From: a bacterium ADurb.Bin236 | GTDB taxonomy: Bacteria > UBP15 > UBA6099 | DNA length: 64,000 nucleotides | Assembly: GCA_002069885.1 (NCBI GenBank) | Contig: MWCD01000001.1 | Location: 67,795-131,794 of the forward strand | Direction: 5' to 3' | Shown: piece by piece, positions 1 to 64,000 of the stretch | Layout: every line of letters starts with the position of its first letter | Numbering within the stretch: position 1 is the stretch's first letter | The notes under the pieces: generated by a model | Told to the model about the DNA's origin: nothing | The model's database searches: none | Seen by the model: the letters and a program-made list of their open reading frames with translations, nothing else | Program-made: the position numbers and the translations under genes

Positions 1-494
1 GCCGTGTCATATGCAAAAAAACCGCTGTGGCCGGATATATAAATATCGTTTTTGATTCTAACTAGTTCAATTGCGCTTTTAAGACCTTCGAATATATCCG
101 GGCCGGCATGGGACCAACGATTGGATATTGTGTCCAGCCTTAAAAGACCGTTCCCGCCTGTTCCGATGTAGACAATGTCGCCGACCGGCTCGACGTCATG
201 TATCTCAAGTTTCTTATACGCGCCCCCCGCATCATATATCGACCATTTGCCGGTCTCAGGTTTCAATCGAGCCAGACCGAACCCCCTCAGCCCGAACCAG
301 ACACATCCTCCTTCGAATTTGACTGAATCAACGTACATGTTCCCAATTGAATCGGGAGGAGAGGGCAGGGGCTTTTCAACTGCCCATTCCGGGCGAACTG
401 CCTCATATTTTATCTCATATTCCGCAGGTTTTTTATCCCTTCGGCAGCCGGACAACGACATTGACGATAATAGGGATATTGCGATAGAAAACAT
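1..494 (-). CDS. Putative lipoprotein, 3' part only (the gene continues past the window start)
   Basis: The reverse-strand reading frame is open from an ATG at 494..492 to position 1 with no stop. The N-terminus MFSIAISLLSSMSLSGC is a lipoprotein-type signal ending in a lipobox-like SGC. The downstream sequence is Gly/Trp-rich and repeat-like, suggesting beta-propeller blades. The ORF track omitted it because there is no stop codon inside the window. Confidence 0.45.
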   Translation of the reverse strand, partial: MFSIAISLLSSMSLSGCRRDKKPAEYEIKYEAVRPEWAVEKPLPSPPDSIGNMYVDSVKFEGGCVWFGLRGFGLARLKPETGKWSIYDAGGAYKKLEIHDVEPVGDIVYIGTGGNGLLRLDTISNRWSHAGPDIFEGLKSAIELVRIKNDIYISGHSGFFAYDT

Positions 495-859
495 TGCTAT
501 CGCCGTTTTTCTTCGATTTAATATTAAATATTCGGAAAGACTTTGATCTGCCTCGCTTTTGTGAAAAACGACAAACTTTCTAGCTTTTCGAATATTTTCG
601 TTTTTAATTCCCACTTGTGTCATATCGCTTTGGTTGCTATTCAGATTTAGTGTATGTTATCACAAATTAGTGACAATATGATAGATATTCATTATTTTAT
701 TAATCCTGTCAGTTTATGTGCCGTAACGTGATTCCACTCCGACCCGAAATATTGTCACAATTCTAATCATGCGGGAATGCTCAATCAACGTCCCACGTCC
801 ATTGTTGACCATGACCACATATATTGATAATATTCAGTATATTTAAAGGAGGCGCACCT

Positions 860-1675
860 ATGGATTGGGGCATGAAGAACAGGATATCGAAGATTATCAG
901 GCCGGAAACCGGCAGAGCGGTTATGCTGGCTGTGGATCACGGATATTTTCTCGGGCCTACGCGCGACTTGGAAGTTTTGAAAAAGACGATTTCTCCCTTG
1001 ATCACATACGCTGATTCTCTGATGCTGACGCGCGGCGCGCTGCGCTCGTCAGTTGACAGCCAAACAACTACGCCAATTGTCCTGCGCGTGTCGGGCGGCT
1101 CAAGCGTCATAGGCGAAAGCCTAGCGAATGAGGGCTTGATTACTTCGATGGAAGACGCAATACGGCTGAACGCCGTGGCCGTGGCCATTTCCATCTTTGT
1201 CGGCACGCAGTATGAAAAACAGAATCTGCTGAACATGGCGGAACTGGTGAATCAGGGCGAGAGGGTGGGCGTGCCGGTGCTGGCAGTAACCGCCGTAGGC
1301 AAGGAACTCGGAAAGAGAGATCAGCGGTTCCTGTCGCTCTCATGCAGGATAGCCGCCGAACTAGGCGCGCGGATAGTGAAAACTTACTACTGCGACGGTT
1401 TCGAGAAGGTTGCCTCGACATGTCCGGTTCCGTGCGTTATAGCTGGAGGGCCGAAGCTGGAAACGGAGTTGGACGCGTTCGAGATGACTTATAACGCCAT
1501 CAAGAAGGGCGCTGTCGGCGTGGACATGGGCAGAAACATCTGGCAGAACCCGAAACCTGTGGCGATGATAAAGGCGATTCGAGCCATCGTTCACGAGAAT
1601 ATGAAACCGCAGGAAGCGCTCAAGCTGTACGAGTGCGAAAAGAACTTGAAGAAGTCTGCGGCGAAAAAGAAATAA
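860..1675 (+). CDS. Class I aldolase of the DhnA/FbaB archaeal type (DeoC/LacD superfamily)
   Basis: The N-terminus MKNRISKIIRPETGRAVMLAVDHG matches the Schiff-base aldolase family. An AAGGAGG RBS lies 7 nt upstream of the ATG at 860. Length is about 270 aa. Confidence 0.75.
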   Translation: MDWGMKNRISKIIRPETGRAVMLAVDHGYFLGPTRDLEVLKKTISPLITYADSLMLTRGALRSSVDSQTTTPIVLRVSGGSSVIGESLANEGLITSMEDAIRLNAVAVAISIFVGTQYEKQNLLNMAELVNQGERVGVPVLAVTAVGKELGKRDQRFLSLSCRIAAELGARIVKTYYCDGFEKVASTCPVPCVIAGGPKLETELDAFEMTYNAIKKGAVGVDMGRNIWQNPKPVAMIKAIRAIVHENMKPQEALKLYECEKNLKKSAAKKK

Positions 1676-1742
1676 AGTTTTGCTCTAAATCTCGCGCGGG
1701 CGCAACTCTCGTTGGCGAAAACTTGAATCGTGAGGCGGCAAA

Positions 1743-2771
1743 TTGCGCGTCGCTATGTACTACAACAACAATGACGTCAGGGTCGAGGAAGCCTGCGTTC
1801 CTGAAATCGGCGCAGGCGACCTTCTCGTCCGCATAGAGGCGAGCGGGGTTTGCGGCAGCGACGCGATGGAGTGGTACAGAATCAAGAAAGCGCCCATTGT
1901 GCTCGGACACGAAATCGCGGGCGAGGTGGTGGCGGTCGGAGAAAATGTGGTTGGGTTTGCTGTCGGCGACCGCGTCTGCGCCATCCATCACGTGCCATGC
2001 GGAATCTGCCACTATTGCTTGAAAGGGCATCATTCGGCGTGCGACTTGTTGCGCTCAACCAGATTCGATCCCGGCGGTTTTGCTGAATATGTCAGAGTTC
2101 CCGAAGTCAATATAAAGAACGGCGGAGTGGTGAAACTTCCTGAAGGAATGACTTACGAGGAGGGAACTTTCATCGAGCCTGTGTCCTGCGTCGTAAGGGG
2201 GCAGAAGCAAGCTGGTCTCGATCCCGGAGACAGCGTTTTTGTCATCGGCAGCGGTATATCAGGGCTGCTGCACATAAAGCTCGCCTGCGCGCTCGGAGCG
2301 GGCAGGGTGTTTGCCGCAGACATTAACCCGTTCAGAATAAACGCCGCGCTCGGATGCGGGGCGGACGCCGCTATCGATGCGCGGGAGGATTTGCCCGCGT
2401 GGCTGCGTTCCGCCAATGAAGGCCGGCTCGCCGATATCGTTATCGTGTGCGCGGGTTCGTCAGACGCCATGCGCGCAGCTCTTCTCTGCGTGGGGCGCGG
2501 CGGAACCGTTCTCTTTTTCGCTCCCTCCTCTCCGGGAGAAACTATCCCGGTGTCGGTGAACGACCTTTGGCCCAACGAAATCACTCTCACAACAAGTTAT
2601 GCGGGAAACGCCTGCGACATCGCTCAAGCGACGGAGTTGATCCGCGCGCGCAGGATTTCCGTCGAAGACCTGATAACTCATCGCTTGCCATTGAGCGACA
2701 CGGGAAAAGGGTTCAGATTGGTGGCGGGCGCGGAGGAGTCGATAAAGGTGATTATAGAGCCGCAGAAATGA
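1743..2771 (+). CDS. Zn-dependent alcohol dehydrogenase (MDR family, threonine/sorbitol dehydrogenase-like)
   Basis: The protein carries GVCGSD and GHEIAGEV zinc-binding motifs and a Rossmann GxGxxG (VIGSGISG). The start is probably TTG at 1743, with a GAGGCGG SD 5-6 nt upstream. An alternative ATG lies at 1755. Confidence 0.8.
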   Translation: MRVAMYYNNNDVRVEEACVPEIGAGDLLVRIEASGVCGSDAMEWYRIKKAPIVLGHEIAGEVVAVGENVVGFAVGDRVCAIHHVPCGICHYCLKGHHSACDLLRSTRFDPGGFAEYVRVPEVNIKNGGVVKLPEGMTYEEGTFIEPVSCVVRGQKQAGLDPGDSVFVIGSGISGLLHIKLACALGAGRVFAADINPFRINAALGCGADAAIDAREDLPAWLRSANEGRLADIVIVCAGSSDAMRAALLCVGRGGTVLFFAPSSPGETIPVSVNDLWPNEITLTTSYAGNACDIAQATELIRARRISVEDLITHRLPLSDTGKGFRLVAGAEESIKVIIEPQK

Positions 2772-2843
2772 CTGCCGCGATATGAATGAAGCGCTTAAAT
2801 CTCGCGCCGATTAAATCGAAAACTTAAGAAAGAAGGCATAGAG

Positions 2844-3467
2844 ATGAACGACGAAGTGAAAGAAATTCCGGTAGGCGAAAAGATAAAGAAACTTAGAGAG
2901 GAAAAGGGCGTTTCGCTGCAGGAATTCGCGGAAAAATCCGGCTTCTCGTCCGCGCTCCTCTCACAGATCGAAAATCACATGGTGTCGCCGCCGCTAGGCA
3001 CTCTCATTAAACTGTCGAAAGCGCTCGGCGTGGAAATCGGCTATTTCTTCGAGGATGTTCGGGATGCCCCTTATACGCTTGTAAGGCACAACGAGAGGAA
3101 GAACATCTCCCGCGTCGCCTCTAAGATGGGCAAGAAATATGGATATTCTTACGAGTCCCTAGCTTTCGACAAAAAGGGCAGGCACATGGAGCCTTTCCTC
3201 GTCACGCTGGAACCCTCGACGGTCAAAGACCAGCACCTGTACTCGCACGAAGGCGAGGAATTCATTTTCGTCCTAGAAGGAAAGATGAGCGTCCAACTTG
3301 CGGATCATACCGACATTCTCGAACCCGGCGACAGCATATATTTCGACTCGATTATGCCGCACCGCGTCGAATGCGTTGACGATAAGGAAACGATTATCGT
3401 CGCCGTGATCTACGCCGGGAAAGAAGTTGAGAAAGGCGTTCTCGGCGAGGAAAAAAGCGACGACTGA
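2844..3467 (+). CDS. XRE-family HTH transcriptional regulator with a C-terminal cupin domain
   Basis: An N-terminal HTH_3 motif (LREEKGVSLQEFAEKSGFSSALLSQIEN) is followed by a cupin-like C-terminal half (GEEFIFVLEG). Confidence 0.8.
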   Translation: MNDEVKEIPVGEKIKKLREEKGVSLQEFAEKSGFSSALLSQIENHMVSPPLGTLIKLSKALGVEIGYFFEDVRDAPYTLVRHNERKNISRVASKMGKKYGYSYESLAFDKKGRHMEPFLVTLEPSTVKDQHLYSHEGEEFIFVLEGKMSVQLADHTDILEPGDSIYFDSIMPHRVECVDDKETIIVAVIYAGKEVEKGVLGEEKSDD

Positions 3468-3573
3468 CAACTGCTTGGTTTCGCCGCGAATTGTTTAACT
3501 GACAGCTTTGGTTATTTCGACCCGGCGTGAAAGTTGCACATAGATGTCTCAATCATAATATGCGGAGATAAAA

Positions 3574-4755
3574 ATGGCGGGAGCTTTGAAGGGCGTTAGG
3601 GTTTTGGACTTGTCGAGGTTGTTGCCCGGACCGTACTGCACGATGATGATGGCGGACATGGGCGCGGAGGTCGTCAAGGTGGAAGACCCTCAGCAGGGCG
3701 ACTACCTGAGATGGATTCCTCCTTATATCGACGGCGCGGGCGCTATGTTTCTTGCTCTGAACCGGAACAAGAAAAGCGTGACGTTGGACTTGAAGGATAA
3801 TCGCGGACGAGAGATATTTTTCGAACTTGTTAAGAAATTCGACGTTGTGGTGGAAAGCTTCAGGCCCGGCGTGATGTCCAAGCTCGGCGTGGACTACGCT
3901 ACAGCGGAGAAAATCAATCCGAGGATTATTTATTGTTCGCTTGCCGGGTATGGACAGAATGGGCCTTACGCTTCATTCGCCGGGCATGACATCAATTTCA
4001 TCGGGTATTCCGGAGCCTTGGATTTGACAGGTCTGAAGAAAGGAAAGCCAGTTCCTCCGGGCGTTCAAATAGGCGACATCGGGGGCGCTTTGAACGCGCT
4101 GATAGGCATTCAGGCGGCTCTAATCGAACGCGCCGCTAGCGGGCGCGGGCAGAGCGTGGACGTCGCTCTAGCCGACGCCGCTTTCTGCATGTTGCCGATG
4201 GCAGTGTCCGGGATCGAGGCCGGAGCGCCTCCAGAACGCAGGGGCGAAGCTCATCTTACAGGCGGCATCCCGGTCTATAACACTTACGAAACTTCCGACG
4301 GAAAATATATCTGTATCGGAGCCATCGAGCCGAAATTCTTCAATAAATTCTGCGCCTTAATCGGTCGCCCGGATTTGATCCCTCTTCATTTTGCGGAAGG
4401 CGAAAAAAAGGACTTTCTCAGAATGGAGTTGGAAAATATTTTTATCAGCAAAACGCGCGCCGAGTGGCTCTCCTTGCTCGAATCTCAGGATGTATGCGTC
4501 GGGCCTGTGAACAATTTGGAAGAGGCGCTCGAAGACCCTCAGCTAGTTTCCAGAGGCCTTATCGTGCAAGTCCCTCTTGCTTCTGGGAAAACTATGAGAC
4601 AGGTCGGCATTCCTTTTAAGTTGTCTCGTTCTTCGACAGAAAAGCCGTCTCCGCCGCCCGCCATCGGAGCGGACAACGAGGAGATATTCGCAGAGGCCGG
4701 AGTTACTCTTGAAGAAATACGAACACTCAAGGAAAAGGGCATAATACGGAAGTGA
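3574..4755 (+). CDS. CoA-transferase family III (CaiB/BaiF/alpha-methylacyl-CoA racemase-like)
   Basis: The N-terminus LKGVRVLDLSRLLPGPYCTMMMADMGAEVVKVE is the family III CoA-transferase signature. Length is 393 aa. Confidence 0.8.
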   Translation: MAGALKGVRVLDLSRLLPGPYCTMMMADMGAEVVKVEDPQQGDYLRWIPPYIDGAGAMFLALNRNKKSVTLDLKDNRGREIFFELVKKFDVVVESFRPGVMSKLGVDYATAEKINPRIIYCSLAGYGQNGPYASFAGHDINFIGYSGALDLTGLKKGKPVPPGVQIGDIGGALNALIGIQAALIERAASGRGQSVDVALADAAFCMLPMAVSGIEAGAPPERRGEAHLTGGIPVYNTYETSDGKYICIGAIEPKFFNKFCALIGRPDLIPLHFAEGEKKDFLRMELENIFISKTRAEWLSLLESQDVCVGPVNNLEEALEDPQLVSRGLIVQVPLASGKTMRQVGIPFKLSRSSTEKPSPPPAIGADNEEIFAEAGVTLEEIRTLKEKGIIRK

Positions 4756-4763
4756 GAATTGCG

Positions 4764-5819
4764 ATGAATAAAAAATTTTTAATCATAACGGCTGTTATTG
4801 CGGCTTTTTCGGCGGCGTTTTTTTTCCACGCGACTACCGCGTTTTCTAAAAAGAAACAGACTACGGTCAAAATAGGCTCTTTCGTGACGCCGCAAAGCGT
4901 ATGGGGAAAAACTGTCGCAAAAACAATCAAGAATATAGAAAAACGAACGGACGGAGAGATTAAGATAACACACCTTCATTCGGGAACGCTCGGCAGCGGA
5001 AAAAATATGCTGGATCAGGTTATTATAGGAGGGATTCAGGGCGCGGGAGTGGACACCGCAACGCTTGCCTCGATAGTCCCGGGAGTGAACATCATCGAGT
5101 TGCCGTTCCTGTTCGAAAACCACGACGAAGCGTACTACCTTTTAGACAATGTGATATCGCCAGTCTTGAAAAAGAAATTCGATGAAAAGGGGCTAGTCAC
5201 ATCGGCTATCATGGAAACTGGATTCATGGATTTTGTGATGAGCGGCCCTGTGAGGAAACCGGAAGATTTGAAATCAATGAAAATCGGCTCATGGGAAAGT
5301 CCGGTTCACATCGCTTTCTGGAAGTCGCAGGGGGCCTCGCCGATTCCGATCCCGGCAACGGAGGTTTTCAACGCCTACGCGAGAGGGATGGTGGACAGCG
5401 GAGCGAACTCCGCCAACGCGCTCATAGCGTGGGACAAATTGTTCGGAACCGGGTTGAAGAGGGACAAGATATTCATAACGCGCTCCGCGTTCACATATCA
5501 GGCGGGAATTCTCGTTATTAACAAAAAATTCTACAATTCTCTGGACTCTGATTCGCGCGACATATTGATGTCGGAACTTGATTCGATGACAGGCGTTCTT
5601 CGCTCCCAGTTGCGGCGTTCGGAACCGGAGGCTCTTAAAAAACTAGCCTCCATAGGATACAACGTCGGAGAGATATCCGACAAGGAAAAAGCAGTGTTCG
5701 AAAAGAATTCAAAGAAAGTATATTCAGAGATGAGAAATGTTATCGGCGGAAGTTTCCTCGACAGCGTATTGTCGGCTAGGGAAGCGTACCGTTCCGGAAA
5801 GAAAAGGCCGGTCAAATGA
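4764..5819 (+). CDS. TRAP-type transporter periplasmic solute-binding protein (DctP family), orphan
   Basis: There is a signal peptide, and the ELPFLF motif is typical of the DctP family. No DctQ/DctM permease genes are adjacent. The start is an ATG at 4764, with a GTG alternative at 4752. Confidence 0.65.
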   Translation: MNKKFLIITAVIAAFSAAFFFHATTAFSKKKQTTVKIGSFVTPQSVWGKTVAKTIKNIEKRTDGEIKITHLHSGTLGSGKNMLDQVIIGGIQGAGVDTATLASIVPGVNIIELPFLFENHDEAYYLLDNVISPVLKKKFDEKGLVTSAIMETGFMDFVMSGPVRKPEDLKSMKIGSWESPVHIAFWKSQGASPIPIPATEVFNAYARGMVDSGANSANALIAWDKLFGTGLKRDKIFITRSAFTYQAGILVINKKFYNSLDSDSRDILMSELDSMTGVLRSQLRRSEPEALKKLASIGYNVGEISDKEKAVFEKNSKKVYSEMRNVIGGSFLDSVLSAREAYRSGKKRPVK

Positions 5820-6937
5820 CACACGGCGGGAAGATGAGCGCGGCGGACAACAACATTTTGCTGGAGCTGCTCGGAGCGGCGATTAAATCCAAACACGTCG
5901 CCATAATCGTTCACAACAATCCCGACCCAGATTCAATCGCGTCCGCGTTCGGATTGTCATTGTTGATTAAACGCAAGTTCAAGGCCGAAGCAAAGATTTT
6001 CTACGGCGGTATTATAGGCAGAGCGGAAAACCGCGCGATGGTTCGCGAGTTGTGCATCCCCATGAACAGTTTTGACAAGCTTGATATGCGGATTTTTCGG
6101 ACGATCGCGATGGTGGACACTCAACCTTCGGCAGGCAACAACCAGCTCCCGTCGAAAATCATCCCCGACATTGTGATTGACCACCACCTGCCTGTTAGAA
6201 AACAAACTCACAAAGCGGCGTTCAAGGATGTGCGAGACACTACGGGAGCCACTTCGACGATTGTTCTTGGGTATCTTCGCGCGGCGGACATAAAAATAAA
6301 CACAAATCTGGCGACGGCTCTATTCTACGGAATCAAGACCGACACTTACGACCTCGGAAGGGATTTTATAAAAGACGACACGGAAGCGTACAAGTTTCTT
6401 CTCGAAAAGATAAGCCGCGCAAAACTGGGCAGAATCGAAAGGCCTCTGCATGACCGCGAATACTTCGCTAAGTTGCACGAGGCTCTGGAGAACGCGGTCG
6501 TCGCCGACGATGTCGTGACAACGGTGATAAGAAACCTCGAATCGCCTGACATCGCCGCCGAAGTGGCCGATTGGCTTTACACTCTGAAATCGGCAAAATG
6601 GGCGGTTGCTATCGGAGCGATGCGGGATAGAATTCATATCTCAATCAGAACACGCGAGAAAAAAAGAAACGCGGCGTCGGTGATAAGAAAAATCGTAGGC
6701 GCGAGGGGCGTCGCAGGCGGACACGGACAGATTGCCGGCGGCATCGTGTTTCCGTCCAAACACGACAATGATTCAATCGAGACGGAAATTGCGAAAACGA
6801 TAGACAGGATACGAGCCGCAATTATCAGGAAAGAGGCTTTTGCGGCGCATCCGTTGATTGAGAAGCGCGCCAAGTCCGGCGCCGGCTCTCTGAGCGGAAA
6901 TGAAACAACGGCGAAAAAGAAAGGCGACCCGGCATGA
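5816..6937 (+). CDS. DHH-family phosphoesterase (NrnA-like, DHH/DHHA1)
   Basis: The protein has NPDPDS and DHHLP motifs. Its start overlaps the upstream stop (ATGA). Confidence 0.7.
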   Translation: MTHGGKMSAADNNILLELLGAAIKSKHVAIIVHNNPDPDSIASAFGLSLLIKRKFKAEAKIFYGGIIGRAENRAMVRELCIPMNSFDKLDMRIFRTIAMVDTQPSAGNNQLPSKIIPDIVIDHHLPVRKQTHKAAFKDVRDTTGATSTIVLGYLRAADIKINTNLATALFYGIKTDTYDLGRDFIKDDTEAYKFLLEKISRAKLGRIERPLHDREYFAKLHEALENAVVADDVVTTVIRNLESPDIAAEVADWLYTLKSAKWAVAIGAMRDRIHISIRTREKKRNAASVIRKIVGARGVAGGHGQIAGGIVFPSKHDNDSIETEIAKTIDRIRAAIIRKEAFAAHPLIEKRAKSGAGSLSGNETTAKKKGDPA

Positions 6938-7941
6938 AATCATTGGTTTACAGAGGCAAGCTCGGATTGGTTTGCGAAGAGACTCCGAAACCAGCGCCCG
7001 CTCCGGGACAAGTATTATTGCGGATAAGCAATTGCGGAATTTGCGGCAGCGACTTGTTTCTTTTTAAGAACGGCATTCTCAGAGACGGAACGGTAATGGG
7101 ACACGAATTAAGCGGAGTGGTCGAGGAGCTAGGAGAGGGCGCGTCCGGTTGCAAACCCGGCGATAAAGTAATCGCCCGGCCTCAAGGGTGCGGCGAATGC
7201 AAGTGGTGTCTCGAACGCAAAGAGAATATTTGCACCAAGAGGCGGTCAATCGGGCTTGGAGGCAGACCCGGCGGATTCGCGGAATTCATGGTCGCCGATT
7301 CGGATATGATTATTCACACGCCGGAAGGGCTGCCTCTTGAACAGGCATGCATGGCGGATCAGTTCGGTTCAGCGTTGCACGGGATGAATGCGGTCGGTTT
7401 CAGGAAAGGCGAGAAGGTTCTTGTAACAGGAGCGGGGCCGATAGGTCTGAGCGCCATAATCCTTCTTAAACATAAAGGCGCTTCCAAAGTCGTCGTGTTC
7501 GACCCTGACGAAAGCCGCGCTTCCACGGCGCTGGAGTTCGGCGCGGACGCCGCTGTATCAGCCGGCTCTATTCAATCAGTCGCCAGAGATCATTTCGGCG
7601 GTGACGGCCCGGATTGCATTCTGGAATGCTCCGGGAATTCAAAAGCCGTCGAGGCTTCTATCCAGACGGCTCCATTCGGCGGCAGAATAGGGCTTGTCGG
7701 CATGGCCTCCGCTCCGGCGACGTTCATACCGATGCTGGTCTTCCAGAAGCATCTCACGATTATCGGCTGCTTCGGCAACACTCAGGACGAATGCAGGGAA
7801 TGCATGGATATCATGGCAGCAGGCGCTCCGGCGGGCAAACTTATAACTAAAATGGTTTCAATCGAACAACTCCCAGCGGCTTTCGACGAACTGCTCAAAT
7901 CTAAAGAGCAGACGAAAATCGTTATGGACGCTTCTTTATGA
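6934..7941 (+). CDS. Zn-dependent alcohol dehydrogenase (MDR family), second copy
   Basis: The protein carries GICGSD and GHELSGVV motifs and a Rossmann VTGAGPIG. It overlaps the upstream gene by 4 nt. Confidence 0.8.
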   Translation: MKSLVYRGKLGLVCEETPKPAPAPGQVLLRISNCGICGSDLFLFKNGILRDGTVMGHELSGVVEELGEGASGCKPGDKVIARPQGCGECKWCLERKENICTKRRSIGLGGRPGGFAEFMVADSDMIIHTPEGLPLEQACMADQFGSALHGMNAVGFRKGEKVLVTGAGPIGLSAIILLKHKGASKVVVFDPDESRASTALEFGADAAVSAGSIQSVARDHFGGDGPDCILECSGNSKAVEASIQTAPFGGRIGLVGMASAPATFIPMLVFQKHLTIIGCFGNTQDECRECMDIMAAGAPAGKLITKMVSIEQLPAAFDELLKSKEQTKIVMDASL

Positions 7942-7968
7942 TGTTTTTGATTATTTCGGCGGGAATAA

Positions 7969-10041
7969 CTAACGAAGAATATCTTTGATACGGTTTTTGA
8001 CGGCGTCCTTCAGTTTCTCGCCATCTCCGGCATCCTTGTTTTCAGAGGAAGAACCGGCAAGCTTCTGTTTTGCCTTATCCAATAGTTTATCCGCTTCTTT
8101 GTTAATAAGTCTTTCAGCCTCGCCTCTAAGCAGTCGTTCGACATCCCAATAAACTTTCGGATCGTTTACGTTTCCGGTCACGTCGAAAGATGTTTCGATA
8201 TCTTTAAGTTCAGAAAGTTTTCCGAGTTTTGAAGCGACCGGTTTGAAATCTTTAATAGTTTTCAGCACGGCGGGCGGCAGAGAGGCTGTGGCCCTGAGAT
8301 TGAGGTCGCCGTTGAAACCTATCGCTCCGGCGACATCAGCGTTTATCATCGGCGACCTCAAGGCGGCGCGATTGATGCCGACGGTTTCGTTGCCGACATG
8401 AAACTGTCCGTCGAAAGAATGAAAACTGAATTTGGAAAGATTAAGGTCAGCCGGCATCGAGATGGAATCGACGTCGTATGGATTCGCAACGATACCGGCA
8501 AAGATGGAAATAGCGGCGTCCGCATTCAATTTGCGGAGAGAGTCGGAGCGTCCGTTAACGCGGGCCGACGCTGCGAACTCGCCGGACAGAGTCCCCGCAA
8601 AACTTGGGTTGTGTTTGAGAACTTCTCCGATGTTTTTCGAATTGGCAACGATGGAGAAATCATAGCGCGCGGGAGATGCGGGCGTGTTTGTTAGAGCGTC
8701 AATCGTGTACTTTATCCAGCCTGCCGCCGAAGCGGTTAACGCCGCTCCGTCCAGTTTGACGGAATCTATGATAATGTCAGGCTGTTTGTGCCTTGCGGAA
8801 ACTGTCAATGTCTTAAAAGGGATATCCGCCCATGTCCCTTGTCCGCCGCGCAGGGCGGGGGAGGGGTATCTGATTGAGCCTTCTTTCACTGTTGCGGATG
8901 CGTGGGCGGATAAAGCGCTCCATTCGTTTGCTGAGCCTTCGAGCGCGATTGTTCCGTCCGCCACTCCGAGAAGAACCTTCGGAGCGTCAGGCGCTAGCGC
9001 CGCCGCAAGCGCGTCCGGGTATATTCCGGCAAATGAAATCTCGGACGAAAACGCGCGCGATGCGTCCGCTCCGAGTGTGCCGGTCGCGTCTAAAGACGCT
9101 TCTGACGATTCCACAGACGCATTGAACGACGCGCCGCCTCGATTCATTTTTATTGCCGCGACGCCCGCTCCTAAATCGTGTTCCAACGCGCGAAGCTTCT
9201 TCATGTCGGCTTTGAATTCGAGATCGGGAGACACTAAATCTCCATTAATGGCGGCAGACAGTTTTGCGTCGCCGCTGATTTTGAGTTTTTTGATTATCTC
9301 TGCGTCTATAAACGCCGCCAAAGCCGCCGGAGGCTTAGACAATTCAATCGTGTCGGTCTCAATGTTGAAACGCACAGCAGCGCCGCCGGCGCTCTGTTTT
9401 ACTTTCCCCTTCGCGTTTGTTTGAACGCCTTCAATGTCGGCGTTCATCCTGACGGAGGTTTCCGCAAGAGTCGAATCCTTGCCTTTCGAAATCAATAACG
9501 CATTAATGTTCGTCGCGCTGATGGCGACCGCGTCAGCGGAATCTCTATTTATTGTCGCCATGACATCGCCGTCTTGGATAGTAATCTTATTTATTAAAAC
9601 CGAAGGGCCTTTAGGTTTCGGCGCGGTATCGGAAAACGATTCGATTATGTCGTCAATGTCGCTATGACCTGCCTCGTCGATATTTATTGAGACGCTCGGA
9701 CGGACCAGATTGACTCTCGACACGGTTATTCTGCCTCTAAGCAAATCTCTGAAACTTATCCTGAATCTCATCGCGTCAATCTTTACAGCGTCCTGCTTGC
9801 CCGGTTCCGCCGACGCCACAGTAATATGCCTGACTGAGAACCCGGTAAAAGGGTTGCCGCCGAGATTTCCGGCGGAGACGTCCCGGCCAATCCTTTCCGA
9901 GGCGGCCTTCAGCATGTGGTTTTTAAGCTTCTCAGCAGGCGACTGAGCCAGAATTGTGGCGACCACGAAAAGAACGGCGAGAGAAAATGATGAAACAATG
10001 ATTGCCGTGCGATTCTTTTTTATTGCGGTCTTTATGTTCAT
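7969..10041 (-). CDS. AsmA-family outer-membrane assembly protein
   Basis: An N-terminal TM anchor is followed by a long beta-rich AsmA-like region (RISFRDLLRGRITVSRVNLVRPSVSINIDE). Length is 690 aa. Confidence 0.7.
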   Translation of the reverse strand: MNIKTAIKKNRTAIIVSSFSLAVLFVVATILAQSPAEKLKNHMLKAASERIGRDVSAGNLGGNPFTGFSVRHITVASAEPGKQDAVKIDAMRFRISFRDLLRGRITVSRVNLVRPSVSINIDEAGHSDIDDIIESFSDTAPKPKGPSVLINKITIQDGDVMATINRDSADAVAISATNINALLISKGKDSTLAETSVRMNADIEGVQTNAKGKVKQSAGGAAVRFNIETDTIELSKPPAALAAFIDAEIIKKLKISGDAKLSAAINGDLVSPDLEFKADMKKLRALEHDLGAGVAAIKMNRGGASFNASVESSEASLDATGTLGADASRAFSSEISFAGIYPDALAAALAPDAPKVLLGVADGTIALEGSANEWSALSAHASATVKEGSIRYPSPALRGGQGTWADIPFKTLTVSARHKQPDIIIDSVKLDGAALTASAAGWIKYTIDALTNTPASPARYDFSIVANSKNIGEVLKHNPSFAGTLSGEFAASARVNGRSDSLRKLNADAAISIFAGIVANPYDVDSISMPADLNLSKFSFHSFDGQFHVGNETVGINRAALRSPMINADVAGAIGFNGDLNLRATASLPPAVLKTIKDFKPVASKLGKLSELKDIETSFDVTGNVNDPKVYWDVERLLRGEAERLINKEADKLLDKAKQKLAGSSSENKDAGDGEKLKDAVKNRIKDILR

Positions 10042-10418
10042 CCTAATCCTGCTTCGAATAAGCGTGCCTGTATGACTTCATTATAATTATTAGGAATCGA
10101 TTAACACAACAGACAAACTCATTAACAAATCCACTTTTACAGATATCGGTGAAAGTGATTTTTGATAGCCAACAAGCAGGGGAAGACAGCGTCGCTACAG
10201 ACAGAAGCCTGAACGAGGCTGTGCAAGAATATTATACAACGTCGCATAATATATATTATGTTGCTTTTGCGCGTTGCGGCAAAATAGCCATTTATGCCTT
10301 TGTTAATAACGATATTTGTTTGTACAAGTTTGGAATAAGTGTTTATTCCTCAATATTTACATGAATTATGTTTCTCTGTCGCATTACTCCGCACATCTTT
10401 AGTATTATGATGCGTTTC

Positions 10419-10802
10419 TCATGTCATTTCGATAAATTCCAATTGATCTCCGACGCTGATTTTGAATTTTTCGATTGTTCCTTTCGGCAGTTCTATTAAT
10501 GTATTTGTCTCTGATCCAGCTATAAAAATCCTTCCCGGCACCATGTTTTCCTTCAAATTGCAAATCGCCCCAGACGCATTTAAACACACCACATCGATAT
10601 AAAACATCATGAAAAACGTATGAATCGAATTGCATCTCGGGAAAATCATCCCGTCAAACCCGTCAAAACTCTTTTTTAGCATCAATCCCGAAAATCTTTC
10701 CCAAAACGACCTCGCCAAAATCGCTCTTTCAGCAATTATACTTTTTGTTAAGCCATTATTTTGCTTCTTCAGCGCGATAAACATATAGCCACCGTTTAAC
10801 AA
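10419..10802 (-). CDS. DUF192-family protein
   Basis: This is a small protein with DUF192-like conserved blocks (ARSFWERFSGLMLKK, GMIFPRCNSIHTFFM, IELPKGTIEKF). AT-rich spacers flank it on both sides. Confidence 0.5.
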   Translation of the reverse strand: MLNGGYMFIALKKQNNGLTKSIIAERAILARSFWERFSGLMLKKSFDGFDGMIFPRCNSIHTFFMMFYIDVVCLNASGAICNLKENMVPGRIFIAGSETNTLIELPKGTIEKFKISVGDQLEFIEMT

Positions 10803-10977
10803 ATACTATTTACCCAAAATCTTCTTAAATCATAGGATTATTTAAAACATATAGTTACAAGTTAGATATTTGTAATCATTAGCGCATAACAAGTAAAACA
10901 CAAAATTATGTTATTTTACATATGGACAAATTGGACATTGATGGCTGTGCATATTAAAAATTAAATCAAATAACAAT

Positions 10978-13134
10978 CTACTTTTTAAAAATAACGCAAA
11001 AAGTGTCGATGCCGGGGAAAGCGGATATTTCCATTTCGGCGAATGATTTCATTTTTTCCGGGTCGCCAAGCTTGGAAAGTTCGATGACTTTTCCGGCAAA
11101 CACGAGATATGTCTGTTTGACTATCGCCCCGCCGTCGCCGAATGTCGTTGCGCGCGATATGGCGTCGGAAAGGTCTTGCGCCATATTGCTTCTAGCGCCA
11201 AGAACGATGAAGGCGTCCGGAATGGTCAGTCTGGCCAAGCCGTACATATCGACGACCACCGCCGGAGTGAGCGTTTTGCCGCCCAGACCGAAGATGCCTT
11301 TTTTCCGGTTTTTTGCGGAAAAAACGCGCGAGGCCGAATCCTCGTAAATGAGCGACACGTCGCTATTCTCAGCGCCTAGCGCCGCCGTCGCGGCTCGCTT
11401 CGCTTCTTCAAGATTTATCTTATCCGAGCCGCGCGAAGCCACCAGCGACGCCGACCCGGAGCCTGAAGCGCGCAACGTGTTTCTCTGTTTATCTATTTCG
11501 ACTTCGATCTCGATTGAATCAGGGTCCGCGCCGGAACCAATCATAGCGGCGTGCATTTCCGCTCTGATGGCGGCGACATCGTCGTCCGTCGCGTCCACGA
11601 CGCTTTTTTCGATGACGTTTTTCAGCATCGCCATAGCCGCGCCTACGGCAGAAATCACTTCCGCGTCTTTTGCGTGGCGGTAAGGCAGGCGGAGTTTATC
11701 CGCCGCCGGAGGAGCGACGACCGAAGCGCCGCCCCCGCCGCCTATGACGGACATCGCTGCGGCAGGTTTGTATTCCTCGCCGAGTTTTTCACAGACGGAG
11801 GATATCCGGAGAGCGGCGATATCGAGAGCGTCGCGGGCAAGAGCCTCGGCGGGCCTGCCGGTCAAGGCAGAAAGCGCCTCGAAAGCGATTTTCGCGGATT
11901 CCTTCGAGCCGGAGGAATAGTCGCCATCCGCCAATGTTCCCAGAGCGTTTGCGGCGCAAGTGGCTGTGATAGCGAAAGAGCCGCCCGCGTTGGTCTCTAT
12001 GACCGCGTAGTCGCCGGGGTCTCCGTCGCGGGGCGCGGCCAGTTTCGCTTTAGCTCCGGCCAAATCTTCGGGAGCCGCGAAACAGGCGTAAGGCAGCCCG
12101 GCTATGTGCGCGCTTCTGGGGCCTACATCTTTTATTTTGCCGCCCGACACGCGAAGCATGGAACCGCCGGCGACGCCGATTGTGCGCACGTCGAGAGTTT
12201 TTAGATAAAGGATATTGCCGCCGACAGCCGCCTGTTTGCGTTGAGGTTTTCCATCAATGATTATGCTGATGTCCGTGCTCGTGCCTCCGACTTCGACGAA
12301 GTATCCGTTTGCCATTTTTTCATATAGGATGGCGGCAGAAACGCCCGCCGCAGGCCCTGAGAGTATGGTAAGAATCGGAGAGCGGCGCATGTTGTCCACC
12401 GCCATAACGCCGCCGTCGCTGCGCATAATCATGAGGACGGGCGCGAGACCGAGTTTCGACGCTGCTTCTTTCGTTTTGTCCGCGACATCCGTCATTTTAG
12501 GCAGAATGCTTGCGTTCACCACAGATGTGCGGGCGCGCGCGCGCAGGCCGTAAAGCCCGGACACCTCGCTGCTGGCGGTCACAGGGAATCCCGCGTCGGC
12601 TATCGCTTCCGCCGCGCGCTTTTCTCTTTCGGGGTCGTCGACCGAGAACGGCTCCGCGACGACGAAAGATGCGCCCGCGCCATGAGCATTGCTGTTGCGC
12701 AACTCATCCAGATGGGCGCGGATTCCCTGCGCGGCCTCGGACGGGCTGAAAAAAAGATTTTTGACTGGAATCTTCCTCCCCGCCGCAATCTCCACGTCTC
12801 CAAGAGAAAGCTCCCTCTTCGCCTGCGCGCCCGACACGCCTTCCACCATGCCGATCAGAGTGACCGGAGCGACGTCTCCTTCTAGGAGCGCGTTCGTCGC
12901 CTGCGTCGTGCTGTGTGCGACGAACACCACATCCTCGGCCTTGAAGACGCCGACGGCCAGAAGGTCGTCCAGACACTGCCAGATGCCTTCGGCGACGCCG
13001 TTCTTTGAGTTGTGAGTGGTAGGTCGGCATACTTTAGCAAGCATGGTCAGGGAGCGGTTGTCGACGGCCACCGCGTGGGTGAACGTCCCTCCGACATCTA
13101 TTCCAATTCTTACGGTGGGAGAATCGAGCGTCAT
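10978..13134 (-). CDS. Hydantoinase/oxoprolinase-family protein (ASKHA ATPase fold, HyuA-like)
   Basis: The N-terminus RIGIDVGGTFTHAV is the signature of the hydantoinase_A/oxoprolinase family. Length is 718 aa. Its start overlaps the upstream stop (ATGA). Confidence 0.6.
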   Translation of the reverse strand: MTLDSPTVRIGIDVGGTFTHAVAVDNRSLTMLAKVCRPTTHNSKNGVAEGIWQCLDDLLAVGVFKAEDVVFVAHSTTQATNALLEGDVAPVTLIGMVEGVSGAQAKRELSLGDVEIAAGRKIPVKNLFFSPSEAAQGIRAHLDELRNSNAHGAGASFVVAEPFSVDDPEREKRAAEAIADAGFPVTASSEVSGLYGLRARARTSVVNASILPKMTDVADKTKEAASKLGLAPVLMIMRSDGGVMAVDNMRRSPILTILSGPAAGVSAAILYEKMANGYFVEVGGTSTDISIIIDGKPQRKQAAVGGNILYLKTLDVRTIGVAGGSMLRVSGGKIKDVGPRSAHIAGLPYACFAAPEDLAGAKAKLAAPRDGDPGDYAVIETNAGGSFAITATCAANALGTLADGDYSSGSKESAKIAFEALSALTGRPAEALARDALDIAALRISSVCEKLGEEYKPAAAMSVIGGGGGASVVAPPAADKLRLPYRHAKDAEVISAVGAAMAMLKNVIEKSVVDATDDDVAAIRAEMHAAMIGSGADPDSIEIEVEIDKQRNTLRASGSGSASLVASRGSDKINLEEAKRAATAALGAENSDVSLIYEDSASRVFSAKNRKKGIFGLGGKTLTPAVVVDMYGLARLTIPDAFIVLGARSNMAQDLSDAISRATTFGDGGAIVKQTYLVFAGKVIELSKLGDPEKMKSFAEMEISAFPGIDTFCVIFKK

Positions 13135-13556
13135 TTTTTCTCCGAAAGCGAATTTAAGTAAAGTATTCCTATCGCGGCGGCGGCGTATGAATCAATCTCG
13201 CGAGGTTTGAATAACAAACTGCGCGGAATAAAACCGAATGGAAACGGAAGCAGGTTATCTTTGTCGAACAACCTGACGGCTTCAAGCGTCGTGTTCTTTT
13301 CGGCAACCGACAGTATGCTACCCGGCATCGAGCCGGATTTCTGAAGCTTCTCCACAACCGAAGCGCCGCCTGTTCCTGAGCCGACGACTATTCTGTCCGC
13401 GGACGGGAACTCCTTGAGAAAATCGAGCGCGGCTTCTAGCACCGAGTCGGCGGAGCAGACAGCGCGGCGGAGCGTTTTCCCGGAAGAGTCTAGAGCCGCC
13501 AGACCGCATTTCTGCCGTCCGGGGTCTATCGCTATGAAAACAAAGCCGTCCGTCAT
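13131..13556 (-). CDS. RNase H-fold nuclease of the YqgF/RuvX (RuvC-like resolvase) family
   Basis: An N-terminal IAIDPGRQKCGLAALD block and a C-terminal DSYAAAAIG block match the RuvX/YqgF layout. Length is about 142 aa. The gene is translationally coupled to both neighbours. Confidence 0.5.
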   Translation of the reverse strand: MTDGFVFIAIDPGRQKCGLAALDSSGKTLRRAVCSADSVLEAALDFLKEFPSADRIVVGSGTGGASVVEKLQKSGSMPGSILSVAEKNTTLEAVRLFDKDNLLPFPFGFIPRSLLFKPREIDSYAAAAIGILYLNSLSEKK

Positions 13557-14290
13557 CAAACCCGTCTCGCCAGAGTCAGCCCGTGAACCTCGGCCATCCC
13601 GCCTTCCTTGAGAATCCTCGCGCATTCTTTCATCGTAGAGCCTGTCGTCATGACATCGTCAACAAGTATAACCCTTTTTCCGCGCGCGTCCGAACTCTTT
13701 CTCACAGCGAACGCCCCGCTGACGTTTCGCATCCGTTCCTGTTTCGACAGTTTTGATTGCGGCGGCGTGTTTCTGAGGCGCGCGAGCGATTTCGAAACAG
13801 GCATTCCCCAGAGCCGCGAGAATCCCCTCGCGATGTGCTCCGACTGGTTGAAGCCTCTGCGAATCCTTCTTATCGGATGCAGGGGAACGGGAACAATCGC
13901 GTCGCATTCCGGGAAGAGAGCGAACAACTCCCTGTCCGCCTCCGCGCGCGCAAGCGCCGCTTTAAGCAGGTAATCGCCTGCAGCGTAGTTGCCGTTGAAT
14001 TTAAATTGTTTCACAAGCTCGTCTATCGGAGGAGCGTAGACAAAAGGAGAACGGCAGGAGTCGAGCGGAGTTCCATCCCTGCATTCCGAACAGTCGTCCG
14101 CGAACCTGACGCCGGGAGGAAGCGGGCGTCCGCACAGGCCGCAGTAAGGGGGCGTCACGGCGACGGTTTTTCTCTCGCATTTATCGCACACGATTTTTCC
14201 GCAGGATTCGCCGCAGCACAGACACTTTATAGGCAGGAATATTGCGGCCGCCTCGCGCAGGTTTGATATGGCGTTTCGGAGAAAAAGCAT
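13556..14290 (-). CDS. comFC: ComF-family protein (ComFC-like phosphoribosyltransferase with an N-terminal Zn ribbon)
   Basis: The N-terminus has Cys pairs (CLCCGESCGKIVCDKC ... CGLCG), and the C-terminus has a PRTase motif (VILVDDVMTTGST). Confidence 0.75.
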   Translation of the reverse strand: MLFLRNAISNLREAAAIFLPIKCLCCGESCGKIVCDKCERKTVAVTPPYCGLCGRPLPPGVRFADDCSECRDGTPLDSCRSPFVYAPPIDELVKQFKFNGNYAAGDYLLKAALARAEADRELFALFPECDAIVPVPLHPIRRIRRGFNQSEHIARGFSRLWGMPVSKSLARLRNTPPQSKLSKQERMRNVSGAFAVRKSSDARGKRVILVDDVMTTGSTMKECARILKEGGMAEVHGLTLARRV

Positions 14291-14310
14291 TCAAGACCGC
14301 CGCGACATCG

Positions 14311-14811
14311 TTAAAAGGCAGGCGGTTGCGTTCCGCCGGGCGGGCGATCCCCTTCCACCCTTCCGATGATATCGCTGCTGGAGAAGCCGGGTATTTCGGG
14401 GATAATGACAAGCCTGCCGCCCCACCCTTCGACCTCGGCGCGCCCGACGATGTTTTCCGGAGCGTAGTCGCCGCCTTTCACAAGCACGTGCGGCCTGACG
14501 CGCAACACAAGCTCAAGCGGGGTGTCCTCGTCGAAAATCGAAACATGGTCCACAAAGAAAAAAGACATAAGAAGCTCGGCGCGCTCTTCTGCAGAGAAGA
14601 TGGGCCGCCTCGGCCCTTTCAGCCTGCGCACCGAATCGTCGCTGTTGAGGCCGACCACCAAGATGTCGCCCTCCCGCCTCGCGCTGTAAAGATTGTATAT
14701 GTGGCCGGGATGAATAATATCGAAACACCCGTTCGTGAAAACGATATGTTTTCCGTCTCTGCGGTATCCGGCGCAAAGCTCGCCTATCTGTTCCCTGTCC
14801 ACAGCTTTCAC
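14311..14811 (-). CDS. hldC: D-glycero-beta-D-manno-heptose 1-phosphate adenylyltransferase (the RfaE domain II half of HldE)
   Basis: The protein has the cytidylyltransferase motif FTNGCFDIIHPGH. Length is 166 aa. It overlaps the heptose kinase gene by 4 nt. Confidence 0.8.
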   Translation of the reverse strand: MKAVDREQIGELCAGYRRDGKHIVFTNGCFDIIHPGHIYNLYSARREGDILVVGLNSDDSVRRLKGPRRPIFSAEERAELLMSFFFVDHVSIFDEDTPLELVLRVRPHVLVKGGDYAPENIVGRAEVEGWGGRLVIIPEIPGFSSSDIIGRVEGDRPPGGTQPPAF

Positions 14812-15821
14812 GATGAAGCCTTTCTCCTTATGAAATCTGAGAGTTCGCCGGCGTCGACAGCCGTTGTGCCGCGTTTGCGCACCACCACGCCAGCGGCGTA
14901 GTTCGCAAGCCTGACGGAGTCTGAGACCGAATGCCCGCCGCTCAGTCCGAGCGCGACGACCGAAAGCACGGTGTCGCCCGCGCCGGTGACGTCGTACACC
15001 TGAGTGCTCATAGCCGGGATCATAAGCATTTCGGAGCTGTCGGTGACGAGAGCCATGCCGCCCTCGCCGAGCGTTATCAGCACGGACGCGGCGTTCAACC
15101 TGTCCCTGATTGCCTGTCCGGCGTCAAAAAGCGACTTCTTGTCCGTGATTTCTATCCCCGATATCTGCGTGGCTTCCATTCTATTCGGAGTGAGAATGCT
15201 TACGCCCCTGAACCACTCCGCGTTTTTAGGTTTAAGGTCGGCGGCCACGATTTTTCCGTGCTGTTTGGCAAGGTTAATCAGCCCGCTCATCAGCTTCGGG
15301 CGGATAACCCCTTTGTCGTAGTCGGAGATCGCTATCCCGTCAACTTCGGCAATCATCCGTTCGATTCTGCGAAGCATCTTGGAAGTGACGCATTCGTTCA
15401 CCGCCCCGGTGAATTCCTGATCCGCCCTCATGACCTGCTGGCCCTGAGCGATAATCCTGACTTTGGAAGTGGTCGGCCTCGAAGGGTCTATGGCGAGGTT
15501 CTTCGTGTCGATTCCCTTTTTTGCGAGAATGCCCTTGAGGATGTTTCCATTGGGGTCTCGCCCCGCCACGCCCATCAGATCGGCTTTCGCGCCAAGCGAC
15601 ATAATGTTGGCCACAGTATTCGCCGCGCCGCCCGCGTTAAAAGTTCTTTCCTTCACCACCACCACAGGGACGGGAGCTTCTGGGGATATCCGAGTCGCCG
15701 ATCCCCAAGCGTATTCGTCCAGCATCACGTCTCCGACGACAAGAATCCTGAGTTTCTTGAAGCTTTCGAGCATGTCTAGCCATTTCTTCTGACTGTCATC
15801 CGTTGCCCGCGCCTTCGGCAT
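14808..15821 (-). CDS. hldA: D-glycero-beta-D-manno-heptose-7-phosphate kinase (the RfaE domain I half of HldE, pfkB family)
   Basis: The protein shows the pfkB carbohydrate kinase pattern (ILVVGDVMLDEY, DVTGAGDT). A GGAGG RBS lies upstream. Confidence 0.8.
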   Translation of the reverse strand: MPKARATDDSQKKWLDMLESFKKLRILVVGDVMLDEYAWGSATRISPEAPVPVVVVKERTFNAGGAANTVANIMSLGAKADLMGVAGRDPNGNILKGILAKKGIDTKNLAIDPSRPTTSKVRIIAQGQQVMRADQEFTGAVNECVTSKMLRRIERMIAEVDGIAISDYDKGVIRPKLMSGLINLAKQHGKIVAADLKPKNAEWFRGVSILTPNRMEATQISGIEITDKKSLFDAGQAIRDRLNAASVLITLGEGGMALVTDSSEMLMIPAMSTQVYDVTGAGDTVLSVVALGLSGGHSVSDSVRLANYAAGVVVRKRGTTAVDAGELSDFIRRKASS

Positions 15822-15892
15822 TTATATCGTCCTCCGAAAAATTTCGATGTCGCGCCCGCGTGGATAAAAAAGCAAAAGCGCCATTCTCCGAG

Positions 15893-17095
15893 TCAATCCA
15901 CAATCGCCGCGCCGCGCGCGGGCGATGTCTCATAGATTTTCAACCGGCGGCCGGTTTTTTTAAAGTACTCTTCGGAAAGATAAGCTTTCAAAGCATCCAA
16001 TCCGTCCCGTCGAGCCAGAGCCACAGCGCAACCGCCGAACCCGGCTCCCGTCATCCTCTCGCCGATAACCGCGGGCGATTCCTTTGCCAACTCGTTCAGA
16101 ACGTCAAGTTCATCGCAACTCACTTCATAGTCGAAACGGAGGCTTTCATGCGAGGCGAACATCAGCGCCCCGAAGCGCTCCATGTCCCCTTTCAGCAAAG
16201 CCTGCATGCTGTCCAGCGTCCTCTGGTTTTCCGTCACCACGTGCCGGCATCGTCTTTTGACCACGTCCGGCAGCAGTCCGGAGAATTCCTCGAACTGACT
16301 CTCGGAAACGTCCCGGAGCGCTTGGATTCCGTGCAGTGCCCCGCTCAAAATTCTGACGCCTTCTTCGCACGCCGCGCGCCTCTCGTTGTATTTCGAGTCC
16401 GCAAGCCCGCGAGACTTGCCGGAGTCGAGAATCAGCGCGACTTCGTCCCTAAGCTTCAGAGGCGCGTGTTTATGCTCCAAGCTCCGGCAGTCAAGGAAAA
16501 GCGCGTGATCCTCCCGGCACAGACAGGAGGCGAACTGGTCCATTATCCCGCATTTCACACCGAGATAGTAATGCTCGGCCTTCTGACCGAAAAGCGCGAT
16601 TTCCACCCTGCCCGTTCCCAGCCCGTTCAGTTCGTCGATGAGTAACCCTGCGGCCACTTCGAGAGCGGCGGACGAACTCAGCCCCGAACCTTGCGGCACA
16701 TCTCCTGTCAAAGCAGCTTCTAAACCGCGAATCTCTCCGTCGTACTCCTCGTCGAAGGTTCTCGCCACTCCTTCCACATACTGGCTCCATCTGGGGCCGC
16801 GCGCGTCATATCTTTCATCAAGATCGAATTCCGCGCTCTCCCCGTAGTCCAGCGAGCGGAGGCGAACCTTCCGGTCTTCTCTCAGGCGTCCGACTATTGT
16901 CACTCCGTGGCTGATGGCCATAGGCAGCACGAACCCGTCATTGTAGTCCGTGTGCTCGCCGATAAGATTGACTCTGCCGGGAGCTTTGGCGGCTATAATT
17001 GCCCCGCCGCCTCCGAAGACTTCTTCAAAAACGTCCCTTGTTTCAGCCACTGTCGCCAATTTGAACTCTCCGATAATGCATTGCCGTTTCAACAC
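15893..17095 (-). CDS. galK: Galactokinase (GHMP kinase)
   Basis: The galactokinase signature PGRVNLIGEHTDYNDGFVLPMAI and the GHMP motif PQGSGLSSSAA are both present. Confidence 0.85.
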   Translation of the reverse strand: MLKRQCIIGEFKLATVAETRDVFEEVFGGGGAIIAAKAPGRVNLIGEHTDYNDGFVLPMAISHGVTIVGRLREDRKVRLRSLDYGESAEFDLDERYDARGPRWSQYVEGVARTFDEEYDGEIRGLEAALTGDVPQGSGLSSSAALEVAAGLLIDELNGLGTGRVEIALFGQKAEHYYLGVKCGIMDQFASCLCREDHALFLDCRSLEHKHAPLKLRDEVALILDSGKSRGLADSKYNERRAACEEGVRILSGALHGIQALRDVSESQFEEFSGLLPDVVKRRCRHVVTENQRTLDSMQALLKGDMERFGALMFASHESLRFDYEVSCDELDVLNELAKESPAVIGERMTGAGFGGCAVALARRDGLDALKAYLSEEYFKKTGRRLKIYETSPARGAAIVD

Positions 17096-17204
17096 ATAAA
17101 ATACACCCTAACCGGCGCTAATTTCCATAAAATGTTTAATCTTTGAACCGCAATATGAGACAACGCATGTCGAATCGAACCCGCGTGTTTTTTATCAATG
17201 CGAC

Positions 17205-19526
17205 TCAAAACTCAAGCCTGACGAGCGTTCCGTCGGGATGAAGAGGCGCTATGAGATGTTGAACGCCTGTGAGTCCATGCCATCCTTTGCCGATGTCTAT
17301 TAACATTTCTTCGCCGCCGGGAAGCTTGTAGAAGGCTTTTGACGGAGGGTTTTGAGAAGCTATCATCACGACCCATGCGGCCCCGTATACGCCTTCCGGG
17401 CCTGACAACAGGAATTCGTACGAATCAGGCGCCGAGCGCGCGCCGGATACGTTTCCGCCCGCGAATACCACGCATGCCGAAGCTTCAAGATTGCACCAAT
17501 CCATCGACGCGTCGACCACATCCAGAAGAATCGCGTTGCCGCCCTCCTCAACCACTGTCTCGTCTGTCACCGGCTGATACGGCTTCATCGCGTCTATAAA
17601 ACTGCCTTTGAGTTTATGAGACCCGCGCAGGGAATGAACGATAAGGAAAGGGCCTCTGGAAACCTGATGAATGTCCGTGGCGATGAAAGAGTTTTTGCCG
17701 CCTCTGGCGAGAGCCGCCTCCAAAATCGCTGCGAGAAAATCCTCGCCTGATTTTTTTTCGGCGACAAATTCGCCGGGAACGCCGGAGTAAACGAGAACGC
17801 CTTCGCCGCACCCTGCGGCCCACACAGCCGGTTGCCCATCGACAGTCATCCAGACATCGGCTCCCGCAGCAGCCGCGTTGTAAAGAACGGCTGGCGCGAG
17901 CGCTGTCAGATCGCCCAGATACGATATGTTCGCGGGAGCCTGCGGGGCGGCGGTCAGTTTAACTTCTTTGGACGCCGGTTTTCCATCCGGGCCCGGCGCT
18001 CCGGACAAAACGACTTTTTTAGCGGACGTCACGCCCGGCAGAAGCTTTTCGAGCAATGCGTCGGTCGGAGTGTCATAACCCACCTTTTTCCACCAAGCGC
18101 TATCGATGTTGTTGAAAGCGTCCTCTCCGCCCGTCAGGAAAAGGATTCCGCCTTTTTTCACCCACGAGGCGATGCCGTCGACAATATCAGAATCCTCCGG
18201 TTTCCAAGCGTCAAAAGAAGCGATTAGCAGCCTTATGCCGGGCGGCATGTAACCGGGTTCGGCCATTCGTTCTGCTGGGACGACCTTCATGTTCACGCCA
18301 GCGCGCGCGAGCGAAAGCATGGGAGCTAGATGTCCGGCTAGCCTGTCGGAGCCTGCGCCTTTCTGCCACATCAGCGTGTCGGCGGTCAACGCTCCTATAA
18401 CAGTCGTGCCGCCCGCGTACCGCCCGCCTCCGGGCATTGCTCTCTGTGCCGACCACATTGTCATGAGCGCGGACGCGTGCTCCTGCGGGATAGCGCTTCC
18501 GCCTGCCGCCCCGTATTTGTCAGTCGACAGGAATACCCGTTCTGGCCATGGAACGACCTCGTAGTAAGCCGCTCTCATTTGCATCAGCGCCGCAGCGAGC
18601 GTGTCCTCGTGCCAATCCCTCAGCTTTGCCCAACTGTCCCCTTCCCTGTCGTCAACCGGGTCGGCGAGCAGTATCAGACTTTTTCCCGTGCCGGCGGTGA
18701 GATTTTCAAAATAGTTATATTCAAGAAGCGCGTATGAAAAAACGTCGCTTTCAATTTTTCCGCCGACCTTCTGCATGCCTCTGGCTGTTCCCGTCCAGAC
18801 CTGCCCGACAAACCCGTCAACGGCGTCGAGCGCGCTTATCGCGTGATGCGGAGACACAATGCCCCACTGGGCGTAGTTCAAATTGCTGTGCATGGGAACA
18901 ATGCAGAGGACATCCGGCGCTTTTTCCTTCACATGACCGCAAAGGTCTCTGTAGAATTCCTCGAACAACGAGGCTTTTAGTCTGTTGGCCTTAAAAACGG
19001 ATGCCGGAGTGGTATACGGCCCGCGCCACGGCTCGCCGTAAAACTTCCGCCATTCTTTTTTAAATGCGTCTTCATAGCCGGTCGAAGCGAAATATTCGGG
19101 CTCTTCAGGAAGAATCGCTCTCGCTCCGGCTTCTATGTGAGCGTCCGCAAGCGATTTCATGTATTCCCGCCACGGCTCCGTGGGAGACACCCATGCCCTT
19201 CCCGGTATCATCTCGAAAGGCTGTCCCCCGGCCATCATCTGCACTATTCCGGGGTTTTTTTTGACTATCTCGGCGTCCCTGCTGAGCCAACTCGCGCTGA
19301 ACATGGCGAACGGCATGAAGCCTCTCGATTTCCATGTTTCAATCAGGCCGGGATTAGTACCGTACACGATTGCGATATCAGCCGGAAGATGCAGTTCCGG
19401 ACGCCATTCCCGGGATGTCTGAAAAGACGTCCTCGGCTGCCTTGCCCCGGCTGCTCCGAACAACATCAAGCTCCCTGATAAAACAGAGACGACCACCGCA
19501 AACCTAAGTCCGTATGTTCTTTTCAT
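17205..19526 (-). CDS. Large exported protein of unknown function (possibly a glycosidase-like enzyme)
   Basis: There is a Sec signal peptide (MKRTYGLRFAVVVSVLSGSLMLFGAAGA). Length is about 770 aa, and I did not recognise a signature motif. It sits directly upstream of galK in the same orientation. Confidence 0.5.
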   Translation of the reverse strand: MKRTYGLRFAVVVSVLSGSLMLFGAAGARQPRTSFQTSREWRPELHLPADIAIVYGTNPGLIETWKSRGFMPFAMFSASWLSRDAEIVKKNPGIVQMMAGGQPFEMIPGRAWVSPTEPWREYMKSLADAHIEAGARAILPEEPEYFASTGYEDAFKKEWRKFYGEPWRGPYTTPASVFKANRLKASLFEEFYRDLCGHVKEKAPDVLCIVPMHSNLNYAQWGIVSPHHAISALDAVDGFVGQVWTGTARGMQKVGGKIESDVFSYALLEYNYFENLTAGTGKSLILLADPVDDREGDSWAKLRDWHEDTLAAALMQMRAAYYEVVPWPERVFLSTDKYGAAGGSAIPQEHASALMTMWSAQRAMPGGGRYAGGTTVIGALTADTLMWQKGAGSDRLAGHLAPMLSLARAGVNMKVVPAERMAEPGYMPPGIRLLIASFDAWKPEDSDIVDGIASWVKKGGILFLTGGEDAFNNIDSAWWKKVGYDTPTDALLEKLLPGVTSAKKVVLSGAPGPDGKPASKEVKLTAAPQAPANISYLGDLTALAPAVLYNAAAAGADVWMTVDGQPAVWAAGCGEGVLVYSGVPGEFVAEKKSGEDFLAAILEAALARGGKNSFIATDIHQVSRGPFLIVHSLRGSHKLKGSFIDAMKPYQPVTDETVVEEGGNAILLDVVDASMDWCNLEASACVVFAGGNVSGARSAPDSYEFLLSGPEGVYGAAWVVMIASQNPPSKAFYKLPGGEEMLIDIGKGWHGLTGVQHLIAPLHPDGTLVRLEF

Positions 19527-19766
19527 ATAATTATTATAACATCGCGAATATTGCCGAATCAAAACAAATATTTCCATCTATCCGGCATATCAGCGCGAAT
19601 GATGCTTCGTTCATCGCGTATAGGGTCTTTCTAACAATGACACGGATTAAATTATTAGTTGATACCCGCACATTTATGTGTTATCTATATATGGCGTTGA
19701 AATGGGCGCGGGAAGCGCCTATAGCGTATTTTTTAATGATTAACAAACGCAGGCGAGGTTTTCAAC

Positions 19767-20885
19767 ATGGATAGAGCCGATTTCATCAAATTCGTCGAAT
19801 CGGTCAGCCGCAATCCTGTCGAGCAGATTAACAGTTACAAGAGGCAGGAAAGGCCGGTGTTCGGCTACACGTGCAGTTATGTGCCGGAAGAACTGATTGA
19901 CGCGATGGGGATAATCCCGGTGAGGATGCTGGGCCGCGCTCAGACGATCCAGTCGGCGGAGCGGCATTTTCAGTCTTATTGCTGTTCTCAGGTGCGCAGC
20001 CTTATGGAGGAGTTCGTAGATGGGGTTTACGCCTCTCTCGACGGCCTGCTCTTCGCTCACACATGCGACACCATGCAGCAGTTCCATGACATCTATAAAA
20101 AGAACTTCCCCAAGGCGTTCGTTAAGAACATAAATTTTCCCTCGCGGCTCGACGGGGAGATTCCATACAACTACGCGCTCGCAGAGACGAAACGTTTTCT
20201 CAAATCCGTTGAAGAGTTCACCGGCAGGCCGCTCAGTTCGGACAGCCTCAAGGAAAGCGTGACCGCGTACAACAAAAATAGAACGCTGCTTGAAAAGCTT
20301 TACGGACTCCATCTTAAGTATCCCGTCGATATTCCCAGCCGCCTCCTTCTCCAGTCGGTGATAATGACTCAATGCGTGGACAAGCGCGAGGCGAACAAAT
20401 GGCTGGAACAATTCCTCTCCTCTTTCGACGAAAAGACTCCTGAGGACTCGAAGCGGAAAAGAATAATGCTGGTCGGAAGCGTGAACATCAACGAGGAAGT
20501 GTACGACCTCGCCGACGAGTTCGGGGCGATGATAGCGGACGACGATCTGTGCACAGGAAGAAGATATTTCTCGACGCAGGTGTCGGAACCTACGATCGAA
20601 GGAGTGACGCGCAGATACCTGAGCCGACCGCACTGCGCAGCGAAACACCGAGACGTGCACTCCCGCGAGCGCTGGCTGCTCGAACTTATCGAGAAACGCT
20701 CCATCGACGGCGTAATTTTCCTTTACCTCAAGTTCTGCGACCCGCATTGCTTCGACTACCCGGACCTCAGAAAAGCCATAGAGGAAAAGAAAGTTCCGAC
20801 TCAGCTCATCGAGATGGAGCAGTCCGTCGCGCAGTCCGGACAGTTGCGCACCAAGTTGCAGGCGTTTGTGGAAATGATTTCCTGA
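19767..20885 (+). CDS. 2-hydroxyacyl-CoA dehydratase subunit (HgdB/HadC-like component D)
   Basis: This belongs to the HGD-D family, with blocks resembling HgdB, HadC and BcrB. Length is 372 aa. Confidence 0.7.
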   Translation: MDRADFIKFVESVSRNPVEQINSYKRQERPVFGYTCSYVPEELIDAMGIIPVRMLGRAQTIQSAERHFQSYCCSQVRSLMEEFVDGVYASLDGLLFAHTCDTMQQFHDIYKKNFPKAFVKNINFPSRLDGEIPYNYALAETKRFLKSVEEFTGRPLSSDSLKESVTAYNKNRTLLEKLYGLHLKYPVDIPSRLLLQSVIMTQCVDKREANKWLEQFLSSFDEKTPEDSKRKRIMLVGSVNINEEVYDLADEFGAMIADDDLCTGRRYFSTQVSEPTIEGVTRRYLSRPHCAAKHRDVHSRERWLLELIEKRSIDGVIFLYLKFCDPHCFDYPDLRKAIEEKKVPTQLIEMEQSVAQSGQLRTKLQAFVEMIS

Positions 20886-20904
20886 CACTCTGGAGAACGC
20901 GAAC

Positions 20905-22173
20905 ATGGAACAGTTCAACCAATTAAGCGAGATATCCAGCAACGAGCGGCTTCGCAAGCTGATGGTCGGCTATTACATGAAGGCGAAGTTCTCGTGGCTG
21001 ACGAGAAAGAAAATAGCGTGGATAACGAGCGGCGGCCCTGTGGAGCCTCTAATATCGATGGGCATTACCCCCATCTATCCCGAGAACCACGGAGCGATGA
21101 TAGGCGCGCGCAAGATGGGGCCCGAACTCTCCGACGCCGCCGAAGACCTCGGCTACTCGCGCGACCTCTGCTCGTATTTCAGGTGCGATGTCGGCTCGGC
21201 CGTCCTCAAGAAAAGCCCTATCGACATCAGGCCGAAATTCCTCGGCGGTCGCGCCGTGTTCGGCGGCGGACTCCCGAAGCCCGACCTGCTTGTCTGCTGC
21301 AATAACATCTGCGGAACCGTCCTCAAATGGTACGAAGTTCAAGCCAGATTCTTCAACGTCCCGCTCATTATCGTGGACACGCCGTATAACTATGACGGCG
21401 AAACCACCGAGATTATCGAATACGTCACGGCTCAGTTCGGCGAGATGATAACTCAAATCGAAAAAGCCACCGGCAAGAGATTCAGCGAAAAAGAATTTAT
21501 CCGCGTCGGCGAACTTTCCGACGAAGCAGTTAATCTCTGGAACGAAGTCCTCAGCATCTGCGAGAACGTGCCGGCCCCCATGACCTGCTTCGACGCGTTC
21601 ATGTATCTTGCCCCCATCGTCACCCTCAGAGGAACGCAGGAAGTCGTCGATTATTACAAGCAACTCAAGGTTGAGCTTCAGAGTCTTGCGGACAGAAAAA
21701 TATCGCCCGTACCGGAAGAAAAGTTCAGGCTGATATGGGACAACCTGCCGATATGGTTCAAGATGCGGCGGCTGTCAAAAACTCTGGCTAACTACGGCGC
21801 GGTGCTGGTCGCGGACACTTATACCAACGCGTGGGCGGACAACGATATAAGCGTGGAAAAACCTATCGAAAGCATGGCGCGAGTTTACGCCACCGCCTAC
21901 CTGAACAGAAACACCGAAACAAAGATAAAAAACATGGTGAACCTGATGAACAGGTTCAAAGCCGACGGATTCCTCATTCATTCCAACAGGAGTTGCAAAC
22001 CTTATTCGTTCGGGCAGCTCGACATCAAAGACGAGGTTTCCAGAAGGACGGGCAAACCGGCTCTGATGATAGAGGCTGACATGTGCGATCCGCGCGCGTA
22101 CTCGGACGAACAGATAGCCACCAGAATTCAGGCTTTCATCGAAACTCTCAAGGAAAGGAAAGCCACAGCTTGA
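20905..22173 (+). CDS. 2-hydroxyacyl-CoA dehydratase subunit (HgdA/HadB-like component D)
   Basis: This is a second HGD-D family member of 422 aa, immediately downstream of the first. Confidence 0.7.
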   Translation: MEQFNQLSEISSNERLRKLMVGYYMKAKFSWLTRKKIAWITSGGPVEPLISMGITPIYPENHGAMIGARKMGPELSDAAEDLGYSRDLCSYFRCDVGSAVLKKSPIDIRPKFLGGRAVFGGGLPKPDLLVCCNNICGTVLKWYEVQARFFNVPLIIVDTPYNYDGETTEIIEYVTAQFGEMITQIEKATGKRFSEKEFIRVGELSDEAVNLWNEVLSICENVPAPMTCFDAFMYLAPIVTLRGTQEVVDYYKQLKVELQSLADRKISPVPEEKFRLIWDNLPIWFKMRRLSKTLANYGAVLVADTYTNAWADNDISVEKPIESMARVYATAYLNRNTETKIKNMVNLMNRFKADGFLIHSNRSCKPYSFGQLDIKDEVSRRTGKPALMIEADMCDPRAYSDEQIATRIQAFIETLKERKATA

Positions 22174-22943
22174 TTACTCTCGGAATAGACCTCGGCTCTA
22201 ACACAGTAAAAACAGTCCTTCTGCGCGACGGCTCTCAAGTGATAGCAAGGTCTTTGCGCAAAGGCGGGCACGACATGGAAACCGTCATGAACGAGTGCTT
22301 GGAAGAAGTTTACTCCGCCGCTTCCGGCGAGAAGCCCGACAAAATCGTGGCGACCGGATACGGGCGCGTGAGTTGCAAGATAGCCGACAAAGAAATCAGC
22401 GAGATAAGCTGCCACGGGCGCGGCGCCTATTTTTCGATGCAGGGCGCAAGGACGGTCATCGACATCGGCGGGCAGGACAGCAAAGCGATTAGCCTCTCCG
22501 ACAACGGCAAGGTGATAGATTTCGTTATGAACGACAAATGCGCCGCCGGAACCGGGCGCTTCTTGGAAGTCATGGCTCAGGCCCTTCAAGTCCAGCTCGT
22601 GGATTTCGGAGACGTCTCTCTCAAAGCCGACCGCTCCGTCGATATTTCCAACACATGCACCGTCTTCGCCGAATCGGAAGTAATCTCCCTTATGGCCAGA
22701 CGGGAATCCAAAGAAAACATCATCGCCGGACTCCACAAAGCGATAGCGGCGCGCGTCATTGCTATGGCGAAAAGACTGCGCATCGAGGACGAAGTCGCCT
22801 TCACAGGCGGAGTCGCCCTTAATTCAGGCGTGAAACGCGCTCTGGAATCAGCTTCCGGAAAGAGCATCAAGACCCCCGATCACCCGCAACACATAGGCGC
22901 TCTCGGAGCCGCTCTTTTCGCCTTCGATATGGCAAAAGAATAG
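22170..22943 (+). CDS. CoA-substrate-specific enzyme activase (HgdC/HadI-like ATPase of the BadF/BadG/BcrA/BcrD family)
   Basis: The ASKHA N-terminus ITLGIDLGSNTVK is present. A TTG start overlaps the upstream TGA, and an AGGAAAGGAA RBS precedes it. Length is about 257 aa. Confidence 0.75.
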   Translation: MITLGIDLGSNTVKTVLLRDGSQVIARSLRKGGHDMETVMNECLEEVYSAASGEKPDKIVATGYGRVSCKIADKEISEISCHGRGAYFSMQGARTVIDIGGQDSKAISLSDNGKVIDFVMNDKCAAGTGRFLEVMAQALQVQLVDFGDVSLKADRSVDISNTCTVFAESEVISLMARRESKENIIAGLHKAIAARVIAMAKRLRIEDEVAFTGGVALNSGVKRALESASGKSIKTPDHPQHIGALGAALFAFDMAKE

Positions 22944-23016
22944 TTCTCAATCTTTCAATAGGATACTGATTCATGCCTGTAATCCAACGTTGGTAAAACA
23001 GCAGGGTAAAACCGAT

Positions 23017-23634
23017 TTAGATTTCGTTATTGGGAACGGGTTTGGACATTTTGAGCCAGCGGCCGCAGTTGAAGAAGCGTTTGAGGTTTTCGGAATCGCG
23101 GGTCTTTTCTATCTTGTATCCCAGTTTATGGTACAGACTGATTGCGGGAGCGTTTTCGGCGGACACCCACAGAGAGATAGATTTCATGGATTTTTCCCCG
23201 GCGTATCTTTCCGCGCGCGCGAGCAAGGCCGCGGCGATGCCGCGGCGATGGAATTTGGGGGCGACGGCGAGTTGGGAGACGCACGCCTCGTCCCGCTCCA
23301 GCGACTGGCCGAGCAGAGACAACATGTAAAGCGCTTTCATTCCCCTGCCCGTCCCTAACCTGTCGAGGTAATTCTCTGCGACGGCGTCGCTGGGGGCGCA
23401 ACCGAAATCGAGTCCGACGACTTCAACGCTGCCGGCTATCTCGCCGTCCATAAGAGCGACAAAGAGGTTTGAATCCGCTCCCCTCCATTCCATTTCGGCG
23501 GCGATAATTTCCTCCGCTGTCCTGATGTCGTCGCACATCGCCTTGTATTTGTCTGAGAATGCGGTCGCGAGCAACTTTGCCAGTTCGCGACCGTCGCGGT
23601 CGCGTTTTTCGACTATTTCCGTTCGGGATGCCAT
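23017..23634 (-). CDS. GNAT-family N-acetyltransferase
   Basis: The acetyl-CoA binding motif HRRGIAAALLARAERYA...LGYKIEK is present. Confidence 0.75.
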   Translation of the reverse strand: MASRTEIVEKRDRDGRELAKLLATAFSDKYKAMCDDIRTAEEIIAAEMEWRGADSNLFVALMDGEIAGSVEVVGLDFGCAPSDAVAENYLDRLGTGRGMKALYMLSLLGQSLERDEACVSQLAVAPKFHRRGIAAALLARAERYAGEKSMKSISLWVSAENAPAISLYHKLGYKIEKTRDSENLKRFFNCGRWLKMSKPVPNNEI

Positions 23635-23670
23635 AGATGATTGGAGAGGCGGAGCAAAAAAAAGGAAAGG

Positions 23671-24507
23671 TTAATCCCAGCCGCCGACTTTCTGCGCCCA
23701 GAAGCGAGCGCGGCGTTCGCGCGGCCCGCCGTCAGGTCCGATTAGTATGTCCCGCCTGTCTTCGGCAAGCGCCTGAAACTTGGCGGGGTTTTCTATCTTG
23801 AGTTTATCGAAAAGTTCTCTGACGATATTGCTGACATCCCTTTCGGAGATGCGGTATACGGATTTGAAGATGCCCGGATGCAGGTTGCCGTATGTTCTAG
23901 GCTCGTTGGGACTGTCCATGCCGCATTCGCTGTGGCTTCGCGGCCCTTCGTCGGGCACTGAGATGAACGCGAAAAGTTTGGGCAGATATTTTTCTCTGAA
24001 CCGCGCATAAGCGGGCAGGTTCAGGACGTGACCGAAAGTTGGCGCGTTTTCCGGAATATACTCTGCGGCGGTCATGCCCGACTCAAGCAGTTTTGCTTTG
24101 GCTTCTTCGTCCTCGGAGTAATACTCGAACAGCATCGGCACGAAGTTGGTGTGGCTTGTCAGGTCGGAAATGGCGTGAGACGACCTGCCTAGAATCCTGT
24201 ACATCGACTCAAGCTTTCCGGGCGGGTGTTTTTTGTCGTCCGCAATTTCCATTATCAGGTCGCGGTGCATGCGCCAGTTTTCGATGATTTTCTCAGGCTC
24301 CTGCCAGTGGTCGAAATGGTCGAGTTCCTGATACCATCTGCGGGCGAACGGATATAGAGGAAAAACTTTCCAGTTTAGAGCCTTCCATCCGATGACGCCG
24401 TAGAAGTCCGTGTTGAAGTTATACCTTGCGACGGTGTCGATGGCCGCCGGAGACAGATGGTCTCTAAAAGCCGTTTTAACTATGGACAGATGATAAAGAG
24501 TGTTCAT
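23671..24507 (-). CDS. Hypothetical protein
   Basis: The ORF is open, but I recognised no family. Several His/Asp-rich blocks (HFDHW, HTNFVP) are present. The start is uncertain (ATG at 24507, or upstream at 24615). Confidence 0.4.
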   Translation of the reverse strand: MNTLYHLSIVKTAFRDHLSPAAIDTVARYNFNTDFYGVIGWKALNWKVFPLYPFARRWYQELDHFDHWQEPEKIIENWRMHRDLIMEIADDKKHPPGKLESMYRILGRSSHAISDLTSHTNFVPMLFEYYSEDEEAKAKLLESGMTAAEYIPENAPTFGHVLNLPAYARFREKYLPKLFAFISVPDEGPRSHSECGMDSPNEPRTYGNLHPGIFKSVYRISERDVSNIVRELFDKLKIENPAKFQALAEDRRDILIGPDGGPRERRARFWAQKVGGWD

Positions 24508-24660
24508 GTGGCGGATATCCTGACCCGATATTAGCCGGGGCCGCTGTGGAAGAAAAGCTAGCGGCGCGCGCGCCTTATTAATATTCAATATAGCGCCCCG
24601 GAGGCCGGAGGTCAAAAAAGAGTTTTCTTTTTAATCTTTATTGCGTCATTGTTTTGAGGT

Positions 24661-25260
24661 CTAGCCGGGGCCGCCGTCTGAAGCCATTGTCCTAGCAATT
24701 TCGAGGTCTTCCGGATTGTTCACGTTGAAGACGAATCTGCGCCACGAATCTTCATCGAGGCCGAGGTCGGCGGCGGATATCCAGCGAATTCTCAGTTCTT
24801 CAATGCAGGCCATTATTTTGAAGACGCCGCGGCTTATTCCGCGCTCAATCGCGTCGCGCGCCGCGATAGAGTATGAAGACAAGAGTGGCTGAGGTCCTTC
24901 TTTAGAAAAAACAATTCCGGCGTCCGAGTCTTTCGAAAGGTCGAAAACGCGGGCGAGTGTGGCTCCATCTATAAAAGGTGTGTCGCAGGGGGCGACTTGG
25001 TATTGTTCTCTAGGAAAAGCGTTCATAACGGAGAGCAAACCGCCAGCAGGCCCTTGTCCGGGGGTATCGTCCGCAATGGCGGCAAGCCCTAGCCGGGAGT
25101 AGCGTTCCGGCTCGTTGGTCGAGAGAATGATTTCCGGGAAGTAAGGAGAAAGCTTTTCTATTATGTCGTCAATAATCGGGCGGCCGTTGAGTTCCAAGCG
25201 GGTTTTATCCGCGCCCATGCGGGAGCTTTTCCCGCCCATGAGAAGTATTAGGGTTCTCAT
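24661..25260 (-). CDS. mobA: Molybdenum cofactor guanylyltransferase
   Basis: The MobA N-terminal motif LILLMGGKSSRMGADK is present. The ATG overlaps the stop of the upstream mcsAB-like gene. Confidence 0.75.
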   Translation of the reverse strand: MRTLILLMGGKSSRMGADKTRLELNGRPIIDDIIEKLSPYFPEIILSTNEPERYSRLGLAAIADDTPGQGPAGGLLSVMNAFPREQYQVAPCDTPFIDGATLARVFDLSKDSDAGIVFSKEGPQPLLSSYSIAARDAIERGISRGVFKIMACIEELRIRWISAADLGLDEDSWRRFVFNVNNPEDLEIARTMASDGGPG

Positions 25261-26933
25261 CTGCGGGAGCGCGACCTCCCCGCGCCCCTTCCGTTTGCGA
25301 TTTCGGAGTCTTTCGAATACAGCCATGCGTCCACGATTTCCGCAAATAGGTCCGCGCGGCGGGCCTCGCATTCGTTGATGCTGCTCGTTTTTCCGTCCGC
25401 TAGCATTATTCCGGCGGACGACATGGCGGGCAAAACATCGGAAACGGCGAACGCGGGCATCTCGACCAATCCTCTATCCAGAGCGAGGGAAAAGAGCGAA
25501 ACAAACCTGAGGGCGTCATGATATGAAAGCCTGTGCGCGCGTTTGGCGTTGTGTATGACGCGCGGAATGGCGCGATACATCCTGTTTTCGTCGTCGGGCG
25601 AGAAGGCGTCTCGCAACTCCCCTTCTCTCTGAATAAGTCGCGCGGCGAAATCACCTGTCGAAACGGCTATCTCTTCGGCGGTCTGGCCGAATCCGACGAG
25701 AGCCGACACAAGATAGAAGCCGTGATGTTCGAGGTTGGAGCCTCTGAAGGGTTCGACTTTCACGGAATAGCGCTCCGCTCTGTCCGGCCAAAAGAATGTG
25801 TCGCCGCTCAGAAAACTGTAAGGCAGATGCAACAGGATGGACGCCGAAGCTCCCGACCCGATATATTTCGGCGAGGCCGCAAGATAACCGAACCTCGGAG
25901 AGAACGCCGGTTCGGCGTTCTTTTCCATTCCCTCGACAGCCTTAAGAGCCTTTGCCATCAGAGCTGCGGCGTCCGCGCCGGCAGCGCCGGACTGGAACGC
26001 GCTCACCGAAAGATGATCAATGTCGTTTATCAGCGCCGACATTGAGCCGTCGCGATTTATGAGGGCAGAAGAACGAGGTTCAGGCCGCCTCATGAAAAAA
26101 CGTTCGCCGAGGGCGAGCCTCTCAATCGCGGACAGAAGCTTCATATCTATTCTTGAAGAAGCTGAAATAAAGCCCTTGGGCAGAAGCGAAACGGCTAGAA
26201 GCTCGACAAGCTCGCGCCTTGAGGGCGAAAGCCTGCCGGGAAAATTGAAACCGGAGAAATTGCGTCTGAGTTCGACGCGGCTCCATACTATTCCCGTATC
26301 GTTGGAAGACGGCGAGCAACCGCCGCCGGAGTTAATTGCCGATTTTGCGGAAGCGTCGAGCTTCAGCGCAGCCGGGAACCCCTGCGCGGCCCTTTTCGAC
26401 GCATCTATCCGGGATTTCGCGCGGCATTCTACTTTCTTTTCCAGCTTCAGAAGGGCTTCCTTATGTTTCCCAGCGGACGCATAGTCTTCCGTCCTGATTT
26501 CTTCTTCTATTCTGTTTTTCAGTTTCAGGAGTTTCGAACGCTCAGAGTAAGCCGCCGGGGACGGCCCTCTGTAAAACGACACGCCATCGGCGAGCGAGCA
26601 ACCAAGCAAAGAAAGATAACCGGTAAGCATCGAGCCGAAAACGGAAGCGCATTCCGGGCAACCGAGCCTGAAACCGCGTTCGAATTCCCGGAGTTTGGTT
26701 CCGCAAGCTCTGCAACTGTCCGCAAACTCAACCGGCAAATCGTAGCAGGAGAGAGTCTGGGAGAGGTCGTCCGCGCCGCCAAGACCTCTTATCTGGGACT
26801 CGACGCGCCTGAGAGCGGCCAGCATCCCCACGGATTCCGCGCATTCCGCGCAGAAACCCACTCGCGGGCTTTCCTGTCTTCCCCAAGACAGGAAGTAATC
26901 AGCTTTGTTTTCACCGCATTTCGAGCACTTCAT
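25257..26933 (-). CDS. mcsB: Fused McsA-McsB: an N-terminal McsA-like Zn-finger/UVR module joined to a protein arginine kinase (ATP:guanido phosphotransferase) domain
   Basis: The N-terminus has CxxC pairs (CSKCGEN..CAECA..CRACG..CPEC) and a UVR-like helix (LKNRIEEEIRTEDYASAGKHKEALLKLE). The C-terminal blocks VWSRVELRRNFSGFNFP, INDIDHLSVSAF and GYLAASPKYIGSGASASILLHLP align with Bacillus subtilis McsB as I recall it. Confidence 0.7.
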   Translation of the reverse strand: MKCSKCGENKADYFLSWGRQESPRVGFCAECAESVGMLAALRRVESQIRGLGGADDLSQTLSCYDLPVEFADSCRACGTKLREFERGFRLGCPECASVFGSMLTGYLSLLGCSLADGVSFYRGPSPAAYSERSKLLKLKNRIEEEIRTEDYASAGKHKEALLKLEKKVECRAKSRIDASKRAAQGFPAALKLDASAKSAINSGGGCSPSSNDTGIVWSRVELRRNFSGFNFPGRLSPSRRELVELLAVSLLPKGFISASSRIDMKLLSAIERLALGERFFMRRPEPRSSALINRDGSMSALINDIDHLSVSAFQSGAAGADAAALMAKALKAVEGMEKNAEPAFSPRFGYLAASPKYIGSGASASILLHLPYSFLSGDTFFWPDRAERYSVKVEPFRGSNLEHHGFYLVSALVGFGQTAEEIAVSTGDFAARLIQREGELRDAFSPDDENRMYRAIPRVIHNAKRAHRLSYHDALRFVSLFSLALDRGLVEMPAFAVSDVLPAMSSAGIMLADGKTSSINECEARRADLFAEIVDAWLYSKDSEIANGRGAGRSRSRR

Positions 26934-27088
26934 CGAAATCTCCGCTGCGGCTGGAACCGCTCAAACTTTAATATACCCGTTTTTCAGTATACGAGACTGA
27001 GCGCGCGCATTCAATCTGAAAGTGAAATGAAATACAGCCTAAAATGTATGTCCACTTAATAAATGTTATTGATCGCGCTGCGGCGAAG

Positions 27089-27589
27089 TTACACGGACTC
27101 AGGCAATTTAGTCGAAGGCGCGCAAGTGTCCTGTTCGGAATCCGCATCCGAGCGGCGCGCGTTGAATTCGCTGATTTTCGCGATGAGTTTAGACGCAAGC
27201 CCCTTTAGCCAAGCAAATCTTTCGCCGACCTGCGGCTCCAGTTCTTTGAGCGCCGCTTCGAGTTCGCTCTTTATGTCGAATCCGTCTCCGAATTGAGCGT
27301 CCCAATGCTCCTGAAAAACATCCGCTGGAGCCGACCGCATATATTGGGTCAGAATTAAAAGAATCACTATGAGGTCATCCAGCAATCCCGCGCTCGGAAC
27401 AAAATCAGGGAGGAAATCCAGAGGCAAGGCCACATAAAGTATGGCTCCGGCGGTGAGTATTTTAAGATATCGGGGAATCCGGTCGTCTCTGAAAAGGCCG
27501 AGCGTCAACTTAGCCAGTTTCGGAAACAAAGCCAAGCAGTTGACGGCGGTTGGGATGACTTTTTGAACTTGAACGATATTTTCTTCCAT
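27089..27589 (-). CDS. DUF1232 (YkvA-like) membrane protein
   Basis: The characteristic block DFLPDFVPSAGLLDDLIVILLIL is present. Confidence 0.6.
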   Translation of the reverse strand: MEENIVQVQKVIPTAVNCLALFPKLAKLTLGLFRDDRIPRYLKILTAGAILYVALPLDFLPDFVPSAGLLDDLIVILLILTQYMRSAPADVFQEHWDAQFGDGFDIKSELEAALKELEPQVGERFAWLKGLASKLIAKISEFNARRSDADSEQDTCAPSTKLPESV

Positions 27590-27590
27590 A

Positions 27591-28235
27591 TCACACGCTC
27601 CAGAGTTGATGGTATGAGTCGCGCATCTCGGCGCGGAACCTGCCGGAAAGCAAGGCTTCCACAAGAGAGCGCTCGTCGGTTATTTCGTCCTCGAAAACTG
27701 TCACGCAGCAGCCGATGTCGGATGCCACATGGGCGTCGCTGCCGCCTGTTCCGGACGCTGAAGTCTTAGCGCAGTATTCATCCGCGCTCCTGTTCTGTTC
27801 GGGAGATGAAAGGCCGTTGTATTTTTCGATGACGCTGAAAAGCTCAGGGAAATCGGTGTCTTCCAAAGGTTTTTCGAGCGAGCCGGAATACCAGCCGAAA
27901 GGCGCGCGCCAAGGGTGGGCGGGGATTACGATTCCACCTGCCGAGCGGACGACTTCAATGACATCCCTCGCGGGAGGAGAGCCTTTAATCTCCCTGTCGA
28001 AGCCGTAGACGAGCAGATGCCCTTCCCTGCTGGACACCTCCATGCCTTCCAGCACGGTGAGGCGCGGATAGTCAGCGGCAATCTGTTTGAGAGCGCGTCC
28101 GCCCTCAAGACTGTCGTGTTCGGTGACGCATATCCCGTCCAGCCCGCGCGCTATGGCGGCTTCCACGCACTCGACAGGGTCTATGTTGCTGCATGTCGAT
28201 GCGACTATCGTGTGGACGTGAAGGTCGAAAATCAT
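27591..28235 (-). CDS. PHP-domain metal-dependent phosphoesterase
   Basis: The N-terminus DLHVHT and a CVTEHD motif are present. Length is 214 aa. Confidence 0.7.
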   Translation of the reverse strand: MIFDLHVHTIVASTCSNIDPVECVEAAIARGLDGICVTEHDSLEGGRALKQIAADYPRLTVLEGMEVSSREGHLLVYGFDREIKGSPPARDVIEVVRSAGGIVIPAHPWRAPFGWYSGSLEKPLEDTDFPELFSVIEKYNGLSSPEQNRSADEYCAKTSASGTGGSDAHVASDIGCCVTVFEDEITDERSLVEALLSGRFRAEMRDSYHQLWSV

Positions 28236-28343
28236 CCTGTCCCCGCGCGCGGCATTCCGCGCCTCTTCCCGCGACCCTATTGTTGTGGATAACGTCAGCC
28301 AGTGTCAAGCGTTCCCTCCTATGGAAATTATTGCCGCTTCCAC

Positions 28344-28370
28344 TCAAGATTTTTCCGGGAACGCCGATAT
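28344..28370 (+). promoter_or_regulatory. Sigma-28 (FliA)-like promoter: TCAAGATT-N11-GCCGATAT
   Basis: It matches the E. coli sigma-28 consensus TAAAGTTT-N11-GCCGATAA at 6/8 and 7/8 positions, with the correct 11-nt spacer. It lies about 95 nt upstream of the 60-aa ORF. Confidence 0.5.
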
Positions 28371-28464
28371 ATATATTGGACACGGAGGTCGTTTGAAGCA
28401 AAATTCACTGTCTGACCACGGAGGGGAAGAAGTGATAAATTTTTTAGAAGGGGAGGTATGAGAA

Positions 28465-28647
28465 ATGTCGTCAGTATCGATGGGAAGTTTTGATTATGCC
28501 TCCAGAATAGTGACCAATTCGCTGAGAGCTCAGAACATTGCGTTGCTGAATCTGTTCGAAGTAGTCAAACAGGCAGCCACAGCTCAGACAACTCCTTTAG
28601 CGAATTTGGCCAATACGCCGCAGAACGTCGTGGATATTTACGCTTAA
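28465..28647 (+). CDS. Small 60-aa protein, possibly a YjfB-like motility-associated peptide
   Basis: A GGGAGG RBS lies 8 nt upstream. A strong intrinsic terminator follows the gene. No Cys residues are present. The C-terminal NVVDIYA resembles my recollection of YjfB-family ends. Confidence 0.45.
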   Translation: MSSVSMGSFDYASRIVTNSLRAQNIALLNLFEVVKQAATAQTTPLANLANTPQNVVDIYA

Positions 28648-28744
28648 ATTTTTTTTCGAGGAGCTATTAAGTAATCTGAAAAAGCGACGATAAATAAAAT
28701 AGATGACATGGTTGCTGCTAGCCACAGCAACTCCTCCTAAAAAG

Positions 28745-28774
28745 AGCCACCCGAAACCGGTGGCTTTTTTTTAT
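28745..28774 (+). terminator. Rho-independent terminator
   Basis: A 7-bp stem (AGCCACC/GGTGGCT) is followed by TTTTTTTTATT. A second 6-bp hairpin lies at 28712..28730. Confidence 0.7.
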
Positions 28775-28921
28775 TCCCTAAAAGATTCCTTAAAAATGAA
28801 ATAAAACGTCGTCGATGACAAAAAAGCTTTGATTCATCTTGATAATTCCATGAATGATAATTAGCGGCTGGTGAAGATATATGGTATCATTCAATGAATT
28901 GCCGTTGGAAAAGAGTCTGAT

Positions 28922-38607: not shown

Positions 38608-39909
38608 TCATTCACTGGGAGCGTCGTCACAGCATCTGAATCCTACGCCGGTAAACCCCAAATCCATTGTTGAGTAAACGCCCGGTCGCGCGCAAGCTGA
38701 CTGTTCAGGCCCAGTTAGCCACGAACCGCCCCTTCTTTCTTTAAGCCCGCTGTTTTCAAGATAATGCTTGTAGTTTTCCGATGTGTATTCCCACAGGTTG
38801 CCGGACATATCAAAAACGCCGTATTCGTTCGAGCAGAGAGGATGAGCGCCCGAAGGCTGAAGCTTAGTTCCGGCCACGTTGCAGGCGGACACATCGTAAA
38901 AATCCCCATATGGATACAGTGATTTGCGAGGCCCGCGGCATGCGCGGTTCCACTCCGGGCCGGAACACAACCGCTTTCCGGCTTCCGCGCATTTCTCTTC
39001 CGCCTCATTTGGGGAAAGCGTCTCCATCGGCATCCGTCCTGCTTCATTTGGAAACTCGTAAATGTCCACACAAAATGAATCCACGAACACCGCGTCGGCT
39101 TTACCGCCCTTTGGTCTTTCCACCACCACATATCCGGCGGGTATTTCAACGGTTTTATCTTCACATCGGCCCGCACCGATCTTTGCCGCCTCGTCCGCAA
39201 GACCTCCGGCGTCAAGAACATCGTTCCATGCCGACAGATATTTCATCATTTTTGCTATGTCGAATCCATTCGGCCCGCTTCTGGCTCCGCTTATTCCGAA
39301 AAACGCCGCCTTGTCTTGCTTGAGAAGAATCGACTGCTCGTCAACATCAGTTATGTCGGCTTCCCCTGCCATGCAGTAGAATTCCGAGCCTCTCTGCGCG
39401 GCGCTTGCTTCAATTCCGCCCTCTCTTACGAACAGCCTAGCTTTTCCCATCCTTGCAACCGCTGAGAATGTTTCTACCTCGAAAGGCTTGGTTCTTCGCT
39501 CCGACCATCGCGTTTTTGCGACAATATACGCCTCGCCTCGGTAGAGGGATATGCCCCTCGCCGGGACTTTTCCTTCCTCATACTTTGTTTCCGGACGAAT
39601 TCCCAATATCAAAGCTTCGGAGCCGCCTGCCAATCTTGCGTCCCCTCCGTCTCTGAAAACTATCATTGCGGCAGATTTTTCTCCGGTTCTTATCCTGTCT
39701 CCGGCTTCCAGAGAATCGCCAGAAGCCGCCTTCTTCCACTCGACTTCCTCGGCAGCGAGTTTCCAAGCTTCGCCTGAAACAGCGGAGACGACCGCAAACG
39801 GCATAAGCCCGTTCTTGGCGCATCCTGAATAAAACATGGCGATGAAGAACAGAGACATAGTCCATGCCGCCCTGTGAAATCCGCGTTTTCTGTTTCTTTC
39901 ATCTGACAT
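38608..39909 (-). CDS. Lipoprotein with an FecR-like domain and a C-terminal formylglycine-generating-enzyme (FGE-sulfatase) domain
   Basis: The lipobox FFIAMFYSGC is present. A FecR-like block SAAMIVFRDGGDARLAGGSEALI is present. The C-terminal FGE motifs are GNLWEYT, RGGSW and GFRCC. The start is uncertain (40017, 39909 or 39858). Confidence 0.6.
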   Translation of the reverse strand: MSDERNRKRGFHRAAWTMSLFFIAMFYSGCAKNGLMPFAVVSAVSGEAWKLAAEEVEWKKAASGDSLEAGDRIRTGEKSAAMIVFRDGGDARLAGGSEALILGIRPETKYEEGKVPARGISLYRGEAYIVAKTRWSERRTKPFEVETFSAVARMGKARLFVREGGIEASAAQRGSEFYCMAGEADITDVDEQSILLKQDKAAFFGISGARSGPNGFDIAKMMKYLSAWNDVLDAGGLADEAAKIGAGRCEDKTVEIPAGYVVVERPKGGKADAVFVDSFCVDIYEFPNEAGRMPMETLSPNEAEEKCAEAGKRLCSGPEWNRACRGPRKSLYPYGDFYDVSACNVAGTKLQPSGAHPLCSNEYGVFDMSGNLWEYTSENYKHYLENSGLKERRGGSWLTGPEQSACARPGVYSTMDLGFTGVGFRCCDDAPSE

Positions 39910-40010
39910 TTGCGCGACCATCCGCCAAATCTGCCTATTTTTCTTTGCAATTATATCAAACAATCCCGCCGCAGACCTTGTTTCGTGAAACGAACGTCTG
40001 CGCAAACTTG

Positions 40011-41354
40011 TCAGCAATCAATCCTGATATCATCAGCCGTCATTCCGTCCGAAAAAACACTGCGCAGAGAGCCGTATGCGATTCGGCCTTTCAGTTCATC
40101 CGCTCCATCGGCAAACACGCGGATATAGTTGCGCGTAAGGCCCGTCAGCCTCCCCGTCGCAGGATCGCGGCGCGACTCGAATAGAATCTCCGCGCGTTCA
40201 CCCACATGCCGGAGCCTGAATTCCTCGCCTAACCGCTTTTTTATCGCTGACAGGTCTCTCGCTCGCCTTTTTTTTATTTCATCAGAAACTTGTCCCGGCA
40301 ACTTTGCGGCAGGCGTTCCTTCGCGCGGCGAATATCTGAATATATGCAGATGCGACGGCCTTGTCGATTCGAGCAACGCTTTCGTTCGCAGATGATTTTC
40401 ATCGCTCTCGCCGGGAAATCCCACAATCACGTCCGCTCCTATCGCAGCTTCAGGAAATATTTCTCTTAATAAGTCAACCGAGCGGCGGTATTCGTCCGAA
40501 GTATAGCTCCTTCTCATCATCCTCAATATCGAGTCGTCCCCGCTCTGAAGGGAAACATGGAAATGTCCGCAGATTTTGTCCTTGCCGTTTTTTAGCGCGG
40601 CAAGAAAACCGGGCGAAATCTCTCCGGGGTCGATTGATCCCAGCCTTATTCTGCGAATTCCGCTCACATCAAACAAAGCGCGCAGCAGGTCGGCCAGCGT
40701 TTTGTTTTCTTCGGAACCTCTTCCATATCTTCCTATGTGAACGCCAGTGAGAACAATTTCCTCGTAACCGTTCGCCGCCAGCCGGGTCGCCATGCCGACA
40801 GCCGCTTCCATTGGAGCGCTTCGCTCTTTTCCTCTGGCGATAGGCACTATGCAATATGAACACCGTCTGTCGCATCCTTCTTGAATCCTAAGGAACGCCC
40901 TGTCGCGCCCTGCCATCCCTTCTATTTCCATAACGCGGAACTTCTTCTGTCCGAACACATCGTCAACAGCCCTGCGCGGCGCTCCTTCCCCTGCCTTTAA
41001 TGCTTCATCTACAAGCTCAGGAATGCGGTCTTTTTCAAGCGTTCCGGAAATGATGTCTATGCCGGAAACCATCGATTCGATCTCGCCGGGATTGACTTGA
41101 GAGTAGCAGCCTGTCGCCACCACGACCGATCCGGGATTGGCGTTTTTCATGGCGACGGCTCGCCGCAGAATCTGCCGGCATTGGTGGTCCGTCGAGCCTG
41201 TAACCGAACATGTGTTTACCACATAGACATCGGCCGCGACATCCTTCGAGAACGGGACGGACTCATATCCCGCTCGCTCGAACGCGAACCTAATCGCTTC
41301 GGTATCGGCCTGATTCAGTTTGCAGCCAAGAGTAGCAAACGCGACGCGTTTCAT
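40011..41354 (-). CDS. mtaB: MiaB-family radical SAM methylthiotransferase (MtaB-like)
   Basis: The MTTase N-domain VAFATLGCKLNQADTE is present. The radical SAM CxxxCxxC appears as CDRRCSYC. A TRAM-like C-terminus is present. Confidence 0.7.
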   Translation of the reverse strand: MKRVAFATLGCKLNQADTEAIRFAFERAGYESVPFSKDVAADVYVVNTCSVTGSTDHQCRQILRRAVAMKNANPGSVVVATGCYSQVNPGEIESMVSGIDIISGTLEKDRIPELVDEALKAGEGAPRRAVDDVFGQKKFRVMEIEGMAGRDRAFLRIQEGCDRRCSYCIVPIARGKERSAPMEAAVGMATRLAANGYEEIVLTGVHIGRYGRGSEENKTLADLLRALFDVSGIRRIRLGSIDPGEISPGFLAALKNGKDKICGHFHVSLQSGDDSILRMMRRSYTSDEYRRSVDLLREIFPEAAIGADVIVGFPGESDENHLRTKALLESTRPSHLHIFRYSPREGTPAAKLPGQVSDEIKKRRARDLSAIKKRLGEEFRLRHVGERAEILFESRRDPATGRLTGLTRNYIRVFADGADELKGRIAYGSLRSVFSDGMTADDIRIDC

Positions 41355-41426
41355 CCGTCCGCCTCCCGGAAATATTGTACACGCGAGGGCGCGGCGGCGC
41401 ATTCATTGGCATTTTTTTGTGTGATT

Positions 41427-41744
41427 TCAGAGTTCTTCTTCCGAACGGACGAAACGTATGACTTGGTTCATGCGAGTTCGAAGCATTGATTCGAGGGCTA
41501 CATTTCTGGCGTTCAAAACCACGAATTCGCCGCCTTCGGCAATGGCTTTCTCGTGGAACCTCAGAAGCGTTCCGATCACGCTTGAGTTGATAACAGGGGA
41601 TTCCATGAGATCCACGCATATCGCATGATCGCCGGAATCGAACAGCACGGCCAATTGTTCGGACAAACGGGAGGAGTCCTCTATCATCGACAAGTCTCCG
41701 CCCGGACACACCACACAGAATTTTCCTTTTCTGCGAATCCTCAC
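41427..41744 (-). CDS. STAS-domain anti-sigma-factor antagonist
   Basis: The STAS fold is recognisable, with a phosphorylatable Ser region VINSSVIGTLL. Confidence 0.65.
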   Translation of the reverse strand: MRIRRKGKFCVVCPGGDLSMIEDSSRLSEQLAVLFDSGDHAICVDLMESPVINSSVIGTLLRFHEKAIAEGGEFVVLNARNVALESMLRTRMNQVIRFVRSEEEL

Positions 41745-41852
41745 ATCCGGCTCCCCCGCCGTCGCGACCTACGCAATAAATTCTAACACAATCAGCGTCC
41801 GCGTGAACCGCTAATTTTAATAATGTCGATTTCGAAAAACAGAATGATTACT

Positions 41853-42212
41853 TCAGGGGATATTTTCGACATTGTCATAAATCTTGAAAATGCTTCTAAA
41901 ATTCAGCATGTCGAATAGTTGGAGAATAGCGGGAGCGGCCCCGGCAATAAACATCTCCCCGCCTCGCGACCTCACGTATTTCAATGCCGCCACAAGCGAA
42001 CCGAGGCTTACGCTGTCGATAATCTGAATGTTGGACATATCTATCACTGCGTCGCCGGAGTGATCTATCAATGAATCCTTCACGGCGTTGAGAAAGCCTC
42101 TGTTGTTGTTGTGGGTTATCTCGTTGACTAGGGGTGTGATGACGATAGCGCCGCCGCTGAGGCGCGTCTCAACATCCATGTTGTCTTGTTTCTCGATCAT
42201 GCGGCTCCTCAA
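41853..42212 (-). CDS. STAS-domain anti-sigma-factor antagonist
   Basis: The motif IIDSVSLGSLVAAL (the conserved phosphorylatable Ser of the SpoIIAA/RsbV family) is present. Confidence 0.7.
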   Translation of the reverse strand: MRSRMIEKQDNMDVETRLSGGAIVITPLVNEITHNNNRGFLNAVKDSLIDHSGDAVIDMSNIQIIDSVSLGSLVAALKYVRSRGGEMFIAGAAPAILQLFDMLNFRSIFKIYDNVENIP

Positions 42213-42412
42213 GCATACGAGTCGAATCTGGAAAAACGTTGAATGCTATCCGTGCGCGCAGTCCACGGCCCCTGCTCGATGAGCGGCCGCCTATTTTCAT
42301 CAATCGATTTGAATGCCTCGGCCATGACCCTGAGCCATGTCGCGCTCTTATAAAGTCCGCCGGCCATCCATGTTATCTGCGCCGCGCTTCCTCCGCCTTC
42401 AATCGCTGACAT
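42209..42412 (-). CDS. Small hypothetical protein (67 aa)
   Basis: It overlaps the upstream STAS gene by 14 nt and the downstream STAS gene by 4 nt, a pattern typical of translational coupling. I found no recognisable motif. Confidence 0.3.
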   Translation of the reverse strand: MSAIEGGGSAAQITWMAGGLYKSATWLRVMAEAFKSIDENRRPLIEQGPWTARTDSIQRFSRFDSYA

Positions 42413-42767
42413 CGGCTTCCTCCCTTTCTCTGAACCATGCTACAGCGCTTTCCACGCTATTGAAAACTTTTATCACTTTATTCAGATGCAACGCGCCGAA
42501 CAACTCGTTGATTTTCGGGTCTTTAATCACCACTACCATGTCGCCGCCCAAACGGCGCGCGAACAATAGCAGCGGCGCGAGCATTCCTAGCGCCAAACTG
42601 TCCATGAACTTCACTCGTGAAAGGTCTAAACAAATATTGCAGTTATAATCGCTGAATGAGCTTCTAACCTTGGCGAAAGTTTCCTCATAATTCGTAAACT
42701 GTATGACCTCCACCAGAACGGTGACGACCCTCGTTTGTTCTATGTCTTTAACAAGAGTGTATATCAT
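42399..42767 (-). CDS. STAS-domain anti-sigma-factor antagonist
   Basis: The motif KFMDSLALGML is present. Length is 122 aa. Confidence 0.7.
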   Translation of the reverse strand: MIYTLVKDIEQTRVVTVLVEVIQFTNYEETFAKVRSSFSDYNCNICLDLSRVKFMDSLALGMLAPLLLFARRLGGDMVVVIKDPKINELFGALHLNKVIKVFNSVESAVAWFREREEADVSD

Positions 42768-43009
42768 TGACTGGCCTCTCGGTCATGACGCAAACACGCA
42801 TAACGTTGCTGTACTACATTATAACGACAGTTTTTAAAATAACTTTACAACTAAAACCGAGACGCGCCTCCAAAATCATCAAATATCGATTATTCATGTC
42901 TTTATTTGTGAAATAAAGCATTCTCTCAACCGAATAAATTCTCAACGGCTTATGCCGGAATGTCCGGTGTGTTATAATTTCCGAGACAACACATGGAGGC
43001 GACGGGATA

Positions 43010-44305
43010 ATGGTTCAGGTTTTGAGCATGGTGCTTGCCGGAGGCGAAGGGGAAAGGCTTTCCATACTGACACAAAGGCGCGCAAAACCAGTCGTCCTTT
43101 TCGGAGGCATGTACCGTGTCATTGATTTCGTGCTCTCCAATATAATCAACTCAGGTTTCAGAGACATCGGCATGCTGCTTCAGTACGAGCCTGACTCCGT
43201 TCTTAAACACCTCTCCTTTGCATGGACGATGGACAGAGGAATCGCTAGGATAGACACGCTTTTCCCGAAAAGAAAAAATGAAAGCTACGAAAGCCCCGCT
43301 GACGCTGTTTTTAAAAGGCTCGATTACATTCTGGATAAGAATCCTGTGTACGTCCTCATCGTCCCCGGAGATTACGTGTCCCTGATAGACTATAGAAAAA
43401 TCGTCCGGTATCACGAGGAGATGGAAGCTGACCTGACAATAGCCGGAACGATGGTGGATTCTTCGAAAGCGAACCGGTTCGGAATGATGAAGGTGAACCC
43501 GAGCGGAGAAGTGACAGGATACGTCGAAAAACCCAAGGGAAAAATCGACACGAACTTCGCCTCAATGGGCATTTATGTTTTTACATTGGACGTGCTTGTC
43601 AGAAGGCTCATAGAAGAGGACCGCACAAGCGGAGGCAGCCCGATAAGTTTCACATACGGGATGCTGCCGAAAATGCTGGGAGAGGACCGTGTTTTCGCGT
43701 ACAACTTCGAGGGATACTGGCGCGACATCGGAACAATAGATTCATATTTCGAGTCCAATCTGGAACTGATAAAGATAATGCCGGAACTGAACCTTTACGA
43801 CGTGAGGAACCCGTTGCGCTCGCGGCTGCGGTTCGAGCCTCCCGCGAAGATATGCGAATACGGGAGCGTGAAAAACTCGATAATAACCCAAGCGAGCCTT
43901 ATTGACGGACACGTCGAGCGCTCAATAATATTCCCTCACGTGCGAATCGACAAAGGGGCGGAAGTGTACGACTCTCTTATCATGCCTAACAACCACATCG
44001 GCGCCGGAACGATAATCCGCCGCTCAATACTGGACACCGTGTCACGACAGCAGCATAACGACATGAAGCCCAACATCGGGCGAGACAGCGTTATCGGCGG
44101 TTACGGAGACGCTCGCCCGAATATCGAGCAGCCCGACGCGCTCAATTCCAGCATCACTCTCGTCGGCATGGAATCGGAGATTCCCGACAACACGATCATA
44201 GGAAGAAACTGCATAGTGTATCCGGATGTTCGTTCTGTGGATTTTCAGGGACGCAGAACAATATCAGACGGGGAATGCGTGCATCCGACTTTGCACAGGC
44301 TGTGA
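43010..44305 (+). CDS. glgC: Glucose-1-phosphate adenylyltransferase family (GlgC/GlgD-like)
   Basis: The N-terminus LAGGEGERL...GGMYRVIDF is present, along with a left-handed beta-helix C-terminus. A TATAAT -10 and a GGAGG RBS lie upstream. Confidence 0.7.
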   Translation: MVQVLSMVLAGGEGERLSILTQRRAKPVVLFGGMYRVIDFVLSNIINSGFRDIGMLLQYEPDSVLKHLSFAWTMDRGIARIDTLFPKRKNESYESPADAVFKRLDYILDKNPVYVLIVPGDYVSLIDYRKIVRYHEEMEADLTIAGTMVDSSKANRFGMMKVNPSGEVTGYVEKPKGKIDTNFASMGIYVFTLDVLVRRLIEEDRTSGGSPISFTYGMLPKMLGEDRVFAYNFEGYWRDIGTIDSYFESNLELIKIMPELNLYDVRNPLRSRLRFEPPAKICEYGSVKNSIITQASLIDGHVERSIIFPHVRIDKGAEVYDSLIMPNNHIGAGTIIRRSILDTVSRQQHNDMKPNIGRDSVIGGYGDARPNIEQPDALNSSITLVGMESEIPDNTIIGRNCIVYPDVRSVDFQGRRTISDGECVHPTLHRL

Positions 44306-44321
44306 GCTAGGCCCTGTTCGA

Positions 44322-45056
44322 TCACCAGAAGAAGACCACATTGTCAATGTATATCTCGCCTTCCGGCATAATCGTAATCTTCACCTTCCCGGAGCCTTTT
44401 GATTCGTTTTTGATCAGATAATTGAAAACAACTCCCTCGCGTCTGAAATCCACAGCGGCTTTGCCCTTCATCAGTTTCATGGCCGGCCCGTTTTTCGCGC
44501 TGAACCTCGGTTCGGCATAGATTCCGGCAAAAGTGTGGAACGGAGAGGCGAGGATCAGGTCAAACTCGTTCAAATTTACGGCGAACCTCGGATTGAACGC
44601 TTTCCAGTCGGGGACTTCTTCAGAGCGGGCTTTCGTCGCGGAAATCGAATCCGGTTTTGACAACGAGTGAGAATATTTTCTGACAGCTTTCTTTAAGAAC
44701 TTCTGTGAAAAAGAAGGCGACCGCAATATCCTCGTTTCGCTGAAGGTAGCCCTGACCACAGGGTCTATGTAACACTTTTCCGGCTCGTTCGAAAATACGC
44801 AAACGAACACAAGCGCGCGCCTGTCTTTCGCGTTTTCAGAGAACCTCACTCCGAAGCTTTGGGAAAAAGACTTCGTCAACAACGCTGTTATCTCGCTTGC
44901 CTCCAACAAATCTCCATCGCCCTGCCTCGGAATGGTTCCGGCCTTAACCGAATAGTTCTTTGCCAGCCTTTCCGCGTAAATATCCCAAAACTCCGCCGCG
45001 CGGGCTGACCCCGCCAGCAATATAATTACCGCCGCAAACGCCACAGTCTTTTTCAT
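44322..45056 (-). CDS. Exported hypothetical protein
   Basis: A Sec signal MKKTVAFAAVIILLAGSARA is present. A GGAGGGGAGG RBS lies upstream. Confidence 0.5.
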   Translation of the reverse strand: MKKTVAFAAVIILLAGSARAAEFWDIYAERLAKNYSVKAGTIPRQGDGDLLEASEITALLTKSFSQSFGVRFSENAKDRRALVFVCVFSNEPEKCYIDPVVRATFSETRILRSPSFSQKFLKKAVRKYSHSLSKPDSISATKARSEEVPDWKAFNPRFAVNLNEFDLILASPFHTFAGIYAEPRFSAKNGPAMKLMKGKAAVDFRREGVVFNYLIKNESKGSGKVKITIMPEGEIYIDNVVFFW

Positions 45057-45201
45057 TGTCCACACCTCCCCTCCACTATTAATATACCCGCGCAAGCGCG
45101 CGCATAATCATAAATATTTGCTTTATTATTGGCATTATTAATGACAATGGATTCTCAAACTGCGTGTCGGAGCGCTGTCAAGCAATAACGTTTCGCGACT
45201 T

Positions 45202-45534
45202 TTATATTCTCATCAGAGCCTCTTCCTTATTCGAAAATATCCTGTATTGTTCATCTATATGAAGCCGGGCGAGAGTGTTTCTTACATCCGCAGGCACGGC
45301 GGCCAACGCGATTTTTCTGTCGTTAAACTTCTGTTTCACATTTAATAAAAAGGCCGCTCCTTTGCTGTCAATGAACGTCAATCCGGCCATGTCTATTATC
45401 ACAGGCAGGTTGTTTCCGCTTTTGACCTCGTCTATGGCGAATATAAGGGCTTCGAGGTATTCGCCGACCATCTCCCCTGTCAGTTTTATCATGTTGTTGT
45501 TATCAATCATCGCAGAATCAACCGTTAATTTCAT
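45202..45534 (-). CDS. STAS-domain anti-sigma-factor antagonist
   Basis: The motif FIDSKGAAFLL is present. A GGGGTG RBS lies upstream. It sits immediately downstream of the flagellin-family gene and its terminator. Confidence 0.7.
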   Translation of the reverse strand: MKLTVDSAMIDNNNMIKLTGEMVGEYLEALIFAIDEVKSGNNLPVIIDMAGLTFIDSKGAAFLLNVKQKFNDRKIALAAVPADVRNTLARLHIDEQYRIFSNKEEALMRI

Positions 45535-45649
45535 AAACTTCACCCCTTTTCGTCATATATCCCTAGTTTCTTTTTACCCTGTTTTATATAGTTTAATCTG
45601 GATTTTTGGATAATGCCGGGTTGCAGTGGCCGCTTGAATGAACTCAAAC

Positions 45650-45690
45650 CAAAAACCCGGCCTTGCGGGCCGGGCTTTTGTGTTTTCGTT
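45650..45690. terminator. Bidirectional intrinsic terminator
   Basis: A 7-bp GC stem (CCCGGCC..GGCCGGG, 45656..45674) is flanked by an A-run upstream and a T-run downstream, so it reads as a terminator on both strands. Confidence 0.65.
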
Positions 45691-45735
45691 TGTAATATAT
45701 TCGCCGGATCTCTGCTTTCGCGGTCCGGATGCTTG

Positions 45736-46746
45736 CTATCTATCCGATGCGACTCCCGAATAACCGACCATCTTCTGTCCTTCCAATCCATCATATATGG
45801 CGTCAAGCAAGGGGACGGCTATCAAGGGCTGAGCGTTGGCTTGGCTGGCGATCATAGTAGCGCCCTGCTGCTTAATCATGTTCTTGGTATACTCGAATAT
45901 CTCGTTGGCGAAATCCGCGTCTTCGATGCGCGAGTTCGAAGCCGAGACGTTGATGTACTGTGTGTTCAGATCGTTAATTGTTTTGTCCAGCCGTTCGTGC
46001 AGGATGCCGACCTGCACGCGCACCGCGTTCATCTTCTCCATCATGCCGTCCACCCTATCAAGCATAGCGTCGGCATATCCGAGATAGTAGTTGTAGCCAG
46101 CGTCGCCGAAAGGAGGCGGCGGCGCGTACGGAGTGTTAAACCCTACGAATTCGGCCGCTAGGTTGTCAATTACGATTTGAATCTGATTTGCGGCTGAATT
46201 GTTTGGGCCGACCTGAGAAGCTTGTCCGGTCTCGAAACCGTTGCCCAAACTGTCGTCGCCGAAAATTGTTTTAAGATTGAAGTTGAACCTCGCTGTGTGG
46301 ATAGGCGCGCTCGGATCGAGCTGATTATGAAACGCTCTGTAAACATGATCCTGTAATTTTTCGATTTCTTTAGTGAGGGACCAGCAGTCGCTCATGCTGG
46401 GCACAGACGCCGGGTCAGTATTGGGGTTGACGTTGTTCACCGCCATGTTGGCGAGTTTTAGAGTCAGGTTTCGCATCTCGTACAGAACGTCCCATTGATC
46501 CGAAACATAGTGGTCGGTCAGATCCAACAGATACTGGGTGTCCTGAGCGTTGCCGATAGCGACGCTTACGCCTCGCATCTGAGCCTTCATGCCTGATGAA
46601 ATCGCCATGCCGGACGGATCGTCCGAAGCATAGTTGATTTTCAATCCGGATGAGAGCCGAGTGGTTTTTTCGGTAAATTCCAGTTGATTGAGTCTGGAGT
46701 AATTCTGTGACGTGAGCGCATAGATATTGGTGTTGACCGATATCAT
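45736..46746 (-). CDS. Flagellin-family protein (336 aa) with a C-terminal extension
   Basis: The N-terminus RLSSGLKINYASDDPSGMAISSG and the C-terminus SRIEDADFANEIFEYTKNMIKQQGATMIASQANAQP match flagellin. About 30 extra residues follow the usual flagellin C-terminus. A GGAGG RBS is present. Confidence 0.75.
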   Translation of the reverse strand: MISVNTNIYALTSQNYSRLNQLEFTEKTTRLSSGLKINYASDDPSGMAISSGMKAQMRGVSVAIGNAQDTQYLLDLTDHYVSDQWDVLYEMRNLTLKLANMAVNNVNPNTDPASVPSMSDCWSLTKEIEKLQDHVYRAFHNQLDPSAPIHTARFNFNLKTIFGDDSLGNGFETGQASQVGPNNSAANQIQIVIDNLAAEFVGFNTPYAPPPPFGDAGYNYYLGYADAMLDRVDGMMEKMNAVRVQVGILHERLDKTINDLNTQYINVSASNSRIEDADFANEIFEYTKNMIKQQGATMIASQANAQPLIAVPLLDAIYDGLEGQKMVGYSGVASDR

Positions 46747-46901
46747 TTCGCTACCTCCATGTATTTTACTGCCGCTGCGGGAAAAATCCTTTTTTCCCGT
46801 TTGCCCCGGAACCGCCGTCTAACTTAACCCGCCCCGGTATGCCCTGAAAGCGCCTTGAGATATACTTCGCCAACATGTCCGGCGCTTTCGCTACTGTTAA
46901 T

Positions 46902-46928
46902 AAATCGGCCTTGCGGCGAAAAACTTTA
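46902..46928 (-). promoter_or_regulatory. Sigma-28 (FliA) promoter: TAAAGTTT-N11-GCCGATTT
   Basis: The -35 element is a perfect consensus, the -10 matches 6/8, and the spacer is 11 nt. It lies about 155 nt upstream of the flagellin-family start. Confidence 0.6.
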
Positions 46929-46995
46929 GCTTTACTGGAAATATTCCGGTATTAGTCGAATCCTCCAGCCTTGAAATCCGTCGCGGACTCAATTA

Positions 46996-48126
46996 TTAAA
47001 ACTTCTGTTTTAGAATATCTATCACATTCGCTTTAGTGAAGTCGCAAAGTGTGTTGTCGAGGTTGCGTTGAGCCGTGAGCGCGGGTATGGACTCCAAGTC
47101 TTCCGGTTTAACCCCGATATCGGATAGTTTCTGAGGAGTTCCGAGAGAAGCGCAGAAATCGCGGAGTTTTGCGACCGCTGACGGGCCGTCAGGAACTTCC
47201 ATAGCGGCAAGCAGGGCGTTTTGTTTTTCTTCTCCCAACGCTTCCCAGTTCCATTCCAGAATTTCTGGCATTGTGAAAGCGCAGGCGAAACCGTGGTCCA
47301 GCCCGTATCTAGCTGTGAGAGGATAGGAAATGGAGTGGCACGCGCAAGTGCCTGTAGAAGAGAAAGCAAGGCTGGCTAGCAGGGATGCCAGCATGGTCTT
47401 CTCGCGGGCGGCGATGTTTGAGCCGTTCTCAAACGCCGTCGGCAGCCATCTGAAAGACAATCTGACCGCTTCGAGCGCGTTAATATCGGAAACCGGTTGA
47501 GCACGCTTCGCCCAGTAAGCTTCCAAGGCGTGTGAAAGCGCGTCTACGCCTGTAGACGCCGTCTGCCTCTTAGGCAATGTCAACAGCAGTTCTGGGTCGA
47601 GAACCGCCGCGCGCGGGAAAGCCTGCTCTGGCGCGAAAGCCAGTTTGAGGTCCTTCTGAGAGTCCGTGGCGACCATGAACGGATTAACCTCGGAGCCTGT
47701 CCCGGCGGTGGTTGGGATGGCGATTACTGGCATGGCGGGTTTCGATACCGCGCGTCCACCGACGAGATATTCCATAACGGGACCGCCGTTGGAGGCTATC
47801 ACTGCGGACGCTTTAGCCACGTCGAGAGTGGAACCGCCTCCGATTCCGACGATGGTTTTGCAACCCGCGCTCAAGGCGAGAGCCGCGCATTCGTCCATCT
47901 GCGTGTGTTCAGGATTGGGTGATACGCTGTCATATACTGCGGCAACGCCGACTCCGCTAAGCAGAGCCTCGACGCGGCTCAGAGCGCCTATCGCGCGCAT
48001 GGCAGGGTCGGCGACAATCAACACTGGCCCGCCTCCTGCTGTCACAACCTCTTCGGGCAGTTTCTCTAAGGCTCCAGCTCCGAATGTTATTTTCGTCTTG
48101 TGCTGATATGTCCATATTTTCGACAT
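46996..48126 (-). CDS. Iron-containing alcohol dehydrogenase family
   Basis: The Fe-ADH GGGS motif (IVGIGGGSTLDVAK) and metal-binding His blocks are present. Confidence 0.75.
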   Translation of the reverse strand: MSKIWTYQHKTKITFGAGALEKLPEEVVTAGGGPVLIVADPAMRAIGALSRVEALLSGVGVAAVYDSVSPNPEHTQMDECAALALSAGCKTIVGIGGGSTLDVAKASAVIASNGGPVMEYLVGGRAVSKPAMPVIAIPTTAGTGSEVNPFMVATDSQKDLKLAFAPEQAFPRAAVLDPELLLTLPKRQTASTGVDALSHALEAYWAKRAQPVSDINALEAVRLSFRWLPTAFENGSNIAAREKTMLASLLASLAFSSTGTCACHSISYPLTARYGLDHGFACAFTMPEILEWNWEALGEEKQNALLAAMEVPDGPSAVAKLRDFCASLGTPQKLSDIGVKPEDLESIPALTAQRNLDNTLCDFTKANVIDILKQKF

Positions 48127-48168
48127 CGCCGCGCCTCCCTGTTTGTTCTTTCCTGTCTCAATAAAAAA

Positions 48169-49479
48169 TCAAGTCGTTTCATAAATATCATTGATGAATT
48201 TCCTTAATAAATGCCCTCCGCCGGGCTGCATCTTAGTGCGTTCAGCTTTTATGAACTCGCGTTTGAAAGAGCGGCGCAGGGCGGCGTCCGACGGATTGTC
48301 TTTCAGTTCCAATAGTAGAAGCGCGGCTCTCGAATATAACGATAAGCCTTTCAGAAAAGGAGCCGCGTCGGAATAGATGAATTTCAATTCAGGCGTTGTG
48401 TTAAACGTGTCTTTAATCGAATCAAGCCGTTTAAGGATAGTAACAAGAGCGGCGGAATTACCGGCTCGCGCGCGCTCGACGGCTATTTGCAGTTCTGTTT
48501 TCGGTTCGCCGGGGAAGAAACCTGCCGGCCATGCGTCGCAGAAATCGGCAAGCGCCGCCCTTCCCTTCTTGCCTGCCAAACTCTTTATCGCGCTTATTTC
48601 TGATTCGTCAGGGTCGTAACCGGCAGGATCGTAAAGATAGTCGGCGATTGTCAGCATCGGAACCATTGATGCGGAAGCTTCATTCATAGGGTTCGTGAAA
48701 TATCCTGCCAGCATGGAAGGCAATTCAGGGTCGCGTCCCCGCAAAGGCCCCATGTTCAATTTGTGGCGGTTATAGTCGTTCACAGGGTAGTTGTCCCAAA
48801 GCAGCGGTTTTCTCCGTATTATCTCTGCGAACGTTTTGGCGTCATCAACTGTGATGCTGGGAGAAACAACCTTAGGCCCTGTCCAGAAAACCCCTACTTC
48901 GGGTCGAAGCAACTTGCCGATTGTCACAAGATAGGGCGTCGGAGACACCGTCGCATAGTCTGTCGGGCACATCCAGAGTCTCGCGCCCTCGACTTTTGCT
49001 GACAATCTCTCGAAGAGACGATTGCACACATGCGCGTGCGCTTCTCCCAACGAAGAAAAGGCCCGGCGGTCGTCTTCATGCACTAGCTCCGGCGGAATAT
49101 CGTCTAGGAAAAGGCAGAAGGAAGTGACGCCGTCGGGAACCGGCCTTACAAACTTTTCGGCGAGAAGCTCGAAGTCGGCGTCTCTGCAATAGTGCATGGT
49201 CATTCCGGGGCTGACGGCCCAAATGAATTTGACGCCGTGTATTTTGCAGTCGCGGATGACTTCGGACACGCGCCGCCACTCAGCGGGCGGATATGGCGTC
49301 GTCCAGTTCATCCGGTGATATATGTCGTCTTTAGGCGCGTAGATGTAAGACTTAAGCCCCGCCGCGCCCATGAATTCGATTGTCCTAAGCCGCGCCGCGC
49401 GCGACCACGGTTTGCCGAAAAAACCTTCCACTACTCCCGTTTCGCAGAGCGGAACGGTTTTACGATTTATCCTTTTCAT
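48169..49479 (-). CDS. Glycoside hydrolase family 84 (O-GlcNAcase/NagJ-like beta-N-acetylglucosaminidase), cytoplasmic
   Basis: The protein has GVVEGFFGKPWS, YIYAPKDDIYHR and IWAVSPG blocks and a catalytic DD in FLDDIP. No signal peptide is present. Confidence 0.7.
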   Translation of the reverse strand: MKRINRKTVPLCETGVVEGFFGKPWSRAARLRTIEFMGAAGLKSYIYAPKDDIYHRMNWTTPYPPAEWRRVSEVIRDCKIHGVKFIWAVSPGMTMHYCRDADFELLAEKFVRPVPDGVTSFCLFLDDIPPELVHEDDRRAFSSLGEAHAHVCNRLFERLSAKVEGARLWMCPTDYATVSPTPYLVTIGKLLRPEVGVFWTGPKVVSPSITVDDAKTFAEIIRRKPLLWDNYPVNDYNRHKLNMGPLRGRDPELPSMLAGYFTNPMNEASASMVPMLTIADYLYDPAGYDPDESEISAIKSLAGKKGRAALADFCDAWPAGFFPGEPKTELQIAVERARAGNSAALVTILKRLDSIKDTFNTTPELKFIYSDAAPFLKGLSLYSRAALLLLELKDNPSDAALRRSFKREFIKAERTKMQPGGGHLLRKFINDIYETT

Positions 49480-50275
49480 TTCCTGAAGTGTCTCCCGCGA
49501 GTTTAGCGTTTTCAGGCATCGGCCCCAGCATGGACTCGACGTATGCGATTTCGCGCGCTCGTATTGTGTCTCGTATGTAGTCGAGATGTTCTCTAGAGGC
49601 TTTAAAAGTCCTGTATGCCGCTTTTATCATCTTAATAGCTTCGTTCAACGCCCGGACGAACCGGTTGCGGGACATCAGCGGAATCTGAGGTATCCTTTCA
49701 ATCACAAAATCCACCAATCCGCCTTTTTCGATTATCGATTTCGCGTACTCTCCGCTTTCAACCAGAGATTCAATCTGAAGTATGCGCTGCTCCCATGTCG
49801 AGCAATTTTCGTAAGCCAGCCTGTAGCTTTCTCGGTTAAGGTCGGCCATGCTCCGCGCTCGCTCATGTAGAAAGTCAATCATACATTCGTCTATCTTTAC
49901 GGCTAAGTCGTATGTCTCAACCACGTTGTTTAAATATTTGGAAAGGTCTTTCTCGCCTTTGAGGATATCGAGGTATCTGCGTACGAAGAACTGCGCGGCT
50001 CCGAGAAGCCTGTCGAGTTTGCCGCTTTTCTGAGCCGCAGCCACCCACCTGAACATTTCGTTGCGCGACTCATACGCCGCGCGGTTTTCGTAGCTCGGAT
50101 ACATGTAGTCAGTGAACAGTTCTCTGAAACGGTCTCCATGTTCTAGGTCTTCATACCGCTTCATGACCTCAGTGTGCTGGAAGTTGATAAGCCATTCCCG
50201 AACGGCTTCCCGCGTCAACATCGACGCTCCGGATTTTTGCAGCGCGCCCGGCGTTTCTCTAATGTCAGTTCTCAA
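49460..50275 (-). CDS. Hypothetical helical protein, co-transcribed with GH84
   Basis: The ORF is open and overlaps the GH84 start by 20 nt. I recognised no family. The start may be an internal ATG at 50221. Confidence 0.45.
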   Translation of the reverse strand: MRTDIRETPGALQKSGASMLTREAVREWLINFQHTEVMKRYEDLEHGDRFRELFTDYMYPSYENRAAYESRNEMFRWVAAAQKSGKLDRLLGAAQFFVRRYLDILKGEKDLSKYLNNVVETYDLAVKIDECMIDFLHERARSMADLNRESYRLAYENCSTWEQRILQIESLVESGEYAKSIIEKGGLVDFVIERIPQIPLMSRNRFVRALNEAIKMIKAAYRTFKASREHLDYIRDTIRAREIAYVESMLGPMPENAKLAGDTSGNEKDKS

Positions 50276-50552
50276 CGCTGTGTCTCCGAAAACGGTTAAG
50301 AAGATTCCTCTCAGCCGCTGTTCAATTTCACGTTTCAGCGCGGACGTTTAATCAGATTGCCGTCTTCCGCGTTTTTAGCAGTATAACCGAATTGTGAGCA
50401 TCGTTTAAAGACTCGCTCAAAAAGGCAGGCGTCGCATTCGTCGAGAACAAAGCCGCATAGAGCAGGCGTATAAGTTGTTCTTCATTTGACGCGCATAAAG
50501 CGGAAGGTTATTATGAAACGGGAACAGTATCCTCTCCGTTACGGAGGACGTC

Positions 50553-51404
50553 GTGCCGGACAACCGAAGAGACATAAGCAGGCGGGAATTCATCAGGCTG
50601 GGAATAGCGGGCGGGGCGCTCCTTTTCCTGCCGCAGCTTCCCTCAAGCGCCGTTGCGCAGGAATATAAAGGCAAGCCGATTAACGGGATGATGCTTGCAC
50701 GGCTCCTCGGCTCGGACGCCCTGCCGGATCCGTTCGATTTCATTTTTTGCGCGGATGTGCACATACCGTTTGACGACAGAGGCGTGTTCAAGAAAATCAT
50801 TTCAGCCGCTAACGATCTCAAAGTCAAATTCGTTCTTATAGGCGGAGATACCGTTCAGGTCGGAAACCCGGCTAACTTCACGCTTTTACAGCGCGAACTG
50901 AAGAAGTTCAACATGCCTGTAATCTGCGCAATGGGAAATCACGACACCGCTTTTGAAGATTACGCGGACCAGCGCGAATGGACGGTTAGGTTCGGCGCGT
51001 CCTGTTATAAGTTCGATCTTCCCGGAGTAAGGTTCATCGCGCTGAATAACGCGAACCATATTCTCTCAGACGCAGACTACGACCTGCTCGAAGAATCGCT
51101 TGAAACTGATTTGAAAAAGGTCGTATTCATGCACAGGCCCGCAAATTTTCTCAATGTCAGATATGACACGCCGATGCGCGACGACGCGGGCCGGTTCCGC
51201 TCTCTCATTGAGAAAGGCGGGGCGACCGCCGTTCTGACCGGACACGAACACCACCACGCGGTGTATAAAATCAACGGAGTGACGCACATAGTTTCCGGCG
51301 GAGCCGGAGGCAGGCTGACTCCAGATATCGAAAACAATTTCCACCACTTCATGCTGATTTCGGCGGGCAAGAACACTTTCGACTACAGAGTGGAAAAGAT
51401 TTGA
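50553..51404 (+). CDS. Calcineurin-like metallophosphoesterase with a Tat signal
   Basis: The twin-arginine signal SRREFIRLGIAGGALLF is present. The motifs DVH, GGD and GNHD are present. The start is a GTG at 50553, with a GGAGG 5 nt upstream. Confidence 0.7.
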   Translation: MPDNRRDISRREFIRLGIAGGALLFLPQLPSSAVAQEYKGKPINGMMLARLLGSDALPDPFDFIFCADVHIPFDDRGVFKKIISAANDLKVKFVLIGGDTVQVGNPANFTLLQRELKKFNMPVICAMGNHDTAFEDYADQREWTVRFGASCYKFDLPGVRFIALNNANHILSDADYDLLEESLETDLKKVVFMHRPANFLNVRYDTPMRDDAGRFRSLIEKGGATAVLTGHEHHHAVYKINGVTHIVSGGAGGRLTPDIENNFHHFMLISAGKNTFDYRVEKI

Positions 51405-51445
51405 GTTTCACATTTCCAACTATAAACTCATTCCGGCGAGGCGCG

Positions 51446-52840
51446 ATGAATAATAAACTGTTTGCGTATTTTTTAACGATAATCGCCGCGGCGTTTTTCA
51501 TATCGCAATGCGCGGCGGCGGAAAACGATTGTGATTACCGTCCCGGCACAACACTGCGTTTCCGCGCGGGGTCGGATTTTGTGCGCGACCAGTTCGGGAG
51601 AGTGGCGGTAATGAGAGGGGTCAACATGCCTGCGGCTTACCGAGACCCTTTCCCTTACGGAGAAGCAGACCTCGACGCGATAGAGCCGTTCGGATATAAC
51701 CTCATCCGCCTGCCGATGTCGTGGCGCTCGCTGGAACCCGAAGAGGGCGATTTCCAGCATGAGAAACTGGATGACTATAAGAATTTTATCCGCATGGCGC
51801 ATAGCCGCGGGTACTATGTGATGCCTGATGTCCATCAGGTTCAATGGTGCGCTTCAGGCATGATACCCGATTGGATGTGCAAAGAGAAATCCGGGCACGG
51901 CATACTCGTGGACGCGATAAAGCGGGAGACCGACAGATTCTGGGGCAGCGAGGAACTTCAATCGAAATTCGCGGGATTGTGGAAGACTCTGGCTTTCGAA
52001 CTGAAGGGGACTCCGGGGCTTTTCGCGTATGACGTCATTAACGAGCCGTTCTCATACGGCGCGTTGTCTTACGGTAATTTCGAGAAATGCTGTCTATATC
52101 CGTTTTACAGAAACGTAGTCTCGGAGATACGCGAGATCGACCCGGACACTCCGGTGGCTCTTGAACCTCCTCCGGTGAACGTGCTTCTTCCCGCTTACAC
52201 GGAGAAGATGCCTTTCGACAATCTTATCTGGGCTCCGCATTCATACTACGCGCACTCATACGGCGAAAAAGGTTATTCTGTGGACGGGAAAGAGACTCCG
52301 GCGGACGCGCGGGTGAAATACAGGCGATTCGCGAAGGAGGCCGCAGGCATCGAAGCTCCTTTGCTTATAGGCGAATTCGGAATGTGCGGATGGCAGGATT
52401 ATGATTTCATGACTCCATGGCTTGAAGAAAACATGCTGATGCAGGAGCGGCTGTTCGCCTCGTCCGCCGTCTGGGATTACGGAAAAAGCAAGTACGGCTG
52501 GGGGATTTTGGACGATTCAGGAAATCCTAACCCTGACAAAATGCCCATCCTTCACCGTCCCTACCCTCGATATACGGCTGGCGAGCCTCAAAAAATGCAA
52601 TATGATTCGACGGCAAAAGCATTCAGGTACAGATACTCTGCGGATGATAAGATATGCGCTCCGACTGAAATATACGTTCCGCCTGAACTCTTCGGCGGCT
52701 CGCCACAGATAACTGTGGAATCCCAATGCGACGCCGAATGGGATTATTCCGCCGAGAGGAAAACCCTGATAATACCGGCCGCCTGTTCGGGCGTTGTCGA
52801 TGTGGCTGTCACGGCTGGAACGCGGCTGGAATCCGATTAA
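51446..52840 (+). CDS. Glycoside hydrolase family 5, secreted
   Basis: A signal peptide MNNKLFAYFLTIIAAAFFISQCAAA is present. The GH5 catalytic NEP (DVINEPF) and the nucleophile IGEFG are present. An alternative start lies at 51401. Confidence 0.7.
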   Translation: MNNKLFAYFLTIIAAAFFISQCAAAENDCDYRPGTTLRFRAGSDFVRDQFGRVAVMRGVNMPAAYRDPFPYGEADLDAIEPFGYNLIRLPMSWRSLEPEEGDFQHEKLDDYKNFIRMAHSRGYYVMPDVHQVQWCASGMIPDWMCKEKSGHGILVDAIKRETDRFWGSEELQSKFAGLWKTLAFELKGTPGLFAYDVINEPFSYGALSYGNFEKCCLYPFYRNVVSEIREIDPDTPVALEPPPVNVLLPAYTEKMPFDNLIWAPHSYYAHSYGEKGYSVDGKETPADARVKYRRFAKEAAGIEAPLLIGEFGMCGWQDYDFMTPWLEENMLMQERLFASSAVWDYGKSKYGWGILDDSGNPNPDKMPILHRPYPRYTAGEPQKMQYDSTAKAFRYRYSADDKICAPTEIYVPPELFGGSPQITVESQCDAEWDYSAERKTLIIPAACSGVVDVAVTAGTRLESD

Positions 52841-52983
52841 GCCGCCGGCGGGACTTCTTGCATTTTCTGTCGAATCCTTATTGGACACTATTTGTTCAAC
52901 TGCGACCTGTTTGAGGTTATAATCAACATGCGCAAAGCTAACCCGCATTTTTCGAAAATGCGGGCTAAGCGCGGCGGGCGGAT

Positions 52984-53871
52984 ATGATACGGCCACAAAA
53001 CGCTTTCATAGTCCTTAACACGGATTGCGACAAACGGGATGAGTGTTCCTATTGCTTTTACAACACTCAGCCGGAAAGATCTGTTCAGTCTAAACTTGAC
53101 ACGGACAAGATAGTGTCGATATTAAGGCGGCTGATGTTGCTCAATGTCGGCAATGTGTATCTTACGGGCGGAGAGCCTTTGTTGAGGGACGATCTTGAGA
53201 GAATAGTCTCTGCGGCGACCGCTATGAGGCTCAACACATTTTTGCTTTCTAACGGAAGGCTGCTTGATTCAAGCAGAGTGGCGAGACTTGACCGCGCGGG
53301 GCTGGATGTTTTCGTCCTTTCGCTGAACGATCTGTCGCTCGAAGACAAGAAGACGATTTCGCTGGCGGCAAGATTCAAAAACGCGGCTCTTTCTTTCATA
53401 TTCGTGCTGACGAGCAAAAACACGGCTTTGGTCCGGCCTGTGACTGAACTTGCGCGCGCGTTGGACGCCGGGCTGGTTTTCCAGCCCGCATGGATCCCCT
53501 CGGAGAACCCGTTGCGCGCCGCTATCAGCCCGGCTTCGCTCAGCCAGTTCGAGTGGTCGGAGTTGTATTCAGAGCTGCGCCCGTGGGCGGTTCAACTAGG
53601 TTACGAGGATTATCTGGAGTTGACGCACGACATATATCGCGACGGGAAACTGAAACCTAAGATGTGCGGGATGGGGACTGACTCGTTCGTCATTGACGCG
53701 GACGGGACAGTCTATCCTTGTTTTCACAGGCGGGATTTGTCATGCGGGAATGTCCGCCGCGACGACATTGCGGAGGTTCTGGACCGCGTCTCCAAGCATT
53801 CAGCGGAACTGTCCGCCGCCCCGTGCTTCGGCGAACACTGCGTCTCGCTTCACACTTCTTTCAAGAAGTAA
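52984..53871 (+). CDS. Radical SAM protein with a SPASM-like C-terminal domain
   Basis: The N-terminus carries a CX5CX2C cluster (CDKRDECSYC). The GGEPLL motif is present. The C-terminus is Cys-rich (CGMGTD..CFHRRDLSCGN..CFGEHC). Confidence 0.6.
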   Translation: MIRPQNAFIVLNTDCDKRDECSYCFYNTQPERSVQSKLDTDKIVSILRRLMLLNVGNVYLTGGEPLLRDDLERIVSAATAMRLNTFLLSNGRLLDSSRVARLDRAGLDVFVLSLNDLSLEDKKTISLAARFKNAALSFIFVLTSKNTALVRPVTELARALDAGLVFQPAWIPSENPLRAAISPASLSQFEWSELYSELRPWAVQLGYEDYLELTHDIYRDGKLKPKMCGMGTDSFVIDADGTVYPCFHRRDLSCGNVRRDDIAEVLDRVSKHSAELSAAPCFGEHCVSLHTSFKK

Positions 53872-53898
53872 AAACCGTTATGAAATGGCAACTCCCCG

Positions 53899-55212
53899 TC
53901 AGTGGTCGGGGTAATAGCCCGTTACGCCCGTTGAAGACACTACTCCGGGAACGGAACCTGTAAAGTTAATCTTCTTGATCAAAGGAGACAAGCCTGAGTT
54001 GTCCGCGAAAACAATCGAATTCCCCGCCGCGTTCCATTTAGGCGCAAGATAAATCTGGTCTGACGAAACGACAGCCGGATTTGAAGAAATGGAACTCATC
54101 ACAAAAAGGTCGGAGCAAGTGTCGCCGACGGGAGGGACCTGCCCGCCGCCGGGGGCCGCGCATTCGTGGTCGAACTGAAAAATGACTTTGCCGTTCGGCT
54201 CGATGTCAGGATTTTTCGCGGAGCATTGACCATCGCCTGCGTCGCAAACGGGAGCTCCTGCGCCTGACGGATTATAAAGAAGCGAGGCCGCGCCAAGAGG
54301 ATTCACCGTGATTTTCCAGAGGTTCGAGTTCGACGCCGAGCCTGCTCCGCCGTCAACCGCGCGGTAAGACGAATATACGAGAGCGTTGTTTCCGGGCTGC
54401 CAAGCGGGAGCCTCGTCTCTCGCGGAGTGAGTCGTTATTCTTGTGACGCTTCCGCCGGTCGAAGTCATAGTGTAGATGTCGTACTGGCCCGGAGCGTCGG
54501 ATGAGTAAGCGATTTTCGCCGCGTCGTGGCTCCATGAAAGACCGCTGTATCTAACGTCTGTTCCGGAAGCCAGCGTGGTCAGAGTTTCAACATTTGAAAC
54601 GCAAGCGGCCTTTGCGATGCTTTGATTGCCAGCTCCGTCGTCGCGGACGAAAATCACCTGTTTGCCGACTGGAGAGAGCGCGGCGTACGAGTGAGCTCTG
54701 CCGGGAAGGTCTTCGCAAATCCTGCGGGCTGTGGCAGAGTTGGACGGGTTGGCCGCAAAAACCCTGTTGTAGCCTGACACCGGGTCGGCGGCGATGTACA
54801 CCATATCGCCTGCGGCGATGTCGCATATATTGCAACTTAATGGGTTCTGATAGTTCACGGTTCGAGCTACGGTTTTTGTGTTTCCGGAGCGAGTTGCGAC
54901 CACTGTTATGGTCGAGGTGGACGAGATGTCCACGTTTGCTCTGCTGAAAGTTCCATTGGCCGCGACTGTGACGGCGACATTGTTTACTTTTACCGTTGCG
55001 TTTGAGTTCGTGCTGCCTGAGACGGTTATTCTATCTACGTAGTATGTTTGGCCGTCATATAGAGGGCTGTCGACGGTGAGGAAAAAAGTCGGGTCTGTGG
55101 GAGTGGAGGCCCCACCTCCTCCGCCCCCGCCTCCACAGCCTGAAACGGCCCATGCGGAGACAATCATCATAAGAGCGAGGACAACCCGCGATGCCGCTGT
55201 TTGATTTTTCAT
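53899..55212 (-). CDS. PD40/TolB-like beta-propeller lipoprotein with a poly-Gly linker
   Basis: The lipobox AVSGC is followed by GGGGGGGG. PD40-like repeats (KIAYSSDAPGQYDIYTM, NALVYSSY) are present. The start overlaps the kdsA stop. Confidence 0.6.
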   Translation of the reverse strand: MKNQTAASRVVLALMMIVSAWAVSGCGGGGGGGGASTPTDPTFFLTVDSPLYDGQTYYVDRITVSGSTNSNATVKVNNVAVTVAANGTFSRANVDISSTSTITVVATRSGNTKTVARTVNYQNPLSCNICDIAAGDMVYIAADPVSGYNRVFAANPSNSATARRICEDLPGRAHSYAALSPVGKQVIFVRDDGAGNQSIAKAACVSNVETLTTLASGTDVRYSGLSWSHDAAKIAYSSDAPGQYDIYTMTSTGGSVTRITTHSARDEAPAWQPGNNALVYSSYRAVDGGAGSASNSNLWKITVNPLGAASLLYNPSGAGAPVCDAGDGQCSAKNPDIEPNGKVIFQFDHECAAPGGGQVPPVGDTCSDLFVMSSISSNPAVVSSDQIYLAPKWNAAGNSIVFADNSGLSPLIKKINFTGSVPGVVSSTGVTGYYPDH

Positions 55213-56039
55213 ATCATGTCCTGCTTTTTCACCATCGCGTCCAGCGCTTTCGCGTGAAGCAACAGGTTTTTAAGATTTTTCAACGGAACCATATTCTGGC
55301 CGTCCGAAAGAGCCTCGTCAGGCTCGTGGTGAGTTTCGAGGAAAAGCGCGTCCACGCCGACCGCCATGCAAGCGCGGACCAGAGGATCGACGAACTCGCG
55401 TTGTCCGCCGCTGGAAGTGCCGGCCCCGCCGGGCAACTGCACGCTGTGCGTGGCGTCGAAACAGACCGGATATCCGAACCGTCTGATTATAGGCAGCGAC
55501 TTGAAGTCCACCACAAGATTGTTGTAGCCGAATGTGGAGCCGCGCTCTGTTATAATTATTTTATCATTTCCGGCGCTGAGGCATTTGTCGATTATGTTGC
55601 GAACGTCCCATGGAGCAAGGAACTGGCCTTTCTTGATGTTGACCGGTTTGCCTGTCTTGGCAGAGCCGACGACAAGGTCGGTCTGTCTGCAAAGAAAAGC
55701 GGGTATCTGGATGATATCGATGAAAGGAGCAATCTCGTCGACTTCCTCCAACGAGTGGGCGTCCGTGGTTACAGGCAGTCCAAGGTCGCGTTTGACTTTT
55801 GCGAATAGTTTTTTGCCAGATTTGATGCCGAGTCCCCTGAAGGAGGAGCCGGACGACCTGTTTGCCTTGTCGTATGACACCTTGAATACGAGCGGCACGC
55901 CGATTTCGCCGCAGATGCTCTTCAGCTCCTTCGCGATGGAGAAACAGCTATCCTCGCTTTCGAGGACGCAAGGCCCGGCGATTAGAACAAAAGGCGCGCC
56001 CCCGCCTATGGGGATGCCGCTTATGTCGAATCCAGTCAT
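55209..56039 (-). CDS. kdsA: 2-dehydro-3-deoxyphosphooctonate aldolase (KDO-8-phosphate synthase)
   Basis: The N-terminus FVLIAGPCVLES is present, and the overall KdsA similarity is clear. Confidence 0.85.
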   Translation of the reverse strand: MTGFDISGIPIGGGAPFVLIAGPCVLESEDSCFSIAKELKSICGEIGVPLVFKVSYDKANRSSGSSFRGLGIKSGKKLFAKVKRDLGLPVTTDAHSLEEVDEIAPFIDIIQIPAFLCRQTDLVVGSAKTGKPVNIKKGQFLAPWDVRNIIDKCLSAGNDKIIITERGSTFGYNNLVVDFKSLPIIRRFGYPVCFDATHSVQLPGGAGTSSGGQREFVDPLVRACMAVGVDALFLETHHEPDEALSDGQNMVPLKNLKNLLLHAKALDAMVKKQDMI

Positions 56040-56085
56040 CAGATGTTATCCCCGCCCGCCGCTGTAACCGCGACGATAGTAAATA

Positions 56086-57207
56086 TTATAGCGCTCCGGC
56101 CCCGCCCGCAGTATCCCGTCGCAAATTCAGGATGTCTTCGACATGCCGCGAACCGGACGCGATATCGACGTCGATAAGCAATTTGATCCATGCGCGCCTC
56201 GGTTTGAAATGGCCGGGCAGGCGCACGGCGTCTTTTTCAGTGGTCACGATCCAGTCGGCCCCGGCTCTCGCCGCCGCGTCTTCCACCCGCTCCAAATCCG
56301 CGTCTCCATATGGATGATGGTCCGTGAATCTATATGCGATGACCGCCTCGCCAGTAACGTTTGCCACCGTTCTTTCAAACTGTTCGGGATTTCCAAGCCC
56401 GCTCACCGCCAGAGCGCGCGTCCCTCTAAGACTGTCTATGCCGGGCGATTCGCCCTCCCCTATCCTTTTCGCTCCGGATATTTTATAGACGGATTCGACG
56501 ATAGGCGTTCCGGGAAACATGCGGGAGAGAGCGTCGCGGGTCTGCGCTGTTTTTTCCGCGCCCGCCGCGTCTATCCGGGTCATCCAGAACAATGTTGCCC
56601 GTTTTAACTCGGTCAGAGGCTCTCTGAGCAAACCTGCTGGGAAAAGTTTTCCGAACCCGAAAGGGTTGCAGGCGTCGATCACGGCGATGTCGGCGTCTCT
56701 GGCCAGCGTAACAAACTGAAAGCCGTCGTCGAGAACAATCGAGCCGCAAGAAAAACGGTCGATAAGAGAGCGCGCGCCGCGCGCGCGGTCAATGTCAACC
56801 GCGACCGGCCTGCCGTCCTCGAGGTATAAAATCGGCTCGTCTCCGCAACTGTGCCATGATAGCGCGTCGGCGCGGGATGAAAGAATGATAGAGCCTGAGC
56901 CTTCCCTTCCGTAGCCGCGAGTCGCTATGCCGGGATTCATTCCTCTTTCGGCAAAACCGGAGGCGAGCATCCTGCAGATAGGAGTCTTGCCCGTGCCGCC
57001 GAGGGTAATGTTTCCAACGCTGACCACCGGAACATCGAGTTTGAGCGCCGGAGCGGCGGAAAGTTTTTTCATCCTAGCGGCGTGAGCGACGCGGTAAAAC
57101 TCGGACATAGCAAACATGCCGGCGCGGCAAACAGCCGCCGCCGCGCCTTTCTTTTCGCCGGACATTATGGGATATAGTTTGGAACCGCTCCGGGAGTCTA
57201 TTATCAT
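56086..57207 (-). CDS. lpxK: Tetraacyldisaccharide 4'-kinase
   Basis: The P-loop VPVVSVGNITLGGTGKTP is present. Confidence 0.8.
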   Translation of the reverse strand: MIIDSRSGSKLYPIMSGEKKGAAAAVCRAGMFAMSEFYRVAHAARMKKLSAAPALKLDVPVVSVGNITLGGTGKTPICRMLASGFAERGMNPGIATRGYGREGSGSIILSSRADALSWHSCGDEPILYLEDGRPVAVDIDRARGARSLIDRFSCGSIVLDDGFQFVTLARDADIAVIDACNPFGFGKLFPAGLLREPLTELKRATLFWMTRIDAAGAEKTAQTRDALSRMFPGTPIVESVYKISGAKRIGEGESPGIDSLRGTRALAVSGLGNPEQFERTVANVTGEAVIAYRFTDHHPYGDADLERVEDAAARAGADWIVTTEKDAVRLPGHFKPRRAWIKLLIDVDIASGSRHVEDILNLRRDTAGGAGAL

Positions 57208-58550
57208 AGGGAGGATTCCTTAAAGATGCGGTGGGCGCGCTCGGTCGCGCCCGCGTTCCGCATAATTACTTTTAATGCGTTTGAGTCTACGCGTGCCCTC
57301 GCCTCTTCGTCGTCGAGAAACTCAGACAGCCGAGCGAACAAATCTTCAGAGTCCTTGACCATCACGCCGCCGCCGCCCGCTTCGAGGGCGCGGGCGCTGG
57401 CGATGAAGTTCATCATGTGCGGACCATAGAAAGCCGCCTTGCCGCAAGCGGCGGGTTCGAGTATGTTGTGTCCGCCCCGTTCCACCAGACTTCCGCCCAC
57501 GAAACACAGAGTTGAGAGACCGTATGCCAGCCTCAACTCTCCTATGGTGTCCATAACCACCACTGATGGAGTTGAGACGACGCCAGCCGAAGCCAGCGAT
57601 GAGCGCAGCTTTGCGTCCGGAAACGAGGCCTGCGCCAGATCAAGAACAACCGCCGCGCGCTCAATGTGCCGCGGCGCCAGAAGAAGCCTCAACTCCGGCC
57701 GTTTCCTCCTCAGACGCGAGAATACGTCGAGTATCATCTCCTCTTCGCCGGGGTGCGTGCTTCCCGCAGTGAAAACAGGGCCGCCGCCGGGATTGAGGAG
57801 CGCCTTCAGTTCTGCCGTCTTTTCGGCGTCGGGAGCGTCGGGAGAGGCGTCGAATTTCATGTTGCCGACGACATGCGTTTTCGCCGCCGGAGCGCCCAGC
57901 CGGATAATCCTCCCGGCGTCCTCTTCCGTCTGCATACCCAGAGCGCGCATCGCGCTGAAAACACTTGAGTAAACTGTTTTCACCATCGCTCCCGCCGAAG
58001 CCATCCTGTCCGACACGCGGCCGTTTAAGAGGATCACCGGAGCGCCGCGCCGCGCGACCGCCGTCGTGAGGTTCGGCCATATCTCTGTTTCCATGAGAAT
58101 CAGCGAGGAAGGCCTGAACGCTTTCAAAGCGCGCCTGACGACCCACGGAAAATCGAACGGGAAATATGCCGCGGTGATGGAACCGCCGAAAGAACTCTCA
58201 AGTATGTTCATGCCGCCTTTGGTGGCTGTGGTGACCACTATCGACGCGTCTTTTTCCCTATCAAGCAGCAACCTTATGAACTTTGTTGCGCCGACGGCCT
58301 CGCCTACGGAAACAGCGTGAACCCAAATCACGCGCTCGCCCGATTTGCGGCGCTTGACGGCGGGATATCTGCCGAATCGCTCCTGCATAGTTCCCGTGAA
58401 CTTCTCGGAGCGCGCTCCCTGCCATAAAAAATAAAGCCGCAGAAAAGGATATGCGGCTATCAGAACCGCGTTGTAGATAATGAGCACAAACAAAAGAACG
58501 CTCTCCTGAACGGTCGCCGCTTCCAGCCCGCCGTTCGTTAAAAAAACCAC
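57204..58550 (-). CDS. waaA: 3-deoxy-D-manno-octulosonic acid (Kdo) transferase
   Basis: The blocks IWVHAVSVGE and FVGGSLVERGGHN(I/P)LEPAA are present. The true start may be an internal GTG near 58502. Confidence 0.8.
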   Translation of the reverse strand: MVFLTNGGLEAATVQESVLLFVLIIYNAVLIAAYPFLRLYFLWQGARSEKFTGTMQERFGRYPAVKRRKSGERVIWVHAVSVGEAVGATKFIRLLLDREKDASIVVTTATKGGMNILESSFGGSITAAYFPFDFPWVVRRALKAFRPSSLILMETEIWPNLTTAVARRGAPVILLNGRVSDRMASAGAMVKTVYSSVFSAMRALGMQTEEDAGRIIRLGAPAAKTHVVGNMKFDASPDAPDAEKTAELKALLNPGGGPVFTAGSTHPGEEEMILDVFSRLRRKRPELRLLLAPRHIERAAVVLDLAQASFPDAKLRSSLASAGVVSTPSVVVMDTIGELRLAYGLSTLCFVGGSLVERGGHNILEPAACGKAAFYGPHMMNFIASARALEAGGGGVMVKDSEDLFARLSEFLDDEEARARVDSNALKVIMRNAGATERAHRIFKESSL

Positions 58551-58656
58551 TGTTAAAACGAGGAAAAGTCTATCCGATAATCTAGGTGTTGTAAAGAATG
58601 AGACTTCAGCCTAGAAACATCTTCGACAATAATTCAATCGCGCTCTCCATGCTAAA

Positions 58657-60114
58657 TCAAAACTTCAAGTTGTACACGACGACATCGTCCGTTTTCCCCT
58701 TTAGTTTGACGCGGCGGCTGGGGCCGAATTGAAAATGTTCTTTTAGTTTCTGATAGACGGTTTCTCCGACAAGGACGCCCTCGCGGCTCGACGACGATAG
58801 AGACTTTATGCGCGAAGTCAGATTCACGGTGTCGCCTATGACGGTGTATTCCATACGCCTGATGCTGCCAATGTTGCCTGCGACGACATTGCCGGAATTG
58901 ACGCCGATGGCCACATTGAATTCCGGCAGCCCGCGCTCCGCCCATACGCGATTGAGCGCGGCCAATCCGTCGCGCAGCCTGATAGCGCATTCGACAGCTT
59001 TTCTTTCGCCGTCCGGGTCGGGCAGCGGCGCGCCCCAGTACGCCATTATGTTGTCTCCGATGAACTTGTCGATTGTTCCGTCCAGTTCGAAAATCGAGTC
59101 CATCGCCATTGAGAAATATTCGCTGAGCATATCCAGAAGAAGAGCGGCGTCCATGCTCTTTGACAACTCGCGGAAATTGACGACTTCGGCAAAAAACACT
59201 GTCACCCAAGCGCTGCTGCCTCCGAGGTCAAGCTTGTCAGGGTCCTTTAGAATCTGTTCAGCGACGCGTTTTGAGACGTAAGAAGAAAATGTGTCCAGAA
59301 TCCTCTCTCTGTTTATTTCATGATTGATGGTGGTTTTCAAAAGTTCGGCGTGTTCTATAGAGCTTTCCATCGCCCTTTTTATGGAGGACAGATAAGAAAC
59401 CATGTCTGCGCCGAATCTTTCCGCGGAACTGTCGGCGACGGCAATTACGCCTTTTACCGAGCCGCTCCAGATGAGAGGGAATACTGATAGGAAATCTAAC
59501 TGTGCGCTTTGGTCGGAAGGGCCGCAGTATTCGAGGCGGGGGTCGCTGTGGGTGAAGCGACTGACGAAAAGTCGGCCTGACCTTGCGACTTCATAAAATA
59601 GGTGGTCTGAAGGAAGAGGCTCGGCAGACAATTCGCCGCGAGGCCGCAGTTGCCCGAGTTCGTCGAACAGAAAAACATCAGCGCTCGCCGCGCTCGCTCT
59701 ATGGGCGAAGTTATCTTCTAGCGCAGCCAACAACGAGTCTTCGTCAGGGTTGTCCTGAAACTTTTTCATCGCGTCGATGATGCCCGCGACGTTTTCCCTG
59801 CTCTCTTTTATCGTTTTGAGGATGTGGCCGAGATAAACGCCGGCTCCCATTAGAGCGAAAGAGGCAAATACGAAATTTGTTCCGGACCTCGTCGCTCTCG
59901 AATACTGAAGTATGAAAAAAGGAGACAGGCTCAGCAACAAGATTAAAGAAGTCAGAATAGAGCCGGTTCTTCTGAAGTAAAGTCCTGAGAGAGCGACAGG
60001 GACTACCACCAGCGGGCGCGCCCACTCTTCCATCGGAAAGTTGAACCACGTGGTAAATGCGATTATGGACAACGCCGCCAGCGACGTTGCCGCGACCAGC
60101 CCGACTCGTTTCAT
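58657..60114 (-). CDS. Membrane-anchored GAF-domain class III adenylate/guanylate cyclase
   Basis: About four N-terminal TM helices are followed by a GAF-like region and a cyclase homology domain (KFIGDNIMAYWGAP). Its ATG overlaps the upstream stop. Confidence 0.7.
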   Translation of the reverse strand: MKRVGLVAATSLAALSIIAFTTWFNFPMEEWARPLVVVPVALSGLYFRRTGSILTSLILLLSLSPFFILQYSRATRSGTNFVFASFALMGAGVYLGHILKTIKESRENVAGIIDAMKKFQDNPDEDSLLAALEDNFAHRASAASADVFLFDELGQLRPRGELSAEPLPSDHLFYEVARSGRLFVSRFTHSDPRLEYCGPSDQSAQLDFLSVFPLIWSGSVKGVIAVADSSAERFGADMVSYLSSIKRAMESSIEHAELLKTTINHEINRERILDTFSSYVSKRVAEQILKDPDKLDLGGSSAWVTVFFAEVVNFRELSKSMDAALLLDMLSEYFSMAMDSIFELDGTIDKFIGDNIMAYWGAPLPDPDGERKAVECAIRLRDGLAALNRVWAERGLPEFNVAIGVNSGNVVAGNIGSIRRMEYTVIGDTVNLTSRIKSLSSSSREGVLVGETVYQKLKEHFQFGPSRRVKLKGKTDDVVVYNLKF

Positions 60115-61001
60115 ATTATTCCCGCCATAAGCAAAACTTCGTTCATAGCCGACATAACAAAACACACCGCAAACGATGTGCGCATCCTCTTAAAAGTCAG
60201 GCTCATAACAAGAGTCATAAGGAGCGCCTCCGCTATGAATCCTCCTATAATTGACTGTATCGGGATTGTTCCGAGGAAAGAAAAAAAGGCGAAGTAAGGA
60301 AGGTGCACGGCTGAAATCATCGTCAGCAGAATAACGGTCGTTCCGACAGTTGTCAGCCCTCTTTCGTCTTGTCTGTTCCAGACTGCGTAAATGAAACTGA
60401 ACAGAATCAGCGCCTGTGACCACATAACGGCAAAATGAGGGGCGACTTTCCAGAAATCAAAACTCACCGGAAATCCCCAGTTTGAGACGAAGATGACAGT
60501 GTACGCAAGAACAACGCATCCAGCCAACGCGGATTTGGCAATGTCGGCAGTCATTCTGCCTTTTCGCATCCCGAATTTTGCCATAAGCCCGGGTTCGGAC
60601 ACGGCAAGATAAAAAACCGCCCAACAAGCGAACGCCGGATAAAAAACATACATTTTCGGAGTGTCGTAGAAAAAGTATTCCCACGACTGAAAACCGGGCA
60701 TGCTGATTAGAATCAATACCGCGCGCCGGAGATTCAACGCGCCGAAAACCGCCAGCCCGCCGATAAAGATTATCAAATGCAGCGCGACCGCATAGCAGTC
60801 GGAAACCTGTCTTTCAAACAATCCTGCTTTATGCATAAAAACCATGAATCCTGAAACGCATCCGTAAGCGAAAAGCAGAATAATAGCGCGGATGAAAACA
60901 GGGTCGCTGAACGACCTGAACTTTTCGCGTTCAAGAGAAGCGTCTTCCTTTAGTCGCAATTCAGAGAATGTTTTTTCAAGTTCAGCCGAGCCTAAGCTCA
61001 T
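60111..61001 (-). CDS. Polytopic integral membrane protein of unknown function
   Basis: There are about 8 predicted TM segments. I recognised no motif. Confidence 0.5.
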   Translation of the reverse strand: MSLGSAELEKTFSELRLKEDASLEREKFRSFSDPVFIRAIILLFAYGCVSGFMVFMHKAGLFERQVSDCYAVALHLIIFIGGLAVFGALNLRRAVLILISMPGFQSWEYFFYDTPKMYVFYPAFACWAVFYLAVSEPGLMAKFGMRKGRMTADIAKSALAGCVVLAYTVIFVSNWGFPVSFDFWKVAPHFAVMWSQALILFSFIYAVWNRQDERGLTTVGTTVILLTMISAVHLPYFAFFSFLGTIPIQSIIGGFIAEALLMTLVMSLTFKRMRTSFAVCFVMSAMNEVLLMAGII

Positions 61002-61011
61002 CGTTTGCGCC

Positions 61012-61854
61012 TCAATAGACCAGCGATTTATAAAACATGTAATAGAGCAGATATGACAAAAAAACCATCCTTGTGGAACGGCAGAAATAGAAAGCCATAG
61101 TAAGAGTCACTTGTGTGAGCAGGCAGGCGGCGAGTGAGCCGATGAAAGCCGTCACCGGGTCTTTGCTTCCGATTACGTTCGGAGCCCACATTGAAAAGAC
61201 GAAGAGCGTGTTGATTAGCACAGGAACGGAAAGCTCAAATCTGCGATCCAACAACGCGCGGGTAAACAAACCGTAGATTATCCCGAAAACGGGGCCGTAA
61301 ACCGCGATATTAACTGCCAGATAGAAAACAAACTGTGCGGGCGAAGGGAAGGAGACCGAGGCTCCTCGCGCTTTGCTTATGAAAAAATATGTCACTGTTA
61401 TAAATACAGCCGCAGTCAATAAGGAGAAAGCGGCTTCTTTCTTCAAGTCGGAAGCAGCCGCATATCCGAGAGACGAGAGCGTTTTGGGGGCGGATTTTAT
61501 CAAGGCCGCCAGCGACAGGAAAGCAGGGAACGCAAACACCAGAAACGAAGGCGCAATAAAAATGCTCCCTGCTATCGCAAATACGGCAAAACCCGCAAAA
61601 ACAATAAACCTGAACCAAGCCGCAAGAGACATTCCGCCTGCGGATGCTAGAGCCGCTGGAAAAGCGATAAACAAAAAAACCATTGCCCCCGTAGCTTCTC
61701 TAGCCTGCTCTTCATAAAAAGCAAAAACAATAGCCGAAGCGAAAAAAGCCGCCGCAAAGACTGACGCCGATATGCGGAACGTCGGCTCAGTAAATAGAGA
61801 CATCTTCTGGAAACCGTTGTAATAAGCTTCCGTTTTTCTGTAATAGTAATTCAT
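61012..61854 (-). CDS. Polytopic integral membrane protein of unknown function
   Basis: The protein is highly hydrophobic and 280 aa long. Its start overlaps the stop of the second cyclase. Confidence 0.5.
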   Translation of the reverse strand: MNYYYRKTEAYYNGFQKMSLFTEPTFRISASVFAAAFFASAIVFAFYEEQAREATGAMVFLFIAFPAALASAGGMSLAAWFRFIVFAGFAVFAIAGSIFIAPSFLVFAFPAFLSLAALIKSAPKTLSSLGYAAASDLKKEAAFSLLTAAVFITVTYFFISKARGASVSFPSPAQFVFYLAVNIAVYGPVFGIIYGLFTRALLDRRFELSVPVLINTLFVFSMWAPNVIGSKDPVTAFIGSLAACLLTQVTLTMAFYFCRSTRMVFLSYLLYYMFYKSLVY

Positions 61855-63365
61855 AGCCGCATGCCTTTTATTACAAACAATTCGTCGTCGCGCGCGGCGA
61901 CGGTTTCGTCTATTCTCTCTATGTCAAACTTGTCCGATATCAAATCAGCGGTCTGGCGGGTAACCAGCAGTTTCTCGCCGTGCCGTTTGGTGAGGGATTC
62001 CGTCCGCATAGCCTTGTCGACCTCTTCGCCGATTATGGTGAACATGGTTTTTCTGTTGTCGCCGACGTTGCCGACGAGCGCCTCTGCGGTATGCACGCCC
62101 ACTCCTGTCCTAAAGGTCTCCTTTCCTTCAGAAGCCCATTTTGCGTTCAGGCCTTCGACCGCCGCAAGGATGTCGAGAGCGGCGAGAGCGGCGTTTTCGG
62201 CGTGTCTTTCATCAGGCGCCGGGGCGCCCCAGTACGCCACCACGCAATCGCCTATGTATTTGTCGATAGCGCCGTTTCGGTTAAACACCACATCGACAAT
62301 GACGGTGAAATATTCGTTCAGTCTGCGGACAAGCTCCTGAGGGGATATCCTCTCGGAGATTGTCGTAAAATCCCTGATGTCAGTAATTAGAATCGAAATC
62401 AACTGGCGGCGGCTTTTCAGCAAATCCGGGTTCGATAGCATGTGCTCGGCGACGGACGACGAAACGAATCTTGAAAACAACTCTTTGGATCTTTTTTCGC
62501 GAGCCAACTCTTCTTGCCTTCTTCGCTCCTGACCGATGTTCGCCACGACCGCCGCGGCGGCGTCCGCAGCCAGTTGTATGAGGGACGCGTCCTCTTCGTC
62601 GAAATCCACGCCGTCGCTTTTGTTTATAAGCGCCACTGCGCCTGTCACGCCGTTCTTGGAGCGCATAGGGGCGGCCAGCATTGATTTGATCCCTGAGTCG
62701 CCGCTCGGAATAAACCTTTCATCCGCGTCCGCCGAACTGCATGAAAACAATTTGTTTTCCGAGGCGCATCTCATAAGAGGATGCGTTTCGTCAAAGGTCG
62801 GCAAATCAGCGAAACCGGTTTCGATACGATATAAAACAGGCGGAATGGACGAAACTTCCAAATCAGCGGATGGATTCAGAACAACCGCCACAGCCTCCGC
62901 GCCTGTGAGCCTGACCGTCTGCTCGGCCAGCCGCATCATCACATCCCTCTCCGTGGTCGAGCCTCCTATAGTCAGCATCGCTTCCGAAGCTGTCTCTGCG
63001 TCTTTATTGGCTTTTCGTCCTCTGCCTACCGCCCACCCTGAAAACACGCCGAGGAGATTCAAAAACACGAGCATTGGGATAATGACCAACACGCCCACCG
63101 CGCTGTCGACGTGAAACGGCTCGACCGGCGCGTATAAAAGATATAAAACGGTCACGATTATCCCTGTCGCGATGCCGCCCTTGAGGCCGAACCCGCTGCC
63201 GGCTTGATAGATTGGAAAAAGAAGAAAGAACTTTATATAATCGCGTCCGCTCCACCCAACTGCCAGAGCGGAGAACATTACGGCGAAACAAACCGCGATT
63301 TCAATCAATATCAAAGCCCAAAGCTTGCTTTCTTTGCGCCTTGTCGCCGCGATGTCGCTATTCAA
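61851..63365 (-). CDS. Membrane-anchored GAF-domain class III adenylate/guanylate cyclase (paralog)
   Basis: N-terminal TM helices are followed by GAF and a cyclase domain (KYIGDCVVAYWGAP). The apparent start is a TTG at 63365. Confidence 0.7.
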   Translation of the reverse strand: MNSDIAATRRKESKLWALILIEIAVCFAVMFSALAVGWSGRDYIKFFLLFPIYQAGSGFGLKGGIATGIIVTVLYLLYAPVEPFHVDSAVGVLVIIPMLVFLNLLGVFSGWAVGRGRKANKDAETASEAMLTIGGSTTERDVMMRLAEQTVRLTGAEAVAVVLNPSADLEVSSIPPVLYRIETGFADLPTFDETHPLMRCASENKLFSCSSADADERFIPSGDSGIKSMLAAPMRSKNGVTGAVALINKSDGVDFDEEDASLIQLAADAAAAVVANIGQERRRQEELAREKRSKELFSRFVSSSVAEHMLSNPDLLKSRRQLISILITDIRDFTTISERISPQELVRRLNEYFTVIVDVVFNRNGAIDKYIGDCVVAYWGAPAPDERHAENAALAALDILAAVEGLNAKWASEGKETFRTGVGVHTAEALVGNVGDNRKTMFTIIGEEVDKAMRTESLTKRHGEKLLVTRQTADLISDKFDIERIDETVAARDDELFVIKGMRL

Positions 63366-63482
63366 TGTATTGCAACCATTAGACTGATTAATGTCAATTT
63401 GTCATTCAAACGATAATATACATCAGGGATGTTAATTGGGATAGATATATTTTAAAGCCGCAGAAACGAAACGCCGAGTCTT

Positions 63483-64000
63483 TTATAACTCCATCGAAGC
63501 AAAGGCGACAGCGTTGCGGAATATTGCGAACCCGTCGCCACGCTCTGAGGCCTCGCCGCGAGTCCATCTCGGATGCTGAGTGGATAGGACATGGCGCTCC
63601 GGATGAGGCATCAGTCCGAACACGCGGCCGGTCGCGTTGCAAATCCCCGCAAGATCGTCTTCCGAGCCGTTGGGGTTGACGGGATACGGGCCGGGTTTCC
63701 CGGCAGCGTCTGAATACTTAAACACGCCCTGCTTCGCCGCGCGAAGTTTGTCTCTAGTTTTTTCGTTGTCGAAAATCAGTTTGCCTTCTCCGTGCGCTAT
63801 CGGAAGGTATATCGGGGTTTCAATGCCTTGAGTGAATATGCACACATTTCCCTCGACCGGGTTGAGATGGACCCACCTGCAATCGAATTTGCCTGAATCG
63901 TTGTCGAATAGAGTGACGCTCTGTTTTGCCGCGCCGGAACCCGCTTCTCCGGCTCCGAATCCCGGCAGAAGTCCGGTCTTCACCAAAACTTGGAACCCGT
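63483..64000 (-). CDS. FGAM synthase glutamine amidotransferase domain (PurL C-terminal or PurQ), 3' end of the gene only; the 5' end lies beyond the window
   Basis: The blocks IAHGEG and GLMPHPER...IFRNAV are present. The reading frame stays open past position 64000. Confidence 0.7.
   Translation of the reverse strand, partial: GFQVLVKTGLLPGFGAGEAGSGAAKQSVTLFDNDSGKFDCRWVHLNPVEGNVCIFTQGIETPIYLPIAHGEGKLIFDNEKTRDKLRAAKQGVFKYSDAAGKPGPYPVNPNGSEDDLAGICNATGRVFGLMPHPERHVLSTQHPRWTRGEASERGDGFAIFRNAVAFASMEL

Follow-up and report, generated by a model that had tools for sequence, protein, structure and literature searches.

In bacteria, phosphorylation of proteins on arginine by McsAB is the equivalent of ubiquitin tagging, and to our knowledge it has been studied almost solely in Firmicutes. 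The closest described relatives of the protein that we report here are the Bacillus/Geobacillus McsA–McsB holoenzymes (8WTB, 8WTC, 6TV6 and 6FH1-3; S. aureus 8GQD). In B. subtilis the kinase domain of McsB is bound and switched on by the Z2-L3 segment of McsA, a segment that superimposes on the N-terminal domain of phosphagen kinases (PMC11046695); that work also describes the catalytic C167 and the NEEDH motif of McsB. For the G. stearothermophilus enzyme, the published active-site residues are R29, R31, R126, E122, E213 and C168 (PMC12387690), and the phospho-arginine receptor site of McsB consists of R337, D338, R341 and S285 (PMC8370763). Chlamydia trachomatis has McsAB homologs in a Gram-negative host, away from clpC and without ctsR, as at the locus described below, but its McsA and McsB are products of separate genes (PMC10128030). 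The phosphagen kinases (arginine, creatine) resemble our protein in carrying a kinase fold and an N-terminal helical module on one chain; unlike it, they retain the Glu of NEEDH together with the reactive Cys and the arginine cluster, and they have neither zinc fingers nor a coiled coil nor the McsB-type dimerisation domain.

Within the 64-kb stretch of DNA analysed here (the window), a minus-strand ORF (25257..26933, stop codon included) encodes McsA-like and McsB-like parts in a single chain of 558 aa, an assignment based on its translation, domain matches and an AlphaFold model; all features given below with coordinates lie on the same strand. The first-pass annotation had proposed this fusion, with the proviso that a missed frameshift or stop might divide the ORF in two; there is no internal stop, and independent assemblies carry the ORF as well, so an assembly artefact is unlikely. 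The start codon is the ATG at 26933, with a Shine-Dalgarno-like GGAG 7 nt 5' of it (26943-26940), and a promoter-like site (TTGAAT-17-TATACT, 26986..27014; a consensus match only) lies inside the 155-nt gap 5' of the ORF. The AlphaFold model, built on a 138-sequence alignment, has a mean pLDDT of 87.7 and a pTM of 0.82 (a 5-sequence alignment gave a pLDDT of 57.9). The chain carries two Zn-binding CxxC modules, then a helical hairpin, the phosphagen-kinase-fold domain and, last, a dimerisation domain. These modules and their order are those of the McsA–McsB holoenzyme, which the fusion also resembles in its folds, its eight zinc-ligand cysteines and its dimer pair, but here the two polypeptides are joined into one, which shares only about 20–25% sequence identity with its counterparts. 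A variable linker (aa 186-212; 26298..26378; pLDDT 61-70) joins the McsA-like to the McsB-like part, and its dN/dS of 0.24-0.53 in two of three comparisons was the highest segment value in those two.

The McsA-like module begins with a first zinc-ribbon-like module, Z1 (aa 1-35; 26829..26933; pLDDT 77-94), with the conserved cysteines C3, C6, C28 and C31, and continues with a second zinc module, Z2, and its L3 loop (aa 71-126; 26556..26723; placed by alignments), with C74, C77, C92 and C95. The four CxxC pairs that the first-pass annotation had noticed are thus all present (C3/C6, C28/C31, C74/C77 and C92/C95), and in 16 fused proteins each of the eight cysteines is either invariant or conserved in at least 90%. 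In the alignments the Z2-L3 block, PVEFADxCxxCGTxLREFERxFxxGCxEC, is among the most conserved stretches of the fusion, and dN/dS over aa 1-126 (Z1 to L3) is 0.045. Homology to McsA was identified by NCBIfam NF053706 (E-value 5e-8, spanning positions 1-171 of the 182 in the model), by a match to PDB 8wtb_B (7e-5) and by a tblastn search with Clostridial McsA (3e-12), while the NF053706 score of 32.8 bits is below the equivalog cut-off of 210. The helical hairpin or coiled coil that follows (aa 127-185; 26379..26555), with a degenerate UVR-like motif, is predicted by AlphaFold as helices 127-147 and 151-185 (pLDDT 92-98). The suggested UVR-like helix is a weaker point: a hairpin is predicted there, and the Pfam UVR model recognises relatives (23.7 bits in P0011, above threshold, and a weak match in P0004, E-value 0.014), but it gave no match in the window fusion even at E≤10.

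The phosphagen-kinase-fold domain (aa 213-445; 25599..26297) was recognised by Pfam PF00217, Foldseek and residue tables. The Pfam search for ATP-gua_Ptrans (PF00217), suggested in the first-pass annotation, gave 55 bits against a cut-off of 22.4, compared with 193 bits for the canonical fusion P0032; McsB structures match the fusion at E-values of about 1e-15, and Foldseek aligned the model to McsB 6FH1 and 6TV6 with TM scores of 0.81-0.85 (0.85 for chain 6FH1_B) and E-values of about 1e-20. Over aa 213-547, i.e., the kinase-fold and dimerisation domains together, pLDDT exceeds 90. The NCBIfam McsB equivalogs (NF002194, NF053707 and related models) gave at best 93.6 bits, below the cut-off of 385.

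Alignment to McsB showed the active site of this domain to be heavily altered. The NEEDHxR motif has become NDIDHxS (N303-D-I-D-H-L-S309; 26007..26027), with Glu121 replaced by Ile and Arg125 by Ser (S309), and in the catalytic-cysteine loop (G349-Y-L-A-A-S354-P-K-Y-I-G-S-G-A-S363-A-S; 25839..25889) Cys167 is replaced by Ser354 and R176 by Ser (S363). In total, R29 alone is kept of the six published active-site residues; the other five carry replacements (R31E, E121I, R125S, C167S and the lid residue, E212S; Glu121 and Cys167 of B. subtilis are Glu122 and Cys168 in Geobacillus), and four of the five phosphate-binding arginines (R29, R31, R125, R176 and R207) are gone; R207 is a Glu, so two of the lost arginines (R31 and R207) are now acidic. 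These catalytic-site positions are lost throughout the family of degenerate fusions to which the protein belongs: position 167 is S or A, and position 121 is I, T, A, M, G, L, E or Q, a variability that is expected if catalysis is no longer under selection. Among 103 canonical McsBs, 45 positions reach a conservation of 90% or more. Eighteen of them are retained in the family, mostly glycines, prolines and other positions that do not belong to the published catalytic set; the 27 lost ones include every position that contacts ATP or substrate. Because nearly every residue for ATP binding or phosphotransfer is replaced, the fusion is probably a pseudokinase and not a self-activating kinase.

The dimerisation domain (aa 446-547; 25293..25598), assigned from AlphaFold, Foldseek and residue tables, retains the dimer salt-bridge pair as R458/D473. 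Its phospho-arginine receptor site differs from that of McsB: the corresponding residues are C522, E523, R526 and Y471, so that C, E and Y stand in place of R337, D338 and S285 and only R341 is retained. Within the degenerate family these substitutions are invariant.

The family is small: in a collection of 1.84 billion proteins, clustering at 50% identity gives about six full-length clusters, all from metagenomes, and we found no description of it in the literature. The MAGs that carry the gene include JAKQPS01, JAKQBV01, GCA_020047475.1, GCA_040752295.1, JBAYJY01 and CAYPEK01. A second word-indexed search, run with a profile built from 16 sequences, recovered only the five proteins of the first and no further fused relatives. 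The family is monophyletic in 200 of 200 bootstraps; its distances in the tree are saturated (about 2 substitutions per site), and because of this and a likely long-branch attraction to degenerate McsB-like proteins, the tree gives it no firm sister group. Its members keep full-length intact ORFs at only about 30-40% identity, and a dN/dS of about 0.09 overall and 0.07 in the kinase-fold domain indicates strong purifying selection. The family-specific invariants include E221, R223, R282, H404, R468, Y471, D473, R476, C522 and E523; as judged from the alignments, they appear to lie in loops of the former active site and in what was the phospho-arginine pocket, and not to be scattered. R223 is new and lies two residues from the lost R31, and R282 and the E402-H403-H404 motif are new as well.

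On balance we favor, as the probable though by no means secure explanation, that the fusion derives from the McsA–McsB holoenzyme, now in a single chain, and has turned into a conserved pseudokinase acting through binding. The architecture is kept whole in one chain, and the residues for binding ATP phosphates and for phosphoryl transfer to guanidinium are lost across the family. The high pTM of the model is consistent with Z2-L3 docking in cis, onto the kinase-fold domain of its own chain, the way McsA docks in trans, and the retained R458/D473 pair may still hold dimers together. The remodelled pockets could then bind a partner protein or a small ligand with no arginine phosphorylation, and the protein might serve, for instance, to regulate or scaffold a stress or proteostasis pathway. 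Bacterial Ser/Thr pseudokinase families offer a parallel in their conserved fold, degraded catalytic residues, purifying selection and implied non-catalytic role (PMC12599244), but they have the Hanks-type fold, which is wholly different from the guanidino phosphotransferase fold and chemistry of the fusion. If this explanation holds, a strongly conserved clade that has lost catalysis would be a natural experiment in which the scaffold or binding functions of McsAB could be viewed apart from phosphotransfer. The practical limits are a tiny family known from metagenomes only and the want of a conserved partner pointing toward a pathway.

An appreciably less probable alternative is that the protein is a neofunctionalised enzyme or small-molecule sensor with new ligand pockets. 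The kinase-fold pocket, which has lost the arginine cluster and has gained E221, D304, D306, H307, E394, E402, H403 and H404, would then bind or transform a different ligand, probably a cationic or metal-containing one, and the dimerisation-domain pocket (R468, Y471, R476, C522, E523, R525 and R526) might receive an anionic effector. The position of the family invariants along the sequence, in the former active-site loops and phospho-arginine pocket, fits such a role, as does a dN/dS of 0.07-0.15 for the kinase-fold domain; the active site seems remodelled beyond mere erosion, so that an unconventional catalytic activity may exist. Predicted pseudoenzymes are sometimes active through non-canonical residues. 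However, no known catalytic motif has been recreated, and the family has no conserved metabolic neighbour, its MobA-like, IspD-like and IspF neighbours each being lineage-specific. We speculate, more tentatively than for the pseudokinase as such, that these proteins could be the first recognised "pseudo-arginine-kinases", i.e., a fused holoenzyme released from ClpC whose ATP/guanidinium and phospho-arginine sites were rebuilt as new conserved ligand-binding or catalytic sites. If true, this would be a new kind of zinc-finger-gated sensor or regulator in an uncultivated Gram-negative lineage.

The first-pass annotation had instead taken the fusion for an active protein-arginine kinase that activates itself: the attached McsA module would switch the kinase domain on, and no separate activator would be needed. 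Both the McsA and the McsB architecture being complete on one chain and the strong conservation of Z2-L3, the activator of McsB in B. subtilis, agree with this idea, and the design itself is viable, as other bacteria have fusions that retain the catalytic Glu together with every phosphate-binding arginine. In other diderm bacteria we identified McsA–McsB fusions whose catalytic set is intact or nearly so (P0032, P0024 and P0014); they are single chains of about 530 aa with the domain order of the window fusion, their loci adjoin outer-membrane genes (BamA, OmpH, LpxD), and in all three clpC follows directly after the fused gene. The full set, RRRN / NEEDH-R / C-P-N-G-G-R / R-G-G-E, is present in P0032 and P0024 but not in the window family; P0014 keeps the catalytic Glu and all of the arginines, but carries H123A and C167S. 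The survey of the fusion's distribution that the first-pass annotation called for thus showed the single chain to be real but not unique, fusions with a whole or nearly whole catalytic set adjoining clpC in other diderm genomes. For the window protein, however, the combined replacements E121I, C167S, R31E, R125S, R176S, R207E and E212S, the loss of the same sites family-wide with position 121 unconstrained, scores far under the NCBIfam McsB cut-offs and the want of a nearby clpC make an active kinase very improbable; its C-terminal domain is without the catalytic residues of arginine kinases, and we have given up this part of the first-pass annotation. We found no literature on the clpC-linked fused McsAB proteins, which are known as database sequences. 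Through them the pArg–ClpC system probably reaches beyond Gram-positives, and natural single-chain McsA–McsB proteins in LPS-type bacteria, those with an intact catalytic set adjoining clpC, support the structural proposal that Z2-L3 takes the role of the phosphagen-kinase N-terminal domain.

That the gene is a decaying, non-functional relic of an ancestral mcsAB–clpC locus might be read from the lost catalytic residues, the absent clpC linkage and the position of prfB, which is found on the strand of the fusion about 4 kb upstream of it and which, in L016 and L018, also precedes the fused mcsAB-clpC pair by a few genes, but this reading is effectively refuted by the purifying selection acting on the family, with full-length ORFs kept at such low identity and many family-specific invariants, and is scarcely credible.

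The pseudokinase that we favor sits in a neighbourhood unlike that of Firmicutes McsAB, with no ctsR or clpC nearby and an LPS-producing host. As the first-pass annotation had noted, no clpC was found; in the 64-kb window there is no ClpC-sized Clp ATPase and no CtsR homolog, and CtsR boxes are not above chance (7 found against 4.6 expected). Nor did the window contain an LMW-PTP/YwlE-type phosphatase in a motif scan and a search with a YwlE query, and no Moco or other riboswitch and no defence-system match was found at the locus. In the eight family arrangements that we examined, clpC never adjoins the fusion and neither a Clp ATPase nor CtsR is present. The family has no conserved neighbour that would indicate a given pathway; an IspD-like, an IspF and a histidine-kinase neighbour each occur in a single case. 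The surmise of an apparently Gram-negative host is borne out by the LPS genes lpxK, waaA and kdsA, and a gene for an AsmA-family protein, all within the window. The closest relatives of the host's SecA, at 58-66% identity, all come from bacterial MAGs.

Immediately downstream of the fusion is a gene for a MobA-like nucleotidyltransferase of 199 aa (24661..25260), whose ATG overlaps the TGA of the fusion by 4 nt (ATGA, 25260-25257), just as had been reported of a mobA start. It matches Pfam PF12804 (NTP_transf_3) with 108 bits, above the cut-off, and scores below the MobA equivalog cut-offs (TIGR02665, 94.8 against 151.85; NF001457, 94.7 against 164). Coupling to a MobA-like gene in place of ctsR/clpC, as claimed in the first-pass annotation, is seen at this locus but is not a feature of the family, as it is confined to relatives at ≥88% identity and absent from all more distant members. 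With no gene partner constant across the family we rejected a "mobA-coupled system"; the translational coupling is a recent, lineage-specific arrangement that lies outside the mechanism. Further downstream are a conserved hypothetical protein without a family match (23671..24615; called as 278 aa in relatives), for which L001 and L002 alone have an ortholog (51% identical) close to the fusion, and a GNAT acetyltransferase of 205 aa (23017..23634), identified by a domain match. The GNAT gene is absent beside the fusion for P0006, P0008, P0009 and P0011. It recurs near the fusion in several lineages, in varying orientation; orthologs with 38-41% identity adjoin the fusion in three further lineages (L001/L002, L006/L012 and L013), where they are convergently oriented.

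The ORF at 25257..26933 on the minus strand is single and uninterrupted (558 codons); its ATG is at 26933, a GGAG sits 7 nt before that, and the 155-nt gap preceding the ORF holds a promoter-like sequence match (TTGAAT-17-TATACT). The McsA-like part of its product (aa 1-171) aligned with the full length of the NCBIfam McsA model (E 5e-8); it also hit the McsA in PDB 8WTB (E 7e-5) and, with E 3e-12, a Clostridial McsA whose gene lies in a canonical ctsR-mcsA-mcsB locus. Its four CxxC pairs (C3/C6, C28/C31, C74/C77 and C92/C95) are invariant or nearly so across 16 fused proteins. The McsB-like part (aa about 210-540) matched McsB models and McsB structures, and a confident AlphaFold model (mean pLDDT 87.7, pTM 0.82), for which a 138-sequence alignment was the input, superimposes on McsB 6FH1 and 6TV6 across kinase domain and dimerisation domain alike (TM 0.81-0.85, E about 1e-20). 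Based on this domain content, that is, the McsA part with its zinc ligands, the McsB part and the structure prediction, the covalent McsA–McsB fusion proposed in the first-pass annotation is real. The UVR-like helix described there is less certain: Pfam detected no UVR motif in the window protein, although the model has a helical hairpin at 127-185 and one relative, P0011, carries a UVR motif above the Pfam threshold.

The same annotation had suggested a self-activating arginine kinase and had listed a C-terminal domain lacking the catalytic residues among the findings that would refute it; the sequence shows just such a loss. B. subtilis McsB has a catalytic cysteine, C167, and a NEEDH motif (PMC11046695), and the active-site residues of Geobacillus McsB are R29, R31, R126, E122, E213 and C168 (PMC12387690). 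With positions numbered as in B. subtilis McsB, using C167 of the HMMER alignment as the anchor, R29 is kept (R219), while R31 is replaced by E221, E120 by D304, E121 by I305, R125 by S309, C167 by S354, N170 by Y357, R176 by S363, R207 by E394 and E212 by S399. Each of these positions lies beside invariant residues (R224-N225, N303, D306-H307, G349, P355, G359, G361, H369-L-P and G398), and two independent MAFFT alignments placed the residues identically to HMMER. Among 45 positions conserved at ≥90% in 103 canonical McsBs, the window protein and the fused relatives that share its replaced residues (the degenerate family) retain 18, mainly glycines, prolines and others outside the published catalytic set, and lose 27, among them all those that contact ATP or substrate. 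Position 121 varies across the family (I/T/A/M/G/L/E/Q), as would be expected if catalysis were no longer under selection. The phospho-arginine receptor site of the McsB dimerisation domain, R337, D338, R341 and S285 (PMC8370763), corresponds to C522, E523, R526 and Y471; the equivalent of the Geobacillus dimer salt-bridge pair is retained (R458/D473).

When 1.84 billion representative proteins were searched exhaustively with a profile, 4,429 homologs emerged with a sharp score gap, a small family scoring 242-1092 bits versus ≤143 bits for all others. This family amounts to some six full-length clusters at 50% identity, together with fragments, all members having both the fusion and the degenerate site. 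It was monophyletic in 200 of 200 neighbour-joining bootstraps of the kinase and dimerisation domains, and its members share 30-90% identity with each other and ≤27% with any other McsB. It also has invariants of its own, at E221, R223, R282 and H404 in strands and loops of the former active site and at R468, Y471, D473, R476, S506, N520, C522 and E523 in the dimerisation domain; by these residues the pockets appear rebuilt rather than merely eroded. Judged by sequence, these proteins constitute a tiny family of single-chain McsA–McsB from uncultivated Gram-negative bacteria in which the catalytic site is degenerate; this would be unexpected to specialists in the field of arginine phosphorylation and can be tested directly.

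Taking the observed fusion architecture, catalytic-residue loss, selection and missing clpC linkage together, the best-supported reading is that of a McsAB-derived pseudokinase acting by binding. The chain retains zinc-finger, coiled-coil, kinase-fold and dimerisation modules and would be incapable of canonical ATP-dependent arginine phosphorylation; from the pTM and the B. subtilis complex, we infer that Z2-L3, the McsA segment that binds and activates the McsB kinase domain, would dock in cis on the kinase-fold domain. The protein would presumably dimerise and bind a partner protein or a ligand. A serious rival, which we consider distinctly less probable, is a neofunctionalised enzyme or sensor, favored by the new invariant charged and histidine residues in the former active site. 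An active kinase is poorly supported and very improbable given the replaced catalytic residues, and a decaying relic is the least credible of all, the family being conserved, with dN/dS against an 88%-identical ortholog of 0.093 overall, 0.045 in the McsA part and 0.07 in the kinase-fold domain.

McsA–McsB fusion itself is not unique to this pseudokinase-like family. Among the hits of the same profile search were fused proteins, about 500-545 aa long, in which the canonical residue set is complete (P0017, P0024, P0031, P0032 and P0043) and two in which it is partly changed, P0029 and P0014, the latter keeping the catalytic Glu and all arginines with H123A and C167S. In all three loci retrieved around such genes (those of P0032, P0024 and P0014), clpC lies directly 3' of the fused gene (L016, 8001-12086; L017, 6001-10112; L018, 6001-10074); the fused genes encode 529-535 aa, with the catalytic Glu and every phosphate-binding arginine retained. 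Two of the three have a prfB–lysS–lolCE–lolD–mcsAB–clpC–bamA–ompH–lpxD neighbourhood, from which we take the hosts to be diderm. McsA and McsB homologs with unknown activity occur in some Proteobacteria (PNAS 2024, PMC11046695), and Chlamydia has an mcsAB operon encoded apart from clpC (mBio 2023, PMC10128030); our literature search found no description of McsA–McsB fusions or McsB-type pseudokinases, and fused McsAB–ClpC loci with a retained catalytic set are apparently undescribed. There were also unfused McsB-like proteins of ~350 aa with heavily degenerate catalytic residues (P0055, at L024 3-1305, P0072, P0079, P0147, P0093, P0103 and P0075), P0055 being preceded by the end of a separate McsA-like gene (HIGRTP ... 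EDYEQAALLRDQIRALKE); catalysis may therefore have been lost more than once among McsB relatives.

Within the 64-kb window we found no ClpC-sized Clp ATPase, CtsR homolog, second McsB or LMW-PTP, and CtsR-box matches were not above chance (7 versus 4.6 expected), none being near the fusion, in keeping with the earlier remark that both ctsR box and clpC are absent nearby. Across the degenerate family, clpC adjoins the fusion in none of eight arrangements. The proposed coupling to mobA is real as a translational overlap, the fusion ending ...CGC AGA TGA with its TGA overlapped by the next gene's ATG (ATGA, 25260-25257); this gene encodes a 199-aa MobA-like nucleotidyltransferase (Pfam NTP_transf_3, 108 bits) that falls under the curated MobA cut-offs (TIGR02665, 94.8 versus 151.85). 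However, because only relatives of ≥88% identity share the gene order PHP hydrolase – DUF1232 – fusion – mobA-like – hypothetical – GNAT and mobA is missing from all more distant members, the coupling is lineage-specific and probably incidental. A RimI-like GNAT acetyltransferase of ~205 aa adjoins the fusion in four lineages, co-directional in the window (23017-23634, minus strand) and convergent in three more distant ones (38-41% identity; L001 11681-12292, L006 4293-4913 and L013 11765-12349), which may reflect either a functional link or residual synteny. Four other lineages lack it: one has a divergently oriented gene cluster with ispF, one a convergent IspD-like gene and one a PAS histidine kinase, all unrelated neighbours, and the fourth has nothing recognisable. 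No riboswitch or defence-system signal was found. In L001, the locus of a 42%-identical relative, a giant ORF of >4,780 aa (1-9343) lies just upstream of the fusion gene, on the opposite strand. The window's prfB (release factor 2; 31025-32168, minus strand, ATG at 32168), with a programmed +1 frameshift site (AGGAGG-TAT-CTT-TGA-C; CTTTGAC at 32099-32093), shares the fusion's strand, ~4 kb upstream, and may be left over from the prfB...mcsAB-clpC synteny of L016 and L018.

The Gram-negative character suspected earlier holds up, as the window encodes a kdsA – lpxK – waaA cluster for LPS synthesis (55209-58550, minus strand) and an AsmA/DUF748 protein (7969-10041), which make the host an LPS producer with an outer membrane; its SecA, nearest only to MAGs (58-66% identity), suggests an uncultivated lineage. 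A 2-hydroxyacyl-CoA dehydratase gene set at 19767-22943 (plus strand), typical of anaerobic amino-acid fermentation, comprises two HGD-D subunits and a BcrAD/BadFG-type activator ATPase and runs convergently towards the cluster at its GNAT end; a 790-aa ORF at 17205-19577 (minus strand) has no Pfam or NCBIfam match. A giant flagellin of 983 aa (35218-38169, minus strand), which the 98% and 88% relatives conserve, is interrupted centrally by ~740 aa that include PD40-like and TSP3-like repeats, and a normal-sized flagellin of 336 aa lies nearby (45736-46746, minus strand). Finally, at 58657-63365 (minus strand), two ORFs of 296 and 280 aa with no family match lie between genes for two adenylate/guanylate cyclase-domain proteins, one of 502 aa and one of 504 aa that also carries a GAF domain.

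Follow-up and report, generated by a model that had tools for sequence, protein, structure and literature searches.

A predicted small RNA and an unannotated small-protein gene in nested sigma-28-type transcription units of an uncultured bacterial clade

Short transcription units with a flagellar type of promoter raise the question of what they make: a known motility peptide, a protein of a new family or something other than a protein. We addressed this question for one such locus of ~430 bp. The window analyzed here is the whole 64,000-nt stretch of DNA from bacterium ADurb.Bin236 (GCA_002069885.1, MWCD01000001.1:67795-131794), and the locus occupies positions 28344 to 28774. The initial annotation described a compact sigma-28-type unit encoding a 60-residue peptide that resembles YjfB, and suggested a late-flagellar role, possibly as a chaperone or an FlgM-like factor. 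All the parts of that unit are where it placed them, namely the promoter, the ribosome-binding site, the open reading frame (ORF), a hairpin and the terminator (Table 1). The identity of the protein and the nature of the 3' end turned out differently.

Table 1. Positions of the features discussed in the text, counted from the first nucleotide of the window.
Feature	Position	Strand	Description and basis
P1, sigma-28-type promoter of the small-protein mRNA	28344..28370	+	TCAAG 28344-28348, 14-nt spacer, GCCGATAT 28363-28370; sequence and conservation
Leader hairpin 1	28379..28390	+	GAC-ACGGAG-GUC; CACGGAGG fits the CANGGANG hexaloop; invariant in 13 aligned leaders
Leader hairpin 2	28404..28436	+	UUCACU...CC-ACGGAG-GG...AGUGA; second CACGGAGG in apical hexaloop
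Shine-Dalgarno sequence	28450..28456	+	GGGGAGG, 8 nt before ATG; sequence
Small-protein gene	28465..28647	+	60 aa, no Cys; ORF, homologues, dN/dS, AlphaFold2 model
P2, internal sigma-28-type promoter of the small RNA	28667..28693	+	TTAAG-N14-GACGATAA; inside the 3' UTR
Predicted small RNA, ~66-72 nt	28701..28772	+	Own promoter P2; 5' end inferred from sequence
Layout of the small RNA	28701..28772	+	(U)GACAU, stem-loop 28710-28732, exposed CUCCUCC 28731-28737, terminator 28745-28772
Hairpin of the small RNA	28710-28732	+	8 bp, GGUUGCUG-CUAGCCA-CAGCAACU; sequence
Terminator	28745-28765	+	AGCCACC-CGAAACC-GGUGGCU; 7-bp GC-rich stem, T8 to 28772
Giant flagellin gene, 983 aa	35218-38169	-	Pfam-confirmed flagellin
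Two CANGGANG hexaloop hairpins, giant-flagellin leader	38315..38389	-	CUUUCAC-AAGGAU-GUGAAAG and UCCC-ACGGAG-GGGG
Sigma-28-type promoter of the 983-aa flagellin gene	38484..38509	-	Pattern match
Flagellin gene, 336 aa	45736-46746	-	Pfam-confirmed
Sigma-28-type promoter of the 336-aa flagellin gene	46903-46928	-	
CANGGANG hexaloop hairpin over the 336-aa flagellin Shine-Dalgarno sequence	46752..46763	-	UAC-AUGGAG-GUA

The 60-residue protein

Single-sequence searches with the small protein retrieved one cluster at 90% identity and three proteins of 59-60 aa at ~40% identity. With profile searches the number of homologues, which are 58-61 aa long, rose to ~30, and none of them carries a Pfam annotation (a 411-aa protein from the representative search, P0002, is a repetitive false positive). 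All of the homologues come from metagenome-assembled genomes (MAGs) or metagenomes of uncultured organisms labelled "bacterium", one of them named UBP15_UBA6099. From the genome and metagenome loci we obtained 14 distinct coding sequences, and dN/dS of the small ORF ranges from 0.08 to 0.28 (Nei-Gojobori). For instance, the window and the relative in locus L001 differ at 7, 4 and 18 sites at codon positions 1, 2 and 3, respectively. A Shine-Dalgarno sequence equivalent to that of the window (AGGAGG, GGAGGT or GGGGGT) precedes the ORF in 12 of the 14 distinct leaders, those of L018 and L007 being without one. The ORF is divergently oriented from a PHP-family gene and a DUF1232 gene, and this synteny holds across lineages that share 57-70% identity of the PHP protein. 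Because dN/dS is low, homologues exist, and promoter, leader and synteny are conserved, we consider the ORF to be a real gene. By these comparative measures it is genuine and under purifying selection, and the proposal of a real small protein, which required a conserved reading frame, is borne out.

The AlphaFold2 model, computed from the family alignment, consists of one long helix over residues 6-49 (pLDDT of 89-95 over residues 11-40), followed by a flexible tail ending in VDIYA. The family motifs are VSM near the N-terminus, QG..LL.L, AQ.KPLANL and a C-terminal [IVF]-D-x-Y-A. Read from its sequence, the protein has no membrane-spanning hydrophobic stretch. The six-frame translation of the window contains no paralogue detectable by hmmsearch. 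A 67-aa ORF at 42209-42412(-), located between two of three tandem genes for STAS-domain (anti-sigma-antagonist-like) proteins at 41427-42767(-), ends in FDSYA, similar to the C-terminus of the small protein. It matches neither the family HMM nor Pfam, and the likeness is probably a coincidence. The neighbors that are conserved next to the small-protein gene are the PHP, DUF1232 and McsB-like genes, and the gene does not adjoin flagellar genes. The McsB-like gene of the window, at 25257-26933(-), belongs to the conserved DUF1232/PHP cluster upstream of the small ORF and encodes a 558-aa ATP:guanido phosphotransferase with an N-terminal, Cys-rich, zinc-finger-like segment.

The protein does resemble YjfB (PF14070, 'putative motility protein') in some respects: both have ~60 aa, a sigma-28/sigma-D-type promoter, a helical center and a short C-terminal xDxxA motif. 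This raises the alternative that it is a very divergent motility peptide of the YjfB type, with the RNA features of the locus being secondary. A global hhalign alignment even puts the central helix, a Pro-containing linker and the C-terminal [IV]-D-x-x-A of the two families in register (pairwise P of 0.02). However, in hmmscan at E<=10 neither the window protein nor any of 13 further distinct members matched PF14070, FlgM or FliS, the families that the initial annotation had singled out for testing. As positive controls we used five genuine "YjfB family protein" genes from Enterobacterales plasmids (two plasmid tblastn searches with other YjfB-like queries found nothing). All five control proteins match PF14070 at E<=2.5e-14, the first with 53.5 bits against a Pfam gathering threshold of 27 bits. 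Comparison by hhalign of the 32-sequence family with these five YjfB proteins, which make a shallow profile, gave a probability of 0.4% (E = 0.14). A broader but still shallow YjfB set, to which we added three consensus-like sequences of our own making (72-89 bits on PF14070), gave a probability of 1-2% (P = 0.02). No PF14070-annotated protein turned up in a profile search of 5.8 billion proteins, NCBIfam has no match for the small protein, and a PDB profile search produced chance matches only (E of at least 0.15). YjfB has also been reported in a fliA/FapA flagellar sub-module (PMC11607428), and the small-protein gene does not lie beside such a sub-module. The motifs VSM, QG..LL.L, KPLANL and D.YA and the genomic neighbors likewise differ from those of YjfB. 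We therefore reject membership in the YjfB, FlgM and FliS families on the Pfam, NCBIfam, hhalign and PDB results: the protein is like YjfB only in its size, its helix and its C-terminal xDxxA shape, the results lend no support to membership, and distant descent from YjfB seems to us rather improbable. The homologues would instead form an unannotated new family of small proteins of the flagellar regulon.

Sigma-28-type promoters and hexaloop leaders

Promoters were assigned to the sigma-28 (FliA/SigD/WhiG) class by the pattern of TAAA, a ~15-nt spacer and GCCGATAA, which P1, P2 and the promoters of both flagellin genes display. P1 is the sole exact match to the sigma-28 pattern in the 64-kb window. 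With up to two mismatches the pattern search found 10 matches against 5.6 expected, and the match at P1 by itself is not beyond chance. We accept P1 as real because it is conserved among homologous leaders, not because of the match alone. Its CGATA -10 element is kept in all 14 distinct leaders of homologous ORFs, and a TAAAG-like -35 element stands at the same distance in 13 of them. Several of these ORF leaders use as their -10 the GACGATA that serves P2 in the window. P1 and P2 are best described as sigma-28-type promoters with predicted FliA dependence. A tblastn search of the fetched loci found a FliA-like sigma factor gene 4 kb from the locus in L012, the only case within 5 kb.

The presumed transcripts also begin alike. 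The 5' start of the mRNA, UUGGACACGG (28372-28385, +), is nearly identical to the start of the small RNA, GAUGACAUGG (28700-28714, +), which reads UUGACAUGG in most copies, and GUGACAC likewise follows the giant-flagellin promoter. These common words may be a start context preferred by the sigma factor of the clade.

The initial annotation was right in placing the small-protein gene in one promoter class with the two flagellin genes, and motifs in the leaders are common to them too. It overlooked that the 5' leader holds two CsrA-type hexaloop motifs. The element CANGGANG is a high-affinity apical hexaloop bound by CsrA/RsmE (PMC4894983), and CACGGAGG is an exact instance of it. In the 13 aligned leaders both hairpins have a C-G pair that closes a hexaloop with the sequence ACGGAG. 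The RNAalifold consensus contains pairs 2-13, 3-12 and 4-11 for hairpin 1 and five pairs with compensatory changes for hairpin 2, whose motif lies at 28417-28424. All three occurrences of CACGGAGG in the 64-kb window fall within sigma-28-type leaders, as do four of the six CANGGANG hexaloop hairpins. The leader of the small-ORF mRNA thus has the at least two GGA motifs in apical CANGGANG hexaloops that typify CsrA/RsmE-bound leaders, and it looks regulatory, with putative CsrA-type sites. Searches by tblastn for csrA, fliW and hfq were negative in the window and in 55 fetched loci, which represent a small part of each genome.

The flagellin orthologous to the 336-aa protein in L042 keeps the hairpin over the Shine-Dalgarno sequence as UAC-AGGGAG-GUA, with the variable loop base changed. 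The giant flagellin (gene and promoter at 35218-38509, -) carries an insert of ~740 aa, with PD40 and TSP3 matches, between its N- and C-terminal flagellin domains. Its leader is unusually long (~340 nt), and the gene is located directly upstream of secA.

The small RNA in the 3' untranslated region

The untranslated regions are conserved better than the coding sequence in the alignment of the window with its 90%-identical relative. Between the window and L001, coding dS is 0.70 and the 3' region has 2 differences in ~125 nt. Downstream of the ORF, a 33-nt block (CATGGTTGCTGCTAGCCACAGCAACTCCTCCTA) is 100% identical even in distant homologues whose proteins are ~40% identical. The 69-nt RNA of the 3' end folds at -27 kcal/mol, compared with a mean of -13.8 for shuffled sequences (z = -4.6), into two hairpins flanking a single-stranded CUCCUCCUAAAAA tract.

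We searched for this element in 185,579 species genomes and found 22 sites in 12 MAGs, all labelled only "bacterium", one of them UBP15_UBA6099. A metagenome scan in which the stem bases were left free added 24 sites, and together the two scans yielded 37 distinct copies. The source environments are activated-sludge and digester samples, for example ENA UOWO01, JGI 3300032800 and SRR12926096. The core is the same in all 37 contexts, including those found with no constraint on the stem bases. Among 25 aligned distinct copies, 47 columns are invariant and cover GACAUGG-UUGCUG, the loop AGCCA, CAGCAACUCCUCCU, AGAGCCACC and GGUGGC; variation is confined to the first two bases of the loop, the A-rich linker and the loop of the terminator. 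Nucleotide identity in the adjacent ORF is 56% on average and 37% at third codon positions. No stem position varies among the 37 copies, and there is no covariation to be counted for the RNA structure. The covariance model scores 94 bits at the window copy. A second copy was absent from the window both in a pattern search with three mismatches and with the covariance model run with filters off. Rfam has no match over the whole window in gathering mode, and in local E-value mode the best hit is RNAI with 23.9 bits against a gathering score of 47. The RNA family is absent from Rfam and, as judged from these searches, previously undescribed.

Nearly every copy is preceded by a promoter. In 33 of the 37 distinct copies, 13 or 9 nt separate CATGG from the end of a P2 counterpart with the form CTAAAG-N14/15-NCCGATA(A/T), and weaker versions in two further copies bring the total to 35. 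The copies in L007 and L018 are without P2, and their block begins 13-26 nt past the stop codon of the ORF. MAGs contain two to three sites where contigs and coverage allow. One copy per MAG always follows the small ORF, a linkage conserved in 14 distinct lineages, and the other one or two are free-standing. The sRNA is not a leader or attenuator, because the genes downstream of it point either way and at random (13 co-oriented, 15 convergent). With its own promoter, an intrinsic terminator and a conservation that is independent of the flanks and of downstream orientation, the element has the features of a free-standing sRNA gene. We conclude that the segment at ~28701-28772 is an independent small-RNA gene under strong selection, with predicted ends and a predicted dependence on sigma-28. 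The 'secondary hairpin' and terminator of the initial annotation are both present; they form the body of a separate sRNA and are not mere 3' parts of the mRNA.

Some copies have neighborhoods of note. The free-standing copy in L042 (6001-6035, minus strand) lies between a flagellin gene and a TPR-MotA cluster, in a motility neighborhood at 1328-8515 with the order flagellin, glycosyltransferase-like gene, sRNA, TPR protein and MotA. The flagellin gene there has a sigma-28-type promoter and CANGGANG over its Shine-Dalgarno sequence. The copies in L011, L019, L022, L032 and L049 make up one orthologous free-standing group, marked by a UACAGAGCC linker and a distance of 9 nt to the -10 element. 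Each of these five copies is situated ~150-290 nt upstream of a co-oriented gene for a multi-pass membrane protein of ~305-330 aa, DMT/EamA-like as judged from its sequence.

The sRNA contains an in-frame mini-ORF at 28708-28740(+), AUG GUU GCU GCU AGC CAC AGC AAC UCC UCC UAA (MVAASHSNSS). It is unlikely to be coding, as its stop codon is not conserved and its wobble positions are invariant. The codons for AATAQTTPL in the small-protein ORF (GCAGCCACAGCUCAGACAACUCCUUUA, 28592-28617, +) resemble the sRNA in sense orientation (AGCCACAGC...AACUCCU). This likeness occurs only in the lineage of the window, is absent in L001 and is probably due to chance.

Proposed regulation and related systems

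The exposed CUCCUCC of the sRNA is complementary to the GGAGG core of the CANGGANG sites in the leaders and to Shine-Dalgarno sequences. In the leaders that we inspected, the second site offers 6-7 bp to CUCCUCC, and when full-length mRNAs were folded the 3' CUCCUCC paired with leader sites in seven of eight lineages. The translation start region of the giant flagellin can form 9 contiguous pairs with the sRNA, and CUCCUCC placed over the GGGGAGG of the small ORF has a predicted energy of -14.2 kcal/mol. Predicted energies for the start regions of the flagellins and the ORF, -10 to -14 kcal/mol, are unexceptional among the 76 start regions of the window, and duplex energies computed over the window and these 76 regions brought out no outstanding trans-target. 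Nor did a search for 9-mer complementarity in 375 kb of fetched DNA reveal an extended conserved target. The match of CUCCUCC to GGAGG is short, and any strong Shine-Dalgarno sequence would satisfy it.

Taking these results together, we favor as the probable interpretation two nested late-flagellar units that end at one common terminator, one for the small-protein mRNA and one for an sRNA that tunes late flagellar mRNAs. From P1, an mRNA of ~395 nt with a predicted start at ~28378 would be made for a mostly helical protein of 58-61 aa, its leader displaying two CANGGANG hexaloops and a strong Shine-Dalgarno sequence. From P2, within the 3' UTR, an sRNA of ~70 nt would be transcribed, its predicted primary 5' end lying at ~28701-28704. 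P2 is missing in two lineages and therefore the sRNA there would need to be processed from the mRNA. Active sigma-28 would switch on both transcripts, and the small protein, as a flagellar product of the late class, would come under joint regulation with flagellin. The CUCCUCC of the sRNA would pair with GGAGG-containing Shine-Dalgarno sequences and CANGGANG loops of late flagellar mRNAs, its candidate targets being its own upstream mRNA and the flagellin mRNAs. Such pairing may tune translation of the targets, and a CsrA-type protein that recognizes these CANGGANG loops would probably take part. A bolder version of this idea, which we regard as a long shot, is that the sRNA acts as a new kind of flagellar checkpoint regulator. 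Similar to the anti-Shine-Dalgarno sequence of 16S rRNA, CUCCUCC would here pair directly with the GGAGG at the core of Shine-Dalgarno sequences and of CsrA-type CANGGANG loops, and so compete with CsrA, the ribosome or both. The small-protein mRNA, with three GGAGG sites and the sRNA at its own 3' end, would then be a built-in sponge or partner.

Another explanation of the RNA element starts from its extreme conservation. Ordinary base-pairing sRNAs usually let their stems covary, and here the 37 copies agree in both stems and in the loop, with stem bases free in the search pattern. The invariant stems suggest a sequence-specific protein or RNA partner, and simple seed pairing does not explain them. 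The sRNA might thus act mainly by sequence-specific binding of a protein or a structured RNA, for which a flagellar regulator, an RNA chaperone or the adjacent 60-aa protein would be candidates, and the linkage of one copy to the small ORF in 14 distinct lineages points in the same direction. However, the exposure of a C/U-rich tract between two hairpins is typical of a pairing seed, free-standing copies occur without the ORF, and no candidate partner emerged. We judge such a binding role unlikely as the main mode of action.

The block could also be read as a DNA-level element rather than an RNA gene: an operator, a recombination site acting on GTTGCTG-N7-CAGCAAC or a mobile repeat. It does contain a perfect 7-bp inverted repeat, is present in multiple copies in each genome and is conserved without covariation. 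This seems very improbable to us, given that nearly every copy has a sigma-28-type promoter upstream at a fixed distance and a U-tailed terminator directly downstream, and that invariance extends equally to the non-palindromic CUCCUCC and the AGAGCCACC stem. Moreover, spacer, linker and loop sequences differ between copies, genomes have only two to three copies, and orthologous flanks differ between lineages. The proximity of ORF and sRNA, with CUCCUCC able to cover the GGGGAGG of the ORF, also brings to mind a type I toxin-antitoxin-like module in which the sRNA represses translation of a toxic small protein. The protein lacks a hydrophobic membrane-spanning segment, however, and is modelled as a long helix of a soluble type; the RNA is co-oriented with the ORF and not antisense to it, and also exists in free-standing form; and both genes have flagellar promoters and a stable synteny. 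We give a toxin-antitoxin function hardly any credence.

The preferred reading, a flagellar sRNA nested behind a small-protein gene, has relatives among known systems. UhpU, MotR, FliX and FlgO of E. coli are sigma-28-dependent, UTR-derived sRNAs (Melamed et al. 2023, PMC10578931), UhpU deriving from the 3' UTR of a metabolic gene. Like the sRNA described here, they belong to the flagellar sigma factor class and some reside in another gene's 3' UTR; they exert feedback on the synthesis of flagella (PMC10578931). Unlike them, the window sRNA has no related sequence among them and no Rfam match, belongs to an uncultured candidate clade, is multi-copy and invariant, and carries a CUCCUCC that resembles the anti-Shine-Dalgarno sequence, with no hfq gene in the fetched DNA. 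In Campylobacter, CjNC1 and CjNC4 are sigma-28-dependent sRNA paralogues that repressed reporters in E. coli without Hfq (PMC4626219), and CJnc170/FlmR is a FliA-dependent sRNA (PMC11187230). The paralogues share with our sRNA the sigma-28 class, several copies per genome and predicted pairing to flagellar 5' UTRs. They differ in sequence and clade, and here one copy is always nested behind the small-protein gene. The predicted partners differ as well, being leaders of the sigma-28 class itself here and of the sigma-54 class for the Campylobacter sRNAs.

The leaders recall the CsrA-FliW-flagellin control of Campylobacter, where flaA mRNA is a dual-function titrator of CsrA (Dugar et al. 2016, PMC4894983). 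In that system two GGA motifs reside in apical CANGGANG hexaloops, one of them able to cover the Shine-Dalgarno sequence, and the same hexaloop architecture is found here in the leaders of the small ORF and both flagellins. The GGA sites are 36 nt apart here versus ~18-21 nt in the flaA system, csrA and fliW were not found in the small part of each genome that was fetched, and the known CsrA-FliW-flagellin system does not involve an sRNA with complementarity to the GGAGG core.

As far as comparison of sequences goes, the locus is a new RNA family and a new small-protein family, of a known general kind, from an uncultured candidate clade. The small RNA is the more interesting of the two elements. 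To our knowledge, descriptions of sRNAs under the control of the flagellar sigma factor are limited to a few model bacteria, E. coli and Campylobacter among them. The locus adds to these an RNA family that is new to Rfam and comes from an uncultured lineage, with clean comparative evidence for its promoter, transcript body and terminator. The degree of conservation, with 47 invariant positions that include the stems, points to a further partner of the sRNA. The flagellin leaders suggest that CsrA-type hexaloops on flagellin mRNAs extend to this uncultured clade, and the compact locus brings together an sRNA, a dual-function mRNA and CsrA-like sites. If the checkpoint idea were true, it would add to flagellin homeostasis a layer of RNA-RNA interaction that is fixed throughout an entire candidate phylum.

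Follow-up and report, generated by a model that had tools for sequence, protein, structure and literature searches.

A conserved operon of two STAS genes and a small protein gene, with a predicted sigma-28 promoter, in uncultivated bacteria

The DNA analysed here, called the window throughout, is a stretch of 64,000 nucleotides from 'bacterium ADurb.Bin236', which, together with its relatives, represents an uncultivated, flagellated, diderm lineage from anaerobic-digester genome bins. It contains four STAS genes, and between two of these lies a gene for a protein of 67 residues, sp67. STAS3, sp67 and STAS2 constitute a three-gene operon, the triad, which is common to about a dozen uncultivated bacterial lineages. 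The genes concerned, and the promoter element in front of the triad, are the following:

41427..41744, minus strand: STAS1, 105 aa, with a GTG start preceded by GGGGGAG; Pfam STAS score 29.3 bits
41853..42200, minus strand: STAS2, last of the three triad genes, 115 aa when started at the ATG at 42200; Pfam STAS score 58.4 bits (scored on the ORF 41853-42212)
42209..42412, minus strand: sp67, second gene of the triad, 67 aa, with a strong AGGGAGG ribosome-binding site
42399..42767, minus strand: STAS3, first gene of the triad, 122 aa, with the motif FMDSLALG; Pfam STAS score 44.0 bits
42821..42847, minus strand: sigma-28-like promoter element TAAAGTTA-N11-GTCGTTAT, 53 nt upstream of STAS3
45202..45534, minus strand: STAS4, 110 aa, divergent; Pfam STAS score 42.8 bits (scored on the ORF 45202-45543)

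All four STAS proteins are single-domain proteins of 105-122 aa that exceed the gathering score of the Pfam STAS family (PF01740, 22.6 bits), and the four genes proposed at these positions in an earlier, sequence-only reading are thereby confirmed. For TIGR00377, the NCBIfam profile of SpoIIAA/RsbV-type anti-sigma-factor antagonists with a curated cut-off of 53.45 bits, only STAS2 reaches the required score, and just so (54.2 bits), while STAS3 (42.4), STAS4 (29.8) and STAS1 (20.6 bits) remain under it. The open reading frame of STAS2 reaches a TTG at 42212, but the ATG at 42200, with GGAG upstream, is the choice of the gene callers. When the four proteins are aligned with SpoIIAA and RsbV, the phospho-acceptor serine is the sole invariant internal column; it coincides with Ser58 of SpoIIAA and Ser56 of RsbV at the start of helix 2, in agreement with the earlier claim that a phosphorylatable serine is retained in all four. 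The local motifs are NSSVIG, DSVSLG, DSLALG and DSKGAA, and the serine is invariant in the STAS3-type (12/12) and STAS2-type (7/7) orthologues. An identity of STAS4 with MlaB was rejected (21 bits against the mlaB_1 cut-off of 90, and neighbours without Mla or ABC transporter genes), as was a role as stressosome proteins RsbR/RsbS, since the four are single-domain proteins lacking an RsbR-type N-terminal sensor domain and have no kinase nearby. Rfam and tRNA scans across the window gave no matches.

What usually reveals a partner-switching module is a STAS gene beside the gene for a GHKL kinase/anti-sigma factor, and in canonical partner switches the kinase is encoded next to the STAS gene. 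No plausible gene in the window gave a hit to a HATPase_c, SpoIIE or PP2C domain, and a six-frame tblastn search of the same DNA with RsbW and SpoIIAB gave no match, which bears out the statement that the 64 kb encode no RsbW-type GHKL kinase or PP2C phosphatase. The flanks of ~12 kb beyond the window ends hold no GHKL kinase and no PP2C/SpoIIE phosphatase either. FlgM is not encoded in the window; over ~76 kb, neither FlgM nor a kinase or phosphatase was found. Furthermore, in none of 12 loci (the window and 11 related ones) does a kinase or phosphatase gene adjoin the triad.

The order of the triad is kept in eight of the 11 related loci (L010, L018, L019, L020, L029, L030, L031 and L032), and the other three (L013, L015 and L026) are short contigs that end before the third gene and show nothing at odds with this order in the sequence they cover. 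Against profiles of the orthologues from distant loci, STAS3 scores 174 bits and STAS2 116 bits. The stop of STAS3 and the start of sp67 overlap by 14 nt, a layout suited to translational coupling, while 8 nt separate sp67 from STAS2 when the latter starts at its ATG. The description of the 67-aa frame as wedged between its neighbours by overlaps thus holds on the STAS3 side, but on the STAS2 side only if the TTG at 42212 is used. The genes around the triad vary among lineages, and no conserved enzyme partner adjoins it in all loci. In distant loci, genes for a Zn-ribbon/TPR protein and for a giant fn3 surface protein recur next to the triad. A conserved divergent protein of ~100 aa, also found beside distant triads, has no homologue in the window and belongs to no Pfam family.

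The small protein itself was taken as filler in the sequence-only reading; it is the most distinctive conserved component of the locus. Clustering divides its family into 11 groups at 50% and 24 at 90% identity, with lengths of 48-71 aa throughout, and the motif MMAxAF..D..R..L..NGPWTART is conserved across 25 sequences. Two models (pLDDT 63-66) predict a single long helix, after which comes the invariant GPWTART motif; as these models consist of a single helix at this confidence, any fold matches would be meaningless, and the sole match among PDB sequences (E = 0.18) is meaningless as well. No similarity was detected in Pfam or NCBIfam, nor to any anti-sigma factor. That sp67 might be FlgM was rejected, since PF04316 matches none of the 25 members even at E values up to 10, and since hhalign gives a probability of 0.2% for the sp67 profile against an alignment of FlgM. 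An artefactual reading frame is ruled out by the 25 diverged sequences, the conserved motifs and the fixed position in the operon. Judged by this conservation, sp67 is a real, previously undescribed protein family, predicted to be largely helical.

The window also contains two flagellin genes, and the relevant features are:

35218..38169, minus strand: giant flagellin gene, 983 aa, with Flagellin_N and Flagellin_C domains and PD40 and TSP3 inserts
38483..38509, minus strand: sigma-28 promoter, close to consensus, ahead of the giant flagellin gene, TAAACTTT-N11-GCCGATAA, 1 mismatch
41807-41780, minus strand: site resembling a sigma-70-like promoter, near STAS1
45650..45680, minus strand: intrinsic terminator after the flagellin gene and ahead of STAS4, with a 13-bp stem that includes 8 G-C pairs and with a T tract behind it
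45736..46746, minus strand: flagellin gene, 336 aa, with Flagellin_N and Flagellin_C domains
46902..46928, minus strand: sigma-28 promoter, close to consensus, ahead of the 336-aa flagellin gene, TAAAGTTT-N11-GCCGATTT, 2 mismatches, a quality for which 0 sites are expected by chance

STAS4 does lie downstream of the 336-aa flagellin gene, as had been noted, at a distance of 201 nt and with the intrinsic terminator in between. The only candidate for a sigma-28 promoter of its own (45574-45547) ends 13 nt before the ATG, overlaps the ribosome-binding site and was judged non-functional. STAS1 is located after the triad and ahead of mtaB. In comparison with the distant loci, STAS1, STAS4 and the adjacency to flagellin genes are found in the lineage of the window only, and a search for homologues of STAS4 yielded two clusters, itself and one at 84% identity. 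Neither gene qualifies as a recent duplicate of a triad member, as STAS1 scores 8-17 bits and STAS4 12-21 bits with the triad STAS profiles, compared with 116-174 for true orthologues. By these comparisons, both are divergent STAS genes added only in the lineage of the window. The view of the four STAS genes as one expanded set is not supported: the conserved module holds only STAS2 and STAS3, while STAS1 and STAS4 are lineage-specific and very divergent.

The sigma-28-like element at 42821..42847 is present as described and is weak. It departs from the E. coli consensus at 4 positions, and the window contains 23 sites of this quality against 10.6 expected from shuffles; taken alone, it is at chance level. 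The sister lineage L010 has kept its boxes, and distant orthologous operons carry theirs at the equivalent position. Upstream of the triad in all nine distant loci, cTAAAG-N14/15-GCCG[AT]A occurs with exact core boxes that, unlike the spacers, do not change from locus to locus. The pattern TAAAG-N14/15-GCCG[AT]A was derived from L015, L018, L019 and L020 and then recovered ahead of the triad in each of five further loci (L026, L029, L030, L031 and L032); only 3 other matches exist in ~232 kb (loci and window, both strands). Altogether, a sigma-28-type promoter precedes the triad in 9 of the 12 examined loci, and the other three, the window included, have a near or degenerate match. A matrix built from the nine distant sites only, and hence independent of the window, ranks the promoter of the 336-aa flagellin gene 2nd and that of the giant flagellin gene 5th among ~128,000 window positions, and the site upstream of STAS3 12th. 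Compared with the TAAAGTTT-N11-GCCGATAA type, the promoter element of the triad in the window has a degenerate -10 box (GTCGTTAT) with a TATAAT hexamer inside, so that the dependence on sigma-28 may be weak or replaced in this lineage.

The promoter class is cross-checked against flagellin genes within the lineage of the window, the distant loci having no flagellin gene; motAB in L029 has no sigma-28-type site and hence provides no cross-validation in a distant lineage. Bona fide FliA promoters of E. coli include GCCGAA variants, for example that of tsr (PMC4183435). The triad likely belongs to the sigma-28 (FliA) regulon, with FliA-dependent transcription predicted. A connection of the STAS genes with the late flagellar programme, as proposed in the sequence-only reading, is thus supported by the conserved promoter of the triad in the distant loci (9/9), but not by the proximity to flagellin genes; it is the former that is the informative signal.

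On this basis, the triad appears to be a partner-switch-like module of the sigma-28 regulon in which sp67 would act as the non-kinase partner, a reading to which we assign a probability of about 0.5 and whose mechanism we infer. The precedent invoked in the sequence-only reading was cited correctly: in its unphosphorylated form, Pseudomonas HsbA binds FlgM, a small anti-sigma factor (PMC6482189). By analogy, one or both STAS proteins might bind sp67 via its long helix and the GPWTART motif, and the phosphorylation state of their serine might be set by a kinase/phosphatase pair encoded elsewhere. If sigma-28 drives the operon, the module would act during or after the expression of the filament genes, and its effect could be a feedback on sigma-28 or the switching of a motility-phase output. 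It could even be imagined that sp67 is a small anti-sigma-28 factor of a new class, a functional analogue of FlgM without sequence similarity, whose gene would lie between those of two dedicated STAS antagonists and would itself be transcribed with sigma-28. This would amount to a self-contained feedback partner switch on the sigma factor of the flagellar late genes that needs no adjacent kinase, but we regard this more specific version as unlikely.

Other interpretations have to be weighed against a module centred on sp67. A conserved sigma-28-type promoter indicates that the operon is regulated by sigma-28 and is no proof that it regulates sigma-28. The triad might therefore be an output module of this regulon that has no sigma-factor target and acts on a nucleotide cyclase, as HsbA does on HsbD, or on a surface or biofilm function, as in the case of SypA. 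We consider this possible, if somewhat doubtful. The promoter does place the operon under sigma-28 and not over it, HsbA does have a non-sigma target, as its phosphorylated form activates HsbD (PMC6482189), and Zn-ribbon/TPR and giant fn3 surface proteins recur beside distant triads; against this, the neighbours differ by lineage and no enzyme partner is conserved beside all triads.

In the sequence-only reading, all four STAS proteins formed an expanded HsbA-like set directed against an FlgM encoded elsewhere, controlling sigma-28 and the flagellins, with RsbW/HsbR-type kinases and PP2C phosphatases elsewhere in the genome. In line with such a model are the serine conserved in all four, the real HsbA-FlgM precedent and the sigma-28 promoters, which precede the two flagellin genes and, in related lineages, also the triad. 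Nevertheless, it seems improbable, since outside the lineage STAS1 and STAS4 are conserved neither with the triad nor with flagellin genes, a strong terminator lies between the flagellin gene and STAS4, the strictly conserved sp67 is left without a role, and FlgM, kinase and phosphatase genes are lacking within ~76 kb. Finally, the STAS proteins could be orphan antagonists of a general stress partner switch that are near the flagellin genes by chance, with a motif unrelated to sigma-28. This fits the lineage-specific flagellin adjacency and the chance-level mismatch count of the promoter match in the window, but it is disfavoured as very improbable by the cTAAAG and GCCG[AT]A boxes kept at variable spacing in 9/9 distant loci, by the retrieval of both window flagellin promoters with a matrix from distant sites, and by the strictly conserved order of the triad.

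With two different STAS proteins flanking a 67-residue protein behind a flagellar-sigma promoter, at a locus free of kinase genes, the triad offers a compact and strictly conserved alternative to the usual layout of partner-switching modules. SypA of Vibrio fischeri and other orphan STAS regulators are single-domain STAS proteins that have no known sigma factor as their output. The triad STAS proteins resemble SypA in having a single domain, but SypA is paired with SypE, a kinase/phosphatase of the same locus, whereas the triad locus has none. Among solved structures, STAS2 and STAS3 come closest in sequence to the anti-sigma-factor antagonist modules SpoIIAA-SpoIIAB and RsbV-RsbW (PDB 1AUZ, 1TH8, 6M36). 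The phospho-acceptor context D-S-x-x-L-G is common to SpoIIAA/RsbV and the triad STAS proteins, yet the triad lacks an adjacent gene for a GHKL kinase/anti-sigma factor or a sigma factor.

The operon is reminiscent of the class 3 flgMN operons of E. coli and Salmonella, in which a small regulator is encoded behind a TAAAG-N-GCCGA promoter and co-transcribed in one class with flagellin, flgMN itself being FliA-dependent (PMC4183435); the gene products are unrelated, however, and sp67 is not FlgM by sequence or profile. The HsbA-FlgM/HsbR system of Pseudomonas aeruginosa (PMC6482189) differs in that hsbA adjoins hsbR, which encodes kinase and PP2C domains, while no kinase or phosphatase is near the triad in any locus; flgM is not located between STAS genes, the triad has two distinct STAS proteins, and sp67 has no detectable similarity to FlgM. 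Both systems share a single-domain STAS protein with a phosphorylatable serine and a link to sigma-28 and motility, and possibly also a STAS protein acting on a small non-kinase protein that is largely unstructured or helical, as is proposed here for the triad. If sp67 is indeed the target of the STAS proteins, HsbA-FlgM would be joined by a second natural case in which a STAS protein acts on a small non-kinase protein, and a more tightly encoded one, and a new small-protein family would gain a function.

The sequence-only reading had placed four STAS genes near the flagellin loci of the window, and this holds: each encodes a single-domain protein that scores above the Pfam PF01740 cut-off of 22.6 bits.

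STAS genes of the window, with Pfam STAS scores
41427-41744 (-): STAS1, 105 aa, 29.3 bits
41853-42212 (-), most likely start ATG 42200: STAS2, 115 aa, 58.4 bits
42399-42767 (-): STAS3, 122 aa, 44.0 bits
45202-45534 (-): STAS4, 110 aa, 42.8 bits

Judged by sequence, STAS1-4 are members of the STAS superfamily, and the nearest solved structures, again by sequence, are SpoIIAA, TM1442 and RsbV. The retention of the phosphorylatable serine was also borne out: when STAS1-4 are aligned with SpoIIAA and RsbV, the one internal column without any variation is that of the phospho-acceptor Ser. It is kept in all 12 STAS3-type and all 7 STAS2-type proteins.

Two of these genes flank a 67-aa ORF (sp67), which is a real gene too. 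The ORF (42209-42412, minus strand) has a ribosome-binding site, AGGGAGG, and overlaps the end of STAS3 by 14 nt, an arrangement typical of translational coupling. It had been thought to overlap both neighbours; the overlap with STAS3 stands, while on the other side a gap of 8 nt separates it from the probable STAS2 start. The order STAS3, sp67, STAS2, here called the triad, is complete in a sister lineage (L010) and in the distant loci L018, L019, L020, L029, L030, L031 and L032, and is consistent up to the contig end in the short contigs L013, L015 and L026. After STAS3 homologues of about 60% identity, too, an overlapping ORF of 67-71 aa comes next.

When 1.84 billion representative proteins were searched exhaustively with HMMER, the sp67 family came to 11 clusters, all of 52-70 aa; searching 5.8 billion proteins with a profile raised this to 24 clusters, all of 48-71 aa. 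Its members share the motif MMAxAF..D..R..L..NGPWTART, with M30, F34, G48, W50 and T54 invariant in the family alignment. No Pfam or NCBIfam family matches sp67, the 25 family members share no recurring Pfam match even when E values as high as 10 are allowed, and comparison with the PDB gave no meaningful match. An identity as FlgM was considered and rejected (profile-profile probability 0.2% against a FlgM alignment). AlphaFold2, run with 12 and with 25 sequences (mean pLDDT 63-66), predicts one long helix at about residues 7-47, with the GPWTART segment next and a second, short helix after it; the model suggests that sp67 may become ordered only upon binding a partner. Elsewhere in the window, a 60-aa ORF (28465-28647, plus strand), blank in Pfam, ends in VDIYA, resembling the D-x-Y-A end of the sp67 family, and a sigma-28-like site with 3 mismatches (28344-28370, plus strand; TCAAGATT-N11-GCCGATAT) lies about 95 nt upstream of it.

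The idea of an expanded four-gene set was not supported by the comparison of loci. With profiles made solely from distant orthologues, STAS3 and STAS2 score 174 and 116 bits with their own group and about 65 bits each with the opposite group, while STAS1 and STAS4 reach just 8-21 bits with the triad profiles. STAS1, STAS4, MtaB and flagellin genes do not occur at the distant loci, and STAS4 has essentially no homologues beyond the window's lineage. STAS1 and STAS4 appear to be lineage-specific additions. STAS1 has a sigma-70-like site of its own (41807-41780) and ends 24 nt ahead of mtaB (TIGR01579, 401 bits), and a terminator with a 13-bp stem (45680-45650) lies between the flagellin gene and STAS4. 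Beyond mtaB, whose end it overlaps, a 469-aa protein is encoded (38608-40017, minus strand) in which a FecR domain is fused to an FGE-sulfatase domain; in the sister lineage, too, this gene lies downstream of the STAS genes. The distant loci have recurrent neighbours of their own. In six of them a gene transcribed divergently from the triad encodes a conserved protein, beta-rich and about 100 aa long, without a Pfam family and without a homologue in the window:

L015 1156-1476 (-): about 100-aa divergent protein
L019 9092-9400 (-): the same
L029 9141-9464 (-): the same
L030 9153-9449 (-): the same
L031 9110-9409 (-): the same
L032 1-282 (-): the same

A zinc-ribbon and TPR protein of 465-500 aa also recurs beside the triad (L018 7878-9299, L019 10886-12388, L029 10631-12028), followed in L019 and L029 by a giant fn3-containing protein of >2500 aa.

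Both flagellin genes of the window have near-consensus sigma-28 promoters, of a quality for which none would be expected by chance:

46928-46902 (-): promoter of the 336-aa flagellin gene, TAAAGTTT-N11-GCCGATTT, 2 mismatches
38509-38483 (-): promoter of the giant flagellin gene, TAAACTTT-N11-GCCGATAA, 1 mismatch

The giant flagellin (35218-38169, minus strand; 983 aa) carries PD40 and bacterial TSP3 repeats centrally, and about 310 nt of leader precede its gene. The weak sigma-28-like element proposed upstream of STAS3 is indeed present; with 4 mismatches it is one of 23 such sites in the window, against 10.6 expected, and therefore no evidence by itself. A weak site of this kind, TAAAGTTT-N11-GCCGCAGC, also ends 11 nt before a gene for a 558-aa protein (25257-26933, minus strand), apparently the activator McsA fused to the protein arginine kinase McsB.

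The distant relatives are more informative. TAAAG-N14/15-GCCG[AT]A lies upstream of the STAS3 orthologues in L015, L018, L019 and L020 (4/4) and, the pattern having been fixed before their retrieval, upstream of the triad in L026, L029, L030, L031 and L032 (5/5); elsewhere across the loci and the window, about 232 kb read on both strands, it matches only three times. In the upstream alignment cTAAAG and GCCG[AT]A are invariant, and spacers and flanks vary, even within the close pairs L019/L031 and L020/L026. GCCGAA variants occur among bona fide FliA promoters of E. coli, for example that of tsr, and flgMN also depends on FliA (PMC4183435). In these relatives the triad is, on this evidence, a predicted operon with a sigma-28-type promoter. 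A weight matrix made from those nine sites only, applied to about 128,000 window positions, ranks the flagellin promoters 2nd and 5th and the site upstream of STAS3 12th; a top-12 site would fall within the 240 nt upstream of STAS3, and in the right orientation, with a chance of about 0.02. L010 retains the same degenerate boxes, TTAAGTTA-N11-GTCGTTAT, amid an otherwise diverged spacer. The window's triad promoter appears weakened, or possibly remodelled, as a TATAAT hexamer overlaps its -10 box.

The reported absence of a kinase or phosphatase partner from the 64 kb was confirmed. A Pfam scan of every plausible gene, leaving seven intergenic stretches as the only gaps >200 nt, found no HATPase_c, SpoIIE or PP2C domain, and six-frame tblastn of the window with RsbW and SpoIIAB as queries gave nothing better than E = 0.45. 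No RsbW-type kinase lies within about 6 kb beyond either end, where one flank carries purine and thiamine biosynthesis genes, and a hybrid histidine kinase and a TPR protein are encoded in the opposite flank. Nor does a partner-switching-type kinase or phosphatase adjoin the triad in any locus examined. Among other window genes are two for class III adenylate/guanylate cyclases, one with a GAF domain (58657-63365, minus strand); the two genes lying between them, of 280 and 296 aa, match no family. A 790-aa ORF (17205-19577, minus strand) is blank in Pfam and NCBIfam.

Proteins identical to those of the window occur in 'bacterium ADurb.Bin236' and in several anaerobic-digester genome bins and contigs. 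The organism encodes LpxK, KdtA and SecA in the window and is therefore a diderm; two flagellins are encoded here as well. The ADurb.Bin236 genome is also reported to carry a SepCysSn-SepCysS operon, along with a SepRS homologue of non-canonical type (PMC5424206), neither of them related to the STAS genes.

Taken together, the comparison of loci establishes the triad as a predicted conserved operon with a conserved sigma-28-type promoter, and the Ser as unvarying in each of its two STAS families. The most plausible reading is that the triad works as a partner switch in which the STAS partner is sp67 rather than a kinase, the state of the Ser being set by enzymes encoded elsewhere. Its output might be feedback on sigma-28, or a different motility-phase function. 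No description of a STAS-small protein-STAS operon, or of STAS genes within a FliA regulon, was found in the literature. From the canonical SpoIIAA/RsbV type of module the window's genes differ in having no adjacent kinase and in that three of the four proteins miss the curated score, STAS2 alone passing as NCBIfam 'anti-sigma factor antagonist' (54.2 bits, cut-off 53.45). The precedent for sp67 as the STAS partner is HsbA, which in its unphosphorylated form binds FlgM, freeing FliA (PMC6482189).

Follow-up and report, generated by a model that had tools for sequence, protein, structure and literature searches.

How far can a flagellin run past its usual end and still be a filament subunit? 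At its C-terminus flagellin ends within D0, the segment deepest inside the filament, which forms the inner tube around the channel that every new subunit has to travel. Before export the same segment is held by the chaperone FliS, and its length is near-invariant across bacteria and in every solved structure. A family of flagellins carrying a tail at this end is a natural experiment on the tolerance of the filament core and of the export pathway, and a novel arrangement of the core, or a step of processing, could come to light in it. Here we consider such a gene from an uncultured anaerobic-digester bacterium, found in a stretch of 64,000 nucleotides (the window) that also holds a second flagellin gene. 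As a whole, the explanation we favor is likely, going by sequence comparison and structure prediction: the gene would encode a genuine filament-type flagellin of an uncultured diderm bacterium with no assigned phylum, be expressed from a sigma-28 unit, be controlled through its leader and bear a C-terminal extension. The coordinates of the parts are collected in Table 1.

Table 1. Features of the flagellin locus, in window coordinates, with the basis of each call.
Feature	Position	Strand	Basis
Sigma-28 (FliA/SigD)-type promoter: TAAAGTTT, 11-nt spacer, GCCGATTT	46902..46928	(-)	sequence read directly
5′ leader, 155 nt from the end of the -10 element to the ATG	46747..46901	(-)	sequence read directly
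Leader hairpin SL1: CGGGAAAAA / AGGA / UUUUUCCCG	46778..46799	(-)	MFE and centroid folds, covariation
Leader hairpin SL2: UAC / AUGGAG / GUA	46752..46763	(-)	covariation; GGAGG 46758..46754 in hexaloop
Flagellin coding sequence, 336 aa and stop	45736..46746	(-)	ORF translation
Flagellin_N helical region (N-terminal D0/D1), codons 4-102	46441..46737	(-)	Pfam PF00669, E 3.1e-19
Flagellin_C helical region (C-terminal D1/D0), codons 229-309	45820..46062	(-)	Pfam PF00700, E 6.3e-18
DAIYDGL, codons 315-321, predicted continuation of the C-terminal D0 helix, ending Gly-Leu	45784..45804	(-)	11 orthologs, AF2
Flexible tail EGQKMVGYSGVASDR, codons 322-336	45739..45783	(-)	AF2 pLDDT, ortholog comparison
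Intrinsic terminator: 13-bp GC-rich hairpin and U-tract, A-rich run before	45640..45680	(-)	conserved downstream of stop

The initial annotation had assigned the 336-aa ORF to the flagellin family, with the presence of the D0/D1 helices on structure prediction as a check. The assignment holds. The two flagellin domains of Pfam are both above their gathering scores (PF00669, 69.8 bits against a cutoff of 26.6, residues 4-102; PF00700, 65.3 bits against a cutoff of 23, residues 229-309, spanning model positions 1-81 of 86), and the AF2 model (pLDDT 72.9) does predict long D0/D1 helices, at residues 8-32, 44-99 and 218-305. In a Foldseek search of the PDB with this model, the top 39 matches were all flagellin chains, nearly all of them from solved filaments (best E 4.9e-11), led by the filaments of Shewanella, B. 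subtilis, Leptospira and Kurthia (E ~1e-10). The sequence itself matched 58 PDB flagellin chains by phmmer; it is identical (100%) to P0001, 'MAG: Flagellin [bacterium ADurb.Bin236]'. It shows about 30-36% identity to canonical flagellins and retains intact the D1 signature motifs together with the D0 segments at both ends. Between the standard D0/D1 helices lies a short middle region, and the C-terminus carries a lineage-specific addition.

The closest structural company is that of the short D0/D1 filament flagellins: B. subtilis Hag (5wjt/5wjv), Kurthia (6t17), Shewanella FlaA (9oxj) and Leptospira FlaB (9lrz). They are of a similar size class (270-304 aa vs. 336 aa here) and have in common with the present protein both Pfam domains and the long-helix architecture (Foldseek E 5e-11 to 4e-10, TM 0.62-0.68; phmmer E ~1e-26), at an identity of only 24-28%. 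Two things set our protein apart from them. The middle region is family-specific and includes a conserved Asp-Cys as well as the Pro-rich motif TPYxPPxPxG, and the 21-22 extra C-terminal residues have no counterpart in these or in other solved chains.

Does the protein polymerize into the filament at all? The initial annotation had suggested that the unusual end might mark a FlgL-like or a non-filament role. The protein would then belong to the hook-filament junction, or it would be a secreted, non-polymerizing flagellin-like protein comparable to C. jejuni FlaC. The divergence from canonical flagellins would suit such a role, as would a score under every NCBIfam flagellin equivalog cutoff, the non-canonical C-terminus with the conserved Cys, and the solitary position of the gene, away from flagellar genes. 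Solitary flagellin genes, however, are common. For polymerization and a flagellar export apparatus the evidence is indirect: the second flagellin of the window, and MotA/MotB near one ortholog. FlgL (HAP3) belongs to the same superfamily and has N- and C-terminal helical segments like those of our protein, but the FlgL model TIGR02550 gives only 55.5 bits, far under its cutoff of 127.2, whereas flagellin models, the best NCBIfam matches, reach up to 123 bits. Further FlgL models match with E 1.5e-10 and 0.006. In the fold search the FlgL chain 9go6_S ranks 40th (E 4.3e-6, 12% identity), against 5e-11 for filament flagellins, so the structure is not closer to FlgL than to flagellin. The gene arrangement also differs: flgL usually adjoins flgK, which is not what is found at this locus. 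Together with the intact D0 segments and D1 motifs, and with a sigma-28 promoter and CsrA-type leader (see below), which in studied cases are the control set of major filament flagellins, these results make a non-filament role very unlikely, and an identity as FlgL was rejected.

Where, then, does the canonical flagellin end and the extension begin? The initial annotation placed the boundary at '..QANAQP', which gave an extension of 29 aa (about 30 in its wording). Canonical flagellins, however, run 8-9 residues past that point, in the form QANxxPQxVLxLL and 0-2 residues more. Counting instead from the last Q[AVS]N, 14-15 residues follow in 189 of 210 unrelated flagellins and 35 follow here; at least 20 were found in only 9 of the 210. 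In alignment, the 58 solved PDB chains reach query residue 313-314 and stop after 1-2 residues more (query position 315-316), and in a scan of a genome collection nearly all of the matches listed stop at query residue 314. (The matches listed in that scan, made with the ortholog alignment, were distant canonical flagellins only and no true orthologs, the back-translated patterns being too general.) The true extension is therefore residues 315-336 (DAIYDGLEGQKMVGYSGVASDR), or some 21-22 aa; the extension proposed earlier is real, and its length needs to be reduced. It begins at the point where all 58 solved chains, and about 96% of the other flagellins in the sample, come to an end. A chain end 0-3 residues past the terminal LL of D0 is a typical, not a strictly defining, trait of flagellins, from which the 336-aa protein departs.

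The extension is conserved. In orthologs at 38-88% identity, which the initial annotation had proposed to compare, it is present and in frame. Across 11 orthologs, residues A316 and I317 do not vary and conservation is at least 90% at Y318 and G320, and the motif LLxA(I/V)(Y/F)xG(L/M/V) recurs in further 50%-identity clusters. Beyond the AIYDGL core the tails of the family vary from about 6 to 23 aa and have in common only a weak motif, (K/R)-(M/L)-(V/A)-x-x-x-x-(V/I). Within subclades the tail is conserved with synonymous codon changes: between the window and the ortholog on contig L093, 3 of 22 tail codons differ (two synonymously, one conservatively), as compared with 98 of 336 in the whole gene. 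A frameshift, a lost stop codon or an error in one assembly could in principle produce such an end. The identical protein is present on five contigs from independent sources, and orthologs from other samples keep AIYDGL in frame with synonymous substitutions; the probability of an artifact is therefore negligible, and this explanation was rejected. The sole unusual feature of an otherwise ordinary gene is this conserved tail of about 21 aa, at an end that hardly varies in length in other flagellins.

Tails as such are not confined to this family. About 4% of the unrelated flagellins in the sample have one, and the other flagellin of the window, 983 aa long, is C-terminally tailed as well, a feature on which the initial annotation was silent. 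Tailed environmental flagellins, among them this protein and P0206, P0224, P0250 and P0187, run 10-20 residues past the canonical LL end. Their tails (e.g., ..LLSQHGVNPGLKTAEELAAV) are unrelated to those of the 336-aa family, and the AIYDGL motif is specific to that family. Both flagellins on ortholog contig L090 are also tailed. That the second flagellin of the window carries a tail different in sequence argues against a single structural socket shared by the two.

What the extension may do has to be judged from its composition and predicted structure. DAIYDGL would add about two turns to the last D0 helix, carrying its hydrophobic stripe onward to an end at Gly-Leu, and some 15 flexible residues would follow. 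AF2 places a helix at residues 310-322 with low confidence (pLDDT ~54), and the pLDDT of residues 320-336 is <50. The fate that we consider the most likely, with rather less than even confidence, is retention of the addition by the subunit after assembly. In that case the helical part would engage in extra hydrophobic contacts with neighboring D0 segments of the inner tube, and the tail would lie outside the export channel. At about 2820 cubic angstroms, the extension is larger than the share of the channel that each subunit can claim (about 1480-2300 cubic angstroms), and a retained tail would thus need room of a kind not seen in any solved filament.

The same volume can be read in favor of a role before assembly. 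The extension could be an additional handle for the chaperone FliS or for the export gate FlhA, for example in ranking the protein against its giant paralog, or it could be a pro-peptide that is clipped during or after export, leaving a canonical core in the mature filament. FliS wraps the whole C-terminal D0 segment, mainly by hydrophobic contacts, and FlhA-C also touches D0-C (PMC6070490; PMC8306008). The conserved residues of the extension (I317, Y318, L321) are hydrophobic, and two flagellins with different tails in one genome are what paralog-specific recognition would lead one to expect. The extension is also too large to be accommodated in the channel on every subunit. The hydrophobic periodicity, however, is no more than an onward run of the pattern in the D0 helix, which is what coiled-coil contact would give, and neither a protease site nor a partner gene is conserved beside the gene. 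We know of no C-terminal processing of any bacterial flagellin, and a literature search on such processing, as on C-terminal extensions in filaments, found nothing relevant. A role before assembly is somewhat doubtful.

A bolder view starts from the finding that both flagellins of the window and both on L090 are tailed. If all flagellins of the lineage are so, with tails too bulky for the channel, the core would be unlike that of any solved filament: helix and tail would lie between the inner and outer tubes or would partly line the channel, or else these would be the first bacterial flagellins made as C-terminal pro-proteins. We consider this improbable.

Retention of the tail on the subunit or not, the gene itself is organized as a conserved single-gene late-flagellar unit, and here the initial annotation fared well. 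The promoter that it had described, with a perfect -35 element, is present: on the minus strand, TAAAGTTT at 46928..46921 and, after the 11-nt spacer, GCCGATTT at 46909..46902. Sites were judged against sequences like TAAA(GTTT)-N11-GCCGATAA that precede a late flagellar gene with suitable spacing, and 14 of 16 positions agree with TAAAGTTT-N11-GCCGATAA. With two mismatches or fewer, the consensus has two matches in the 64 kb, where 0.04 are expected (none of 100 shuffles reached two). Each of the two flagellin genes has one of them upstream, the second match being at 38483..38509. A third site, 28344..28370(+), precedes a GH4 glycosidase gene by about 550 nt; it has three mismatches and was set aside as chance (0.73 such sites expected).

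The promoter motif recurs in six of seven ortholog upstream regions as CTAAAGTTTT-N10/11-(G/C/T)CCGAT, and in 136.6 kb a relaxed form of it is found at eight sites, all of them immediately ahead of flagellin genes. Like the promoter, the GGAGGTAG ribosome site and a GC-rich terminator are kept in the six orthologous loci wherever the sequence reaches far enough; in the window, the GGAGG proposed as the ribosome site occupies 46758..46754 and ends 7 nt short of the ATG (46746). The neighboring genes of the six loci are unrelated and differ between organisms; one ortholog has MotA/MotB close by, in keeping with a flagellar unit. Because the promoter, ribosome site and terminator are kept among unrelated neighbors, the stand-alone unit is real, and the description of it as monocistronic fits a set that is complete in itself, from promoter and long leader through a strong ribosome site to the intrinsic terminator. 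The comparison puts this on much firmer ground than one sequence by itself could. The conservation does not extend to the whole family: upstream of the most divergent ortholog (P0011, on L094) neither the promoter motif nor the leader hairpins were found. Transcription would start at the sigma-28-type promoter, given the consensus match and its conservation; we infer the start site, the sigma factor and the efficiency of the terminator alike. Some read-through from the upstream alcohol dehydrogenase gene may also enter the unit, as no terminator was found between 46996 and 46928.

Downstream, a strong intrinsic terminator would end the transcript before the next gene. Its hairpin (45680..45650; folding energy about -29 kcal/mol) begins 56 nt after the stop codon, has 8 G-C among its 13 pairs and is followed by UUUUUGGUUUG. 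A comparable ACCCGGCC...GGCCGGGUUU hairpin lies about 50-85 nt past the stop codon in all six orthologous loci with downstream sequence. The initial annotation had called this terminator strong and bidirectional. The hairpin, the U-tract and a terminator-like call on the plus strand are indeed present, and the hairpin looks bidirectional by its symmetry. Among the ORFs of the window, however, no plus-strand gene ends at the site, so the bidirectionality has no obvious use, and the idea of a functional bidirectional terminator was set aside.

The leader, whose length of 155 nt was correctly given before, probably corresponds to a real 5′ UTR of about 147-149 nt in the flagellin mRNA, going by the sequence; ortholog leaders are about 111-214 nt. 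It carries a feature on which the initial annotation was silent: two conserved hairpins that display GGA in the manner of CsrA targets. The loop of SL1 presents A-GGA (46790..46787; GGA = 46789..46787), and the hexaloop of SL2 presents the Shine-Dalgarno GGAGG. Over seven loci GGA is invariant in both loops, and the stems covary. Both-sided changes are seen in 6 of 8 pairs of SL1 (94.6% of cells paired) and 3 of 7 pairs of SL2 (79.6%), that is, in 9 of 15 pairs together (87.6% of cells paired, vs. 34-49% in slid controls). None of 500 shuffles reached the observed covariation score, the percentage of paired cells or either count of both-sided changes. The conserved structure is confined to these last two hairpins, and those further upstream are not conserved. 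At the level of the whole leader, the fold is no stabler than that of shuffled sequence (z -0.87), and the SL2 stem is only 3 bp at the window locus (4-7 bp in orthologs); both points count against the explanation that we favor. The SL2 sequence AUACAUGGAGGU agrees at 10 of 12 positions with the CsrA SELEX consensus, RUACARGGAUGU.

Covariation establishes the hairpins themselves, and the step involving CsrA is what we infer by analogy. The leader of about 150 nt ends in two hairpins with GGA in each loop, the second of which includes the Shine-Dalgarno sequence. Their most likely role would be to bind a CsrA dimer and so block the ribosome, and the block would last until export of flagellin frees FliW, the CsrA antagonist. 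The model for this is flaA of C. jejuni, transcribed from a sigma-28 promoter, repressed by CsrA and relieved by FliW, with two stem-loops that carry ANGGA in their loops, the second over the ribosome site (PMC4894983). The spacing of the GGA motifs there is 21 nt, and 18 nt is optimal for CsrA (PMC4894983). The likeness extends to B. subtilis hag, also under CsrA-FliW control: a sigma-28-type promoter, a single-gene unit and two loop GGA motifs with the second over the ribosome site are common to all, and here the stems show compensatory changes as well. In contrast to C. jejuni flaA, the leader is long (about 150 nt vs. 45 nt) and the GGA motifs are about 28 nt apart (vs. 21), and unlike either flaA or hag it has extra, non-conserved hairpins upstream of the conserved pair. 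Regulation of this kind is ordinary but useful to find: a lineage without cultured relatives has kept both the two-hairpin GGA leader and the consensus of sigma-28, which supports the view that the control scheme is ancient and widespread.

Could the hairpins serve something other than CsrA? They might stabilize the mRNA, occlude the ribosome site by structure, or bind another protein. A Pfam comparison of 31 ORFs, covering all but about 26 kb of the window, and about 70 kb of non-redundant ortholog flanks revealed no csrA, fliW, fliS or fliA, and the absence of csrA and fliW there speaks for such a role. So does the lack of any Rfam family at gathering score in the 64-kb window. The lineage, moreover, is unplaced: NCBI has the organism under unclassified Bacteria, and its SecA falls in a small clade at 58-66% identity, beyond which the identity to any named organism is only about 53% (to Bacillota, not diagnostic). 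Against this, GGA in the loops is invariant while the stems vary, which points to recognition of the loop rather than to a merely stable structure, and the design, with its spacing of about 28 nt, fits a CsrA dimer. A role without CsrA is unlikely, and control by CsrA would also fit what is found elsewhere. Weak matches to a covariance model of the leader element lie immediately ahead of flagellin genes of Bdellovibrionota, Bacillota, Actinomycetota and Nitrospinales, and CsrA-FliW is known in phyla where such elements precede flagellin genes.

Canonical flagellins end with QANxxPQxVLxLL and zero to two further residues. Among 210 comparison flagellins returned by homology searches (the family itself excluded), the chain ends 14–15 residues after the last Q[AVS]N in 189, and only nine have at least 20 residues there; the 336-aa protein has 35. 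All 58 PDB flagellin chains align as far as query residue 313–314 and end 1–2 residues later, and nearly all matches listed in a tblastn genome scan stop at residue 314. As judged from these alignments, the C-terminal extension is residues 315–336, or 21–22 aa. The initial annotation, by cutting after QANAQP, had made it about 30 aa; the extension is real but shorter.

The extension is conserved. In ten orthologous proteins (38–88% identity, 326–341 aa) PLI..LL.AIYDGL is followed by a tail, the exception being P0010, an ortholog that ends at LLKAI. Residues A316 and I317 never vary and Y318 and G320 hardly do, so that they are as well conserved as the canonical D0 helix. About 25 more clusters (at 50% identity) of the family came from a profile search of 1.84 billion representatives, many with LLxA(I/V)(Y/F)xG(L/M/V) plus some 6–23 residues; sister groups have ..SAGL(D/G).. 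tails, and the nearest relatives with a canonical end appear at E ~1e-58. Between the window gene and its ortholog at locus L093, 98 of 336 codons differ (40 with an amino acid change), and the 22 extension codons show two synonymous changes and one conservative change. Another subclade keeps the tail N(E/Q)RM(A/V)FN(S/A)HVGPT despite synonymous differences. Such conservation and synonymous change rule out a frameshift or misassembly. The extension is a true flagellin variant that defines the family, though not a categorically new one.

The protein (100% identical to 'MAG: Flagellin [bacterium ADurb.Bin236]') is a flagellin and not FlgL, the other role that had been considered for it. It passes Pfam Flagellin_N (residues 4–102, 69.8 bits) and Flagellin_C (229–309, 65.3 bits) and scores up to 123 bits with NCBIfam flagellin models, whereas the FlgL equivalog gives 55.5 bits against a cutoff of 127.2. 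An AlphaFold2 model (60 homologs as input, pLDDT 72.9) has helices at 8–32, 44–99, 120–139, 218–305 and 310–322, a short middle containing beta structure, and disorder from residue 323 onward. Among PDB structures it best matches solved-filament subunits of Shewanella, B. subtilis, Leptospira and Kurthia (E ~1e-10); FlgL first appears at rank 40. Cys and Trp are uncommon in flagellins; an Asp-Cys pair (D121-C122, 46383..46388) and several Trp residues are conserved in the family, as is a proline-rich motif, TPYxPPxPxG, of the short variable region (residues 205–214, 46105..46134).

The conserved I317, Y318 and L321 extend the spacing of hydrophobic residues in the last helix, and Gly-Leu looks like a helix cap; the model continues the helix to about residue 322 at low confidence. 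The extension is probably a short helix with a flexible tail. Its 22 residues have a volume of ~2820 cubic angstroms, more than the ~1480–2300 available per subunit in the channel of a canonical filament (assuming 20–25 angstrom width and a 4.7-angstrom rise; PMC8306008), so presumably not all tails can lie in the export channel. We lean, tentatively, towards a structural role retained in the filament, in which the helix continuation would pack onto neighboring D0 segments and the tail would run between the inner and outer tubes. This is favored because the conserved residues extend the D0 hydrophobic stripe, and because bacterial flagellins are not known to be processed. The latter point also weighs on a somewhat less likely alternative, that the extension is a pre-export handle for FliS/FlhA recognition or a pro-peptide that is removed. 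In favor of such a handle, FliS wraps the entire D0-C segment (PMC6070490). Tailed flagellins are relevant to students of filament structure and export.

Features of the 336-aa flagellin gene, other genes and leader matches (window coordinates unless a retrieved locus, L, is named)
Feature	Position	Strand	Remarks
Sigma-28-type promoter	TAAAGTTT 46928..46921; GCCGATTT 46909..46902	minus	11-nt spacer; sequence read
Leader	between promoter and ATG	minus	155 nt; sequence
SL1 (leader hairpin)	46799..46778	minus	CGGGAAAAA/AGGA/UUUUUCCCG
SL2 (leader hairpin)	46763..46752	minus	Shine-Dalgarno (SD) in hexaloop AUGGAG
Ribosome site GGAGG	46758..46754	minus	ATG at 46746
Stop codon	45738..45736	minus	336-aa product
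Terminator hairpin	45680..45650	minus	13 bp, GC-rich, U-tract; 56 nt after stop codon
Giant flagellin, 983 aa	35218..38169	minus	promoter 38483..38509; leader 38170..38482
KdsA, LpxK, Kdo transferase genes	55209..58550	minus
Second flagellin-family gene, 326 aa	L090 12970..13950	minus	very divergent; similar to homolog P0141
Covariance-model matches	L058 9934..9997 and 11030..11083		weak; immediately upstream of flagellin genes
Covariance-model match	L042 9925..9964		weak; immediately upstream of flagellin gene
Covariance-model match	L084 47..91		weak; immediately upstream of flagellin gene
Covariance-model match	L031 9931..9997		weak; immediately upstream of flagellin gene
Covariance-model match	L079 9932..9997		weak; immediately upstream of flagellin gene
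Covariance-model match	L072 9867..9921		weak; immediately upstream of flagellin gene

The promoter, leader, GGAGG, 336-aa ORF and terminator of the initial annotation were all found where it had placed them, and its monocistronic sigma-28 unit is borne out by comparing the loci of seven orthologs. With the enterobacterial/Bacillus consensus, the 64-kb window has two matches at ≤2 mismatches (0.04 expected; two in none of 100 shuffles): the site of the 336-aa flagellin and one with a single mismatch (38483..38509) before the giant flagellin, the only other flagellin gene of the window. A third, at 28344 (three mismatches, ~550 nt before a glycosidase gene), was treated as chance. Six ortholog loci keep CTAAAGTTTT-N10/11-(G/C/T)CCGAT 138–242 nt before the ATG, and the same six keep a GGAGGTA ribosome site. 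A relaxed motif occurs eight times in 136.6 kb, always just upstream of a flagellin gene. A terminator, ACCCGGCC...GGCCGGGUUU, follows ~50–85 nt past the stop codon in all six loci with downstream sequence. In the most divergent member, P0011 (locus L094), neither promoter motif nor leader hairpins were found. The neighbors are unrelated and differ between organisms; examples are a VTT-domain gene with an acetyltransferase, genes of unknown function with ClpB, a glycosidase with a sigma-54 activator, and AttH with CstA. Since promoter, ribosome site and terminator are kept amid such neighbors, a monocistronic sigma-28 unit is well supported at the sequence level. The alcohol dehydrogenase gene upstream may contribute some transcription by read-through. 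Between stop codon and terminator (45690..45735, and the corresponding 3′ UTRs of ortholog loci L001, L007, L090 and L092) most orthologs have an extra GC-rich hairpin and an A-rich stretch, which may be a second conserved 3′-UTR element.

The final 55 nt before the ATG form the two hairpins, SL1 and SL2. Across seven loci the stems vary and the loops retain GGA. Both sides have changed in six of eight SL1 pairs (94.6% of cells paired) and three of seven SL2 pairs; the combined covariation score was reached by none of 500 shuffles, and pairing is 87.6% in the true register vs. 34–49% in shifted ones. Two GGA-loop hairpins, the second at the SD, with a sigma-28-type promoter, make up the arrangement published for C. 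jejuni flaA: its leader folds into two stem-loops with ANGGA loops, of which the second covers the ribosome site, and its promoter is of the sigma-28 type. The flaA leader is repressed by CsrA, itself antagonized by FliW (PMC4894983). By analogy, the 336-aa flagellin mRNA would be under CsrA-type translational control. B. subtilis hag is controlled in the same way as flaA. Rfam has no family for this leader. Searched with a covariance model of it, genomes of Bdellovibrionota, Bacillota, Actinomycetota and Nitrospinales gave weak matches right before flagellin genes (in Pseudobdellovibrio, at 34 bits, and in Bdellovibrio, Pelosinus, Domibacillus, Patulibacter and a Nitrospinales MAG). Many flagellin mRNAs thus seem to share this design. 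Neither the gene nor its regulation is out of the ordinary, and both are by now well documented.

The giant flagellin has a middle region of ~740 aa matching PD40 beta-propeller and bacterial TSP3 repeats. Its 313-nt leader is far more stable than shuffled sequence (z −4.9), with a hairpin UUUCAC/AAGGAU/GUGAAA (38388..38371) and its own SD in a hexaloop; its C-terminal tail is 17–18 aa (..ALDLLSQHGVNPGLKTAEELAAV). The second flagellin of the ortholog contig L090 also has a long non-canonical C-terminus (..LEYLSVLPINNNGAGVSLDIEKTSK), and no sigma-28 motif was found for it under the relaxed pattern. Both window flagellins, and likewise both on L090, thus have long non-canonical C-termini of differing sequence. 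Such ends seem a lineage-wide trait, with tail sequences that may be specific to each paralog.

The SecA gene lies directly downstream of the giant flagellin; SecA has a handful of relatives at 58–66% identity, then ~53% to Bacillota. NCBI taxonomy places the bin among the unclassified Bacteria. The KdsA, LpxK and Kdo transferase genes indicate that the bacterium makes LPS and has an outer membrane. Immediate neighbors of the 336-aa flagellin gene encode an iron alcohol dehydrogenase, a GH84 N-acetylglucosaminidase, a STAS protein and a GlgC-like nucleotidyltransferase. A Pfam scan of other window ORFs, all beyond position 27000, found no flagellar gene; one flagellin ortholog lies 4.5 kb from motA/motB. 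Three small STAS-domain genes of anti-sigma-factor-antagonist type lie within 4 kb (41853..42212, 42399..42767 and 45202..45543, all minus), one of them immediately beyond the flagellin terminator; for none of the three was a partner kinase or phosphatase identified. Two ORFs without a Pfam match separate genes for two adenylate/guanylate cyclase domain proteins (58657..60165 and 61851..63365, minus), one of which has a GAF domain.

Follow-up and report, generated by a model that had tools for sequence, protein, structure and literature searches.

Class III cyclase domains act as head-to-tail dimers, in which one chain supplies two metal-binding Asp residues and the partner chain supplies the residues for base selection (Lys and Thr/Asp), for the transition state (Asn and Arg) and for the gamma-phosphate (Lys). 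The literature presents the bacterial enzymes as homodimers, both sites of which are equivalent; animal adenylyl cyclases (AC) have a C1/C2 asymmetry with a single site, a state ascribed to the duplication and fusion of genes early in eukaryote evolution (PMC9552081). In mammalian membrane AC (domains C1 and C2) and in soluble guanylyl cyclase (alpha and beta), two diverged class III domains make the enzyme: the metal Asp pair comes from one domain, while the Lys, the specificity residue, the Asn, the Arg and the gamma-phosphate Lys come from the other, and one active site is accompanied by one degenerate, regulator-binding pocket. Here we describe a bacterial operon, cyc1-mem1-mem2-cyc2, whose two cyclases would share all these features. 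Mammalian AC is, however, a single chain with 2 × 6 transmembrane (TM) helices and belongs to class IIIa (Asp), whereas cyc1 and cyc2 are separate genes whose products each have about four TM helices and a GAF domain, belong to class IIIb (Thr), are less heavily degenerate and are encoded with two extra membrane subunits between them.

The closest solved sequences are those of the homodimeric class IIIb enzymes Cya2 of Synechocystis (2W01), CyaB of P. aeruginosa (3R5G) and CyaC of Spirulina (1WC0), with E values of 1e-22 to 1e-27. These have the same fold as cyc1 and cyc2, an AYWGAP-type motif and specificity positions of the Lys/Thr type in common with them, but they carry the full catalytic set in each chain and have two equivalent sites, whereas cyc1 and cyc2 each lack a part of the set. 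A similar state has been engineered: according to a passage in PMC9552081, metal-site and transition-state mutants of M. tuberculosis Rv1625c are inactive alone and complement each other as a one-site heterodimer (Guo et al. 2001, as cited there). Those were point mutants made in the laboratory from one gene, while the same state in cyc1 and cyc2, as we infer it, would be natural, fixed and conserved across lineages.

Cyclases with additional or unlike subunits are also known. The class III cyclase GcyA of Rhodospirillum centenum, the product of which is cGMP, was reported to need the operon-encoded extra subunits GcyB and GcyC (PMC4681086), although these are described as non-catalytic hypothetical proteins and not, unlike here, as a complementary second cyclase domain or as CPBP-like proteins. 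In chytrids, the separately encoded rhodopsin-guanylyl-cyclase chains RGC and NeoR pair into one heterodimeric enzyme (PMC12264004); in contrast to the operon described here, this is a eukaryotic, cGMP-producing system with rhodopsins as sensors, and it lacks accessory membrane subunits. As for possible membrane partners, there is precedent in SpdC of S. aureus (6U0O) and Abx1 of group B Streptococcus, two inactive CPBP/Abi proteins that bind sensor (histidine) kinases through TM domains (PMC5854430, PMC3578759). The partners of mem1 and mem2 would instead be cyclases, and mem1 and mem2 differ from SpdC and Abx1 in having no detectable sequence similarity to them and in being present as two paralogous copies inside the enzyme operon.

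Organisation and distribution of the operon

In the 64,000-nucleotide stretch of DNA analysed here (the window), four closely packed minus-strand ORFs were found where an earlier reading of the sequence alone had placed them, with the two membrane-protein genes lying between the two cyclase genes (Table 1). The cyc2 ORF, when extended mechanically, reaches a GTG at 60165; we placed its start at the ATG because the orthologues are 485–488 aa long and because this ATG makes the overlap with mem2. The sequence-only reading had all four genes joined by ATGA-type overlaps, which was correct for two of the three junctions, cyc1/mem1 and mem2/cyc2, each with an overlap of 4 nt; mem1 and mem2 are separated by a 10-nt gap (ggcgcaaacg), with GAGG 9–12 nt upstream of the ATG. 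Across the relatives, the junctions between the four genes are mostly 4-nt overlaps. Neither a minus-strand sigma-70-like site nor an Rfam match was found in the intergenic region upstream of cyc1. The neighbouring genes include purQ and waaA-lpxK-kdsA, a housekeeping context.

Table 1. Positions of the genes, domains and selected codons of the operon in the window
Feature	Position	Strand	Description	Basis
Region upstream of cyc1	63366..63482	-	Intergenic, 117 nt, AT-rich; presumed promoter region	Read from sequence
cyc1	61851..63365	-	504 aa, TTG start; membrane GAF-cyclase	ORF; Pfam GAF, Guanylate_cyc
cyc1 N-terminal membrane domain	63030..63323	-	aa ~15-112, ~4 TM	Hydropathy
cyc1 GAF domain	62538..62957	-	aa 137-276	Pfam GAF, GAF_2
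cyc1 cyclase homology domain	61902..62411	-	aa 319-488	PF00211; Cya2 and CyaB alignments
Codon for cyc1 D329 (GAC)	62379..62381	-	First metal-binding Asp	Aligned to Cya2/CyaB metal Asp
Codon for cyc1 D450	62016..62018	-	Transition-state Asn position	'eevdkamr' vs 'aqvnltyr', 'revnlasr'
mem1	61012..61854	-	280-aa polytopic membrane protein	ORF
mem2	60111..61001	-	296-aa membrane protein, ~8 TM helices	ORF
cyc2	58657..60114	-	485 aa from ATG; membrane GAF-like cyclase	ORF; Pfam Guanylate_cyc
cyc2 cyclase homology domain	58669..59208	-	aa 303-482	PF00211; alignments
Codon for cyc2 E310 (GAA)	59185..59187	-	First metal-binding Asp position	'vffaevvnf' vs CyaB 'vffsdirgf'

The order cyc1-mem1-mem2-cyc2 recurs in about 10 distant metagenomic lineages at 19–46% identity and with unrelated flanking genes, in a set of only about 12 non-redundant operons. 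It was seen in the window and in loci L001–L007, L164, L181, L008, L009, L011, L129, L131, L152, L156, L110 and L184, and it is present in all related loci long enough to show the order, with the exception of L010. In that lineage mem1 is missing entirely, and a strict 1:1:1:1 complex therefore does not hold for every lineage. Of 1.84 billion representatives, 28 belong to the mem2 family, and all those with a visible context sit between the two cyclase genes. The genes cyc1 and cyc2 are never separate, except in a chimera that rejoins intact halves of the two (see below). In a relative with 92.5% DNA identity, the similarity stops at 58673, near the cyc2 stop codon (58657-58659).

This arrangement goes far beyond chance, and the family is rare and restricted to uncultured bacteria. 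The idea of a dedicated, co-transcribed four-gene membrane cNMP module is supported, and the gene-neighbourhood comparison shows the unit kept as a block in distant lineages. We found no description of such a four-gene cyclase family in the literature, in agreement with the earlier suggestion that the type might be unstudied.

Complementary losses in the two cyclase domains

In Pfam searches, cyc1 matched GAF (E 6e-10), GAF_2 (E 4e-9) and Guanylate_cyc (E 8e-19), and cyc2 matched Guanylate_cyc (E 9e-24), with a faint GAF match in the window protein (E 0.11). Both proteins pass the PF00211 gathering cut-off of 21.9 bits (cyc1, 68.4 bits; cyc2, 84.6 bits). GAF_2 was matched by 12/12 members of the cyc1 family and by 29/34 of the cyc2 family, and in the family comparison by hhalign the GAF region of cyc2 aligns with the GAF domain of cyc1. 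This comparison covers 462 columns, TM domain included (E 1e-67), and the window proteins are 29% identical (E 4e-33), confirming that the cyclases are paralogs; the multi-TM N-terminus, GAF-like middle and class III domain first read in each of them were recovered by hydropathy, Pfam and the family alignment. The membrane domain of cyc1, which is homologous to that of cyc2, carries a conserved P-x-YQAG-x-x-FG-x-x-GG motif in the family consensus, and no confident Pfam family was found for it. Each cyclase family is monophyletic, the two are homologous end to end, and an NJ tree left cyc1 and cyc2 unresolved as sister groups. The cyclase pair and the mem pair are both products of duplication.

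Catalytic positions were set by alignment to the solved structures of Cya2, IlaC and CyaB, and the specificity positions by comparison with Cya2, which has Glu/Gly there, and with 6FHT, its E-to-K variant. Within the cyc1 family, D329, D373, K369 and T443 are invariant (14/14 each). The Asn position is occupied by another residue in 13 of the 14 sequences (D6, E5, Q1, R1, N1), the Arg position is variable, with Arg in 6/14 only, and the KGK lysine is absent throughout the family; most orthologues lack all three. Canonical Asn and Arg were found in cyc1 of the L184 lineage. The window cyc1 has Asp (D450) instead of Asn, at the position of Asn1025 of rat AC2-C2, and its Arg is still present. The cyc2 family has the opposite pattern: among 51 sequences the first metal Asp position is Glu in 47, Gln in two, Lys in two and Asp in none, while K350, T424, N431 and R435 are invariant (51/51), as is the KGK Lys (K474) in the 50 sequences aligned there. 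None of the 79 ordinary cyclases nearest to them departs from the canonical residue at any of the six positions.

One chain, cyc1, thus has both metal Asp residues (cyc2 has E310 at the first), and the other, cyc2, has both transition-state residues, the Asn of which is replaced in the window cyc1. At the base-specifying positions, Lys and Thr (for Asp) are invariant in both families. The best mammalian AC matches of cyc1 were C1 domains (VC1, AC5 462–621, AC8 409–568), and those of cyc2 in AC5, AC8 and AC2 were C2 domains (AC5 1067–1249, AC8 956–1160, IIC2). Residue loss in the two partner domains is complementary, as for a C1/C2-type cyclase. Judged by these residues, cyc1 and cyc2 are not two equivalent enzymes: the catalytic set is incomplete in both, and the half that is missing differs between them.

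The sequence-only reading had considered adenylate and guanylate specificity not readable without an alignment; with the cyclase domains aligned this no longer holds, since Lys and Thr make up the class IIIb adenylate signature, which points to ATP. The same reading had taken loss of the metal-binding Asp pair as a sign of inactive pseudo-cyclases. Such a loss was found in cyc2 alone, whereas cyc1 keeps both Asp residues, and because the losses are complementary, one heterodimeric enzyme is favoured over pseudo-cyclases.

It seems unlikely that the operon encodes two cyclases which are only expressed together and work independently as homodimers, each with its own sensor and its own, perhaps weak, activity, and with Glu replacing the metal Asp in cyc2. 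Homodimers are the form described for class III cyclases of bacteria (PMC9552081), Glu is in principle able to bind metal, and the window cyc1 retains the Arg, an acidic residue at the Asn position, the Lys and the Thr; because the degeneracy in the window is mild, weak homodimer activity is possible in this organism. However, the losses complement each other exactly and run through both families, whereas all 79 neighbouring cyclases are canonical; in lineages where the metal position of cyc2 is taken by Gln or Lys, metal cannot be bound in that way; most cyc1 orthologues are without Asn, Arg and KGK together, and the two genes never occur apart save in the chimera.

The membrane proteins mem1 and mem2

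No match to mem1 or mem2 was found in Pfam and NCBIfam, nor by Pfam at E≤1 over 27 mem2 and 12 mem1 members, CPBP model included, nor in a PDB sequence-profile search with the two families at E≤10. The families align with each other (hhalign probability 97.3%, E 1.6e-11, 251 columns), which makes mem1 a remote paralog of mem2. The earlier view that the middle proteins have no recognisable family therefore stands for sequence families, but not entirely, as the two are related to each other and mem2 has a putative CPBP (Rce1/SpdC) fold without the protease motifs, with SpdC as the closest structural match. SpdC is itself a non-catalytic CPBP member. The AF2 model of mem1 was unusable (pLDDT 40); mem1 would be a CPBP-like pseudo-protease subunit as well. 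The only invariant polar residues of mem1 are E140, N215 and R262, and the only invariant residues of mem2 are G144, G215 and G294; mem2 also keeps D153 and R146. Both are paralogous 8-TM proteins without catalytic Glu/His motifs: EExxxR, FxxxH and HxxxN/D of the Rce1/CPBP (CAAX protease) family PF02517 are absent from the two families, and no conserved Glu-Glu or His was seen.

We see only a slight chance that mem1 and mem2 are not structural subunits but transporters or active intramembrane proteases, the substrate or product of which is sensed by the cyclases. The putative protease fold of mem2 and the conserved E140, N215 and R262 of mem1 and D153 and R146 of mem2 would fit such a role, but the motifs, HxxxN among them, are missing from both families, the Pfam CPBP model matched 0/39 members scanned, and the closest structural match is a non-catalytic protein.

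A proposed heterodimeric cyclase module

We consider it probable that the operon encodes a four-subunit membrane cAMP-signalling module with an obligate cyc1–cyc2 heterodimer as its catalytic core; the heterodimer is suggested by the residue patterns, and the four proteins may form one physical complex. In this module cyc1 would be the 'C1-like' subunit, supplying the metal Asp pair D329 and D373, and cyc2 the 'C2-like' subunit, supplying K350, T424, N431, R435 and K474. Because cyc1 keeps only the first set and cyc2 only the second, the dimer would have one complete active site, and because Lys and Thr specify ATP, its product would be cAMP. The second, pseudo-symmetric pocket, made of E310/D354 of cyc2 and K369/T443 of cyc1 and without Asn, would be degenerate and non-catalytic; being still conserved, it may bind a regulator. 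The sites for forskolin and bicarbonate are such regulator sites in eukaryotic cyclases. The invariant Lys and Thr of cyc1 are not explained by a purely vestigial second site.

The 4-TM domain, the GAF domain and a conserved helical linker in each cyclase would pass signals to the catalytic dimer, and mem1 and mem2 may serve as scaffold subunits with a sensory or regulatory role by binding the TM domains of the cyclases, by analogy with SpdC and Abx1 and their histidine kinases. More tentatively, and with considerable doubt, the module could be a prokaryotic four-subunit receptor-cyclase, in which CPBP-fold pseudo-proteases sense a lipid or peptide and gate the obligate heterodimeric AC via TM contacts, with the degenerate pocket acting allosterically. 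If the heterodimer is real, the asymmetric cyclase state arises and persists in prokaryotes without fusion, and the operon offers a simple, E. coli-expressible system for the role of a degenerate pocket and for membrane control of a catalytic dimer. The four-subunit receptor-cyclase would mean that C1/C2 asymmetry was either invented independently in bacteria or survives there as a relic. The pairing of the cyclases with mem1 and mem2, as CPBP-fold proteins without catalytic motifs, would extend the idea of pseudo-proteases as membrane regulators, known from SpdC and Abx1, from histidine kinases to cyclases.

A pure pseudo-enzyme that regulates the other cyclase as a homodimer, such as cyc2 in the role of an inhibitor or localisation factor, is improbable. 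Such partners are common in signalling and the canonical first metal Asp is missing in all cyc2 members, but a non-catalytic cyc2 would need no invariant Lys, Thr, Asn, Arg and KGK Lys (50–51 of 51), and in most lineages Asn, Arg and KGK would all be missing from a cyc1 homodimer. It is highly implausible that the operon is a Pycsar-like anti-phage system with membrane effectors switched on by a cyclic pyrimidine from the cyclases: PADLOC PycC models match both cyclases (85–88 bits) and mem1 faintly matches a '4TM effector' model (E 0.008), but the PycC scores are no higher than the generic cyclase-domain score, mem1 and mem2 have no cNMP-binding domain, the Lys/Thr residues, the GAF and TM sensor domains and the housekeeping surroundings (purQ, waaA-lpxK-kdsA) fit signalling, and the gene order is stable across lineages and not island-like.

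The chimera mentioned above (P0046, locus L183) fits the heterodimer model. It joins cyc1 residues 1 to about 410 with the C-terminal half of cyc2 in a single gene, stands alone with neither mem1 nor mem2 and occurs on 6 contigs. Its cyclase domain has the fully canonical residue set, and by re-creating a canonical domain it provides a natural, ready control.

Gene order and conservation of the operon

As the sequence-only reading had it, the two cyclases (cyc1, cyc2) and the two polytopic membrane proteins between them (mem1, mem2) are encoded by four consecutive ORFs on the minus strand. Its statement that all are joined by ATGA-type overlaps was slightly overstated: 4-nt ATGA overlaps join cyc1 to mem1 and mem2 to cyc2, and at the mem1/mem2 junction we found a 10-nt spacer with GAGG ahead. 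The mechanical ORF of cyc2 extends up to a GTG at 60165; the ATG was taken as the start because the orthologues are 485-488 aa long and because it creates the overlap with mem2. The proposed paralogy of the cyclases was confirmed (29% identity, E 4e-33). Pfam matched Guanylate_cyc in both cyclases and, in cyc1, GAF as well; the TM domain of the cyclases gave only weak MASE6, DUF4118 and DUF3333 matches and could not be assigned to a family. No Rfam families or tRNAs were found within the window. Upstream of cyc1 we saw no convincing promoter on the minus strand. The gap that follows cyc2 holds nothing resembling a terminator, as matches on this strand (58512 and 58469, for example) fall inside waaA.

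Coordinates of the operon, its neighbours and related loci (window positions unless a locus is named)
Feature	Position	Strand	Remarks
cyc1	61851-63365	-	504 aa, start TTG
mem1	61012-61854	-	280 aa
mem2	60111-61001	-	296 aa
cyc2	58657-60114	-	485 aa, from ATG
Synteny break	58551-58673		
waaA (Kdo transferase), lpxK, kdsA	55209-58550	-	directly downstream of operon; waaA/lpxK overlap 4 nt
Lipoprotein-like ORF	53899-55212	-	437 aa
Calcineurin-like phosphoesterase, GH5 cellulase, radical-SAM/SPASM protein	50553-53871	+	opposite strand
GH84-type beta-N-acetylglucosaminidase	48169-49479	-	
cNMP-binding protein, 173 aa	L001:19617-20141	-	
cNMP-binding protein, 173 aa	L003:11318-11842	-	
cNMP-binding protein, 173 aa	L164:11089-11613	-	
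cNMP-binding protein, 173 aa	L009:11971-12489	+	
Signalling genes beside four-gene locus	L009:10894-15437		
Three-gene variant	L010:5558-9461		
Solitary cyclase P0046	L183:6001-7593		530 aa

Neighbourhoods of distant family members were compared together with loci recovered by a degenerate DNA pattern encoding the cyc2 motif VT[VI][MF]FxE[VI]xNF, whose 91 matches gave nine additional family loci, six of them distant; all source sequences are metagenomes of unclassified bacteria. This screen bore out the conservation of the arrangement: the order cyc1-mem1-mem2-cyc2 was present in every long-enough locus (window, L001-L007, L164, L181, L008, L009, L011, L129, L131, L152, L156, L110 and L184), except for L010, a variant cyc1-mem2-cyc2 with overlapping junctions and without mem1. 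The junctions are mostly 4-nt overlaps, and the genes on either side are unrelated. Compared with the window proteins, those of the distant lineages are 31-44% identical for cyc1, 34-44% for cyc2, 24-35% for mem1 and 19-29% for mem2, the statistics for cyc1 and mem1 resting on about a dozen non-redundant operons. The three-gene variant and the four-gene locus L003 share one metagenome sample.

Word-based protein searches with mem1 and mem2 found only three close relatives apiece. The cyc2 search gave a discrete family of ~38 full-length orthologue clusters (34-94% identity), followed by a sharp fall in score to generic cyclases. When genome contigs were scanned with the cyc2 alignment, generic cyclase domains dominated the result: 80 loci (L012-L091) cover only query residues ~187-484 (mostly ~260-484) at 32-41% identity and are therefore uninformative on taxonomy or GTDB occurrence. 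An exhaustive HMMER search of 1.84 billion representative proteins found only 28 relatives of mem2, almost all of them full-length at ~300 aa; the system is thus rare, and mem2 appears to be exclusive to it. An ENA entry (P0006, 271 aa, on a 1.2-kb contig) combines the final 49 residues of mem2 (85% identity) with a DHHA2-domain protein, probably through a chimeric or mis-called contig and not as a real fusion.

Catalytic residues of the two cyclases

The catalytic positions were set by alignment to Cya2 (2W01), the adenylate-converted fusion 6FHT and CyaB (3R5G), and were scored in both families and in the nearest ordinary cyclases.

Residues at catalytic positions (window numbering in brackets)
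Position	cyc1 family (n=14)	cyc2 family (n=51)	Ordinary cyclases (n=79)
First metal Asp	D 14 (D329)	E47, Q2, K2, D 0 (E310)	D 79
Second metal Asp	D 14 (D373)	D45, E3, N2, S1 (D354)	D 79
Specificity Lys	K 14 (K369)	K 51 (K350)	K 79
Specificity Thr	T 14 (T443)	T 51 (T424)	T 79
Transition-state Asn	D6, E5, Q1, R1, N1 (D450)	N 51 (N431)	N 79
Transition-state Arg	R 6/14 (R454)	R 51 (R435)	R 79
Lys of KGK (gamma-phosphate)	none	K 50/50 aligned (K474)	K60, R19

It is established for class III cyclases, with mammalian C1/C2 as an example, that in the head-to-tail dimer the Asp pair of one chain opposes the Lys, Thr, Asn, Arg and Lys of its partner. The metal-binding Asp pair, which the sequence-only reading took as a mark of active cyclases, is kept by every cyc1, and its first Asp is missing from every cyc2. 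Because the Asp pair and the residues that face it sit on opposite chains, one complete site would be formed only in the cyc1-cyc2 heterodimer, whose predicted mirror site is degenerate. The cyc1 of locus L184 is canonical at all six core catalytic positions and lacks the KGK lysine like every other cyc1. Substrate specificity had been left to an alignment of the specificity residues, and this alignment gave Lys and Thr, the class IIIb adenylate signature, in both cyclases; the guanylate cyclase Cya2 has Glu and Gly at the two columns.

In HMMER comparisons the mammalian domains paired with cyc1 were of the C1 type (AC5, AC8, VC1) and those paired with cyc2 of the C2 type (AC5, AC8, IIC2), which independently supports complementary halves. 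Each family is monophyletic, and the two are homologous over their full length including the TM domain (hhalign E 1e-67, 462 columns), which together point to an old whole-gene duplication and later subfunctionalisation.

That cyc1 and cyc2 are independent homodimers is unlikely for the family as a whole and possible for the window organism itself, where cyc1 retains the Arg. Reviews describe bacterial class III cyclases as homodimers with two productive centres (PMC9552081), and the Glu at the cyc2 metal site might yet bind metal; however, such an arrangement fits poorly with the family-wide residue pattern, with the Gln and Lys variants at this site and with a gene pair that is never separated. 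That one of the cyclases is a purely regulatory pseudo-cyclase is highly improbable, as it leaves the invariant substrate and transition-state residues of cyc2 unexplained.

P0046, a solitary cyclase present on six contigs, serves as a natural control for the proposed obligate cyc1-cyc2 heterodimer. It is an in-frame chimera that takes TM, GAF and the initial half of its cyclase domain from cyc1 and the remaining half from cyc2: residues 1 to ~410 show 41-80% identity to cyc1 orthologues versus 14-55% to cyc2, and those beyond ~410 show 63-73% to cyc2 versus 34-43% to cyc1. P0046 has the full canonical residue set including KGK, and neither mem1, mem2 nor a second cyclase was found near it on its locus, L183. 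The paralogous domains have apparently recombined, which restored an ordinary cyclase competent to homodimerise and removed the membrane genes as well, an outcome that, as reconstructed here, agrees with the prediction of complementation. This single case hints that mem1 and mem2 are relevant only to the split enzyme. P0046 could possibly be an assembly artefact recurring in several samples.

Judged from sequence, the pair would function in the manner of sGC alpha/beta and of the animal adenylyl cyclase core, C1/C2. With its halves in two genes, its class IIIb residues and its 4TM-GAF modules, it does not belong to either architecture. The origin of pseudo-heterodimers has been placed in early eukaryotes (PMC9552081). 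Complementing Rv1625c mutants are an engineered analogue, and GcyB and GcyC of R. centenum, reported as non-catalytic cyclase subunits (PMC4681086), are of another kind. In a literature search with thin coverage of subscription journals, we found no natural bacterial complementary or heterodimeric class III cyclase pair. A Pycsar system was rejected: PycC matches score the same as the generic domain, there is no effector with a cNMP-binding domain, and the specificity residues indicate purine.

Membrane proteins and proposed mechanism

The middle proteins had been described as without a recognisable family, and neither Pfam nor NCBIfam matched them; PDB sequence profiles likewise gave nothing. 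A confident AlphaFold2 model of mem2 from 27 diverse sequences (pLDDT 89.9, pTM 0.85) has eight long helices and short amphipathic helices; it may represent the CPBP fold and had no significant Foldseek match in the PDB. Modelling of mem1 from three close sequences only was unusable (pLDDT 40), and its fold is predicted from mem2 by way of hhalign: the family profiles align end to end (97.3% probability, E 1.6e-11, 251 columns), so the two are remote paralogs. Both families keep a cytoplasmic N-terminal segment and an '(E)PE-x-M-x-x-x-G-L/Y-R/K' hinge; the invariant residues of mem2 are three glycines, and the invariant polar residues of mem1 are E140, N215 and R262. CPBP catalytic motifs were retained by neither, with no conserved Glu-Glu or His column, and both are best read as putative pseudo-proteases. 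Roles as active proteases or transporters are unlikely, being without motif support. There are precedents in the literature: SpdC binds WalK and nine further histidine kinases via TM domains (PMC5854430), and Abx1 binds CovS (PMC3578759); our incomplete literature search found no CPBP-like partners of cyclases.

What goes further than the residue pattern, the paralogy, the conservation and the modelled fold is an inferred mechanism, in which cyc1 and cyc2 would heterodimerise via helical linkers (conserved motifs FSRFVSSSVA in cyc1 and FSSYVS in cyc2) and catalytic domains and make cAMP at a single site. Activity would be set jointly by the 4-TM and GAF modules and by mem1 and mem2 as partners bound within the membrane. 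The degenerate pocket (cyc1 K369/T443, cyc2 E310/D354) may also bind something, as the conservation of its residues suggests a ligand there.

Candidate receptor and flanking genes

A strongly conserved 173-aa single-domain cNMP-binding protein, encoded 2.5-6.5 kb off the operon in two distant lineages (E 1e-73 between them), is a candidate receptor and possibly the cAMP receptor of the system; no cNMP-binding receptor, including a counterpart of this protein, was found among the window ORFs. On L009 the genes beside the four-gene locus encode the cNMP-binding protein, an additional cyclase of 301 aa, a response regulator and a multi-GAF protein of 816 aa, a set that looks like a local cyclic-nucleotide signalling neighbourhood.

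The operon neighbours in the window are housekeeping genes, with a purQ-type amidotransferase upstream and waaA-lpxK-kdsA downstream; the latter show that the host, an uncultured bacterium, makes LPS and is a diderm. Similarity to the relative L164 (92.5% DNA identity) stops at 58673, near the cyc2 stop (58657-58659), and this end marks the block boundary. Beyond it, L164 and the L001 clade (84%) run into NamZ and metK, whereas the window runs into waaA-lpxK-kdsA. The break reflects either rearrangement in the recent past or a join made during assembly. The glycosidase, phosphoesterase, cellulase and radical-SAM/SPASM genes appear unrelated to the operon. The lipoprotein-like ORF has a 4-nt overlap with the kdsA stop codon and encodes a signal peptide ending in Cys, an eight-glycine run, a Glucodextran_B-like domain and PD40 beta-propeller repeats.
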